From assembly GCA_002269645.1 (NCBI GenBank), contig NIVC01000012.1:1178001-1242000 (forward strand): 64,000 nucleotides of DNA. The letters are read 5' to 3'. A program made the position numbers and the translations under genes. Of this stretch, positions 1 through 64,000 are shown in pieces; the first letter of the stretch is position 1, and every line of letters begins with the position of its first letter. Under the pieces are notes generated by a model, which was given only the letters and a program-made list of their open reading frames with translations, did not search any database and was not told where the DNA came from. The DNA is from Macrostomum lignano (Eukaryota).

Positions 1-2049
1 ACTGGCCGAGCTTTGATCCCCAACATTAACTTGGACAAATGGCGCTCTCACAGAGACCTTTTTGAAAGCCTTGACAGGATTAGAATTCCAAGAATCATAC
101 ACAACAAGCCAAACCTTCAGGAGCAGCAGAGAATGGCACTGAAGACTCTTCGAGACAATAGCAGTATCGTCATTAAACCTGCCGACAAGGGCAGCAATAT
201 GGTCGTTTTGAATCGAACTGATTACATACTGGAAGCTAACAGGCAGCTCTCCAACAGGACCTTCTACCAACCCCTTGACACTGCAATGAGCGCCCAGACC
301 AGTGCCATTATCAAAGCCATTTTTCAAGATCTTAAAGAAGAAAAGATAATTACTAATCATCAATACTCGCAACTGATTCCGCCAACTATTCCAAGAGATC
401 GAATTTTCTACCTTTTACCAAAAATCCATAAGGATCCCGAAGAATGGCCTACTCCTGGAGTGCCTCCTGGGAGACCCATTGTCTCGGACTGCAGCTCGGA
501 AAGCTACATGAGCGCCAAATTTATCGATCTCTTCCTACAGCCGATCGCTAAGGAACAAGACTCCTTCATCCGAGACACGGACCACTTTCAAGCGGCTATT
601 AATGATTTGACTTTTGAAAAAGACGAAAATGTCTTTCTGGTTACAATGGATGTTGAATCCCTGTACACCAATATTCCCACTGATAAGGGGATGGACGCCA
701 TTAGAGATGCCTTTCAAACATTTCCCCAAACCTCAAGGCCAGATAACCATCTTCTTGCGCTCCTGGACATTAACTTGAACAAAAATGATTTTGTTTTCAA
801 CGACACGCGCTACCTTCAAATCAAAGGCACAAGCATGGGAAAGGCCTTTGCGCCATCCTACGCCAACATATTTATGTCTGCCTGGGAATCCAAAGCTTTA
901 GAAACTGCTCCGTTTACCCCTCGTTTCTTCAAGCGCTACATTGACGACATTTTTATGGTCTTCGTCGGCACTGAAGACGAACTAAAGGAGATGCACAAGC
1001 ATCTGAATGAGTTCGATTGCAACATCCGACTCACGATGCAATACAGCAGAGAGAAGGTTCACTTCCTGGACTGCTGTGTCAGTCTGACTGACGAAGGCAA
1101 CAAAAAGGGACTTTCGTGCTCAATCTACTTCAAACCCACCGATTCACGTCAGCTTTTAAATCCGGGGTCTTTTCACCCAAAGCACACTTTCAAAGGTATA
1201 CTGAAATCTCAGTTCCTCCGTTACGCTCGCCGTTGCACATTTAAAGAAGACTTCGATGAGGCCAGCAGCAGCTTAACAAGCATCCTGAAGAAACAAGGAT
1301 ATTCTGTCCGCTTAATCAGGGATTCTAAAAAATCTGCCCTCATCCAGCTGGGCCTCTACATTGATGGTCGGTGGGAGTTCGGCTTCCAGGATTGTGGCAA
1401 TCTAAGCTGCCGTCCTTGCAGAGAGCACGGGAATTTTGGCCAAGTTTGTTTAGGGTCCAGCGCTACAAAAATGATTTACAAAATTTGTCAAAAAGTCCGC
1501 TGTGACTCCAGGAATGTGGTGTATGCCATTCTGTGCAAGACTTGCAATGACCGCTGTATCTACGTAGGTGAGACTGGAGGCGCTCTTAAAGTCAGACTTC
1601 AGGCTCACCTGAGCGACATTAGACTGGCTAAAGACACCCCAATCTCCAGGCACTTTCGGTCACCAAACCACAGTATTCAGGACCTCCGCTTTATGGGTCT
1701 GTGGTACCTCAGTACTGAGTGCCTGACCACTAAAGAGGGCGCTCAACGCAGGCGGAGGAATATGGAGCAGAAGCTCATCGCTTTACTACAGACCCAGACT
1801 CCAGCAGGCTTAAACACCGTCATCACTGAAAAAGACGCCTGCATCCCAATAGTGATCCCTTTCACGGACCACTCTGGGCGAATTGTTCATCAAATTCGCA
1901 CGGCCATTTCGAACCACGCTGCAGAGCTGGATACGGTGGCTGCCTATACTCGCTCACGCTCATTAAAGGACATTCTATGTCCATCCAATCTGCCCGCCGT
2001 AACTAATGGTCAGGCCCGAAACTCAAACCTCTTTTCAGATGAGCACTAG
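1..2049 (+). CDS. Penelope-like element ORF (reverse transcriptase + GIY-YIG endonuclease), 5'-truncated by the window edge; Neptune-like
   Basis: Frame is open from base 1 to TAG at 2047-2049. PLE-type RT motifs: IKPADKG, PKIHK, GRPIVS, DVESLYTNIP, GTSMG, RYIDD (YIDD starts at 937). Cys-rich linker CGNLSCRPCREH, then GIY-YIG (NVVYAILC..C...YVGET...RLQAH). The Cys-rich linker is typical of the Neptune group. Confidence 0.93.
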   Translation, partial: TGRALIPNINLDKWRSHRDLFESLDRIRIPRIIHNKPNLQEQQRMALKTLRDNSSIVIKPADKGSNMVVLNRTDYILEANRQLSNRTFYQPLDTAMSAQTSAIIKAIFQDLKEEKIITNHQYSQLIPPTIPRDRIFYLLPKIHKDPEEWPTPGVPPGRPIVSDCSSESYMSAKFIDLFLQPIAKEQDSFIRDTDHFQAAINDLTFEKDENVFLVTMDVESLYTNIPTDKGMDAIRDAFQTFPQTSRPDNHLLALLDINLNKNDFVFNDTRYLQIKGTSMGKAFAPSYANIFMSAWESKALETAPFTPRFFKRYIDDIFMVFVGTEDELKEMHKHLNEFDCNIRLTMQYSREKVHFLDCCVSLTDEGNKKGLSCSIYFKPTDSRQLLNPGSFHPKHTFKGILKSQFLRYARRCTFKEDFDEASSSLTSILKKQGYSVRLIRDSKKSALIQLGLYIDGRWEFGFQDCGNLSCRPCREHGNFGQVCLGSSATKMIYKICQKVRCDSRNVVYAILCKTCNDRCIYVGETGGALKVRLQAHLSDIRLAKDTPISRHFRSPNHSIQDLRFMGLWYLSTECLTTKEGAQRRRRNMEQKLIALLQTQTPAGLNTVITEKDACIPIVIPFTDHSGRIVHQIRTAISNHAAELDTVAAYTRSRSLKDILCPSNLPAVTNGQARNSNLFSDEH

Positions 2050-2191
2050 ATGTACAGATGTACACACGCGTTGCAACGTGCCCGCCCAACCATATTGATT
2101 ATTTTATTTTATTCGCGTCTTTCTATACTCACTATAAATATTTAACTCTGTTTTAATTTGCCCTTTTTTCACAGTTTTTTATTTACAATAT

Positions 2192-2228
2192 ACCCTGACG
2201 AAGACCCTGTTTAGGTCGAAAATTCGGT
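2192..2228 (+). ncRNA. Minimal type-I hammerhead ribozyme in the PLE 3' region
   Basis: acc (stem I), CTGACGA core plus an extra A, stem II gacc/ggtc with loop ctgttta, GAA, palindromic AATT (stem III), C2225 (cleavage site), ggt (stem I'). Matches the minimal hammerheads known from PLEs. Confidence 0.8.
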
Positions 2229-2290
2229 TCTTTTCTTAGAATTAAAGAAATTGTGAATTTGCTTCAACTGTGTGCGTGGTTTCATTTCGC

Positions 2291-2780
<490 letters not shown>

Positions 2781-2784
2781 TTAC

Positions 2785-3600
2785 CTGTGACTCAGAGTCC
2801 GTGGCTGCCTTCTTCAGCAGCGGCCGCCGCAGGCGAGTCGGTAACTCGGCCACCCCAGCCGGACTTCGAGGTGTTGGCGGTGGCGGCGCTGGCGCTTCCT
2901 CCGAGGCGCCAGAGACGAGCCGCACCAAGCGCTGGTGCACAAAACTGGCCAACCGCCTGGGAGTCGAACCCGGGTCCACTGCATCACCAGCATTGCTAGC
3001 GGGTTTTGCTTCAACCGCTGACTTTTCCACCTTGACAGCCCCACCTGCTTCGTCCTCGGTTTTCTCTGCCGACGACAGCCAGAAGTTGCGCTCCGAGTAG
3101 GTGGCAGTGGACGAGCCCCAGCTGCAGTGACCATCGTCGCTAGCGTCGCTGTCGGTGGTGCCAACGATGGCAGTCTCTGGCGCGTTCCACCACCAGTCCC
3201 AGGCGTCCTGCAGCAACTGGGAATTCTCACACATTGCCGAAGCCGCAGATGCTCCTGCAGACTCCTCTTCGTCTTCATCAGCTTCCTCAAGCGGTGGCTG
3301 GCTGGTCGAAGCTGAGGTGGCCTGCAGCCGGCAGCGCTTTGACTTGAAGCTGCCGAGTTGTGTCGCGAACTCGCCTAGCGGATCGGAGCCGAGCTGGTGG
3401 CTGGGAGCGACATCTCCTGTTGAAAAGTCGGTCTGGTTCGAGACTGCATTAACGCGAATAATCGGTGGTCGCTGCTGCTGTTGTTGCTGCTGCTGCTGCT
3501 GCTGGCCTGAAGGACTCGGCGAGCGAGAGTTGCGGGGACTCAGCGGATGGTTCAACAGGTGTACGGAGCTGCTACTGCTGAGCGACCGAGCCGGATGCAT
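2785..3600 (-). CDS. First coding exon of an unidentified gene (Ser/Gln/acidic low-complexity N-terminus); the gene continues beyond the window start
   Basis: ATG at 3600, GC-rich codon-like composition, poly-Q. The ORF ends at a canonical donor CAG|GTAAG (intron starts at 2784 on the minus strand). No recognisable domain. Confidence 0.65.
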
Positions 3601-4448
3601 TGATGAGCGCCAATTTGGTCGCTCGCTTTTTTGATATTTTATAACAGACCCCTTATATGGGTCTATTATAGTTACTATTTATCAATGCAGTTTGACGGAC
3701 TCAACAATAACAGCGCTTCTCCCTCTGTTGCTGTATTTCTGCTTCTTTTTTAGTCTCGAATGCTGTGTGTGTTCTGCCTTTGCAGTTGCAGTTGCAGCCG
3801 GCCAGTGGAATATAAATCAGTCAAAATAGAGGGAAGAAGATGGGAGAGGGGAGAGAGAACGATGGAGGTAAAACGGAGGCTGGGCAGGGCTGATCGAGAT
3901 GCGAACCAACCCCTGGCTTTGCTGCTCTCCACTCCTTCTCCTCCCATTCCAGCTCCCTCTCGTCGTCTCTTTCGCCAGCTATCTCTCGCACGGATGAAAA
4001 CCTGCAATTTTGAGCATAATTTTGGTAACTGAGGCAGAACCGGCTTCAGTTAAAAGATGAGTTGGTGGCAGACGGAGGGTTGTGTTCCTATGTTTTTTCG
4101 TGGGAGCGCATGTGTTGCTCATTACTTTCTCTATAGCTGTCTTCATCCTTTTCTGGACTTTCACCAGTAGACGTAGTAATTAAACAGCTGCAGGTAATTA
4201 TCTATCTGAGACAAGCTGCTATCATAGTCGAATTAAGTCAAACATACTGCAGTAACATAGGACCTGGCTCAGGAGACGTTCAGCTACTTAGGTAAGTGCT
4301 TTCACTCAAGGAGGGCCTACTTGAATTGACAGTAAAAACGTCCTACCATGTGATGGGTTGACTCACTAGAAGTACATTTATGCACGATGAGCAATCAAGC
4401 TTGAGGTCAAACAAAACCTACCCAGTAAGCATGTGCATACTAGCTTGT

Positions 4449-5150
4449 TACTTGTTGCAGCGACCCAAAGTGAGCTGGTCACTTGTTGCAGCGACCCAAA
4501 GTGAGCTGGCCACTTGTTGCAGCGACCCAAAGTGAGCTGGTCACTTGTTGCAGCGACCCAAAGTGAGCTGGTCACTTGTTGCAGCGACCCAAAGTGAGCT
4601 GGTCACTTGTTGCAGCGACCCAAAGTGAGCTGGTTACTTGTTGCAGCGACCCAAAGTGAGCTGGTCACTTGTTGCAGCGATCCAAAGTGAGCTGGTCACT
4701 TGTTGCAGCGACCCAAAGTGAGCTGGTCACTTGTTGCAGCGACCCAAAGTGAGCTGGTCACTTGTTGCAGCGACCCAAAGTGAGCTGGTCACTTGTTGCA
4801 GCGACCCAAAGTGAGCTGGTCACTTGTTGCAGCGACCCAAAGTGAGCTGGTCACTTGTTGCAGCGACCCAAAGTGAGCTGGTCACTTGTTGCAGCGACCC
4901 AAAGTGAGCTGGTCACTTGTTGCAGCGACCCAAAGTGAGCTGGTCACTTGTTGCAGCGACCCAAAGTGAGCTGGTCACTTGTTGCAGCGACCCAAAGTGA
5001 GCTGGCCACTTGTTGCAGCGACCCAAAGTGAGCTGGTCACTTGTTGCAGCGACCCAAAGTGAGCTGGTCACTTGTTGCAGCGACCCAAAGTGAGCTGGTC
5101 ACTTGTTGCAGCGACCCAAAGTGAGCTGGTCACTTGTTGCAGCGACCCAA
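4449..5150. repeat. 31-bp minisatellite (gtcacttgttgcagcgacccaaagtgagctg), ~22 copies
   Basis: Head-to-tail near-identical units with no spacers. Confidence 0.97.
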
Positions 5151-8030
5151 ATTGAGCAATTGCAGCATCTTATAGTTTTTAAAACCTGCAAAAAACCTTT
5201 TTTCTAAATGCTTTTTTTTTCTTCCAGGTCGTAAATGTACTAGCAAATTCGCCCCTCTTCTGGGGCACACACAAACAAGGACAAAACGATTACAAAGGCT
5301 TCTTAATGACGAAAAGGCTTGTTTATACAAAAGCGCAGTATTTTATTAATAACAATTTGGAAACCCTTTGGGGCCTTGTACAGTTAGATCCTTGGACATA
5401 GGATAGCTAGGTTAAACACATAGTATAGTGAAGATTGGATGGTTGACATCCATCTTGTGGAATTTTTGCTTAGTATGTACGCCATAAATTCATTGATCGC
5501 CATATATACTCACCTGTGGCTTGTGTACCTTTTTGCATTTAATTTCCACAAAAGCATTAATTTAATTTAGACAATTATACATTTTCGTTACCATGATTAT
5601 AGCTCCTATTCATTTACCATCGGGCAATAGTTGATTGATAAGAAATGAAAAATGTACGTACAAAGTGTAAAAATAATTGCCATTTATTGCGCTAGTCGCA
5701 TTTTTACAGGCACTACAATTCTGATAGTTTTTCAAGCACCCCAATCAGGGTCATCAAAGCACGCTATAAACGGATCCTATAACTAACTATAACTCTTTTT
5801 TTAACCCTTGGCTGCATAGGAGTACAGTATAGGGTTGATCGAAGTACACAAAAACAGAATTAATTGGTAACTGGATTTACTAATCTGGATTAGAAAACCT
5901 GGTCAAGACACAGGTGGAGACAAGCAAAATACGATGGAGGAGAGAAAGGCAATATTAGACAAATTTCCTTCAATATTTTGTTGACAGTTAAGGGTAGCAG
6001 CAAGGAGCTTTGGTCAGGATAATGATGAGATGCCGGAGGTCTAGCAGGTATAAGGCGTTCACTACCATAGCTATACTCGAAGTCTGAAGAGCGCTCAACA
6101 CGGCTTGATGCCCATGCAGTACCTCTCTATATCTCGGCTCCCCTCCTCTCCTACCTGTCCGCTGTGATTAATTTAAAAAATTCTTCCAATTTCCGGCGTT
6201 GTTATTTAGCTAGCTTTTGCATGCACTGGGTGGGTGCAATACAACCCTCATCCAATCTACATCAAAGCTTTGTTAGCGGATTTGCATCAGCAAAAATTGC
6301 GCGCGCTGTGCATATTTGTTTAACTAATTGAATTTTCCTCTCGAGTTGCTTTGAGATTCGCGAACATTATGTCTCTAAAAACACTAAAAAATCCTCTATA
6401 AAATGCATTTCAACTAGCTACTAAACCAAATCGAGTACATTTTAGAGTACATATGGGTTGAGAAGTCTTGAAAGTTGTTTCATTTACGGGTAGCCACTCA
6501 CTGATGAATTTGCAGTTTTGTACTTATACGAGCTAATAGCACGATCATAAAGAACTTTTTAAAAATTGTTTCTGAATCGATTACTGTCAGTAGACAGGCA
6601 ACAATTTACATTTAAAATAATTTGTTGAAGCAGTAACTTAGATAGCAGCTAAGATACACACGTCAGAAGATTTCTGCATCCGGTTTTACAAGAATTTTCT
6701 TTATATTTGATTGACAGTAAGTTGAAATGTTTACCAATAATTTTGCGTTTAATTCATAAAAAATTGTTTCGTTTTAACGAATCGAAAAGCCAAAAATTAG
6801 AATTTTCTTTTATTTTGAAGAGAAATAATAACATTTAAATTCAGTGTTGTTAAAATTCATAGAGTAAGAATGGTTAGTCGCTAGGTAGGTAGGACCAATT
6901 AAAATTTCTAAAACGTTTTCAACACGTCCTCATGAACGTTACACTGCGGAGTAAAATATTGATAGCTATCAGAAATTTGACAGAAATATAAATGTTTAAG
7001 AAGATTGAGGGAAATATTATACAATATAAGGACAAAAGAGAAGGCGCGAACGTGGTACATTTTTAGAACTCCCTAATTTTTTGCACAAAGTCAACAATAA
7101 AATGATCGCTGAAAAATTACTTCTCGCATTGTCGACTTTTTAGTGCTAAATTGACGGCGGTGTCAAACAAGAATTGATTAGGGGTCGCTACACGAACAAA
7201 TTTTTCACAGCATAGAATTCTAGTCATTTGTGTTATTTAGAACTATAGCCATGATGTATGACTCATTTTCCTATTTAAAAAAATAGTTAAATAATTGATA
7301 GCAATATTTCACCCGAAAAAGGATTTCTTTTAATTTTCTTTTGTAAAACTCGTTTCGATAAAAATAAACTTATAAACCCGTTGAGAAACACGCGCTATCG
7401 CTAATTCTTGTGTCTTTTCTGCAATTATTAGTTTTCTGAAAATTATAAATATTAGGAAACGGATTAAATTAGCTCAGATAAACCAAATAAAATTTTACAG
7501 GTATATTGCTATTTCTTGTCCAGTAATTGCAACCTAATTAGGAAATAATATAATATGGGAGTTCCACACAAACTCCTAGAGTTAAAGTGTTACATCATCT
7601 TGCCACCATTGAAAACTAATAATAGTAGGACGCTCGCGGCCAATTTTGGCGAGATAGAAAGTCTTCAGATTTAAAAGAAATATCTGTTTCTTACCCTTCA
7701 AGGACTTGTTAATTAGAAACCATTGGTGTTATATCCGAGTTGCATTCATGGGTTAGCTAATCAAGCTTACATTCGGGGCTTTATATGTAAAAAAAACAAT
7801 TTTTCTAAAGCAGTTTAGAAAACACGGACAGTATTTTAAGCGTTGCCGATCTTTAATATTTTTTGACAAACTTTTGAATGCATCTGGGAAAAACACATTC
7901 TGTACTCGTAGTTGCTAAAAGAAGGTCGGAGTTGTTGGGAATTGAATGCTAAACAACTGCAGAAGACTTCCCATCTCGCCAATGCATTTCGCAGTGTTTC
8001 GAGATTTGCGAGTTCAGCGTCCTTGCCGGC

Positions 8031-8975
8031 CTAGGCCACAAAGATGGACAGCCTGTCCGCTCGCTGGACATCCGTATTCCAGTGACCAGTCGAGCTAGTC
8101 GTGAACAGAATCCTTGGCGCAGCGGTGAAGTTGCCCTTGGCAAAGTCGCAGACGTCGTCAGTGTCCATCACCATTAGCACTCCAGCGTCAGTTGAGCAAA
8201 CACCGCCGTAGTTGTAGTTGATGAAAAATCTGCGCTCGTGGCTCCATCCAGATCTAGTGGACACGTGACCAGCCACGGCAAAATAGTTGAACTTCCTGTT
8301 GGCAATGTCAACTACGGGCCAGCTCGATTTGAGACCATCTGGCGCGAACCAGTTCTGCAGCGTGAGTCCTGGCTTGGAAGCGTCAAAAGTCAGCCGGATA
8401 ACTGGAGTGTTTGACTTGTAAACGACCACGCGAAACTCCCGTATGTGTAGATGGTTCTTCAATTCGTTCAAATTGTCCAACGCATCCGATCGGAACACAT
8501 CCGGCTGTCCAGCAGCTGAGTTCTCACTCTCCACCGATAGGACGTGCTCATTGCCAGATGCCGTAACGAAAGAGTTCCAGGCTTTGTGGCCAACTCCAGC
8601 TTTGATGGTGAAGACCAGGTGATGAGGCACGGTTGGAGCATCGGGTGTCCGACACGGGAGCCAGGACTCCAGCAGTTCCACGGACGGCTTTGTTAGGCAC
8701 TTTAGAGGGCACTCGCTAGTTAGAAGGTGACAATCTCCCGAGCTAACATTTGAAAGGATTTGACCGACGGCCCCAATTTTTTCAGATTCAATTTCTTTTT
8801 GCAGTTTTGTTATCCAACAGAGGTGTTTGGGTATTGCCGTCTTGGCAGGCAGGCTGTTCAAGCAATCAGGGCAGGCTTTGAGTTCTTGAACTTCAAAGCA
8901 TGACTCTGTCAGAGCCGGGGGCCAGCCAGAGATTAACAAAATAATCGAAGATACAACTTTAACTATCTGATACAT
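8031..8975 (-). CDS. Intronless, probably secreted protein (~314 aa) with a C-terminal domain of unknown function
   Basis: 335-aa ORF; the second Met (8975) opens a signal-peptide-like stretch MYQIVKVVSSIILLISGWPPALTES. The C-terminal half (HLVFTIKAG...IREFRVVVYK...NWF...RRFFINYNYGGVCSTDAGVLMV...ADRLSIFV) resembles, from memory, uncharacterised marine-invertebrate proteins. Confidence 0.7.
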   Translation of the reverse strand: MYQIVKVVSSIILLISGWPPALTESCFEVQELKACPDCLNSLPAKTAIPKHLCWITKLQKEIESEKIGAVGQILSNVSSGDCHLLTSECPLKCLTKPSVELLESWLPCRTPDAPTVPHHLVFTIKAGVGHKAWNSFVTASGNEHVLSVESENSAAGQPDVFRSDALDNLNELKNHLHIREFRVVVYKSNTPVIRLTFDASKPGLTLQNWFAPDGLKSSWPVVDIANRKFNYFAVAGHVSTRSGWSHERRFFINYNYGGVCSTDAGVLMVMDTDDVCDFAKGNFTAAPRILFTTSSTGHWNTDVQRADRLSIFVA

Positions 8976-9159
8976 GATTATCCAGGTGAGAGTGTTTCCA
9001 AAAACAGGTTTAGCTGCAGTTGGAAATTGGCTTTGCATTTACAGTGTGTATGACAGGCGTTTGACTTCAGATAGCTCTTACTGTAAAATAGCTTCCATTG
9101 GCTAAGAAAAACACCGTATTTTTTGCAGCGTAGACAAGACTTCGGAGCCAAGAACTGAA

Positions 9160-9960
9160 CTCCTTGAGGTTTTAGCTCTGAGGATTCAACACTCCCTGAG
9201 GTTTTAGCTCTGGGGATTCAACACTCCTTGAGGTTTTAGCTCTGAGGATTCAACACTCCTTGAGGTTTTAGCTCTGAGGATTCAACACTCCTTGAGGTTT
9301 TAGCTCTGAGGATTCAACACTCCCTGAGGTTTTAGCTCTGGGGATTCAACACTCCCTGAGGTTTTAGCTCTGGGGATTCAACACTCCCTGAGGTTTTAGC
9401 TCTGGGGATTCAACACTCCCTGAGGTTTTAGCTTTGGGGATTTAACACTCCCTGAGGTTTTAGCTCTCGGGATTCAACACTCCCTGAGGTTTTAGCTCTG
9501 GGGATTCAACACTCCTTGAGGTTTTAGCTCTGAGGATTCAACACTCCCTGAGGTTTTAGCTCTGGGGATTCAACACTCCCTGAGGTTTTAGCTCTGGGGA
9601 TTCAACACTCCCTGAGGTTTTAGCTCTGAGGATTCAACACTCCCTGAGGTTTTAGCTCTGAGGATTCAACACTCCCTGAGGTTTTAGCTCTGGGGATTCA
9701 ACACTCCCTGATGTTTTAGCTCTGAGGATTCAACACTCCCTGAGGTTTTAGCTCTGAGGATTCAACACTCCTTGAGGTTTTAGCTCTGGGGATTCAACAC
9801 TCCTTGAGGTTTTAGCTCTGGGGATTCAACACTCCCTGAGGTTTTAGCTCTGAGGATTCAACACTCCTTGAGGTTTTAGCTCTGGGGATTCAACACTCCT
9901 TGAGGTTTTAGCTCTGGGGATTCAACACTCCCTGAGGTTTTAGCCCTCCCGATTCAACAC
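9160..9960. repeat. 32-bp minisatellite (actccctgaggttttagctctggggattcaac), ~25 copies
   Basis: Tandem units with two main variable sites (cc/ct, gg/ag) and no spacers. Confidence 0.97.
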
Positions 9961-10589
9961 CCACAATGAGCTAGTTTAGCCCTCCAAATTCAACACATCC
10001 GCCGCTAATAAACAGCGCACTTCTAGCGGAGGATTTTACTCGTTAGACCTCACACCTTGCAGTTGTGATCTTTCTCCATATGCGAGCTGCTGCATCACTC
10101 CTAAATTTCTTCAGTCAGTAATTCAACAGCTGCTGTTATTTGAAGCGTGGCGTGCTGCTCTAGTGTAGCTGCTTTTGACTCAAACAAAAAAATGAAAAAA
10201 CATTGTTTTTCAAGACCGATCTCTCATGCAGTTGATACTTTCCCAACCAGCAAAAGCTTAGAGTCAGAGTTTTAATGTTGCCAGAAGACTCTCCGCAGCG
10301 GAAGATGCGGAGGTTTTCAAGACAATGAAAAAATGGATTGTGTAGCTAGTTCTCAACAGCAGTCCCCATCAAGACTTGTGGTCTAAGCAAAACTGTTTAC
10401 AGAATTCTGTGCAGAAAATTCTCCGCATCAGTAGTTGGGAGCGGCACCAAATAAGGAAATGTAAAAATTTCTGCGTGAGTAGAAAGAAAGGAAGAGAGGG
10501 GTGAGGCGAGCAAAAAGAGAAAATAAGGGGAGAGGAGAAGACAGAGGCGAGAGGAGGATAGTGGGAAGAGCAGAGGGGAAAGGAGAGGG

Positions 10590-11330
10590 GTGAGGGAGGG
10601 TGAGAGAGGGAGAGCAGAGGCGGGGGAAGAGGGAGAGTGGGAGAGGGAGAGCAGAGGCGGGGGAAGAGGGAGAGTGGGAGAGGGAGAGCAGAGGAGGGGG
10701 AAGAGGGAGAGAGGGAATGGGAGAGCAGAGGCGGGGTGAGAGGGAGAGAGGGAATGGGAGAGCAGAGGCGGGGGGAGAGGGAGAGAGGGAATGGGAGAGC
10801 AGAGGCGGGGGGAGAGGGAGAGAGGGAATGGGAGAGCAGAGGCGGGTGGAAGGGAGAGCAGAGGAGGGGGAAGAGGGAGAGCAGAGGCGGGGGGAGACGG
10901 AGAGAGGGAATGGGAGAGCAGAGGCGGGGGAGACGGAGAGAGGGAATGGGAGAGCAGAGGCGGGGGGAGAGGGAGAGAGGGAATGGGAGAGCAGAGGCGG
11001 GTGGAAGGGAGAGCAGAGGAGGGGGAAGAGGGAGAGCAGAGGCGGGGGGAGACGGAGAGAGGGAATGGGAGAGCAGAGGCGGGTGGAAGGGAGAGCAGAG
11101 GAGGGGGAAGAGGGAGAGCAGAGGCGGGGGGAGACGGAGAGAGGGAATGGGAGAGCAGAGGCGGGGGAGAGGGAGAGCAGAGGAGGGGGAAAAGGGAGAG
11201 CAGAGGATTGGGAAGAGGGAGAGCAGAGGCGGGGGGAGAGGGAGAGCAGAGGAGGGGGAAGAGGGAGAGCAGAGGAGGGGGAAGAGGGAGAGCAGATGAT
11301 TGGGAAGAGGGAGAGCAGAGGAGGGGGAGA
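10590..11330. repeat. Purine-rich (GA) compound minisatellite built on gggagagcagaggcgggg
   Basis: The plus strand is dominated by G and A; it yields the low-complexity E/G/R ORFs. Confidence 0.92.
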
Positions 11331-11899
11331 GTAGGTTGACATTAAAACAAACCTCATTTCCCTTAAAGTAGTCACCAGAACCGAGAAAATAGTTTCAGGT
11401 CAGAAAATACTTTAAAAGATAGTATAAAACATTAAAAAAAGAACACCATAGCAAAATAAATATATCATTGAAATTGTTTTGCAAGTCGATATACCTCGCG
11501 TTCCTAAAATATTGATATTAATATTCAATAGCAGGACCAAAAGACATACGCTCGTAACTAAAGTTATATTAAATTGATTAAGCATAGACAAGTTAAAACT
11601 GCTCTGTAAGAGAATACAGGGCAAAAAATCTGTTTAAAAAAGCAGATGTTAAATTCATAGTAGAATTGAGCAAGCAATAAATGCCTATCATGTGACAGCA
11701 AAACACAGCAATATGTCTGCGTTTTGTTACTTATAGTACAAATACAAAAGCATCGAAAACTAAATCTATTTTGAAGTTTTACAATACAAAAAATATAGAT
11801 GTAGCAAAATTATTTAGACTCTTGCTTTCTAGAATAAAATACCGATTGTGGTTTAACTATAATTTCGGTTCGAAAGAATTTCGATAGAAGTGAAATTCT

Positions 11900-12850
11900 A
11901 TTGAGATTCCATGGGGTAGAATTGAGATTCCATGGGGTAGAATTGAGATTCCATGGGGTAGAATTGAGATTCCATGGGGTAGAATTGAGATTTTATGGGG
12001 TAGAATTGAGATTCCATGGGGTAGAATTGAGATTGTAGGGGGTGAGATTCCATGGGGTAGAATTGAGATTCTATGGGGTAGAATTGAGATTCCATGGGGT
12101 AGAATTGAGATTGTAGGGGGTGAGATTCCATGGGGTAGAATTGAGATTCCATGGGGTAGAATTGAGATTCTATGGGGTAGAATTGAGACTCCATGGGGTA
12201 GAATTGAGATTCCATGGGGTAGAATTGAGATTCCATGGGGTAGAATTGAGATTCCATGGGGTAGAATTGAGATTTTATGGGGTAGAATTGAGATTCCATG
12301 GGGTAGAATTGAGATTCCATGGGGTAGAATTGAGATTTTATGGGGTAGAATTGAGATTCTATGGGGTAGAATTGAGATTCTATGGGGTAGAATTGAAATA
12401 CCATGGGGTAGAATTGAGATTTTATGGGGTAGAATTGAGATTCCATGGGGTAGAATTGAGATTGTAGGGGTGAGATTCCATGGGGTAGAATTGAGATTCC
12501 ATGGGGTAGAATTGAGATTCTATGGGGTAGAATTGAGATTCTATGGGGTAGAATTGAGATTCCATGGGGTAGAATTGAGATTCTATGGGGTAGAATTGAG
12601 ATTCTATGGGGTGAGACTCCATGGGGTAGAATTGAGATTCCATGGGGTAAAATTGAGATTCTATGGGGTGAGATTCCATGGGGTAGAATTGAGATAGTAT
12701 GGGGTAGAATTGAGATTCTATTGGGTAGAATTGAGATACTATGGGGTAGAATTGAGATTCTATGGGGTAGAATTGAGATTCCATGGGGTAGAATTGAGAT
12801 TCCATGGGGTAGAATTGAGATTCCATGGGGTAGAATTGAGATTCCATGGG
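11900..12850. repeat. 21-bp minisatellite (gagattccatggggtagaatt), ~45 copies
   Basis: Tandem units with occasional deletion variants; source of the MESQFYP pseudo-ORFs. Confidence 0.97.
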
Positions 12851-12955
12851 ATAAAATTGCCTCAGAGCTGGTTGTGCGGCGATGTCGCCGTAGACGTTTT
12901 GCCGGGGCGCCAATTATTTTCTACCTGTAAAAAAATCCAGTCACGTGACTATCGC

Positions 12956-15900
12956 TCAGCGCAGACCCGCTGGCGGGCTCCACAGTTGTCTGTCGGTCGT
13001 ATCCGAGGTCATGTGCAACCCCGCACGGCAGCCGGCAACCAGCAAGTTGATGCCTTCTTTTCCAGCGTGGCCGTACCTGCATGGTTGTTTGGTTTAAAAC
13101 AAAATAGAAAATTAAAAAAACGGCCCTTTTTGGGCACTTGGAAAATTTCAGACACTACTGTCTCATTTGTGGATTCAATGATTAGGCTAAATAAAATATT
13201 TTGACTAAAACGGCTCTTTCTGGGCACTTGGAAAATATCAGATACTACTGTCTCATTTGTGGTTTCAATGATTAGGCTAAATATTCGAACTAAAACGGCT
13301 ATTTCTGGGCACTTGGAAAATTTTAGATGCTACTGTCTGTTTTGTAGGTTTAATGATTAAGCTAAATATTTTTATGAAAACGGCCCTTTTCAGGCACAAA
13401 GACTGTCGAGATTCAACAGTCCCTTATAAGAGTACACAGTTGGCAATAACGTAACACGTGAACTTTTGTTTTTCAAGTGTCTTGAGTACAGCCTACTTAA
13501 CCTGAGCCAAGTCAACAAATACCTGCTGACGAAGGCGTGCAGCAGCAGGCTGGAGTAGCTCGGCCTCCCGCCGCAGCAGGACAGGCACCGGAGCCCCAGA
13601 TCTCCGCCAGCCGGTGCCAGCCTCTCGAAACCGCCGCGTCGTTGATATTCATCGACTGCGCGCGTCAGACAGCGAAGGTCGCGCGGCGTCAGCGGACCGT
13701 CTAGCAGGCGTGGCAGGCGCCGGCGCCAGCTGGGCGCGCAAAAGAAGGCGCGTTTTGCGCGCTCGTCGTCGGCAAGGCGAGAAGACGAATGGCTGGGCGA
13801 TGAGGGCGGCGCGGCTGCCACGGTTCTGGGGGCGCCGCTGGTCGAGGGTCTTCCAGTTGGTGGCAGGCCTGCGAATACAATGAGAATCGCCTTTACCCAA
13901 ATGAGAATCGCCTTTACCCAAATGAGAATCGCCTCTACCCAAATGAGAATCGCCTCTACCCAAATGAGAATCGCCTCTACCAAAATGAGAATCGCCTTTA
14001 CCCAAATGAGAATCGCCTCTACCCAAATGAGAATCGCCTCTACCCAAATGAGAATCGCCTCTACCAAAATGAGAATCGCCTCTACCCAAATGAGAATCGC
14101 CTCTACCCAAATGAGAATCGCCTCAACCAAAATGAGAATCGCCTCAACTAAAATGAGAATCGCCTCAACCAAAATGAGAATCGCCTCAACCAAAATGAGA
14201 ATCGCCTTTACCCAAATGAGAATCGCCTCTACCCAAATGAGAATCGCCTTTACCAAAATGAGAATCGCCTCAACCAGAATGAGAATCGCCTTAACCAAAA
14301 TGAGAATCGCCTTTACCCAAATGAGAATCGCCTTTACCAAAATGAGAATCACCTCAACCAGAATGAGAATCGCCTCAACCAAAATGAGAATCGCCTCAAC
14401 CAAAATGAGAATCGCCTCAACCAGAATGAGAATCGCCTTAACCAAAATGAGAATCGCCTTTACCCAAATGAGAATCGCCTTTACCAAAATGAGAATCACC
14501 TCAACCAGAATGAGAATCGCCTCAACCAAAATGAGAATCGCCTCAACCAAAATGAGAATCGCCTCAACCAAAATGAGAATCGCCTTTACTAAAATGAGAA
14601 TCGCCTCAACCAAAATGAGAATCGCCTCTACCAAAATGAGAATCGTCTTTACCAAAATGAGAATCGCCTCTACCCAAATGAGAATCGCCTCTACCCAAAT
14701 GAGAATCGCCTCTACCCAAATGATAATCGCCCTTGTCAAAGAGAGAATCGTCCTAACTTAGGCAGATCGTCTGGACACATTTAACTGCGAGCAGAATTGC
14801 AGTAGCCACCCACCAATGTCCAACTCGGCAGCAGGTCCAGCAGGTGACTTCTCTTTGCCGCCGCTGCCGCCTTCATCGCTGTCATAGTCGTCGCTGTCGA
14901 AGCTGCTGAGCTCCGGGTCCTGCGCGCCTGGCGGCAGTCGGAACCCGGCGAGCCGCAACGCGTCCGCAATGACCGCATCCTTGATGCGGTTGTCCAGCTG
15001 TGTATCCGTGTTCAACGAAGGCGACACATTCACCTGGCGATGTGAAAGGGCGTCGAAATGGTTCAGCAAAAAGCGGTGGTCAAATGTACTTATTTTGAGG
15101 ATGGGGCTTATGGGTCTTGTAACTTTTGGGAGGGCCTGTGTAGAGTGTTCTACCTTCCTCAAAAAAGTGATAAAATTGTTAACGCGCTACTTACATAGTA
15201 GTAAGACAAGTAGCATGTATAAGAATAAGCGTTGAACCATATATATTTTTTAATCAACCAATCAAAAGAGAGAAAACTCGGGCATGTTATTTTTAGCAAC
15301 CCACCAATCATGCGTGACCTACAATTGTCAGTTCAAACCCCATCTGCGATTCATCATTGGTCACGTGGGACCTACATTTGTCAGTTCAAACCCCACCTAC
15401 AATTCATCATTCGGCTTGCACCCGGATGAACCAATCAAAGGTATCTAAAAATAGCTCAGCTACGGTAACCAATCACGCGCGCTTACACTAGACTAGTTGC
15501 TTAACTTTCTACCCTGTCCGGCTTGACAGCAACCAAGGCGTGACCTTTTGACATTTACGAAAAAGTGATGGACTACCTCGAGAGAGGTCCATTTGCCTAT
15601 AAATACAAGTGGTCCGAAGCGGACCAGGAGCCAACTCCCGACGACTGGAGGAGCTCCGAAGAGGAAGCTTTAGGAAGACTTCCTGATCACCAAGTCAATC
15701 GAGACTCGGTCAAGTTGTTGCGGTAAGCCTTGATCATTTGCGCCCGTTGTTTGAGTCGACTCACTATTGTGATAGTGTTAGAGTCTATTGAGACTCTGGA
15801 GTCCATTTGTGACTCCATTGGCCGTAGTCGCCCGAAGGACTACCCGGAGCAATACCTAGAGTGCAGGGAGGCACTACTAGAAGGAGAAGGCTTTAGTGAA

Positions 15901-18900
15901 ACCGCAGTTCGGCGCAGGGTACCCATTGTTGATACGAGGCCTCTGATTGGTCCTGACTGCAGACACCGGCCGGAAACAACTTCAGCGGAAGCAAAAAAAG
16001 ATACAGGACCAGATCGACCGATTCTAGACGTCTACACTTCCTGAAGGACAGGAACGCAACAGATTGCGAGAACAACTCATTGGACGAAAACTACAAGGAG
16101 ATCTCTCAAACCGGACTCAAGGTAACAGATACCTTCATTTGATAACTGGGTTGCCTAGCAAAGTAGCTAGAAGTGATTGTTCCTTGATTACTAAGTAGGT
16201 CTTGGTAGTAAGGAACACATCGCCTGAGTAAAATCGGTGTCACCTAACGCTTGAGAGAAGCCTGTTCAAACCCACCAAAAGGGGAACTGTTTTAATGGGG
16301 AACATTGCCAATTGACCTATAACATTATCAACCTTTATTGCTGGCAGTCAATTGTCGTAGAATTGACTTCTGACAATAAAGCACTTAGAGAGCCAGATAA
16401 ATACGCTTGTAGAAACACATACGAGATACGAAAGTCATGAGTTTCATACTGGAGTTACTTGGTTACTTGCTTGTCTCCGCTGTCTACTAAGAACCTTGCG
16501 CTCGTACGAATTACGAGTATCTCCCTTTTAAAATCCTAAACACAAAATAAACTGAACTTAAGGTGACGTTAAAGAAATACTAAGGCTCGTTCACACCGCC
16601 ATCAAATGAGGTCAAATTTCGTGTGGTGACACAACCTGTACATCAAATTCGATTCCTTTGTACGTACAATTGTCGTAGGATTTGATTGCTCATTTGATGG
16701 CAGTGTGAATGAGCCTTAACTCTCTTTGATCGTCCGGAACTTTACACTCTGCGCCTTGAAAGGTTGATGCTCACGGGTGTCAATTTCGCGAACGCCAAAT
16801 TAATGTGACGTAACGGCATTCTGGCGCAGGAATCGGACTAATTGCACCTAGAAATTTACGTAACTAACGTTTATTTACGAAATTTAATGTACCACGTCTA
16901 TAGTAGAAATGATTTTGCTAGCATATTTGAACAGTCAATTTAATTCAAATAGCCAACCTCAAGCAGCCAGGGCCGCAGGTCTTCATCCAAGAGTATGTCA
17001 AATCCGAATAGTTCGTGAGCGCAGCAGGACCGTCTGCAGAGCAGCCGCACCTGATTGGCTATGTGAGCCTGGCCGCTGAGCAGAGCTTTGAGCACAACCA
17101 GTTTCACAGATTCCCACACAGCCAGAGGGTTACGACCCTCTGAACGCAGCCTAGTCCACAGTGCCTGTAGGCTCCATTTGTGACCCGAACCGTCCTGCTG
17201 TGATGGTCGATAGGTTCGACTGTGCTTGTTAACGCTGTAGTTCGTCAGGTGAGCGAATCGATTGCCAGGATCTGATGCGTCATATTGAGAACTGGCGAAA
17301 CGGACCAGACCCTGCGGAATGGTACGCTTGTATTGAAAATTGGAAGGTTTACATCGTAAAGACCGTAAAGTACGAGTAATGTATAATCAGAAACATTGAA
17401 AAGTCGCCACTCGAGAAAACTGGTCGGGGCAGCTTTAATCCGTCCAATCCTTACACACCGCTCCCCCACTTCATTCCTCAACTAAGTCTACCGCAGCGTA
17501 ACTAAGTTGCGTCACTGGCAAAGATTGAGAGACTACCTGCACTCTCAAAAGTGGCGACCACAGACGGAATCTTCTGTGATGGCGACTTTTCGATGCTGCT
17601 GAGTATATAAGCATAAGTTTGGCATATACATAGATGTGAAGTTTTAAAGCCCTATTAGCTTACCAACTCGTGCACGTAGGCTCTCAACGGGTCAAATGAG
17701 GTCACATAGACGTACACCCTCAGATCGAATTTATTGCCGTCGATAAGATAGGGACGATTAATGTATTCCTGCAGTTTGAGCAATGAAAAATGTTTTTGAA
17801 GCCATAATTAAAGCAAAGATGCAAATTCTTTGACTCGTATATCATTACTACTTACAACTCGTTTAAAATTTGATGTCCCTTTTTTCTACGAGCTCTAGCT
17901 AATTAATAAATTATGGTTGCATGGTTGGATATTTTAGTTGGATCAATTAATTTTAAAATTCAAGTCGTCACAACTGATACAACGGTAACTACTAGTGGTC
18001 CTTGTATCTCTCTGCATCTTTGCCTATCTAACCTGCGCATCTCTATCTCGTTTCTGATTAGCTGTGGTTTTCTCCCCGTCTCTACTCTCTCTCTCTCTCT
18101 CTCCGGGATCACGCTCACGAAGGCGCATTAGTATGCCTGTGGAAGTATGAGACAGGCTAGGCCGATGGGCCTATGACCTTCACAGGTCACGGTTGCTTTG
18201 CCAGGCACTGTTTCCTCCGAGGCGTCCACCGGAGCGAACTCTGCCTCTTCTGCAACCTCGAAAATGAAGATGCCAAGCACTTCATCTGCTAATGTCCGGC
18301 CTTCAATCGAGACTGGCTCCACTACCTCGGGCCCAACCCGTCCCTGGACGACGCCTGCCGGTCCGAGAACATCCCACGGCTCATCCGGTTCCTCCGGGCT
18401 ACCAAACGAGCCTCCGTTTTCCCCGGCGAAGACAACGCTGCAGACAGGACCGGCAGACCTCCCTGACCGCCCCCCCCCCTGCGCCCTAGCCTATGCGGGC
18501 TCTTCAGGGATTAGCGGAATGGGCGACGCTCGCCTCCCCGCTGCGTCTTCGGACCGCCCTGCAGCTAAATCAAGTAAGTCAAGTCTCCAAGATCACCGAC
18601 CTGAATCAGGGCGGACCTCCTCTTCGGCACCTGGTGCCACTTGTTCAGCAGGCGGATGCCCTGACCCCGGCAACTGGCCGGCGGCTTCAAAATCCACATT
18701 GGCGATCCGGAACAGTCCAGATTGGCGTCCGACGCGGAGCCAGACGAGAACGAGGAAGTGGAAGACACCGAAGACGCGGAGGCCGCCGATATTGAAGTGT
18801 CCAAATTCGATGCCGCCGCTTCCCAGGCCTGTCGAAGCGCCAGCAAGTCGTCCGGCAGGCAGTACGTGGCCGGCGCGATGTCGAAAAAATCGCCGTATTT

Positions 18901-20365
18901 GACGCGAAACCGGCGAAGTCCCTGCCAGAGTCGATCTTTGCGGCCAAGAGTGAAACTGCCGGGGAAGTGATTCACCTGCAATAATTTAATTAAATTGCGT
19001 TCCCATTCAAAACCGACAATATAGGATCGGGACGCATTTAGTAAGCAGTTTCTCGAATCGCTGCATTACCTTTTGATATTCTCGAATCGCGCTAAACTCA
19101 GCGGGTTTCATGTGCCGACCAAAATAGCCAAGCCATTCGTCAGATTCTGAAGCGAATGAAGTTTAGGCTAGAATGGCACATGCATACATATGTCTAATGT
19201 TTTATCGTTTATTATTCATATTTAATTATATCGAATTCAGTTTCAAAAGCCACTCACCAACACAATCAAACTCATCCCCAGGACCCGTCTCTGAAGTTTG
19301 TAAATCAACGTTAAATGTAGCTGCGAATGTAGAAATCAATGTGGAGGGCGCTAAACCCGCTAGAGTTTAATTCCTGTGCGGCAAAAATTTGATTTTGAGC
19401 AAGCGGTGCGATTCACGCACAAATGAGGGCCAATCCACAAAAAGTGGCTTAGCAAGGGTTTTTATTGCAGGGTGGGGGTTTAACTTTGGGGGCACCATTG
19501 ATTGGTACAGAATCAGAGGCGTCACATTGGGAAATTCAAGGCCGCTCTTGTGAGTGTGTTGCTTACGTATGCATACAGTATGAATTCGCGTACGTGCTCA
19601 GGGGTCAGCAGAATGGACACGACTGCTTGTCACAAAGGAATTGCTGCTGACTGTGGGTTTTCGGGCAAAAGCTACATGTATATAACTTGCCAGTGAAGCA
19701 TGGGAAAGATTCGTAGACGAACGGCAAAGTTGGATGTAAACAAAGCTACATTAGTATACGCGGCGACATACTGGGCAGAAACTTGAATCCACTCCGAGCC
19801 ACAACGCGCCTGACAACGCCAGGAGTAGCCGGACTCAGCCGCCACTTCAGCAGCTGGCGTCGGGTCCGTTCCAGCACCGGCGAGCTGGCCGGCTCTAAGA
19901 ATTCGCCTTCGGCGGCGAAATTCAACGCCGCAGGTACGCCGGGGAACAGCGATGGCAGCAGGGCGGGCTGACGCTTGCGACGGCTAGCTGCGGTCGGCTT
20001 CTTTGTTTTGCTTGCAGTCGTCGAGTTTTGCCCAGTAGCTGGTGAAGATTTCGGACGTGGCGTCGGCGGTGTTGGCGTCGGCGGTGTTGGCGTCGACGGT
20101 CGAGGCGGTTGCCGAGGAACATCGACTGTTTCTTTCTTGTCGACGTCGCTGTCAGATGCTGAAGACGTTGATGCTGAAGACGAGGACGAGCTTCGCCCTA
20201 CCGATCGCTGCGTCAATCGAACTGAGGCAGTTTGAGCTCGAATTATGTTGACGCTGTTTGTCTTTGATAGCTCGTCTTGCCGGTGGTTACTCAAGTTCGA
20301 ATCTTTAGCTCCGGGGTCAGTAACTGCTGTGGCGCAACTGTGGACAGAGAACAAATTCGTTTAAG

Positions 20366-20398
<33 letters not shown>

Positions 20399-22649
20399 TG
20401 ATTACACCTGCCCCAATAGGCAGATGTGCAACCTGTCATGCCGCAGCCCTGCACTCGCTTGTTTTTGCTAAACGGGGTGCCTAGCAGTGTGGGGTGCTCA
20501 AGCACTGTACTTAGTTTGTGTACACTGTACCCCTGGCTTTCCTCCCCCTTTTTTTGCCTGTTATGCCTACGCGGCCGCACGTGATTGGTCGAGACCTAAA
20601 GCCAAAAAATATATATCGGCGCTCTCGCCCTACTTGGAGGGCCAAGCGTTTTCGCACTGCAAAATTGAGACTGACTTCTGAGTCATTACACAACCGACAG
20701 CTCAGCTGCAGCTATTGAAGGCTGCGTACGGCTATTCAGTCCAAGGACTGGGGGGGGGGGGGGGGTTCGGTCGCCACTCACACCCTCAATTACCTCAGCT
20801 AATGCTGGCACCCATTTTACAGCTGGGTGAACTGAAGCAATGCAGAGTTGAGTGTCTTGCTCAAGGACACATGTTCCAGTGGGATCGAGAATTGAACCCC
20901 GAGCTTTAAGTCGTGAGTCCAACACTCTTACCACTGGGCTACGGACAAACACGTCATACAGACGTCAGATTGCTGTTCCATGTCGTGAACTTGATTGAGC
21001 CAGGTAATCTTTCATTGAAATAAACTTTTATTAAGTTGGGGTAGCCAATGTTTATCGATGCTTTTATTTTATTTAATGCGTTACACGACCTGCTGTTGTG
21101 GACGGCGCAGGGTGCGCGGAGACGATGAGGCCAGGGGTGAACAACGCTCTACCCCGAGCTGCTTCTGGGGATGCAACCGCCCCGGTTCTGACTCTGACTG
21201 GGGAGGGAGGGGCTGAATTTTGAGATGTGCGGATACCCCCTCTCTGTGGCCGGCGCGAGGTGTATTTTGTTGTTGTTTTATTTTAATTGCACTTTAAGCA
21301 CAGTATTGGCTCTACTCTATGAATTAGAGCCTATTGAACTAACGCTTAATGCCAAAACTTATTATTGCCTGTATAAGCAATAGCCTCATTTTTAGCTAGT
21401 ATGGATAATTCTATTAAAAATCAGCACTAAGAGCAGTCATTTTAGCGCCACAAACACTCATTTTGGTGCCGCAGGCCCTTATTTTAGCGTCGCAGGCACT
21501 CATTTTAGCGCTACAGCACTCATTTAACGGGTCGCAAGGTTGGGTGGGGGGACAAAGAATGGGCATTCCCCCCCAAAGCTTTTACTGGGGGGGGGTATGT
21601 TCTCCCCCCCCCCCGGTGGCGACGCCCCTGGAAGCTATAGCATGTGTGAAAGAAGGTACTTTTTTGTACTTGGTGGTACTCGGAGTTACTTCTTTGATCT
21701 ATGGTGTAGATACTAAAGTAAGGCCACTCCCTTATAGTGGCGTCATCTACTAGTTTACCAACTCTTTATTAAAGAGTACATATTTCTTAAGTGCATGGAA
21801 CCGAATGATGCTAAAATAAACAACTTCAAGGTCGTACTTCATTGAAGCCGGTTCTTCGGATGAATTTTTACCACTGAGCGAGTCACTTGGCTGCAAAGAT
21901 TGCAGCTCGGATGGACTAGCTGATTTCACAGCTGGAGAAGTTATCGACGGCTGTTGCGTTGCCGTCTCAACTGAGGAACTGAGCACTGTCTGCAGCTCTG
22001 TAGTCTGATGAGGCAGCTTTGCCGGCTTCTCCAATGAACGAGCAACTTCTGCACCGTTCAATTGTTGCTGAGCAGTTGACTGTATTGTCGAATGCTGCTG
22101 GACTGATAAATCTTGCATCAACTTCGATTGAATAGATGGGGTTGTCGGAAGTTTTGCAGCGCTACTGGCCGGAGATGGCGCTGGCTGAGTCAAAGCTTGA
22201 TTAACACCGCCAGAGCCACCTGCGGCCGCTGCTCGATATCGCAGAGTCGAGTGATTTGCGCCGGCTGTTCGCGGCCTTCGCAGTCCCACGGCGCTCGATG
22301 ATCCGCGCGTGCCAGTTCGAGCAATCGAAGTTGATAATGACGACGAATAATTGCCGAGGTGCTGCAGACCGGCTGCGGCCAGGGCCTGGTCCCAATTGCG
22401 ATCCTCCATGGTGCTCTGTCTGCGCATAAAAGCGTTTATACTCTGCATTGGTGGCGGAGCCGGAGGCACAGCAGATGAAGCCTGCTGAGCCTGCAGCTGG
22501 GCCAGCGATACTGGCAGCCGAATGTCGATCCGCTGCGGCCGCGGTGGAGCTGTGCTGGGATCCAACAGTCCCGAACTCGTGCGCCACATTCGTCCAGAGA
22601 CTGGACGGTGCTGCTGCTGGCCAGACAGACTGTCTGGGGAGTTAAACAT
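12956..22649 (-). CDS. TTLL4: Tubulin polyglutamylase, TTLL4-like (~991 aa, 9 exons)
   Basis: Phase-consistent GT-AG exons: 22649-21838, 20337-19772, 19146-19070, 18975-18601, 17768-17664, 17311-16958, 15033-14814, 13868-13523, 13076-12956 (2976 nt). Motifs: [112 protein letters not shown]. Confidence 0.92.
13116..13390. repeat. ~88-bp tandem repeat, 3 copies, in the last TTLL4 intron
   Basis: aaaacggc..tt.tgggcacttggaaaa...actactgtc...caatgatta.gctaaata recurs three times. Confidence 0.8.
13879..14757. repeat. 21-bp minisatellite (aaatgagaatcgcctctaccc), ~42 copies, filling TTLL4 intron 7
   Basis: Tandem units lying between the exon-7 donor (14813) and exon-8 acceptor (13869). Confidence 0.97.
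16583..16716. mobile_element. MITE, 134 bp, 28-bp TIRs, TA target duplication
   Basis: Left aggctcgttcacaccgccatcaaatgag versus reverse complement of the right end aggctcattcacactgccatcaaatgag (2 mismatches), flanked by TA on both sides. Superfamily not determined. Confidence 0.8.
20690..20946 (-). mobile_element. tRNA-derived SINE with a CORE/Meta-like central domain
   Basis: Minus strand: A-box tagcccagtggt and B-box ggttcaattct, then tgtgtccttgagcaagacactcaac...cttcagttcacccagctgtaaaatggg, which resembles the conserved SINE core. Confidence 0.75.
21445..21630. repeat. Copy 1 of a dispersed non-autonomous element (second copy at ~33090-33305)
   Basis: Both loci share cactcatttt(a/g)gcgcc subrepeats, gggtggggggacaaa...gcttttactggggggg and an ending gtggcgacgc.cctg. 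Confidence 0.6.
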
Positions 22650-23210
22650 TTGGTCCGGCTAGCCAAGCGTTTTAGCTAACTCTACTATAAAAGAGACAAT
22701 ACTAGCAAAAGAAGTGCCAATTTGCAATGCTTTATTATATCTCAGCTGAGCATGTCGGACCACTTATTTGGCTCATACCGGTTTTTCTCACTCTCGCCTG
22801 CTGCCGGGCTATTTATTCGATTGTAAGAAGACAGACAGACCCTGCGGGGCTTGCCTACTAGTCCTACTTATGAAGTAGACGCATTTTAAGCCATGCACAA
22901 GCGCACAATTCCAAGGCGAAAATCTGCCTCATTGTATACGCTCAGTATGTTTGAGTAGTCTTCTCAGTAAATTTTATTTGCATACCTAAGAGCCAGCATC
23001 TTAAACGAACTATGCAAAAATACAGAAGCATAAAAAGCCAGCCCCTGCTGCGAGTTTAAATCAAATTTGCACATCTGAAGTACAATTTTTTCTTCATTTC
23101 AAGGCATTTCTTAGAGATTCGTGCACCGAATTTCACAATCTACAAATTGTGTTCCCTGTTAGCATTAGAAATACTAAGCCATTTTTCTGCCCATCGAACT
23201 ACCTGGGGGG

Positions 23211-23918
23211 AGGCACACGAAACTCTAGAACACGGACTAACTTTTTGTTGCGCACCTTCTCAAACAAGAATAAAGTCGCCAAACCTCCGGACCGTTGAGA
23301 TTTAAAGCGCCAATGTATTCAGTACACCCTTGTGCCCCAATCAGCCCTGCGCCTCAGTGCAGCCTTGCTAAGCATCCAAACTTCATCAGCACGTCGACCA
23401 AATGCGTCTGCATCAGCTCTGACTTCGTTGGTCAATGGCCTTCACTCAGGTGGAGTTAACAGATGGCGCCAGGTGACAAGTAAAATTACAATTTGACGAT
23501 CAAATACAATTGTCGAGTGTGCAATAATAGATATCATAAATTGCGCTAATTTTCCTTTGTTTTTTATTGCAATAGTATTGTGTACGCCTGGTGTCACCTG
23601 TTGAAGGTGCCGACGGCGTCGGGGTGATGACAGAATGCTTGAGAGTCCAACAGTTAAGGCTTGATCAACTAAACTAGACAAATTCGCTACACGGTGTCCA
23701 TATTCAAGCCTGGGCGAAGGCCAGTAACCATAACGAAGTCAGAGCTGATGCAGACATGTGCTCGACGTGCTGATGACGTTTGGAGGCTCGGCAAGGCCGC
23801 ACTGAGGCGCAGTGCTGATTGGCTCACAGGGATGTACTGAATACACTGGCGCTTGTGGGAAAAACCTGACCTTACGGCAGAATCGTTCAACGTGCACAAC
23901 AAAATTTTTTGTGTGCCT
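23211..23918. mobile_element. Foldback/MITE-like element with ~210-240-bp imperfect inverted arms
   Basis: 23211-23450 matches the reverse complement of 23709-23918 (e.g. gtctgcatcagctctgacttcg / cgaagtcagagctgatgcagac), with a ~260-bp spacer. No clear TSD. Confidence 0.75.
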
Positions 23919-25673
23919 GCGTTGCTCCTTTCCAGCGAAGCAAAAAAATAATCAAGGGGGGTTCTCCCCTCCCCTTGGTAATTCTACTGTTAATTAATGC
24001 TAGATGAATCTTAAGAATTGTCACTACAGAGCCCCTGGCAATTACTTCTTGTTTTATAATCCAGCAAAAAAACACTACTTACAGTAGCCCATCAAGAAAA
24101 TTAAAAACATTTACATATCTTGTAGGTCTGTGAAAACTTACATTTTCAAAAATTTTGAGTTTTTCCCCAAATTCACAAAGTATTATAAGTTAAAAAATTG
24201 AAGACAAAGAGAAAATCATATAAACTATTTTGATTAGAACCATTCCTACATAATAAAATATCTATGAATATCTATAAACCAAAAACAAATATATACTTTA
24301 TTGAAATGATTGTATATTTTCAATACAATTTTGATGCTAGTAAGCAATGGAAGCAGCAACAAGAAATGTGACAGATATCTTGTAACAAGAAACTAGTTAT
24401 TATCAACATTATTTCATGATAAGTGCATGCTGCCAGTGCATTGAATTTTTAAAGTTTTGATTTGAACAGAATGTCCAATATATATCAAGATTGATTCATT
24501 CTAGGTTGATAAATAAATAAAGAAGTGAATTGTAAAAAAGGTATTTTTATCTTTCCTACAAAAACAAAATAATATTTCTTATTGTCTTTGAACTCAACTT
24601 CTTTTATCAACTTTGCCAAGCCAGCTTGAGTTCACTTGCTTACAAAGGTATGTCCAATATGACCTGAAAATGGTGAAAAAGTATATTAATTTTCAAAAAT
24701 GGCATATTTACATAAGCAATGTTTTGCTTGAATAGAAAAATATATTCAGACCCAGATTAATCAACATTTAACAAGCATTTCATTTGAAAGCACCCTTAGT
24801 TATATAAGGTCCATCAAATTTTAATGCTTGTAATTTCAAATTTACGCAGTGGACTTGTCATCATGTTAATTATTTCTCAGCTTTATAAAAGTACGAATCC
24901 AAAATTGACAAGTAAATATTTAATTTGACATTCAACAAAGAATGAAAATTCAACAATAAAAATATAAAAGAGACATACAATACAAATAAGTTACAAACAA
25001 AAAGTCACAATAAGTTGATGTCAGTTTTGTACAAATGTAATGAAATACAATAGCCATGACTTATAGAGCTTGACCATGGCATCATAAATAGCCATGAATT
25101 TATAAGCTTTGGTTTGGCAAAGTGGCTTAGTAAGCAGGTCTCAGTTTTTGTAATAATAATTTTATTTTTTTATGTTCAAAACCCATGGACTATTGCCATT
25201 AAATCAGATGATTTGCTAAACATTAGTCAAACAGATAATAATAGATGCCTATATTTTGTAAAATGACATTAAATTTGTATAAGATCTGTGGAGTATATAG
25301 AACTAGAATTTTGACACACAGCTTTTTTACAGCTTTCTTCTATCTATATGGTTCAATAGTTACAAGTGCTTAAAATTCAAAAACATGATAGGACCCTATT
25401 GTGGAATGATTCTGGTATTTAACATTTTAAAATTATAATGTACAGTGAATAAAAATGGCTTCATTTAATTTAATGTTGAGTTTTGTTTAAATGTAAAAAA
25501 AATTGCCATGTCACTATTCCCTTTTTAAAATTTGTTATTTTTACAATGTGCTATGCTTTTTATTTCCTATATTATGATTTGTTGCTACCTTTGCCCTTGT
25601 GTTCTACATAAACAACTCTTACTGAATAGATCAATTATATAAGTAATCAATCGTAATATAAATATATATAATA

Positions 25674-26988
25674 CAAGGGGGTAAGCAATAAGTTTCTGGA
25701 TGCACAAAGTTGAGAGGCAGCTGACAAAATCTGACATCATAGGCATCAATTGCATTATACAAGTACAATGTTTGTAATGTTTCAGACACACTGGTCATAT
25801 ATAGGCAATGCAGCACTAAAACCAAGCTAGCATACCCATCTTATCTCTTAAATTCACAATGGAGCTCAATAGAAGTCATTTTAGAGCCATGATTTTAAAA
25901 GTGGTTTGCAATAGCATTGCAAGAAAGTTTTGAGCGACTCCAAAGAGCTTTTGGGGATGAAGCATCATCTAGATCCACCATTTTTGATTGGTTTGGTGAA
26001 TTTTGACGCGACAAGCAGAGGCTAGATGATGAGGAGCATAGCAGCAGGTCTGTTTCCACAATGACTAAGGAGAATATTGCTGCTGTTTGGGCCATTGTTG
26101 AGGATGATGCCTGAGTCACTGTGGCTCAGATAGAGGCAGAGGTAGGCATCTTATCAGGATCTATCAGGACAATCCTGCATTCATATTTCACAGCTCAACC
26201 TGAGCAAGATTTTTGCATGCTAGGTGCTTCATCAGCTGACTATGGAGCAGAAGAAGGCTCAGGTGACCTAGTGCCATAGCATGCTCAACAGATTCAACAG
26301 AGGCAACTCAAACTCAGTCTAGGATATTGTCAGTGGTGACAAGTCCTAGATTTACAGTTTTGACCTATAGACTAAGTAGCAGTTGGCCCAGTAGACCCTA
26401 GTTGGTGGCACCCCACCATCTAAGCTTTGGCAAGAGTGCAGCATGACAAAGCAGATGGTGGCCATTTTTGTAGCAAGAACCAGACATCTAGCCACAATTA
26501 CACTGGTGCAGCAGTGCACAGTCACTGGTGACTAGTATGCCAATGTTTGTCTTCCATAAGTGCTGAGCACTCTCTCCAGGCGTTGCCCAAGGACTCAAGC
26601 TTGGAGCATCCTTCTCCATCATGACAATGTCCTAGCCCACAAGTCTTGGTGGGTGGTTGAATTCCTGGCTAGAGAGCATATTCAAGAGCTTAATCATCCA
26701 TCCTACAGCCCCAACTTGGCCCTCTGCAACTTTTTTGTGTTTCCACAAATCAAGTGCAAGGCAAGATGCGTGGATTCCACTGATGGATCATCAGAAGCTG
26801 CAGTGGAGACCTTCATTCAGCATGTGGAGGAGGTGCCTGCTTTAGATTAGTCCAGCTGCTTCAGCAAATGGTTTGAGTGGATAAAAATTTGCATCAAAAC
26901 TGCTAGAGAATACTTTAAAAAGATGTGAGTTTTTTCTCTTCAACTATTTTTGTCTGGGCATATCCAGAAACTTATTGCTTACCCCTTG
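25674..26988 (+). mobile_element. Full-length but decayed mariner (Tc1/mariner) transposon, 1315 bp
   Basis: ~28-bp TIRs caagggg(g)taagcaataagtttctggat, TA TSD at 25672-73 and 26989-90. Transposase remnants: *VLHQLT (WVPHxL), DIVSGDKS* (GDETW), LLHHDNVLAH, HPSYSPNLALCNFFVFPQIK. Many stops and frameshifts. Confidence 0.93.
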
Positions 26989-29900
26989 TAGGCCTTTTTA
27001 TATTTGCATTGATAAACTCAACCTCCATGAAGAATTTCTTGATTGCAGCAAACAGGGGTATGCACAGATAGCATCTTGTGTGCATGTGAAATTTTTTCTT
27101 CTGTACAATGTATGGCTACCACTGCCTGCCTCTGATAAAATTTAGCTTGGGCAGCTATGCACCTAATAGGGCATCTATGCATTTTTGAGATTTGCTACAA
27201 TAGGATTTTTGAGATTCCCCACCTTTAAACTTTTATCTTTAAACTTTCCCTATGCCATAGTGGTTGCTCATTGACTTTTTTGGTTGGGTCAACCCATATA
27301 TGCCCAGCTACAAAATTTCACCTTGCTATGCAACTTACTTTTAGACCAAAAATGCAACTTACCTATATGAAAAATCCCTAAAGCAAAATTAATGTAATTT
27401 TGGGTTAAACAAAAGAAGTCATTATAACTATATTATTAAGTCTAAATGCTTTGTCTTCAAATTAGTATAATTTATCTGTATTTTTTAGGTTAGCATTTTT
27501 GCAACTTAGGTTGGCTAGACCTCTTGCCACCTAGCCAAATTGGCCAGGTCAGCTAGGTGTTAAGCATGTATGGGTCAATCTCTTCCTTAGTCTAGAATTT
27601 ATCAGTAATCTTGAATAGGTTTCTATGCCTCTATTCAAGTATTTGTCACTAAAATCAACCTCCATAAAGAATTGTCCCACCCTAAAACCCCCCATTCCCT
27701 AGTATGATCTAGTGGTTGGTTTTCACTTTTAAATTATATATAGTTAGGTTGAAGCTATCAAAAAATGAAGCTCAAGTTTGAAATCAACACTAGGCCTATC
27801 AAAAACCTTTATAGAAACAAAATTAGGATCATATCAAAACTGCAAAAAATTAACAAGATAAACTTGAAGAATTTCAACAAAATTAAAAAGCTATAGAAAA
27901 AAAATATTATCTTTTGCTAGGTAGGCCTAGGCCTATAATCTGCTAAGTATAGTATAGAAGAGGGATAGTGGGGCCTAGTAAGTTGGACAATAAGTTTGAG
28001 TGAGCTTAGGCTATGTCTACTATTAAAGAAATGAAATAAGGCCTATACAATGCATAAAGCTTCTATATATTTTTTGTATGCCTACAGGCCTATATTTATT
28101 TATATATATGAAAAATAAACTAGTCCTAGCTAATATATAATATACAATGTAATGACAAGTGATTTGTTTTAAGTACTAGATAATATAGGCCTAGTCACAA
28201 CATGCCAACAGTCAACAGAATATGCTAATAGAATGTTTACTATGTAATTAATCAAAATGACCAATATTGCTATTTTTAGTCCCTATATAAAATTTTGCTT
28301 TGCTTATATTTTTTCTTTTTGACCCCTTTTCTACAGCCAAGGTCCAAACTGCACAAGACATCCCTTTTTCTTGCACTAGTCACTGACTTACTAGAGAGCA
28401 CTGGCATGCTGCTAGCTAGGCCTAGTCCATGCCTATACATCAAACTATGCCTATATTGCCAAGGACCAATCTATACTGGATGCTATCTACAATAATGGCC
28501 ACTGGCTATAGCCTATAATAGGATTTGACCTAAATATTACTGGAATATTGAAGCTGAAAGTTATTTAGATATTTAAAGGTCAAAACAAAAACATCAATAA
28601 ATAAAAATTTGCTAGGCTAGGCCCTAACTAAAGGCAAAGCTTTTTGCTTGCCTGGGAAAGGGTGATATGAATATGTTAGACTAGGCCTTAGCATTATTGT
28701 ACATTTCAATGGCTTCCCTCCCAAAAATTGCCATTTATTGTCACAATGGCAAAAAATAAAAGTCCTTTATTGTTGTAATCCCAAAAAGTTTGGTGCATTC
28801 TGGCGTGCACTCAGCATGATCTAGATTATTCCCCCCAATGGAAAATCCTGGGTACGCCACTGGTGTCATTTAAAAAAGATAAAAAATTTAATAGTTATTA
28901 GGAACTCAAGGAAGTAAGTAGGGATTTCAGGGCTAGGGGTTTCTAAGATTCTTGGGGTTTAGGGGCCTATTCCAGTTAAAAAGGCCCATTACGCATTAAC
29001 TAACAACTGTAAAGAAAACTAGGCCTAGGCCTAATGTAAAAATTAGCAAATGAAATAATCATACACGTGAAACTTTCTCATTTTTTCGTAAAACAAAAAT
29101 TGACATTACTTGAAGTTTGTAATCAGACTAAGTTGTGAAAAAAAACTGCTTTTTGAAAAGTACAAAGTTTTAACAGCGGCAGCGCCGGCGCGCGGTTCAA
29201 GAGAAAGTACACTACGATCCAATTCAAATTCGACTTAAATTCAAATTAAGGCATTAACTATGTGATTAAACAAATATAAACAAACCTGTTGATATTAGTA
29301 TTACAAAGTAACCAATACAATTTTATTTAACTTTGGTTAACAAACACCTGTAATGCGTACACATTTAAACATTTAAATAAGGTTTGCATTCGACATTAAA
29401 TATACTGTGTCAACTGGCGACAAGAAATCCATTTAAAAATTATCCTGGGTCAACAAATTTTTTGTCGACAGTAAAAATACTTTCGTTCGTATCATCCGGT
29501 GCGTAGGGCTTAACTTACGTGCACATAGGGCCCTATCAAGCAAATATTTTGCTCAATTGAGAGTAGAGAAGTGTGTAGTGCTGTTTATTAACCTCTGAAA
29601 TGTAAGACATTCGGACTCAGATGGCTAAGGCTGTTAGGTGCACCTTTCATGCATAATGCATGAGCAACCATTCATCATAGTGTAATGAACCATGAAGGTA
29701 CACTACGAATGTCTTGAAGAGCTCCAGGGAAGAAATTATTGTAACTATTAGGACAATCTATCATGTCTAGTACACTCTAATTTTCGTAAAGTATTTCATT
29801 TTCAACATCATGCGCGGCCGCTTTTATGCTAAAATCAGACTTTATTTAAAAAAATCGTTTAGTCCTTTTCCTTGTAGGATTAAGATTAAATAATTAGGAA

Positions 29901-30586
29901 TATTTATAGAAGCCAATTATTTTTTATACATTTTTTACTTTTTAAATACTGCCGAGTTATTCATTTTCATGCATTTAACTACTAACAGTAGGTCAAATGA
30001 ATGTGTCCGATATATCAAATGTATGTAGATTAATGTCGAAATGGAAGGGATATTTTAGCATTCACTCATGCACTCATTCTTTTAATTTATTTATTGTTGT
30101 CAGGTATAATAAGATCTAAAGACGATTTTTATTGTCTCGAACGCGGCAGTAATCCCTTCCCTGAATATGCAGGGCAACAATCAAGCTGAAAACTGTTGTG
30201 CTTAAACCTAGAAGACTACGTACATGTATCAAGTCTATAAAATGTTATAAGCGCATGGAGCGCACCACTAACAGTCAGTGAGCGTCCCACGGGGGGGGGC
30301 AAAAAGGGGGAATGTCCCCCCCGGTAAAACTATGCCCAGTGGGGAGATTGCCAAATGCTCTGCCCCCCCCCCCCCCCCACGCTCGACGACTTGCATTGCG
30401 ACCCCGTTATGGACATCAATATAATTTTGCTTCAGAGCGCCAAAGTTATAACGCCAGCGGCGCCAAAATAAGTGCTAACAACACCGATTCCCAAAATAAT
30501 GTAGGAATTTATGTAGAATTACGCATGGCTTTTGTTCCCTCTTTGCAATAAAATAAATGGCGACACCCCTGTCAGCAGTAAAACTA

Positions 30587-30711
<125 letters not shown>

Positions 30712-31309
30712 TTTGATAAAAGTGAGTACGAGCTATATTGGATCAGCTGTGTCTGCCCTAAGCTCAGAAAACCATCGATATCGTTGAATCTTTTGTAAAA
30801 AACTATTTCACTAGCTTTCACAGCTATTTGAAAATGCAATTATACTCCTAAATGTAGTTCTTTTTCTCATGCAAAACTTGAAACATACGACAACTCATGC
30901 CATGCAGTACGGTACAGTAAATGCAGATACATTATTTCCTAGAGGCCTAATGCCTAGTTGCTATAATAGTATGTAGCTACACAGCATATACGATTAGATA
31001 AAATACAAGATCGAGTTTACATGTAATTTGATATACTTTCTTGTTGAATAATATTATATAGATATAGTGTATCACTTTATTTGGTCTAATTTCCTACATG
31101 TAGCCATAAGCCTAATTTTCTGTTTAATCAGATGGCGATTGTATTTTCAAACGCAGCATCTCATGGCTTAACCGGTTTAAAAAAACTAGGTCAAACAAAC
31201 TGTAATAGTCCTATAATTTTTTTCGTTTTGAAATAAGAAAAATTCTTCCAGCTTAACTGTCAAATGGCATAAATGCATACATGTACATGCAGTGTAAATT
31301 ATATCAGAT

Positions 31310-31990
31310 AGACACCCATTTCGGAAGGCCCATTCAGACACCAATTTGGACACATTTCAGACACCTATTAGACACCCATTTGGACACCGATTTGGACACC
31401 CATTTGGACACCCATTTGGACACCCATTTGGACACCCATTTGGACACCTATTTGGACACTAATTTGGACACCATTTGGACACCCATTTGGAAACTAATTT
31501 GGACACATTTCAGACACATATTAGACACCCATTTGGACACATTTAAGACACATATTAGACACCCATTTCGGAAGGCCCATTTAGACACCAATTTGGACAC
31601 ATTTCAGAAACATATTAAACACCCATTTGGACACCCATTTGGACACCCATTTGGGCACCCATTTGGACACCCATTTGGACACCCATTTGAAAACCCATTT
31701 GTAAACCCATTTGTAAACCCATTTGTAAACCCATTTGTAAACCCATTTGGACACCCATTTGGACACAATTCAGACACAATTTAGACGCACATTTGGACCA
31801 CCCATTTGGACACCATTTGGACACCCATTTATAAACCCATTTGGACACAATTCAGACACAATTTAGACGCACATTTGGACCACCCATTTGGACACCATTT
31901 AGACACCCATTTATAAACCCATTCGGACACAATTCAAACATAATTTAGACACACATTTGGACACCAATTTGGACACCCATTTGGACAGCC
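31310..31990. repeat. Degenerate 12-bp minisatellite (ggacacccattt)
   Basis: Tandem 12-mers with variant blocks (gtaaacccattt, ggacacaattca). Confidence 0.92.
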
Positions 31991-33089
31991 CATTTAAGCA
32001 CCGGTTTATCCGTTTTTGACTCGATTTGAATTGGAAACTACCTGTATTTGGATTAGAATGTACGATTTGAACTTTAATGTTCTGTGACTTCATTGATAGA
32101 GGAAATTGTGTACTATACCAGTAAAATGTCTGGGCCTAACAAATGAATCCAATGGCTAATGATAAGAATGTTGCGCCCTTGCAGATACGTTAGCCGTACG
32201 TATACCCGGTAGGCAATGAACTCTGCTGCCTGAGGTCTGGCTTGACTTGACTTTGTTGCAGGGGGCATCGACCGGCGGATGCAGCGAGGCGGAGGAGACC
32301 GCCTATTCCGCTAGCCCCTATCGAACAGCTTGAGGTCACTATAATCTATATCAGTTGGCGCCAATACTCTGAAATGTGCAAACGCACTAAAATCAACTTT
32401 GCGGTCACTGGAATTCCAAACAGAATTGTCACCTGTCAGTCATGCAAGAATTCTTCGCTGTATTTTATAAATCACTCAGTCAAGAGTATAAATTAGAGCG
32501 ACATTTACAACCGAATGCACGGTGCAGTGTAGTAACCCGCAGGTAAACGCAAAGTACTATAGCTAATTTAATACAGCCAAGTCAGTCCCTGACATTTTCT
32601 GTGATATATATGTAGCTATAAGCCCAACTTTCCAGCAACTTGCAAGCCCCAATAGTGAATTTCACTCGGCACTGGTTAGAAGTGGTTGGCTCTGGTGCAA
32701 TAACCGTTTTTTTCAAATAAAAAGCCTTCAAAAACCTGTGGCTTCTCGTCATAGAAGCGTTTCAAAAGGAAGTTTAATATCGACCCGGACACTTCAAGGT
32801 ATGACTGGTGAGCGAGAAACCGTTTTTGACAAGGAGACTGAAAAATGTAAGAACCACACGAAATTCACTTTGTTGGGATGCATGATGGACTGATGGATTG
32901 TTTTTAACTGTACTGGCTCGTAGTATTCATGTGGCTATAGTAAGTGCAGTGTCTCAGCTAATGCTAAGTTAAAAAACAGCCATCAAAATTCGAAAACTTT
33001 TTAGAATTAGGTAGGTTGGGCCATAGACAACACTAGAAAAAACATGACTAAACTCCTACATGTCGATTATTTTGAGAATCGGTGTTGTC

Positions 33090-33305
33090 AGCGCTCATTT
33101 GGCGCCTCAGGTATTCCTTTTAGCGCCGCGGGCACTCATTTTGGCGCCGAAGGCACTGTATTTTAGCACCTTGAAGAAAAATTATTGATTACTATCCTAT
33201 CAATGGGTCACAAGGTGGGGTGGGGGACAAAACATTGGCATGCCCCCATAGCTTTTACTGGGGGGGACATGTCCCCCCTGTCCCCCCCCCAGTGGCGACG
33301 CGCCT
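33090..33305. repeat. Copy 2 of the dispersed element also at 21445-21630
   Basis: Same subrepeats and terminal gtggcgacgcgcctg. Confidence 0.6.
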
Positions 33306-33516
33306 GGCTTACTGAAGATTCTTTGTTGTCTAGGATAAAAATGATGCACGGAAAGTCTCTAGAGCTCTTTATTCACCGGCAATGTGAAATGTGTACAAAA
33401 AATGTACATAAGTGAAATGTACATGTAGAATCATAAAAAATTCTATCTCTTTATGACGCATCAGGTGTGTTCGTCCCAATAAAGATCTACTACATAGATC
33501 CTCATTTGTCCGATTA

Positions 33517-33769
33517 TAATCCCACTATTTTGTGCCTCACATGCTGCTCTAACGACGCATTAATCGCTTTTCATGTTAAATTGGTCTCGTCATTATTTTA
33601 AACGTTTTTTCAAGTGTAGCGTCCTATATATGTTACTTAAGTAGTCCTTGATTGGCCGCCGGTCTCGTCCTTATTTTAAACGTTTTTTTCAAGTGACAGA
33701 CCAATTTAACATGAAAAATCGATTAATGTGTCGTTAGAGCAGCACGTGAGGCACAAAATAGTGGGATTA
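33517..33769. mobile_element. MITE-like inverted repeat (~75-bp arms) with an internal direct duplication
   Basis: taatcccactattttgtgcctcac.tgctgctctaacgac...catgttaaattggtct mirrored at 33697-33769; ggtctcgtc.ttattttaaacgttttt occurs twice inside. Confidence 0.75.
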
Positions 33770-34070
33770 GAACTTTCTCTGACACTGTTAAGAGACCCAA
33801 TCACTGTTTTAGTGTTGAAAATCATGAAATTTCCTATCTCCGTAGTGTATTTTTTCGGTGAAACCTGCCTTTAAAATTATTTCTGAACAAAAAGCTTTAT
33901 GAATATCGATAGAGCAATAAGAAAGGCACAACATATGAAAGGATGAACACTGGATCTGTCTCCTGTCAAAAGTAATAACAATTTTTGTGCTGAAAAAAGT
34001 AAAACCTCCTATTTCTGTAGTGTATTTTTTCGGCGAAAAGTTGCCTTCAAAACGTTTACCATAGATTTCG

Positions 34071-34392
34071 ACTGCAGCGTCCTAGGCAGATTTTGCCTGC
34101 ATTGCCCCCCCCCTCCCCAATGCTTATAGTACCGCGTACAGTAGGTTTTAAAAAGAGATCTGGGGGACAAAGTGACATAAATGCATTAATTAATAGTTTA
34201 CTCACCAATGCAGTACCCCTGCATGTTTAGTTAACTGAATACGAGCGTACCAAGAAAAAATTGAATTTGATATGCATTTACTATCAAAACGTTTTGATCG
34301 GGTAAATCTCCTTATTAACTACTACTCTTTATTAACTCATCCTTATTTACTAAGCATTGGGGAGGCAATGCAGACAAAATCTTCGCTGCAGT
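34071..34392. repeat. Short inverted-repeat element (~45-bp arms)
   Basis: ctgcagcg...agattttgcctgcattgcc...ccccaatgctta versus taagcattggggaggcaatgcagacaaaatcttcgctgcag. No TSD seen. Confidence 0.55.
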
Positions 34393-34753
34393 GCGCTAAA
34401 ATGCGCTGCAGTAAAAAAAGCATTGCGGGCAAACCTCGGCGGGCCTTTGTCAACATTGTCAACACTCAACAATTCCTAGAATGAGGAACAAAATGTCCTG
34501 TACATGTACAAATGTACCGTGTGTAGAAGTGTATAAACGATTTCATAGTCTAATATAGTAGTCTCTTTCCCGCTTCAATTCGTATCTCAAAGACTCATTG
34601 ATTCGAAACTGAATGAACTGAATGAAAACAAAAATTGTACATATCTACGGTCGATTGTTTTATTTTTTTCCACGCACTATTTACTTTGTGAGTCGAGTAC
34701 TCAGCAATTCAATTTAGTTCCCATTATCCCATTTACCAATCCATTGATTTGCA

Positions 34754-37343
34754 ATGCAAACAGTCAAATATATAGCGCTTAGTAAACACAGTTAGGATAT
34801 TTGCACGGGTCTATAGGCACTTCATCCTTAATCGGACTACGAGTTTTCTTTGACTAGAAAAAAGCAAAACTGGAAGACATTTCCGATTTAAAACATTTTT
34901 CGACCAGGTTCCCTGGAAGAAAGGTACGCTTCAGAAAAATTGTCAGCTTTCGTAGTCGAAGAAGCTGCAGACGTCGACGCGGCCTTAGAGCGCTCCGGAT
35001 GCCGCAGTTTGCGCCTACTCGCCTCACTCGCTTGCGTCGCCGCCTGCATTGGCAACTCGATCAGCATCGTCTGCGCCTCTCTGGCTATGCCGGCGGCCGA
35101 ATGCGACCTCCAGCTCAACTCCGTACAGCTCGGTCTGGTCAATGGCGCCGGATTTGTCGGAATGCTGCTGGGCTCGCTACTGGTTGGCGCTGTGAGCGAC
35201 ACCGCCTCGATTGGTCGTCGAGGCTCCCTGACAGCCACGTTGAGTATCGGCGCAGTGGCCATCCTGGCCTCGGCTTGCGCGCCCAATTTCCTAGCGATAA
35301 TGCTGCTCCGCTGCCTGGTTGGAGTTGGCACCGGCGGCTCATTCCCGGTGACGCTGTCCTACTTTGCCGAGTGGCAGCCGCGTCGTACGCGCGGCTCGGC
35401 CGTGTCCGCTCTGAGCAGCTGCTGGATGCTTGGCGGCATGTTAGCTTCGGCTGGAGCTTGGGTCTTGCTGCCGAGGCCGCTCGATTGGCGACTCTTCCAG
35501 CTTGGAAGTCTGAGTTTTGGCGCCTGGCGTCTGTACATGGCGCTCTGCGCGCTGCCATTCGTTTTAGCTGCTCTGGCATTCGGCCTCTGCCTGCCAGACA
35601 GTCCGAGCTGTCTTGTGAAGGTGAAGAATGCTTTTTGATCATTTTGAAAATATATATACTCGTCATCACAACATCGTCATGCCACCACATCGATTCGGTA
35701 GAGGAAAAGTTCAGAATAAGTTTTCCCAATATACTTAAATGAAGTATATTTGAAGTTGTCCCAGGGGACATTCTAACGCATATTCGATGCCGTCAAAATG
35801 AAGTTCACAGAGCATCCCATTGTGCCCCAATGCACTCTCTGAGCATACCATAGAGCCTCATAGCTTCCAAGGCCCCGAAAGTGTCTTTTGGCAACCAAAA
35901 GGCGTTAATTGATTAATATTTCAATATTTCATTTGCAGAGTAGCGGCAGGACTGAGCCCACTATATATTTGCTAAGTAAGGCGGTTGACAATAGCCTGAA
36001 GCGCAACGGTGTCGCAATTGATGAACAGGCAAGTGGAAATCTGAGCATCATAGCTTTTTATTTACCTTGCTAATCTATCCTAAGTGCTGAATTTTTCCCT
36101 AGTGTAAATCCACGTTAAACGTTGATTATTTTTGTTTCAGCACCTGGAAGTTAAGAAACAGTCAGAATTAGTGACTCAATGTGAGGCCATTCGATCAGCT
36201 TCATCCTTCGCGGCTCGCATCTCGACTCTGTTCAACGATCTGCTCAATCGTCGTCACAGACGAAGCGTCCTTCTTCTAGCGGCAATCAACAGCGCCATGG
36301 CATTCAGTTTTTACGGCCTGCTGCTGTGGTTTCCAATGCTTTTCAAACGGGCCCACCAGTTCTCAGGCGAGGACGTTGATGAGAGCGGCGTTGCATCGGT
36401 GTGCGCATTGCCCACGCCTGACAACCAAACTCTGTTCGAAGGATTCGACGGGAATCGTTCCTCCGCGTGGTCAGGTAGCTTGATTTTAAAATAAAGCCCA
36501 TGGCTTAGCTCGTGGTAGGGCCACTTCCCTATCTAGCACGTAACAAGCAAAATTTCTATTTAGTCCCGAGCTTCTGTCTACCTGTAAGAGTGTATAGAAA
36601 AAACCGACGACAAATTTGACCTTTCACTGCGGGATTCCCAGTTGCGGAGTGTCCTGTAGCAAGAATTCAGTCAGCCTTTCGACAAAAAATGCACCAAAAA
36701 ACTTTTTCAGATGGCAATAAGAATCAGTGAACTAATTAACTCATTTTAAATTTTTGAATCAACCGTCTCACACATCGCAGCATGCGAACCGGCTATGCTG
36801 ACAGCTACGAAGCCCTACATGGAGGCCTTCCTTGTGAACACGTTGAACCTACCGGGTAACCTAGCCTCACTATTACTGATTAATCGCGTTGGCAGGCGCC
36901 GCCTCCTGTCAGTCAGTCTGGCCCTCATGGCCGCCACCACCGGTCTCATAGCCGGTGTTTGGTCGCACACGCAAGCCTTGGCGTTCTCGTGCGCATTCGC
37001 TGCCGTATCGGCCGTAGCCTGGAACTCCTACAATGTGATTTCAGTGGAACTGCTGCCGACTCAAGTGCAGACTAGCGCCATCGGATTCTGTTATGCACTG
37101 TGCAGAGTTTTCTCCCTACTCGGCTCCGTGACTTTTGGCGCTCTGGTCGACGCGGGCTGTTTGGCTCCGATGTCGCTGTCCGGAGGCGTGCTGGCGGTTG
37201 GTGCTCTGCTCGCGTGTGCTCTGCCAGCAACGAGGATGAGCAGTTTTACACCGACTGACCCGGCTTCCATTGCTGCTTCACCTCAGTCGGAACAGTTGCC
37301 TGAAAAAGTGACGCTCGAAGTTGTTTCTGCCAATACAGTGTAG
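34754..37343 (+). CDS. SV2: Synaptic vesicle glycoprotein 2 (SV2)-like MFS transporter (~575 aa)
   Basis: Exons 34754-34781 (tentative), 34908-35620, 35939-36028, 36141-36474, 36781-37343 are phase-consistent (1728 nt). MFS motifs: AECDLQL, GxxSD..GRR, GVGTGGSFPV..YFAE, WRL, SFYGLLLWFP, luminal loop with Cys, NLPGNL..LLINRVGRR, ELLPTQVQTSAIG. Confidence 0.88.
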
Positions 37344-37365
37344 TGATGGCAAATCTCTCAGAACA

Positions 37366-37369
<4 letters not shown>

Positions 37370-37412
<43 letters not shown>
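37370..37412. repeat. (GT)n microsatellite (another at ~56604-56643)
   Basis: Dinucleotide run. Confidence 0.95.
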
Positions 37413-37415
<3 letters not shown>

Positions 37416-40400
37416 TGCATTAGGCATTTCTTGGGACAAGCGTGTATAAACTGACCCGTGCTATTAGGACCAAAAATGTGTTGGGCCAGGCCCAATAAGT
37501 GCGTCCCGACACTTCCAAAAATGAATTCTATTGAAATGAAAAAATATTCATTGGAACCGTCTTTCGATTCTCCTTTCAAAAATCAATGTCATTTTTTCAT
37601 ATTTTTAATCAAACACGGGGAATCTAATGATTTGCAGTGTCCTAAGAAGTTTAAAAAATTATGCGAACTGATGGTATGATCCAACAGAACAATTGGGTCT
37701 CAAATCGGAATTCTCGTTTTATTACAATATTTCTTACAATATCAAGAAAGTCTACTACAAGTAACAGATAGAGGTTCTCCACAGGGCTGCCAATCGACAC
37801 TTGAAAGGATCCTGATATTTGGCATCGTGTTTACTATAAAATATGAAATAATTTAATAAAGATTTAGAATATTACAATCAAGCATACAAACCTTATAGAT
37901 TTAGTATATTTAGATTTTTGCATAGAAACAGCTAGCATCTAAATTCATTAGCTTCCAATTTCACTTATACACGAAACATGGAAAATTAAGGTTACATCCG
38001 CCTGTGCCCTCGGCCATTTTAACTGAAATTCTCGTTTTCAGTCAGCTGCATTAATCTATTTGTCATATGTGAATGGGTATTAACTGACTCAAGTTAGTGA
38101 CTGGAGGCCATTAACGTAAAGTGACACTTTGAGTGAGGTAGTTTTCCGGTGGAAATTCTCACAGTCTTATGAAGCGCTTTTAGAGCAAAGAAATAAAGGG
38201 CAAAGAAAAACTTTGCATTCCCCAGAAAACCGAGGACGAGTATTAGAGGGAAACGTTTAATCTCTAAGGCTTTAAATGACTTCCTTATTGGCCTGGGTTT
38301 GGGCAGCCATACTATGTAGCAAAATTTTTCCTAGAATTATGATAATTATCGTCTGGTATACTGAAAAGTACGGAGATACCAAGAAACTTAAGATGACTGC
38401 ATGGACTGCTAGCACATGTTTGAGTGTCACTGTCACTGTAAAGTCGAAATCGATGACTAGTTGGCCCAAAACTACTACTAGGCCTTCCTGAAAAACAATT
38501 CTGCTTATCTTGGATCGTAAAGATAAACCCATGTACAGTGCAGAAGTGTTAGGACAAGCGTGTACAAGACCCAGGCAATCCCTTACCCAGGCCACGTGTA
38601 CATTCCTATCGCGGCGGGGGGAAGCGGGGAGGAGAGGCGGGCGCAAGGGAGTCGGGATAAAGTTTACACTGAAGTTGAGGCCTACAAGAGGAAGAGCCAA
38701 TTCTAACGGAAAGGTACATGTAGAAGTTCCCTTTGACAAAAGGCGTACTGGCGGTACTGCATATGTTAAAACGAATATAATTCATTTACGAGACCTGCAC
38801 TACACAGACAAAATGTGCCACGTCACAAGAGTTTCCATGCATGACCTGGCATGAAAAGACTTGGCTAGGAACCATTACACATATGTAAGTAGAATTTAAA
38901 ATTCTTTTTAAAATTTTATGATTAAATAAAAACTTAACTGGAATTTACATATGTACTTTTCTAAAATTCCAGATACGTTGATATCGATAAGCTACCGTTT
39001 TCTTCTATAACAAACAGATTTGCCTTCATTGTCCAGTAAGTCTTGTCTCGTACTCGTATATGTCGTATTTTTGTACGTTGAAAAAATAATAAGCAGCCTA
39101 GTAATACTCTGAGCTCAGTGAAATATAAGAGAGGCGGCACGATCACCTTATTTATCAATTAATTTACAACAGCACTACACAGCACTCATAAGTAGGCAAA
39201 ATTTACACTTCTAGGAAGAACAAATTTTACTAAAAGTTTCAATCAAAACATTTAGGAAAGAAATCTCGCATGACACATCGCCCACAGTACTAGAGACTTG
39301 GAGAAATACCATGTGAGTTTGCAGGGCAACTAATATAATATATTACTGTTATAATTCGATAGTCAAATTATTTTTCTACTCAAAGCAGTATTATTACATA
39401 ACTAAAGAACAGTATAAAATGACAGCATTCTAGAACGAGAAACAAAGCTTACTGCAAAGGCAAACGCCGAAAGAAAAGCAGGGCAGAGTCAGCAACAAAA
39501 AAGAAGCTCATCTGATTGGGAAGATGGGCGGTCAGCAAAGAGATAGGATCTCAGAAAATTGCAACTCCCAGTAACTGAAACTTAATTGCAATAAGTGTTT
39601 TGTTCTCTAGGGCATTATTAAAACAAGCAAGCCTGCCTGCAGTCAGCTAAGGGCAAAGTAAGTTGCTGCGGCACTATCGAGAAAGTGAAATTTGTACATA
39701 CTCCATCTAACTGACACAAGCAGCACCGTTGGGACAAACTACGAGTATTTTAATTGTACAGTAAAATTTCATTGACAATGAAGCATTTATTAGAACAGCG
39801 ACATTTAAATCTGTTTTCAAACAAATCAGACAGATTTCTCAATAAGTGATTTTTCTTTTATGCGCTCACGCACAGGTTCATCCGCATTCAAACTCGCCGC
39901 TGCATCCGTCATTTGGTTCACTTGCTGCTCACAAGCCGCAGCAGCAGCAGCAGCAGCAGCAGCCGCTATCCGTGCAGGCAGTCAGTCTATTTGTGAATTT
40001 TCTGGTGGATCTGAAGAAAACCCGTCCGGCACAGGATTAAAGAGAAAGAGACGATCTGTTTTGGGTGAGTATTATCTGCTGTAGAAGTATTGTACACCAG
40101 AGTACTTGTGTTACTTGGTAGAGCACAATTCAAAAGCAATGCAACAATCTCAGTGGCATTGTTGGGACACAAGCTACAAACGCAATGAATAGTAAACACA
40201 GCCCAGCCTAGCTCAAGGCTAGTAATTTGTTGGGCATTTATTGGGACATTGCAGCCAGGCCTATTTTTTGAACAGCATTTTTTGGGTCGCACTTATTGGG
40301 TGTTGCGACTTTCCTAGTCATTTCTTAGTTCACCTTCACTTGTCTCTGTTTACTCTGTTTTCTCTCTCTCTCTCTCTCTCTCTCTGTCTAGCTCAATCTT

Positions 40401-40686
40401 GATAATAATTGGGACAATACTGATTCTAATCGCGACTACTTCTGAGTTCTGACTTTTCAAAACAGACCCAGCATTAGTTGAACACGTTCTATTAAAGGGT
40501 TCCTTTATAGCCTATTAATGATTACTAAGGCAAGCCTATCTTAATTGATTTCTTTTCCTCGCAGATTCTGAAGTCAGCCACGCCAGCGACATGCCTAAGA
40601 GACAAGAATGCGCTTTAACGATCAGCAGCGAGCATTCTGATCTCACCGCTGCATCCGTCATTTGGTTCACTTGCTGCTCACAAGCC

Positions 40687-40719
<33 letters not shown>

Positions 40720-41328
40720 GCTATCCGTGCAGGCAGTCAGTCTATTTGTGAATTTTCTGGTGGATCTGAAGAAAACCCGTCCGGCACAGGAATAAAGAGA
40801 AAGAGACGATCTGTTTTGGGTGAGTATTATCTGCTGTAGAAGTATTGTACACCAGAGTACTTGTGTTACTTGGTAGAGCACAATTCAAAAGCAATGCAAC
40901 AATCTCAGTGGCATTGTTGGGACACAAGCTACAAACGCAATGAATAGTAAACACAGCCCAGCCTAGCTCAAGGCTAGTAATTTGTTGGGCATTTATTGGG
41001 ACATTGCAGCCAGGCCTATTTTTTGAACAGCATTTGTTGGGTCGCACTTATTGGGACAATACTGATTCTAATCGCGACTACTTCTGAGTTCTGACTTTTC
41101 AAAACAGACCCAGCATTAGTTGAACACGTTCTATTAAAGGGTTCCTTTATAGCCTATTAATGATTACTAAGGCAAGCCTATCTTAATTGATTTCTTTTCC
41201 TCGCAGATTCTGAAGTCAGCCACGCCAGCGACATGCCTAAGAGACAAGAATGCGCTTTAACGATCAGCAGCGAGCATTCTGATCTCACCGCTGCATCCGT
41301 CATTTGGTTCACTTGCTGCTCACAAGCC

Positions 41329-41361
<33 letters not shown>

Positions 41362-41970
41362 GCTATCCGTGCAGGCAGTCAGTCTATTTGTGAATTTTCT
41401 GGTGGATCTGAAGAAAACCCGTCCGGCACAGGATTAAAGAGAAAGAGACGATCTGTTTTGGGTGAGTATTATCTGCTGTAGAAGTATTGTACACCAGAGT
41501 ACTTGTGTTACTTGGTAGAGCACAATTCAAAAGCAATGCAACAATCTCAGTGGCATTGTTGGGACACAAGCTACAAACGCAATGAATAGTAAACACAGCC
41601 CAGCCTAGCTCAAGGCTAGTAATTTGTTGGGCATTTATTGGGACATTGCAGCCAGGCCTATTTTTTGAACAGCATTTGTTGGGTCGCACTTATTGGGACA
41701 ATACTGATTCTAATCGCGACTACTTCTGAGTTCTGACTTTTCAAAACAGACCCAGCATTAGTTGAACACGTTCTATTAAAGGGTTCCTTTATAGCCTATT
41801 AATGATTACTAAGGCAAGCCTATCTTAATTGATTTCTTTTCCTCGCAGATTCTGAAGTCAGCCACGCCAGCGACATGCCTAAGAGACAAGAATGCGCTTT
41901 AACGATCAGCAGCGAGCATTCTGATCTCACCGCTGCATCCGTCATTTGGTTCACTTGCTGCTCACAAGCC

Positions 41971-42003
<33 letters not shown>

Positions 42004-42612
42004 GCTATCCGTGCAGGCAGTCAGTCTATTTGTGAATTTTCTGGTGGATCTGAAGAAAACCCGTCCGGCACAGGATTAAAGAGAAAGAGACGATCTGTTT
42101 TGGGTGAGTATTATCTGCTGTAGAAGTATTGTACACCAGAGTACTTGTGTTACTTGGTAGAGCACAATTCAAAAGCAATGCAACAATCTCAGTGGCATTG
42201 TTGGGACACAAGCTACAAACGCAATGAATAGTAAACACAGCCCAGCCTAGCTCAAGGCTAGTAATTTGTTGGGCATTTATTGGGACATTGCAGCCAGGCC
42301 TATTTTTTGAACAGCATTTGTTGGGTCGCACTTATTGGGACAATACTGATTCTAATCGCGACTACTTCTGAGTTCTGACTTTTCAAAACAGACCCAGCAT
42401 TAGTTGAACACGTTCTATTAAAGGGTTCCTTTATAGCCTATTAATGATTACTAAGGCAAGCCTATCTTAATTGATTTCTTTTCCTCGCAGATTCTGAAGT
42501 CAGCCACGCCAGCAACATGCCTAAGAGACAAGAATGCGCTTTAACGATCAGCAGCGAGCATTCTGATCTCACCGCTGCATCCGTCATTTGGTTCACTTGC
42601 TGCTCACAAGCC

Positions 42613-42645
<33 letters not shown>

Positions 42646-43365
42646 GCTATCCGTGCAGGCAGTCAGTCTATTTGTGAATTTTCTGGTGGATCTGAAGAAA
42701 ACCCGTCCGGCACAGGATTAAAGAGAAAGAGACGATCTGTTTTGGGTGAGTATTATCTGCTGTAGAAGTATTGTACACCAGAGTACTTGTGTTACTTGGT
42801 AGAGCACAATTCAAAAGCAATGCAACAATCTCAGTGGCATTGTTGGGACACAAGCTACAAACGCAATGAATAGTAAACACAGCCCAGCCTAGCTCAAGGC
42901 TAGTAATTTGTTGGGCATTTATTGGGACATTGCAGCCAGGCCTATTTTTTGAACAGCATTTGTTGGGTCGCACTTATTGGGTGTTGCGACTTTCCTAGTC
43001 ATTTCTTAGTTCACCTTCACTTGTCTCTGTTTACTCTGTTTTCTCTCTCTCTCTCTCTCTCTCTGTCTAGCTCAATCTTGATAATAATTGGGACAATACT
43101 GATTCTAATCGCGACTACTTCTGAGTTCTGACTTTTCAAAACAGACCCAGCATTAGTTGAACACGTTCTATTAAAGGGTTCCTTTATAGCCTATTAATGA
43201 TTACTAAGGCAAGCCTATCTTAATTGATTTCTTTTCCTCGCAGATTCTGAAGTCAGCCACGCCAGCGACATGCCTAAGAGACAAGAATGCGCTTTAACGA
43301 TCAGCAGCGAGCATTCTGATCTCACCGCTGCATCCGTCATTTGGTTCACTTGCTGCTCACAAGCC

Positions 43366-43398
<33 letters not shown>

Positions 43399-43400
43399 GC

Positions 43401-43493
43401 GGGGACAAGAAGGCGCCCTCCTAGAGAACATCATGGGGTCCCCGGAAGTCCAAGGAGAGACCGAACGGCCAAACCTTGGAACTAACTGCCTTC
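43401..43493 (+). ncRNA. HDV-like self-cleaving ribozyme fold at the exact 5' end of the LINE
   Basis: P1 43401-06/43438-43, P2 43409-15/43487-93, P3 ccc/ggg, P1.1 cc/gg, P4 tccaagg/ccttgga, J4/2 aCtaa (catalytic C 43482). L3 is atypically long (16 nt) and P1 is 6 bp. Confidence 0.7.
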
Positions 43494-46400
43494 CCAAACA
43501 GCGATGCCCCGCAGGGGGCGAGAGACTAAAACACGGCAGTGGAGATATCGATCACGACGTCAGAAATACCGATAACATCGACACAGTCCTTCGACTCCGC
43601 GGAGGGTGCGGTATAGCCCCCCGCAGCAAGCGGAGTGGTAGCGGGAAGAACGGCGAGGACCACAGCCCAGAGCTCATCCTGCAATTCAATTGCAACGGCC
43701 TTCGGGCCCGTTCCACCGAGCTGGCCAAGTGGCTCCAGACTAATCGACCTGCAGCTATTCTGCTTCAAGAGACAAAACTCCGGACGGGACAAGTTTTTAA
43801 CCCGCCGGACGGATACTGCGTGGCCGCTAGGTGCGACGGCCTCCCCAAGGACGCAGCCCAGCGGGGACAGGAGCCAGATGAGAGACCATCCGAAAGCAGC
43901 GCTCCCTCGGACACATGTCCGACGCCTTGGACAAGGTGTGGAGGACGTCGCCTTACTAGACCACGATGCCGGATGCGCTGGCCGGAGGACCGCACCGAAT
44001 GGTGCCCTGGATGCAAATCGGGCCGCACCGGTTGCGTTCGCAGGAACGAGCCATGGCCAACACCGAGTCTGAATCAGGCGGATATCACAGTGATAGCAAC
44101 AGAAGACGCAGGAACACACGCACCTGCACCTACGGCAGCGGCTGATGCAGCCGGGGCGACAACGATTACAACACAAGGGGCTAGCTTGGCACCTCCTAAG
44201 AAAACAGGCTGGCAGTGCTGCAAGTGCGGCAACCAAATTAAAGGACGGCAGTATTCGGTCCGATGCAACGGCTGCAACGACTGGTGTCACCTATCGTGTA
44301 GCGGCCTGGGCCGTAGCAACAGGTGGACAAGTGCTTTCAAAGCGGAAATGTGCAACTCCTGTACACCTGTCCAACCGCCGCCATCACAGCCACCGGCAGA
44401 ACGGAGCCCATCACCGTCATCACCGACACCACCATCACCGATACCGATACCAACAAATAAGACTCGGAAAAACCCGATCAATCACGCGGCCCGCGGCGGG
44501 GCGATGATTCTCACCCGCTCGGACATTGCCGTTGACAACATACCGACGCCAGGAGATAAGGAACGCGGCATGCTGGACGTCGCCGCAGCCGCCATCCACC
44601 TCAAAGACTCAAAGCCCATCACGCTCGTTTCTGTCTACGCACCACCTATCAGCGACCAGAGAGGCGAGACCTGGCACCCCCCCCTCAATCTCATTCCGGA
44701 CGCCCAGCGCGTCATCATAGGGGGCGACTTTAACGCTCACGGGATTTGGGACAGCCACCAAGAGGAAGATGACAGAGGCCGCAGGGTGGAAGCTTGGGCC
44801 AGCGCAAGGAACCTGCGACTCGCTAACGGCGAGCGACACACCCGCACCAACCCGGCGACAGGCGCTTTATCCTCGCCGGATATCACCTGGACTAGCACCA
44901 ATCTGCTGAGCAGCGTCGCGGACAGCTGGACAACTCAGAGTGACATGGGCTCGGATCATCTTCCCATCACGTTCCAGCTTTGCTCCGCTCACAAGCGCCC
45001 GACCAGGCAGAGGCGCCCTAGGACTGCAAAGTGGAGCTACCGAAAGGCGGACTGGAGTGGTTTTAAACAGGAGCTCGCCACCATCGATGCCGAAAGGGAA
45101 CAATACCCGACGGAAGGTGTCGAGGCCGAGCACCTCCACGCCCTTATCTGCGACGACATCCTGAAGGCGGCGAGCCATAACATCCCTAAAGGGGCTCTCC
45201 CGAGGACCAAACCCTTCTGGAGCGAGGAGTGCGAGAAGGCCACCCAGGCCTGCAAAGAGGCGCGCCGGACAGCTGAAACTGAACCGTCCGAACCCAACAT
45301 TGCAGCCTTCAAAATGGCCAGAAACCGAGTTCGGTCCACCATTCGCAAGGAAAAGGAAAAAGCCTGGAACGAGAAGGCGGCTCAGCTAGACGTTAACAGT
45401 GACCTCTTCCGCCTGCTGAAGAACATGAGGGGGGACGGGCACACCCCCGCCAGCAGTACATCTATTACCAGGCACCAAACGGGTGGTACCGCGCCCAGCA
45501 GACCAGCGCGAACTAAACTGGAAAAAGCGAACCTGTTCTGCCAGATGTACAGCGCGGTCTCCAGAGTACCAAAACGCCCAGAAGACAGACTGATCAACAA
45601 AAAGGCCTATGAAGCGGCCAGTGCCCGCTGTTGCGATGCCGACAATCGCCAGGGAATCTGCCAGCCCTTCAACCCCACGGAGTACCGGAACGCCGTCCGA
45701 GCCCTGAAATCTGGAAAGGCACCCGGACAGGACGGAGTCAGTAATGATATGCTGAAACACTTACCACCGTCCACTGACAAAAGACTCCTGGAGCTCATTA
45801 ACAGGTCATGGATGGGAGGCAAGTGCCCATGGCAGTGGAGAAAGGCTACCATTATCCCGATTCCCAAGAAAGGGAAGGACGCCAGCAAGCCGGAATCATA
45901 TCGCCCAATCGCCCTAACCAGCTGCGTGGCTAAGCTCGCAGAGCGCATGGTCCTCCAGCGCCTCCGTTACGCCCTGGAGGCCTCGGGTCGGCTGACCGCC
46001 AGCCAGGCGGGCTTCCGACGGGGGCGTTCCACTGAGGAGCTCATTGCCGACATCTCCCAGGAGATTTTCGACAAGCTCGAGGCCACCCCGCACATCAGGT
46101 CAGTGCTCTGCCTGCTTGATTTTAGCCGCGCTTACGACAGAGTCTGGAGGGCGGCTCTCTACTCGAAGCTGCGAGACTTGGGAGTGCCAGCCGACGTCAT
46201 CCGGTGGATCAAGGCCTTCCTGTCAGACCGAAGAGCCCGCGTGCGCGTCGGCGACTGCACCAGCAAAGAACGCATCTTCCGGGAAGGACTACCACAGGGG
46301 TCGGTGCTCGCCCCCACACTGTGGTTAGTCTACGTCAACGATCTGGCTGATGCGGTGCTAAACGCCGCCGCGGGTGTTTCCATCAAACTTTATGCCGATG

Positions 46401-48211
46401 ACAGCGCCCTCCTGACCTCTAACAGGTCTCTGGACACATGTGAAGAGAAGCTGCAACCCGCGCTGAACGCCGTCTCACAGTGGTGCAAGGAATGGAAAGT
46501 GGAGCTCAGCGTGGAAAAGAGCGTGTACGGCACTTTCACGCTGGACGCAAAGGAATCAAACGGCAAAAAGAGACTCAACCTGCTCATCGATGACAAGCCA
46601 ATAGCCTTTGACCCAGCCCCGAACTACCTCGGTGTTCGCCTAGACGGTCAACTCAATTTCGCGCAGCACGCCGCGACAGTCCGCGCCAAGATGTGCGCCA
46701 GACGCCGACCGCTCGCAGCGATGGCCGGCAGGAGCACCGGAGCTGATCTACAAACGATCCGAACAGCCTACATCAGTACCGTCCGCGCTGTGGCCGAGTA
46801 CGCCGCAGGTACCTGGCTATGCGGCGCCGCCCCCTCCACCAGACGAGCTATTGAACAGCAGCAGAACGCGTGCGCGAGACTGATTACGGGATGTATCATG
46901 CCGACCAACATCCGCTCAGTCCTACAACTGGCCGGGCTCACACCGCTCTCATTCATCGCGTCCGAGAGGGCGGCACGCCTAAGGGAAAGAGTCCTCAGAC
47001 TCGACCCGAGTGTCTCGGCGGGACAAGTAGCCTTGCGGAACACCAGGCCTAGACTGAAAAACCGTACCTACGAAGCTTTGGCACGCGATCACGGCCGCAC
47101 CCACGGAGACGGCGGCGCCGACGACGAAGCACAGCCGAACTCGCTGAACCTCATCGACCCGCGGGACGCCACCCGCCCCTTCCGGAACTGCTGGAGGAGG
47201 GCGGCACTGGAGCTGCCGTCGGTTGCCATATTGGATTCCCACAAAAGAGGCGACCCGGTAAGCCCCGGCATCCCGCCGTGGGAGTGCGACACACGGGACA
47301 TTAACATCCGCCTGGACATCTCGGCCCGATGCCGCCGCACGGACCCCCAGGAGTCCCGGAGCGCGGCGGCAACGGAGTTTCTGCAGTCACTGCCTGAGGC
47401 TGACATCAGCGTGTGGACAGACGGATCGGTGGCGGACGGCACCGGACCCGGCGGCAGCGCCGCTATAACCTGCACGAACTTGGCGAGCCATGTGCGCAAG
47501 GCCCCGGCCGGAATCATCTGTAGCTCATTTGACGCAGAAATGATAGCCATCCGCGAAGCACTGGTTTTTATTAAGAACAACCGCAGCCCGAGCGAAAAGA
47601 AGATTCGCCTATGTAGCGACTCCTTATCGTCACTGACAGCACTAGGGGCCGGACCACTAGCCCAGGCGACTAAGACCGGTACGGACTGCTGGCGCCACAT
47701 GCTAGACATCAACGAAACGGCCGACATAGAACTAATCTGGGTGCCAGCCCACTGCGGCATCAGCCTTAATGAAGCGGCGGACCGCGCGGCCGGCATGGCA
47801 AGAGGCTTGCCCCAAGAGGAAGTGCCCATCTCCTTCAACGCCGCAAAAGCAGCCATTCGCCGCGATCGCCGGACCCTGGAGAAAGAAACCCTGCCGCAAC
47901 CCTGGCCGGACTTCAAAGCGAGAGACCGGCGGGAGCAAACGGCGGTGTGCCAGCTTCGCGCAGGCATGACGATGCTCTGCGCCGAGACCCAGCACCGATT
48001 CGGTATGATCGATAATCCGCAGTGCCCGGACTGCGGAGAACTCGACGACAGCGCCCATGCGCTACTTCACTGCCACCGGGGAGACGCTCGACGGATGGCC
48101 CTGGTCGGGAACGATCACGAGGAGCTCCTCCGGAACCCGGGAAAATGTCTCTCGCTCCTTCGGAGCATGGGGCGATGGCCCCCGCAAATCTCGGCGCCGC
48201 CGCGCCGGTAA
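43433..48211 (+). CDS. LINE ORF (1592 aa): APE endonuclease with a PHD-finger insertion, reverse transcriptase, RNase H, C-terminal zinc knuckle
   Basis: ILQFNCNG..LLQETK, GGDFNAH, SDHLPI (APE); KAPGQDG, SYRPIALTS, QAGFR, LDFSRAYD, GLPQGSVLAP, YADD (RT); VWTDGS, FDAEMIAI, SDSLS, WVPAHCGISLNEAADRAA (RNase H); CPDC...HALLHC. No stops or frameshifts. Confidence 0.96.
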   Translation: MGSPEVQGETERPNLGTNCLPKQRCPAGGERLKHGSGDIDHDVRNTDNIDTVLRLRGGCGIAPRSKRSGSGKNGEDHSPELILQFNCNGLRARSTELAKWLQTNRPAAILLQETKLRTGQVFNPPDGYCVAARCDGLPKDAAQRGQEPDERPSESSAPSDTCPTPWTRCGGRRLTRPRCRMRWPEDRTEWCPGCKSGRTGCVRRNEPWPTPSLNQADITVIATEDAGTHAPAPTAAADAAGATTITTQGASLAPPKKTGWQCCKCGNQIKGRQYSVRCNGCNDWCHLSCSGLGRSNRWTSAFKAEMCNSCTPVQPPPSQPPAERSPSPSSPTPPSPIPIPTNKTRKNPINHAARGGAMILTRSDIAVDNIPTPGDKERGMLDVAAAAIHLKDSKPITLVSVYAPPISDQRGETWHPPLNLIPDAQRVIIGGDFNAHGIWDSHQEEDDRGRRVEAWASARNLRLANGERHTRTNPATGALSSPDITWTSTNLLSSVADSWTTQSDMGSDHLPITFQLCSAHKRPTRQRRPRTAKWSYRKADWSGFKQELATIDAEREQYPTEGVEAEHLHALICDDILKAASHNIPKGALPRTKPFWSEECEKATQACKEARRTAETEPSEPNIAAFKMARNRVRSTIRKEKEKAWNEKAAQLDVNSDLFRLLKNMRGDGHTPASSTSITRHQTGGTAPSRPARTKLEKANLFCQMYSAVSRVPKRPEDRLINKKAYEAASARCCDADNRQGICQPFNPTEYRNAVRALKSGKAPGQDGVSNDMLKHLPPSTDKRLLELINRSWMGGKCPWQWRKATIIPIPKKGKDASKPESYRPIALTSCVAKLAERMVLQRLRYALEASGRLTASQAGFRRGRSTEELIADISQEIFDKLEATPHIRSVLCLLDFSRAYDRVWRAALYSKLRDLGVPADVIRWIKAFLSDRRARVRVGDCTSKERIFREGLPQGSVLAPTLWLVYVNDLADAVLNAAAGVSIKLYADDSALLTSNRSLDTCEEKLQPALNAVSQWCKEWKVELSVEKSVYGTFTLDAKESNGKKRLNLLIDDKPIAFDPAPNYLGVRLDGQLNFAQHAATVRAKMCARRRPLAAMAGRSTGADLQTIRTAYISTVRAVAEYAAGTWLCGAAPSTRRAIEQQQNACARLITGCIMPTNIRSVLQLAGLTPLSFIASERAARLRERVLRLDPSVSAGQVALRNTRPRLKNRTYEALARDHGRTHGDGGADDEAQPNSLNLIDPRDATRPFRNCWRRAALELPSVAILDSHKRGDPVSPGIPPWECDTRDINIRLDISARCRRTDPQESRSAAATEFLQSLPEADISVWTDGSVADGTGPGGSAAITCTNLASHVRKAPAGIICSSFDAEMIAIREALVFIKNNRSPSEKKIRLCSDSLSSLTALGAGPLAQATKTGTDCWRHMLDINETADIELIWVPAHCGISLNEAADRAAGMARGLPQEEVPISFNAAKAAIRRDRRTLEKETLPQPWPDFKARDRREQTAVCQLRAGMTMLCAETQHRFGMIDNPQCPDCGELDDSAHALLHCHRGDARRMALVGNDHEELLRNPGKCLSLLRSMGRWPPQISAPPRR

Positions 48212-48854
48212 AGCGAGCGCTGAAGACGAAGAAGAAGCAGCAGCCGCTATCCATGCAGGCAGTCAGTCTATTTGTGAATTTTCTGGTGGATCTGAAGAAA
48301 ACCCGTCCGGCACAGGAATAAAGAGAAAGAGACGATCTGTTTTGGGTGAGTATTATCTGCTGTAGAAGTATTGTACACCAGAGTACTTGTGTTACTTGGT
48401 AGAGCACAATTCAAAAGCAATGCAACAATCTCAGTGGCATTGTTGGGACACAAGCTACAAACGCAATGAATAGTAAACACAGCCCAGCCTAGCTCAAGGC
48501 TAGTAATTTGTTGGGCATTTATTGGGACATTGCAGCCAGGCCTATTTTTTGAACAGCATTTGTTGGGTCGCACTTATTGGGACAATACTGATTCTAATCG
48601 CGACTACTTCTGAGTTCTGACTTTTCAAAACAGACCCAGCATTAGTTGAACACGTTCTATTAAAGGGTTCCTTTATAGCCTATTAATGATTACTAAGGCA
48701 AGCCTATCTTAATTGATTTCTTTTCCTCGCAGATTCTGAAGTCAGCCACGCCAGCGACATGCCTAAGAGACAAGAATGCGCTTTAACGATCAGCAGCGAG
48801 CATTCTGATCTCACCGCTGCATCCGTCATTTGGTTCACTTGCTGCTCACAAGCC

Positions 48855-48887
<33 letters not shown>

Positions 48888-49496
48888 GCTATCCGTGCAG
48901 GCAGTCAGTCTATTTGTGAATTTTCTGGTGGATCTGAAGAAAACCCGTCCGGCACAGGATTAAAGAGAAAGAGACGATCTGTTTTGGGTGAGTATTATCT
49001 GCTGTAGAAGTATTGTACACCAGAGTACTTGTGTTACTTGGTAGAGCACAATTCAAAAGCAATGCAACAATCTCAGTGGCATTGTTGGGACACAAGCTAC
49101 AAACGCAATGAATAGTAAACACAGCCCAGCCTAGCTCAAGGCTAGTAATTTGTTGGGCATTTATTGGGACATTGCAGCCAGGCCTATTTTTTGAACAGCA
49201 TTTGTTGGGTCGCACTTATTGGGACAATACTGATTCTAATCGCGACTACTTCTGAGTTCTGACTTTTCAAAACAGACCCAGCATTAGTTGAACACGTTCT
49301 ATTAAAGGGTTCCTTTATAGCCTATTAATGATTACTAAGGCAAGCCTATCTTAATTGATTTCTTTTCCTCGCAGATTCTGAAGTCAGCCACGCCAGCAAC
49401 ATGCCTAAGAGACAAGAATGCGCTTTAACGATCAGCAGCGAGCATTCTGATCTCACCGCTGCATCCGTCATTTGGTTCACTTGCTGCTCACAAGCC

Positions 49497-49529
<33 letters not shown>

Positions 49530-50138
49530 GCTATCCGTGCAGGCAGTCAGTCTATTTGTGAATTTTCTGGTGGATCTGAAGAAAACCCGTCCGGCACAGG
49601 ATTAAAGAGAAAGAGACGATCTGTTTTGGGTGAGTATTATCTGCTGTAGAAGTATTGTACACCAGAGTACTTGTGTTACTTGGTAGAGCACAATTCAAAA
49701 GCAATGCAACAATCTCAGTGGCATTGTTGGGACACAAGCTACAAACGCAATGAATAGTAAACACAGCCCAGCCTAGCTCAAGGCTAGTAATTTGTTGGGC
49801 ATTTATTGGGACATTGCAGCCAGGCCTATTTTTTGAACAGCATTTGTTGGGTCGCACTTATTGGGACAATACTGATTCTAATCGCGACTACTTCTGAGTT
49901 CTGACTTTTCAAAACAGACCCAGCATTAGTTGAACACGTTCTATTAAAGGGTTCCTTTATAGCCTATTAATGATTACTAAGGCAAGCCTATCTTAATTGA
50001 TTTCTTTTCCTCGCAGATTCTGAAGTCAGCCACGCCAGCGACATGCCTAAGAGACAAGAATGCGCTTTAACGATCAGCAGCGAGCATTCTGATCTCACCG
50101 CTGCATCCGTCATTTGGTTCACTTGCTGCTCACAAGCC

Positions 50139-50171
<33 letters not shown>

Positions 50172-51138
50172 GCTATCCGTGCAGGCAGTCAGTCTATTTG
50201 TGAATTTTCTGGTGGATCTGAAGAAAACCCGTCCGGCACAGGATTAAAGAGAAAGAGACGATCTGTTTTGGGTGAGTATTATCTGCTGTAGAAGTATTGT
50301 ACACCAGAGTACTTGTGTTACTTGGTAGAGCACAATTCAAAAGCAATGCAACAATCTCAGTGGCATTGTTGGGACACAAGCTACAAACGCAATGAATAGT
50401 AAACACAGCCCAGCCTAGCTCAAGGCTAGTAATTTGTTGGGCATTTATTGGGACATTGCAGCCAGGCCTATTTTTTGAACAGCATTTGTTGGGTCGCACT
50501 TATTGGGACAATACTGATTCTAATCGCGACTACTTCTGAGTTCTGACTTTTCAAAACAGACCCAGCATTAGTTGAACACGTTCTATTAAAGGGTTCCTTT
50601 ATAGCCTATTAATGATTACTAAGGCAAGCCTATCTTAATTGATTTCTTTTCCTCGCAGATTCTGAAGTCAGCCACGCCAGCAACATGCCTAAGAGACAAG
50701 AATGCGCTTTAACGATCAGCAGCGAGCATTCTGATCTCACCGCTGCATCCGTCATTTGGTTCACTTGCTGCTCACAAGCCGCAGCAGCAGCAGCAGCAGC
50801 AGCAGCAGCCGCTATCCGTGCAGGCAGTCAGTCTATTTGTGAATTTTCTGGTGGATCTGAAGAAAACCCGTCCGGCACAGGATTAAAGAGAAAGAGACGA
50901 TCTGTTTTGGGTGAGTATTATCTGCTGTAGAAGTATTGTACACCAGAGTACTTGTGTTACTTGGTAGAGCACAATTCAAAAGCAATGCAACAATCTCAGT
51001 GGCATTGTTGGGACACAAGCTACAAACGCAATGAATAGTAAACACAGCCCAGCCTAGCTCAAGGCTAGTAATTTGTTGGGCATTTATTGGGACATTGCAG
51101 CCAGGCCTATTTTTTGAACAGCATTTGTTGGGTCGCAC

Positions 51139-53183
51139 CACAGATACTATAAACACTAGATAGGCCACTCCAGCTAATTTTCACAACACGACAGTTTACT
51201 CTACTTTCTGCTTAGTAGTAGTAAAAACATTTTAGCGTTATTTATATTTTTTTAAAATAAAAAAACAGATGAATGCAATGCAGCAATTGTATTGATTTTT
51301 TGCAAAAAGAAACTTATAATTATACTTTCCACAATTCAAAGCAACATTGTGAATGCTTTAGATTGCATAGAAGGCTATATTATTGCAGTCTACTATTGTA
51401 TATTTAGCAAATACGAGCTATATCATATACTCCATAATCCATATTCGTGAAGCAAAATAGAAAGATTTCTCATCTTAATCAGCTCATCTGTTTGTGAAAC
51501 TCGCAGCGTGCTGTCGAAGAACAGGGTCGCCAGTCGCCCTTGTTCAGAGGCAGCATTCAGAACGGCCCAACAGATGAAAAAAACTGGCGAATGCGCCACT
51601 TCAAGGTCCAGGGATGTATCCGATGGAGCCAATCCTCAGTGGTTTCGTAACAGGCAGCCGATAAGCAGCAGGACTTTTGTGGTGCAGCTGCAATGAGCTG
51701 CTGATGAGATGACATCCTTTGACCAGAGCACCCCTGACTGCGAGCGCCCTGCCGCCCAGTCGACCGCTGGAAGCTGCGCTAGCCACGCCTCCACAGTCCA
51801 TGGATGCACGACTGCGCTGCACTTGCCTTGACCATCGAGAGTTGCCGCTGCAGCCGCTTGATTTGCCTGTCGCTTTCGGGATTGCCGCTGCAGCCGCTTG
51901 ATTTGCCTGTCGCTTTCGGGATTGCCGCTGCAGCCGCTTGATTTGCCTGTCGCTTTCGGGATTGCCGCTGCAGCCGCTTGATTTGCCTGTCGCTTTCGGG
52001 ATTGCCGCTGCAGCCGCTTGATTTGCCTGTCGCTTTCGGGATTGCCGCTGCAGCCGCTTGATTCGCCTGTCACTTTCGGGATCGTTGCTGCAGCCGCTTG
52101 ATCTTTGCCTCTAGCGCTTGGAACCCGCGAATCGGCTGCAGAGGTGAGAGCTTTCAGCCGCAACAGCTGTTCTCGGCGCAGAATCTGGTAGCCGAAGGTT
52201 GCTCTGCCACAGCACTGGCAGCAGGCAAGTCGCAGGCTCGGCTGCAGATAGATTGCTAATTGGCCCCAGCACTGGAGGGTACATGTCGTCTGCCTCTTCA
52301 TCGTTTATCAGTCCTTTGCACAGAGGGTAGCTGGTCTATTTGAACGAGCCGAGGCAGCATCAACTCTTGGTGTGGGATTGCGTCCCAGCGAAAACAGATG
52401 TCTTGCACATCCGTGGCACTTTGTAAGGCAGCAGTAGGCCTCGTCCATAAAGTGCAAGCTGAACACACGGAGGCCCCGTGATTTAATTGTTTATAAAGAT
52501 CAATATCCACGCTCCTGTAGTAGCTGCTGCCAGCGCTTCGCCAGTGTCATCTTTTGGTAATTTATGCATTCGCAACGGATTTTTCTTTCTCGGATGTTAA
52601 TAGCACTAGTACAAAGCTCGTGCAAGTGGGAGCACAGCAGTGGTTCGAATCAAAACATTTCTCGAGTACAAGATTAGATAGAAAAGCTAGTATGCACTCG
52701 AACTTTCTTTAACTCTGACTCTTGTCCTGTTCATCTATATAAGCTTGTATTTAAGCACGATTCGCCACCCCCAAATTTTCTAACCCACAACCTCTCAACC
52801 CCCACCCCACCCCTAACCCAGGCTAGCTATGTGCAGTCCTTTATTTTCTATCCCACCACCAGTAGGCCTAAATTATCGATCCACTCACCCTGCCTTATAC
52901 GAAACTGATATTAACCCTATTCCAGACTACCCCCCTTCCTCCACTTTGAAAGATAGCGGCATTGCACACTGTCTGTCGCGTCTTAATGTACACCATTACT
53001 GCACAAAACAAGTTAGTTGTTTATGGCGTTAGCAAAACGATGTCTTAAAAACAGTCACTCGATTTGTCTAATTTAGCAAATAATACTGTTGCTTCCTTTC
53101 ATTGCTACTAAGCAGAAAGTAGAATAAAAAACTTGCCCAGAAAATTAGCCTGAGTGGCCTATCTAGTGTTTATAGTATCTGTG
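51139..53183 (-). mobile_element. Internally deleted P-superfamily DNA transposon (2045 bp) with a degenerate THAP domain
   Basis: 8-bp TSD ggtcgcac (51131-38, 53184-91). TIR begins CACAG (CANRG type), perfect for 32 bp and imperfect to ~100 bp. Minus-strand frameshifted THAP remnants (CCAPTC, HKLPKD, RW, VCS-LHF, DAIP) and P-transposase-like pieces (GVLWSKD, SPAAYRL, LFFD). Confidence 0.85.
51844..52103. repeat. 40-bp tandem repeat (~6.5 copies) inside the P-like element
   Basis: gccgctgcagccgcttgatttgcctgtcgctttcgggatt at 51844, 51884, 51924, 51964, 52004, 52044. Confidence 0.95.
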
Positions 53184-54114
53184 GGTCGCACTTATTGGGA
53201 CAATACTGATTCTAATCGCGACTACTTCTGAGTTCTGACTTTTCAAAACAGACCCAGCATTAGTTGAACACGTTCTATTAAAGGGTTCCTTTATAGCCTA
53301 TTAATGATTACTAAGGCAAGCCTATCTTAATTGATTTCTTTTCCTCGCAGATTCTGAAGTCAGCCACGCCAGCGACATGCCTAAGAGACAAGAATGCGCT
53401 TTAACGATCAGCAGCGAGCATTCTGATCTCACCGCTGCATCCGTCATTTGGTTCACTTGCTGCTCACAAGCCGCAGCCGCAGCAGCAGCAGCAGCAGCAG
53501 CAGCCGCTATCCGTGCAGGCAGTCAGTCTATTTGTGAATTTTCTGGTGGATCTGAAGAAAACCCGTCCGGCACAGGATTAAAGAGAAAGAGACGATCTGT
53601 TTTGGGTGAGTATTATCTGCTGTAGAAGTATTGTACACCAGAGTACTTGTGTTACTTGGTAGAGCACAATTCAAAAGCAATGCAACAATCTCAGTGGCAT
53701 TGTTGGGACACAAGCTACAAACGCAATGAATAGTAAACACAGCCCAGCCTAGCTCAAGGCTAGTAATTTGTTGGGCATTTATTGGGACATTGCAGCCAGG
53801 CCTATTTTTTGAACAGCATTTGTTGGGTCGCACTTATTGGGACAATACTGATTCTAATCGCGACTACTTCTGAGTTCTGACTTTTCAAAACAGACCCAGC
53901 ATTAGTTGAACACGTTCTATTAAAGGGTTCCTTTATAGCCTATTAATGATTACTAAGGCAAGCCTATCTTAATTGATTTCTTTTCCTCGCAGATTCTGAA
54001 GTCAGCCACGCCAGCGACATGCCTAAGAGACAAGAATGCGCTTTAACGATCAGCAGCGAGCATTCTGATCTCACCGCTGCATCCGTCATTTGGTTCACTT
54101 GCTGCTCACAAGCC

Positions 54115-54147
<33 letters not shown>

Positions 54148-54756
54148 GCTATCCGTGCAGGCAGTCAGTCTATTTGTGAATTTTCTGGTGGATCTGAAGA
54201 AAACCCGTCCGGCACAGGATTAAAGAGAAAGAGACGATCTGTTTTGGGTGAGTATTATCTGCTGTAGAAGTATTGTACACCAGAGTACTTGTGTTACTTG
54301 GTAGAGCACAATTCAAAAGCAATGCAACAATCTCAGTGGCATTGTTGGGACACAAGCTACAAACGCAATGAATAGTAAACACAGCCCAGCCTAGCTCAAG
54401 GCTAGTAATTTGTTGGGCATTTATTGGGACATTGCAGCCAGGCCTATTTTTTGAACAGCATTTGTTGGGTCGCACTTATTGGGACAATACTGATTCTAAT
54501 CGCGACTACTTCTGAGTTCTGACTTTTCAAAACAGACCCAGCATTAGTTGAACACGTTCTATTAAAGGGTTCCTTTATAGCCTATTAATGATTACTAAGG
54601 CAAGCCTATCTTAATTGATTTCTTTTCCTCGCAGATTCTGAAGTCAGCCACGCCAGCGACATGCCTAAGAGACAAGAATGCGCTTTAACGATCAGCAGCG
54701 AGCATTCTGATCTCACCGCTGCATCCGTCATTTGGTTCACTTGCTGCTCACAAGCC

Positions 54757-54792
<36 letters not shown>

Positions 54793-55643
54793 GCTATCCG
54801 TGCAGGCAGTCAGTCTATTTGTGAATTTTCTGGTGGATCTGAAGAAAACCCGTCCGGCACAGGATTAAAGAGAAAGAGACGATCTGTTTTGGGTGAGTAT
54901 TATCTGCTGTAGAAGTATTGTACACCAGAGTACTTGTGTTACTTGGTAGAGCACAATTCAAAAGCAATGCAACAATCTCAGTGGCATTGTTGGGACACAA
55001 GCTACAAACGCAATGAATAGTAAACACAGCCCAGCCTAGCTCAAGGCTAGTAATTTGTTGGGCATTTATTGGGACATTGCAGCCAGGCCTATTTTTTGAA
55101 CAGCATTTGTTGGGTCGCACTTATTGGGACAATACTGATTCTAATCGCGACTACTTCTGAGTTCTGACTTTTCAAAACAGACCCAGCATTAGTTGAACAC
55201 GTTCTATTAAAGGGTTCCTTTATAGCCTATTAATGATTACTAAGGCAAGCCTATCTTAATTGATTTCTTTTCCTCGCAGATTCTGAAGTCAGCCACGCCA
55301 GCGACATGCCTAAGAGACAAGAATGCGCTTTAACGATCAGCAGCGAGCATTCTGATCTCGCCGCTGCATCCGTCATTTGGTTCACTTGCTGCTCACAAGC
55401 CGCAGCAGCAGCAGCAGCAGCAGCCGCTATCTGTGCAGCAGTCAGTTAATTCATGAGTTTTCTGGCGGAGCTGGATATTTTTTAATTTTCTGAATTGAGA
55501 AGCCGATTAACTGTTGTGTGCTTCACTGGAATATTATTTAGAGGACGCATTTTTTGCAGTCTGTTTCTAATAAAACCGGTGCAATGACCGCGGTAGAGCT
55601 CTAGCATTTGCTTTTTATAGTATTTGTGTATATTCTTTTTCAA

Positions 55644-55978
55644 GCTATGCTGGAATTGTTGGGACAGCCCTATCCACACTGGCTATGGTGGAATTGTTGG
55701 GACAGCCCCATCCACACTGGCTATGGTGGAATTGTTGGGACAGCCCTATCCACACTGGCTATGGTGGAATTGTTGGGACAGCCCCATCCACACTGGCTAT
55801 GGTGGAATTGTTGGGACAGCCCCATCCGCACTGGCTATGGTGGAATTGTTGGGACAGCCCCATCCACACTGGCTATGCTGGAATTGTTGGGACAGCCCTA
55901 TCCACACTGGCTATGGTGGAATTGTTGGGACAGCCCTATCCACACTGGCTATGCTGGAATTGTTGGGACAGCCCTATA
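55644..55978. repeat. 38-bp minisatellite (gctatggtggaattgttgggacagccccatccacactg), ~9 copies
   Basis: Tandem units; source of the WWNCWDSP pseudo-ORFs. Confidence 0.96.
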
Positions 55979-56599
55979 CTATAGTGTGTGCTGGCTTCTG
56001 CTATAGTGTGGTTCATTTCCGCATCCTTTTACGTAGCATTCTGTGGGTCCGAATAGCTGACATGTACGAGCTACCTTTTGAGTAATTCTAGTGATTGTGT
56101 CATAATCAATAAAGTACATTTTTATGAACAGTGGAGTTTCGCTACAGAATTGTTTTTTTCCCAGTGGCACTAAATGTAGCAAATTTTGTTTATTCAGATC
56201 GTAAAATTTTTTTGATATGTGTCAATGTCGTTTGTTTTCGATAACCTTAAAGTCCCTTGCCATTTACCATCCTGTCTTCTATAATCTATGATCGCTGAAA
56301 TTATCCTGTGAAATTTGACGCGCTGATATTATTGCCTTAAGTGGAATTCAGCAAGACACCAGGGTTTTTTAATTCTGTTTTAGACAAGTATACATGTACA
56401 ATCTGTTGTGAGTTCAATGCACCTCGAAAAATGCTTTCCAACTGTTTTCAGTAAGCCAAAAGCATGTTGTCAATAAAAATCGATTTGGTGGGTTGAAAAT
56501 TGCCTGTGTGGGGACGTGTGTGTGTGTGATTTTTCGTGTGTCGGAGCAGTCCCAATATGTGCAAGCTTTTGCACACTTGGCCAATAAGTGCCTCGTGCA

Positions 56600-56644
<45 letters not shown>

Positions 56645-58652
56645 TATGTCCGAGGTTTGTTTTTGTTTTAATTTTTTGTCAAAAACGTTTTTCAGAATGC
56701 TACCAAAGACTTCTGAAAGCTTAGTTCCAGAAAAAACTCCTGTTTTGCTGTCTTCTGAGTGTACTTTTTCAAGTCGAGTTTCTTCAACCGAGTTTTGTCT
56801 CTGTTTAAAACCATTTCTAAGTATGAAAAAGCTAAAATAGGTTTAGTAAACACGACTCTATTTTGCTTTTTGTCCCACTTCAATACACTTTGTCGAGAGT
56901 TATATTTGTCAGCTTGTAGATTTATATCGGACAAAATACCGAAAATGACATATTGCCAATTACTTTTAGAGCTAAAAATGAAAGATTTCTATCTCGCTAG
57001 TGACTTTGCAGCGACGAGAGGGCAGATCAGTTTTGCAGTAAACGCGTCTGAACGCCAGGGCCCCGGTTCGATTCACGAAATGTGCACGAAAATTGACCGG
57101 TGGCCTGTCGGGCGGATTCATACCCCAGCTGAGGCCTGAGCCCCGAAACACAGAGAATGCCCGATGATTAGAAAGTCAGGGTCCCTGTGTGAGCGTGCAG
57201 TGCATAAGTTTTAGAGCTTGCGTATAGTATTGGTGCTCTTGTATGTGTTCAGGAGTCAGCGAAATGGGGAGAACAGACGATTTCGCAGAAGTCTAGGTGT
57301 CTTCAGCCCTCCTGTGAATACTTTATTTATAGTAGCAAAAAGCGACATGATGCAATTTTGCACGTTTTTCGAGCGCGATCATTTGTTTTTTGGAATGAAT
57401 TTTTTGATAGATACGCTATTTTACTCACCATTCGCTTATTAACGGCAGTTTCCGCAAATATCAACATATTTTTAGTCTTACTATTTATTTTTCACAATCA
57501 CATCATTGTGTTGTTTAACTTCATACTTTGGTAAAAACACAGGTATGCGTGAGAAGTGAAGTTTGTCGGTATATAATCAACTTTGCTTACATGGATACCG
57601 TAGTAAAAAGAATTTACGAGTAACACGAAGCAGTAAATTTCAGGACAACCATTCAAATTTAACGTCTCCAGCTGACAAGCATATAGAATCATTCGGCTGA
57701 TTCCGGCGCCCAGTGCTCGGTCTTCGGTCCCAGCCCTAGCCCCAAGGCGCACCCTTGAGAAGCTGCCGTATTTTGTTTTCATACTATCACAGTCTTGTTT
57801 GCTATCAGATCTCATATATAGCTAGGTTTTTGAATTCGAGGCTTAAATTTTTAAATAAACAAAATGTTATACAAGTGCCTATAAAGGCTCATTGTCCCGT
57901 ACAGCAATCCGACTTCACCGAAGCAGTTCTAATGAAGCAGTTGGTAGTATACTAATATTATTGTAAATTTCGTTCCAAAGACCTCCGAAAAAGGATATAA
58001 AAATTTCAAATAGAGCATAGTAAAGTTACAAAGTCAAATGTTAATTGTGTTCTTTTCAATTTAAATTCAGTACACAAAGTAACTAGTAAAAGTATTTAAC
58101 GTACTTGCAGCTTTTATATTTCTGCATATTCGTCATTTTTTGCGCATATCAGTAAAACAATAATTGGCTAAATATTATTACTTGGCACATGGGATAAATA
58201 ATCTTATTGAAATTTTCTTATCAGTGAGTTTTTAAATTAGTGGAACGCTTGAATCGTACGGCAAAAATTATGCTAAAAATACTAAAGCAAACAATAGACA
58301 ATCGTTTTCAAAAAGTGTTTAGATCACAGCAAACAATTAGGTTAAAGAAAGTAATATCCTCATATTGAATAAAAAGTATTTTATTTGTAGTTTGAAATTT
58401 GCCTTCGAAAAGCCTGAAGCTTTTGTTTCAGTAATTTTGTTTCCTCTTTAAAAAGCAGCAAAAGCTTGACTTTTGCGTTAATGTTTATGAAAAATTCAAA
58501 CTTCAGACTTTTCAAAAATATTTTGTCTATGGTTGGTAAAAGTACAACTATATGTAATATTTGGGTTGTTGCGCATCACACATAAAAGAGTTGCTAGTTG
58601 TAACAATCCCGTAGTTCAATTAATCTCAATATTTTGTTTTCCAATTGGATAG

Positions 58653-61600
58653 TTAACCGGCATAGCTGAAGCCAAGAAGAGCGCGCCTATTCTTCTTCTT
58701 CTTGTGCTTGATTACCTTTTTGTGTTTGATCACCTTCTTTGGCTTAACGACCTTGACGACCTTCTTTGGTTTTTTTACCTTGAGTCGAAGCATCCAGTGC
58801 TTCCAGCGTTTCAAGTAGCTCAAACAGTCGTTGCAGCTGACCTGACCCATAAGCTTCACGCTATGTAAGCACTTTGATCGTCTGGCAGTGAATGTGATCT
58901 GGTACAGGTTCCTGTGACTGCGAACGCATTTGCATCCAAGGACCAGCTTCTTCTGTACGCCGTGACGGCAATCTGAAAATAATGAATTTTTAGCTTAAAA
59001 TTAGTCAAATATTTATAAACAAGTAGCACAAAAACATGTTTCACTGGCATCTAGATAGTCATAGCTAACCTGGAAGGCAGTCGAAATACGCAACAGCTGT
59101 TGACCTGGTGATGCACGTGAACCGCCCGGTTGCTGACTTGACCCGCCTGCTCGATACAAACAACAGTCGACGCACTCCATGGAAGCAAGTGGAGACAACG
59201 TAATAGCTACGACTGCATCGAGGCGGCTCCGGGCACCGGATGCGACGGAGCACGACGCTCTTAGCACGGCAAACTCCACGGACGCGAATGTAAACGGTCT
59301 TGATGACTTTGCGGAAACCTTTGCGACAAGTCTTCTGGATGACAGTTCGACCGCGTTTGCAGGCTGAAACAAAATTTCATAAAAATAATATATTTTGGTA
59401 GAAAAATCGCAAAATCGAAACAAGTTAAAATAGAATTTCTAGCTAAACTTACGACAAGGGATTTTCTTCACAATACGCTTGCGGTAAACTCGGCATTCGC
59501 CTTTCTTGAACTTTGACAATATCTCAATTATTTTCCTATAGGCCGAACGCTTCGAGCACGGCAAAACTCTTCTGCGAGGACGGCAAACGACTGGAGCGAC
59601 GCAAGGCACGCGGGAAACAACTACATGCCTAACGCAGCGGAGAACGCAGATTGACTTGCGGCATGATTTCTTCACAGAATATGTGGTCGTGCGCTTTTCA
59701 CGGAATTCTCTAGAACCAACGCATGAGATCTTGACGACCTTTGGCTTCTTGCAGTCAACAGGACACGGAACGTGTTTAACAATCTTGTGCTTTCTACATT
59801 TCGGGTATCTGCCAGAAAACCATATTGTTGTAATAGACCGGTAGCGCCTTTTTCCGCCGCACTTACTAACATGTTTAATCTTCTTTTTCATACAGCGACG
59901 CGGGACACCACATGGAACCGCAGCACGTGTTACACGTCGGATGCACTTTTGCCGGCATACAGGGCGACGACCCTTGCTGCAAGATATCTTAGCCACGTAG
60001 AAAACAGTCGTCGTTACCCGATTTATCACACCTTTCCTGCACCCCCTCACAATCTTCTTCGACTTTGGACAAGGAACCGGGGCTGAAAAAAAGGCCAAAT
60101 TATGTATGGCTTTTAACAAACAAGTAAACAACTAACAAAAAGTAAACGTTTATAAAATGTACTTACGACAAGGAAGCTTCTTGGTTATCTTGGACTTATA
60201 GGACACACAGCGACCACGAACTGCCCGGTAATAAACCCTAACAACGTATTGATACGCAGAGTGCTTCCTACACTTGCGAAGGACTTTCTTGTTAAAGCAT
60301 TTAACAGGAGGACACTTTTTCTTGGTGACAGTCTGCTTCCTAATGCACTTGCCGCCGCGATCGATAAACACCACCTTGGTAAGCTTCCTGTAGCCCTTGC
60401 GGCACTTCTTGTCCAGGAGCAGCAGAGGCTTCCTGTTGCACTTGCACTTAATGATGGACACCTGGACTTTCTTCTTGTGACACACCCAGCCGGTTTTGTA
60501 CTTGCGCGACTCGTAGAAGTTCAGGAAGGTCTGCGTGCGTCCAGCCTTGCACTTGCTGCCGACCGTCGTCTTGTGGTAGTGAATCTGGTGGGACGAGCAG
60601 CCAGAGCAGCGGACGCGACGCACGGATTTTCGTCGCCAGACACAGCGTCCGTGGACCCGAGTGCGGTACTTCGTTGTGATGGTTCGGAAGTTGTGCACAC
60701 ACTTGGTGGTGTGGTAGGATAGCTGGTATCGGCACTTGCGCTTCTTGCACGGCTTCCTGGCTGACCGCTTGTGCTTCTTCACGCACACAATCTTGCAGCG
60801 GCGCGCTTTTCCAGACTTCAAAGCACCTGAGAAACAGTTGTGCATTCGTTTAAAGTAAGGTATGCTTGTAAACCATTGCGAACTAAAATAATTGGTTGCA
60901 AAACGTTTTAGGCATTGGGACTTACGGTGACACACTCGCTTCTTCACGTAGTAATAGGTGATGATGTACGAGTGTGAGTTCTTCTTCGAGCATCGGACGT
61001 GCACCTTGCGCGGCTTCCTGCAGCGATGTGGCGGCTTCGGACACAACACGCGAGAGTGGATCAGCTTGCGGATGCAGTGCAGTGTGCAGATACGGCCGCT
61101 GCACCTCTTCTTAACGGTGGAAGTCGCGATCGTGAGAGTCCGGTACTTCCTGCCCTTGCCGCACGAAGTTCGCTTGATGGTCTTGGACCTCTTCGGGCAA
61201 ACCACTGGGCACGGATAGTGCTTGACGGTCCTGTGCTTCCTGCACTTCTTTCCGACTCGTGTATTCCAGGTAGTGATGACGGATCGGTAGCGCCTCTTAC
61301 CGCCGCACTTGGTAAGCTTGACCTTCTTGGCCTCGTCGCACACGATGTGAAAGCACGGGACACCAGACTTGGTCACTCGCTTTGTGCACACCTGTCGGCA
61401 TACGATCGGCTTCTTCTTGCTGCACACAATCTTACCAGAGTAGAAAATCGTAGTGGTGACCTTGTGCCTGACTCCCTTTGTGCACTTCGTTTTGGTTACT
61501 CTCGTCTTCGGGCACTTGCGAGGTGCTAAAATATTAATTCAATAAGCAGATATAAACCCTGGTTTTGAAACTTCTATTTTGACGAGTAGATTAGCTACCC

Positions 61601-64000
61601 TTGCTACTTGTCAAGGAACGAGCTACTTACGGCAAAGAAGTCGGGCAATTGTCTCTCGCTTGTAGATGACACAAGTTCCGCGAACATTCCTGTAGAGCGC
61701 CTTGATCTGGTACTTGTATGCAGAGTGTTTGCGACACTTGGTCCAGAAGGGCGGAGGCTGCTTGCAGCGACGATCTGGCGGACGCGTTTTGCACCGCTTT
61801 CGCGATCGCAGAACTCGTCTGACGCACTTCACTGTGCACTTGCCCTTGTGAACGCACGCGCGACGAACGGTGTAGCTGATGATGGACTTCACAGAGAACT
61901 TGCGACCCTTTTTGCAAGGCCTTATGATGGTCTGAGTCTTTGGGCACTTGACCGGACACGGATAGCGCTTGGTGGTCTTGCGCCTCTTGCAGACGCCTTT
62001 TACTTGGATGTACTTGATTGTGACGACAACGCGATAGCGACGACTGCCGCCGCACTTGGTCACGTGGTCTTTGTCGCCCTTGCACTTGATTTTCTTGCAC
62101 GGAACGGCCGAGCGCTTCACCTTCTTGATGCAGTGCTGCGTGCAACGAGGCGGCAGAGACATCGTGCACTTCACACGCGACGTGTAGAAGATGTGCGTCG
62201 TGACGCTCTTCGCCCTGCCAGGCTTGCACTCTTTGCGGATGATCTTGGCTTTCGGACAAGTTCTCGGAGCTGCAATCAAGGCGAAAGCGAATAATCACTT
62301 AGCATAGTTACGAATAATCTACATAGTTTACGGATTCGGCTTCTCTTAACATGCGCCAATGGCGTTGCAAGTCACGCCTGGGGCACAAAGGTGCAAAAGG
62401 TATTAATATACTCGTTTTTCACGAGTGCATTTACTTACGGCACCGGATCTTCTTGATGACCTTCCGGCTCTTGGGAACGCATTTCTTTCCGTTCCACCGG
62501 TAGGTGACTCGAGTAAACACGCGATAGGCCCTGTGCTTCTTGCAGTGACGGATGAGAGTCCTGCTCGAGCAGTCCTTCCTGCAAATCTTCTTTGCAGAAA
62601 TCTTGCGCTTCTTCACGCAGATTATCTTGCACACCCGTTTTCCTCCTGACTTTGATTTTGATTTTCCCATGTCTGAAGTTGTAAATTGTAAATTACAAGT
62701 TATTAAGCATCAGACCAGCATCTAGCATGTGTCCGTTCTCCTACCTGTGCACACTTCCCGAACGACGCTGCTGACGATGGAATCAAGCTTGTTAAAGTTT
62801 CCGGCTCGCCAGAATCTTCCTTTGCTTGAGATGCCCTTTAGTTCAGCCCTGCAGCAGTAGATTTCGAAAGCAAGCATGCTTCGCTTATAATGTCTTATTT
62901 GAATCAGGTAACCTATGTTCTGTAATACAGTTTAAGAAATGTATTCTTACGGATTAATCTTGTCGGTCACGCTTGGGTCGGGGTTGTAGATTCCGACAGA
63001 GACAAAGCGGGCGCCCTTCTTCTTCAAGACTTTAGCCGAGGCGACGGGGTCACCCATCGTGCTCTTCCGTCAGTGATGACCACGACAATGAACGGGACTC
63101 CAGCTCGTCTCTTCGGGTAGATGTCACTGTTGACAAGGTCGATAGCCGCATAAGTCATTGTGATTCCCTCGTCTCGTGGAAGCTTCGACATGGCGGCCAG
63201 AACCTGCGACTTGGTTTTGTACTTGTCCAAGTTGAACACGAGTTTCGGTCTGGTCGAATAAGTGACAACAGCAACGCGAACGCCAGTCGGAGATACGCCC
63301 ATCCTGCGAACGATGTGCTGAACAAAGCGAGATTCTTTGGCAAAATCGGCGTCGTGAATGCTGGTCGAAGAGTCCAGAACGAACACGAGGTCGGCAACCT
63401 TGCTGCAGGTGCGACTTGGCGGAACAACCAGACCGGTGCAAACCTTCTTCTTCTTGTAGTAATACGTAGTGGTGTAGGAGTACTTGTGCCCAGCCGAGCA
63501 TCGCGTGTGCACCTTTCGTGGCTTCCTGCAGCGATGTGGCGGCTTCGGACACAACACGCGAGAGTGGATCAGCTTGCGGATGCAGTGCAGTGTGCAGATA
63601 CGGCCGCTGCACCTCTTCTTAACGGTGGAAGTCGCGATCGTGAGAGTCCGGTACTTCCTGCCCTTGCCGCACGAAGTTCGCTTGATGGTCTTCGACCCCT
63701 TCGGGCAAACCACTGGGCATGGATAGTGCTTGACGGTCCTGTGCTTCCTGCATTTCTTTCCGACTCGTGTATTCCAGGTAGTGATGACGGATCGGTAGCG
63801 CCTCTTACCTCCGCACTTGGTAAGCTTGACCTTCTTGGCCTCGTCGCACACGATGTGAAAGCACGGGACACCAGACTTGGTCACTCGCTTTGTGCACACC
63901 TGTCGGCATACGATCGGCTTCTTCTTGCTGCACACAATCTTACCAGAGTAGAAAATCGTAGTGGTGACCTTGTGCTTGGCTCCCTTCGTGCAGTTGCTGG
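58653..64000 (-). CDS. 3' portion (~1500 codons) of a large Lys/Arg/Cys-rich modular protein containing a von Willebrand factor A domain
   Basis: Exons: >64000-62951 (with an apparent 1-bp frameshift near 63063), 62848-62745, 62672-62439, 62269-61631, 61525-60926, 60826-60167, 60082-59453, 59363-59070, 58972-58653 (TAA); splice phases are consistent. vWA motifs DLVFVLDSSTSI, GVRVAVVTYS, GITMT, VVVITDG. The rest is ~200-aa Cys-patterned K/R-rich repeats and a KKVIKH tail. Confidence 0.88.

Follow-up and report, generated by a model that had tools for sequence, protein, structure and literature searches.

The 64,000 bp window of the Macrostomum lignano genome carries, on the minus strand between positions 64000 and 58653, ten GT-AG exons that splice into 1,509 codons, the final codons and approximately the 3' quarter of a much larger gene. 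The introns are canonical, 72-172 nt long and mostly in phase 1; the one that separates E5a from E5b runs from 60925 to 60827 (GTAAGT...CAG). An earlier reading based on the letters of the window (the sequence-only reading) had described a giant Lys/Arg/Cys-rich modular protein with a vWA domain, more than 1,500 codons long and ending in a KKVIKH tail. Each of these features is present where it had been placed, but the codons are distributed over ten exons rather than held in a single ORF; the spliced model ends in ...KVKKPKKVVKVVKPKKVIKHKKVIKHKKKKNRRALLGFSYAG followed by the stop. The array also contains an internal duplication, with 97% identity between the DNA of 63995-63495 and that of 61487-60987.

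Table 1. Exons of the minus-strand gene in the window, and the mass spectrometry (MS) peptides that fall in them.
Feature	Position	Strand	Content and basis	MS peptides
Exon E1	64000 (cut by window edge)-62951	-	splice sites	
E1, 5' part	63435..64000	-	one cationic Cys module of four ~50-aa units, end ...YYYKKKKVCT; translation	VTTTIFYSGK, SGVPcFHIVcDEAK, SVITTWNTR, TLTIATSTVK
E1, 3' part	62951..63434	-	vWA domain DLVFVLDSSTS...ITDG...VSVGIYNPDPSVTDKINP; MIDAS residues DxSxS, T, D	VADLVFVLDSSTSIHDADFAK, FVSVGIYNPDPSVTDK
1-nt deletion (frameshift)	63066..63067	-	in vWA exon; window GACGG-AAGAGC, intact copy GACGGCAAGAGC	
Exon E2	62745..62848	-	C-terminal end of vWA domain, AELKGISSKGRFWRAGNFNKLDSIVSSVVREVCT; splice sites	LDSIVSSVVR, AGNFNKLDSIVSSVVR
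Exon E3	62439..62672	-	short cationic Cys module, 78 aa, DMGKSKSKSGGKRVCKIICVKK...KKIRC	
Exon E4	61631..62269	-	213-aa module, four units: 6-Cys, 4-Cys, 6-Cys, 4-Cys; alignment	SVTTHIFYTSR, TQTIIRPcK
Exon E5a	60926..61525	-	200-aa module, near-copy of E1 module without vWA domain	
Exon E5b	60167..60826	-	220 aa, more divergent cationic Cys units; no Pfam match	TQTFLNFYESR
Exon E6	59453..60082	-	210-aa module, unique, outside super-repeat	SITTIWFSGR, VPcVAPVVcRPR (past the frameshift)
Exon E7	59070..59363	-	98 aa, divergent Cys units; no Pfam match	SYYVVSTcFHGVR
Exon E8	58653..58972	-	last Cys unit, Lys-rich tail KVKKPKKVVKVVKPKKVIKHKKVIKHKKKKNRR, stop TAA 58655-58653	

The spliced model is composed of 16.6% K, 12.3% R, 7.9% C, 1.7% D and 0.9% E, corresponding to 28.8% K+R and 2.6% D+E. 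Outside the vWA domain K+R rises to 30.8% and D+E falls to 1.8% (23 of 1,313 residues), with a net charge of +381, in agreement with the scarcity of acidic residues noted from the letters. Two motifs, KCGG.RRYR and [YV]PCPV.C, occur four times each at module spacing, so that the proposed modules of ~200 aa with regularly placed Cys hold up. Each module consists of four ~50-aa units in which a 6-Cys form alternates with a 4-Cys form. The units are 47-57 residues long and abut directly, sharing Pro-Cys boundaries; the number of Cys in each is even and the set invariant.

From L001 (NIVC01000012.1), to which the window is 100% identical, we followed the gene to its start. The full gene spans ~29 kb and has 40 exons and ~5,900 codons. 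The locus-wide conceptual protein, joined from 40 segments, runs to 5,909 codons uninterrupted by a stop and has a net charge of +1,473. It contains at least 75 units at iE<0.01, 38 of them six-Cys and 37 four-Cys, and about 100 overall. The chain begins with a signal peptide, a 60-residue acidic stretch and two vWA domains that lack the MIDAS; tandem units interrupted by three MIDAS-bearing vWA domains follow, and the chain ends in the Lys-rich tail. The N-terminus had been expected to lie beyond the window, and a classical signal peptide, MPSTATKCSRAVLLLALCIAVAVAA/TDD, is indeed found at the 5' end of the gene, 24 kb past the window edge. In the NCBI model P0005 its residues 8-26 have a mean Kyte-Doolittle value of 2.2, with K/R before and AVA/A after. 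This is the sole strongly hydrophobic segment of the protein: the highest value in the window part is 1.47, and hydropathy reveals no transmembrane segment elsewhere. The E8 tail has no hydrophobic C-terminal segment and therefore neither a GPI signal nor a transmembrane anchor. The signal peptide, the absence of a transmembrane segment by hydropathy, the even number of Cys per unit, the phase-1 exons and the extracellular-matrix type of the vWA domains favour the earlier proposal of an extracellular polycation, and on these sequence features the gene product is a secreted protein.

Pfam recovers the window vWA domain (PF00092) at 88.2 bits against a cutoff of 23.8 (E 9.6e-25), and its MIDAS residues can be read in the translation as DSSTS, GITMTY and VVITDG, as expected from the single vWA domain with a DSSTS motif reported before. 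The whole protein has five vWA domains. DxSxS is present in three and missing from both N-terminal ones; P0005 includes four vWA stretches (331 bits in Pfam). Across the window pieces, P0005 and the N- and C-terminal regions, Pfam reports only VWA and VWA_2. The best PDB sequence matches of the vWA domain are collagen VI alpha3 (9han_C), mussel PTMP1 (4cn8, 1.6e-23) and the I domains of integrins alpha1 and alpha2, and by these matches it is of the type found in collagen-binding matrix proteins. Collagen VI alpha3 and the byssal protein PTMP1 share with the M. lignano protein a MIDAS motif and several vWA domains per secreted chain. However, vWA domains account for a minority of the M. lignano chain (~950 of ~5,900 residues), its cationic Cys repeat is missing from both proteins, and, unlike collagen VI, it has no triple-helix region: a Pfam Collagen match, which would betray Gly-X-Y repeats, is absent from every piece.

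The fold of the unit was approached with AlphaFold models, whose input alignments comprised just 4 and 6 sequences; pLDDT is 82.6 for the E4 module (all beta) and 87.8 for a single unit. A strand-plus-long-hairpin pattern is repeated four times per module. Each unit is thus predicted to combine one short strand with a long 16+16-residue hairpin and to be locked by two or three disulfides, the pairing of which is itself predicted. The hairpins are composed of beta-branched and aromatic residues and are studded with Lys and Arg, which gives the whole chain its net charge of ~+1,470. Searches with the unit against Pfam and against PDB sequences find no match at E up to 10, and the best Foldseek hits in the PDB (E 0.24 for the module, 0.36 for the unit) are generic hairpins. 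No profile, sequence or fold match links the unit to EGF, TSR, TIL, Kunitz, CCP or other extracellular Cys-rich families, which upholds the earlier remark that the repeat fold could not be assigned to a known family. Among 1.84 billion representative proteins, relatives are limited to M. lignano copies and one further sample. Compared with the ortholog from that sample (L002, a Logan contig), the modules have dN/dS of 0.17-0.29 and retain 46 of 46 Cys. Exon E3 is 78% identical to its orthologous exon (dN/dS 0.17, Cys 7/7), and E4 gives 0.29 with 20/20 Cys. The modules are thus under purifying selection.

At least 15 distinct tryptic peptides of the protein are contained in Datasets S2 and S3 of Wunderer et al. 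2019, three of them from E6 and E7. The protein, window exons included, is translated. Peptides occur in both the published footprint and tail mass spectrometry. Three of them, SGVPcFHIVcDEAK, VLcPKPPHR and VPcVAPVVcRPR, span unit boundaries, and the units were therefore still joined in the digested protein. The footprint dataset also includes tubulin, BiP and LSM14, so that presence there is no proof of secretion onto the substrate.

The reading frame of the window copy raises the possibility that this stretch is a dead, untranslated remnant, a frameshift-truncated pseudogene with ORFs that persist through recent duplication. We defined the deletion by comparing three vWA copies of the locus. 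It comes after the Gly codon next to the last MIDAS Asp, and turns ITDGKSTMG, as read in an intact copy that lies in the locus 17 kb upstream, into ITDGRARW...stop. The NCBI model P0005 terminates at this stop (...ITDGRARWVTPSPRLKS). A copy 5.5 kb upstream (L001 29504) has the same deletion, and at L001 ~25764 the frame changes again with respect to P0004; of the three MIDAS vWA copies in the assembly, two have a broken frame, and one more break lies further upstream. Owing to these breaks, the window copy may have lost its function, in which case a paralogous or homeologous copy would be the source of the peptides. Yet the unique exons E6-E8 retain 414 codons without a stop and intact GT-AG sites, peptides of E6 and E7 are detected, and the dN/dS values are not those of a dead remnant. 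Moreover, the predicted products P0001 and P0004 are intact and read ITDGKSTMG, and intact gene copies are expressed. The window contig comes from a long-read assembly (Mlig_3_7) of a highly repetitive genome. Single-base indels in near-identical repeats are a frequent error of such assemblies and could account for the frameshift, which is either an assembly indel or a sign of a decaying copy. We therefore regard a dead remnant as improbable.

The gene is strongly expressed along the whole body. The read counts of transcript RNA815_108 (Arbore et al. 2015), inflated by copy number as this is a collapsed repeat transcript, are 5,494 in head-only fragments, 5,074 with the testis and 4,656 with the ovary region added, and 7,869 in the whole worm. 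Coverage of the transcript is high, and its positional class is [0,0,0]. Strong expression in head-only fragments excludes tail, testis or ovary specificity. The sequence-only reading had proposed a glue, mucus or eggshell component: the peptides in the footprint and tail data are in line with such a role, whereas the positional class and the head and whole-worm counts speak against a dedicated tail, antrum or eggshell product.

Such body-wide expression makes a component of matrix or mucus likelier than a tail glue. The protein is rather likely to be a secreted, structured polycation of a body-wide matrix or mucus, which would bind polyanions and form cross-links via its MIDAS-bearing vWA domains. 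Candidate sites are surface mucus, rhabdite-type granules and the basal matrix. Sulfated glycosaminoglycans and other polyanions would be condensed and held together by the array of cationic hairpins, and the MIDAS vWA domains would bind acidic ligands, collagen-like or other, via Mg2+/Ca2+ and so anchor the chain to them. The acidic stretch at the N-terminus may contribute to charge masking during export. Sulfated glycosaminoglycans are present in planarian rhabdites (PMC5450325), and cationic cohesive proteins of flatworms are antagonised by heparin (PMC6410801).

We consider it very unlikely that the protein is instead part of the duo-gland tail glue, be it as Mlig-ap1, as a portion of Mlig-ap1 missing from the assembled sequence, or as an additional, third protein with an adhesive or cohesive function in the adhesive organs. 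Its giant size and K/R- and Cys-rich composition would suit a glue, its footprint MS score is similar to that of Mlig-AP1 (29.7 vs 31.9, one run), and adding the tail to the sample raises RNA815_108 by 0.55 log2. However, head-only fragments, which have no adhesive organs, express the gene at about the same level. In the database of the footprint study's authors these transcripts are entries of their own, and the authors report finding no more than two adhesive proteins; double RNAi of ap1 and ap2 abolishes the adhesive vesicles altogether. An organ-specific tail glue is thus largely refuted by the head-only expression and the positional class. Identity with Mlig-ap1 is rejected. The antibody epitope SRKPRRKNRKSRKP and eight Mlig-AP1 MS peptides occur in neither our model nor P0001, P0004 or P0005, and the expression is not restricted to the tail. 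The domains also differ: Mlig-ap1 has a C-type lectin, vWD, C8, TIL and EGF core flanked by low-complexity GRK repeats, its KR regions, and Pfam detects no such core in the window pieces, P0005 or the N- and C-terminal regions.

The earlier analogy with Mlig-ap1 is therefore one of composition. Mlig-ap1 and the ap3 GRK proteins (Minona, Theama) resemble the present protein in coming from the same species or phylum, in being secreted, in their length of thousands of residues and their extreme K/R content, in their presence in footprint MS and in a proposed charge interaction with polyanions. In ap1 and ap3, on the other hand, the charge resides on Cys-free, low-complexity GRK(HS) repeats, whereas here it resides on predicted folded, disulfide-locked units of ~50 residues: in the cationic regions Cys makes up 8.9% of residues and follows a fixed pattern, while Gly is limited to 4.8%. 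Mlig-ap1 is also tail-specific, in contrast to a gene expressed body-wide. Mussel mfp-2 (EGF repeats), barnacle cp-20k and sea star Sfp1 are likewise secreted, modular and high in Cys, with a proposed cohesive role (PMC6410801); their repeats belong to known families (EGF, vWD/C8), unlike the M. lignano unit.

A polyprotein whose many dibasic sites are cleaved to release cationic beta-hairpin peptides, each locked by disulfides, for host defence in the surface mucus seems similarly remote. Tachyplesin, arenicin and protegrin are free cationic beta-hairpin host-defence peptides of 17-25 residues. The predicted unit resembles them in design, as a disulfide-closed antiparallel hairpin that is amphipathic and rich in K/R; the acidic N-terminal stretch could be that of a peptide precursor, and body-wide expression would fit host defence. 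But the M. lignano units exceed known hairpin peptides in length and are concatenated without acidic spacers, vWA domains are embedded within the chain, and the boundary-spanning peptides bridge neighbouring units. An intracellular, protamine-like protein that binds nucleic acid or chromatin is scarcely credible: the extremely basic composition would suit it, and the weak Foldseek neighbours of the unit include hairpins of single-stranded-DNA-binding proteins (E >=0.7 only), but the signal peptide, five vWA domains of extracellular-matrix type, the even Cys set of every unit, the lack of enrichment in the testis region and the occurrence of the protein in surface-deposited material all contradict it.

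Returning to the secreted matrix or mucus polycation, a more specific form of it is possible, if doubtful. The unit might represent an undescribed extracellular domain family, so far macrostomid-only, from which M. lignano would build a second giant polycation, folded unlike the low-complexity flanks of Mlig-ap1; produced body-wide, it would be the protein that condenses the sulfated polysaccharide of rhabdite or mucus granules, and it would add cohesion to surface deposits. Temporary adhesion of flatworms has so far been explained by two proteins, one of which acts via unstructured cationic repeats. M. lignano also makes an equally large polycation with its charge on a predicted rigid, disulfide-locked beta-hairpin scaffold, abundant enough to appear repeatedly in the footprint proteome, yet never described before. 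Hardly any proteins of flatworm mucus, rhabdites or matrix are known, and this one is a candidate component of them. The unit offers a new small-domain fold to structural study, and the array a possible natural template for structured polycationic biomaterials.

Public models of the locus variously end early, collapse the repeats or break the frame, and two bear unsupported automatic names, which makes the locus a warning for annotation.

On the minus strand of the window, positions 64000-58653 carry a series of open frames with a high content of Lys, Arg and Cys, and the plus strand of the same stretch contains no meaningful long ORF. Canonical splice sites were found at each frame change, giving ten exons in the reading of the DNA. 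The introns are mostly 72-172 nt long and in phase 1, as is usual where extracellular modules have been shuffled. Splicing gives a model of 1,509 codons (K 16.6%, R 12.3%, C 7.9%, D 1.7%, E 0.9%); without the vWA domain, K+R reaches 30.8%, D+E 1.8% and the net charge +381. The whole window model contains only one N-glycosylation sequon, and none of its segments reaches the hydrophobicity needed for a membrane anchor. The sequence-only reading had described Cys and basic motifs repeating at module spacing and a KKVIKH tail: translation of the spliced model recovers the repetition, the tail is the true C-terminus of the protein, and model, composition and motifs together confirm that description as a whole. 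A search of the window against Rfam gave zero matches.

Coordinates of the exons of the giant cationic Cys-repeat gene and of other features of the window
Feature	Position in window	Strand	Remarks
E1	64000 (cut by window edge)-62951	minus	
E2	62848-62745	minus	
E3	62672-62439	minus	
E4	62269-61631	minus	
E5a	61525-60926	minus	
E5b	60826-60167	minus	
E6	60082-59453	minus	
E7	59363-59070	minus	
E8	58972-58653	minus	stop TAA at 58655-58653
Non-LTR retrotransposon	43401-48229	plus	apparently intact
ORF of the non-LTR element	43433-48211	plus	1,592 aa; endonuclease, reverse transcriptase, RNase H domains
642-bp satellite	39884-43400		
642-bp satellite	48230-51138		
642-bp satellite	53182-55473		
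RVT ORF	13-2049	plus	678 aa; cut by window start; RVT_1 4.5e-9
Transporter, exon	34940-35638	plus	MFS_1 8.2e-19
Transporter, exon	36795-37343	plus	MFS_1 3.6e-9
ORF	8031-9038	minus	335 aa, Cys-poor
Micro-/minisatellite	2293-2781		(TATC)122
Micro-/minisatellite	4442-5157		31 nt
Micro-/minisatellite	9159-9960		32 nt
Micro-/minisatellite	10587-11331		37/82 nt
Micro-/minisatellite	11900-12859		21 nt
Micro-/minisatellite	13879-14731		21 nt
Micro-/minisatellite	31311-31995		12/82 nt
Micro-/minisatellite	51842-52102		40 nt
Micro-/minisatellite	55644-55977		38 nt

An exhaustive profile search returned P0005, a predicted M. lignano product whose encoding contig is NIVC01000012.1 (GCA_002269645.1). Because window positions 53024-64000 are 100% identical to the record of this contig, the gene could be extended upstream at the locus L001. 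Mapping of P0005 and of the intact predicted product P0004 onto L001 gave a whole-gene model of 5,909 codons, spanning ~29.4 kb (L001 10001-39433) in ~40 coding segments with zero internal stops within segments. The model holds at least 75 copies (iE<0.01) of a ~50-aa cationic Cys repeat unit, and its product has a net charge of about +1,470. Three MIDAS vWA domains are placed in ~5.5 kb super-repeats that are mutually 99.6-99.9% identical. The N-terminus reads MPSTATKCSRAVLLLALCIAVAVAA, followed across the cleavage point by TDD..., and combines a basic n-region, a 15-residue hydrophobic core, which is the only strongly hydrophobic segment of the protein, and a small-residue cleavage motif. 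Downstream of this signal peptide lie 60 residues with 18 D/E and 2 K/R, and after this acidic stretch two vWA domains that lack DxSxS.

The public model P0005 leaps between repeat copies of the super-repeats and ends at a frameshift stop. A single model merging P0005 with the window model was rejected, since P0005 omits the repeat copies over which it jumps. In this assembly L001 does not have the same repeat content as the longest predicted product: one super-repeat is without its vWA segment, leaving P0004 residues 1180-1422 unmatched. Upstream of the window, such differences from P0004 lie at L001 23732-24647, 25763-25766 and 29504-29519, and further frame changes relative to this intact product are among them. 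Two other predicted products, P0002 (A0A1I8FSL3) and P0003 (A0A1I8F7R1), are frame-scrambled models of the same gene family. Their UniRef names, 'SWIM-type domain-containing protein' and 'Ig-like domain-containing protein', look like artefacts of automatic naming, as neither entry has a precomputed Pfam domain.

Exons E1 and E2 encode the vWA domain of the window (Pfam 9.6e-25). In translation, DSSTS, a Thr and the Asp of ITDG make up a complete MIDAS site, and among solved structures the domain is nearest in sequence to collagen VI alpha3, the mussel byssal protein PTMP1 and the collagen-binding I domains of integrins alpha1/alpha2. In this vWA exon one base is missing between 63067 and 63066, immediately 3' of the MIDAS Asp codon and the Gly codon next to it (GACGG-AAGAGC), and the resulting frame hits a stop. 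At the same site the vWA copy 17 kb upstream in the locus reads GACGGCAAGAGC, and the copy 5.5 kb upstream carries the same deletion as the window copy. At least one further frame change relative to P0004 is found at L001 ~25764. The frameshift may be a leftover indel of the long-read assembly within near-identical repeats, or it may reflect genuine decay of the window copy. Bearing on this choice are the existence of the intact products P0001 and P0004, the detection in published mass spectrometry of the peptide AGVPFIVVVITDGK, which depends on the intact frame, and the detection of peptides from unique exons 3' of the frameshift.

Each ~200-aa module consists of four units of 47-57 residues, as seen in an alignment of modules. 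A six-Cys form (C-x9-11-C-x19-C-x5-7-C-x3-C-x10-C) alternates with a four-Cys form (C-x9-10-C-x20-C-x10-12-C); a profile of either form covers the entire non-vWA sequence and picks up the other form weakly, in register. AlphaFold2, with alignments of 4 and 6 sequences for module and unit and with putative disulfide pairing, predicted one module at pLDDT 82.6 and pTM 0.32, the low pTM being expected for beads on a string, and a single six-Cys unit at pLDDT 87.8. In the module model the pattern of one short strand and then a long hairpin recurs four times, and the unit has strands at residues 8-12, 20-35 and 39-54. Comparisons of profile, sequence and predicted fold place the unit in no known family: Pfam gave no accepted match on any of the non-vWA pieces, a PDB profile search with the repeat gave 0 matches, and the best Foldseek hits for the repeat (E 0.24 and 0.36) were only long hairpins of a generic kind, from phage coat and SSB proteins. 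A thrombospondin type 1 repeat-like fold, prompted by the three strands and six Cys, is not supported, as no TSR structure was among the Foldseek matches. A C-terminal cystine-knot (CTCK) domain in E7-E8, prompted by the CxC...CxxC ending, finds neither a Pfam match nor a CxGxC motif and was dropped; TBP matches in the non-vWA pieces (Pfam, E 0.05-0.12) were taken as chance.

Word-indexed searches recovered as homologs only M. lignano copies (UniRef entries). A HMMER search of 1.84 billion representative proteins with the module profile gave 4 matches, all of them M. lignano copies or the protein P0006, and neither approach recovered any other relative; P0006 used as a query retrieved itself only. 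Outside M. lignano records, relatives turned up only on three short genomic contigs from the SRA runs SRR31628392, SRR31628403 and SRR31628435. These contigs keep the window's exon order E3-E4-E5a at ~68% nucleotide identity. Between them and the window exons amino-acid identity is 60-78%, dN/dS is 0.17-0.29 and Cys residues are kept at 46 of 46 positions; the modules are under purifying selection.

The mass spectrometry supplements of Wunderer et al. 2019 (PMC6410801) contain many tryptic peptides of the protein, both in footprints (Dataset S2) and in amputated tails (Dataset S3). The entries are RNA1509_167_1 (1,540 aa, pI 10.7, annotated as vWA only), RNA1509_2732_3 (1,207 aa) and RNA1310_6177_1; the first two are cross-referenced to transcript RNA815_108 (PMC6410801). 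In the main texts searched these transcript identifiers are absent; they appear in the supplements only. The detected peptides cover the vWA domain and the modules, include SITTIWFSGR, VPcVAPVVcRPR and SYYVVSTcFHGVR from E6/E7, and in some cases span unit boundaries (PMC6410801 tables). In one footprint run the protein scored 29.7, close to the 31.9 of the tail glue protein Mlig-AP1 (PMC6410801). The same list holds tubulin, BiP and LSM14, so these samples hold more than secreted material. The authors leave the protein undiscussed and state that only two adhesive proteins were found (PMC6410801).

Arbore et al. 2015 (PMC4490696) covered RNA815_108 (7,576 nt) in their positional RNA-seq, with 5,494 reads in the head, 5,074 in head and testis, 4,656 in head, testis and ovary, and 7,869 in the whole worm (log2 steps -0.26, -0.19, +0.55; class [0,0,0]); like the peptide evidence, these values run via transcript identifiers that stand for collapsed repeats and perhaps for several gene copies that are nearly identical. 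Expression is thus strong in the head fragment, becomes diluted when the gonad regions are added and shows some enrichment in the tail; it is specific to no region. This rules out specificity to tail, antrum, prostate, eggshell or testis.

The gene product is a folded polycation of giant size that is secreted and carries MIDAS vWA domains; it is translated and is expressed along the whole body. We infer that it has a structural role in a secretion or matrix present throughout the body. The cationic hairpin array would bind and condense polyanions, and the vWA domains would cross-link the chain to candidate collagen-like or acidic ligands in a Mg2+/Ca2+-rich medium. As background to the polyanion idea, planarian rhabdites are organised by sulfated glycosaminoglycans (PMC5450325), and heparin antagonises the cationic cohesive proteins of flatworm glue (PMC6410801; PMC9229212). 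The protein would work like these cohesive proteins and like multi-vWA matrix proteins, but belongs to neither. It has no collagen helix, and it shows none of the features that define Mlig-ap1/ap3 (low-complexity GRK sequence, a vWD/C8/TIL/EGF core, tail specificity). Identity with Mlig-ap1 is ruled out on architecture, peptides and expression. We rate the protein as a very large modular matrix or adhesive protein that is secreted and whose underlying domain is lineage-restricted and so far undescribed.

Elsewhere in the window, the non-LTR retrotransposon has a GC content of 59-61%, compared with ~46% in its surroundings, and sits within the 642-bp satellite. The satellite unit breaks off at position 326 in the left flank and is taken up again at 309 in the right one, suggesting a target-site duplication of ~18 bp. 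Copies of the satellite share 99-100% identity; its period exceeds the limit of 500 in Tandem Repeats Finder, which therefore missed it. The micro- and minisatellite arrays yield long spurious ORFs on both strands. The 335-aa ORF, for which Pfam gave no match, could be either an exon or a gene. The 678-aa ORF at the window start combines its reverse transcriptase domain with a GIY-YIG nuclease-like C-terminal region, a layout that we take to be that of Penelope-like elements. The two major-facilitator exons belong to a membrane transporter gene of the sugar-transporter / SV2-like type.
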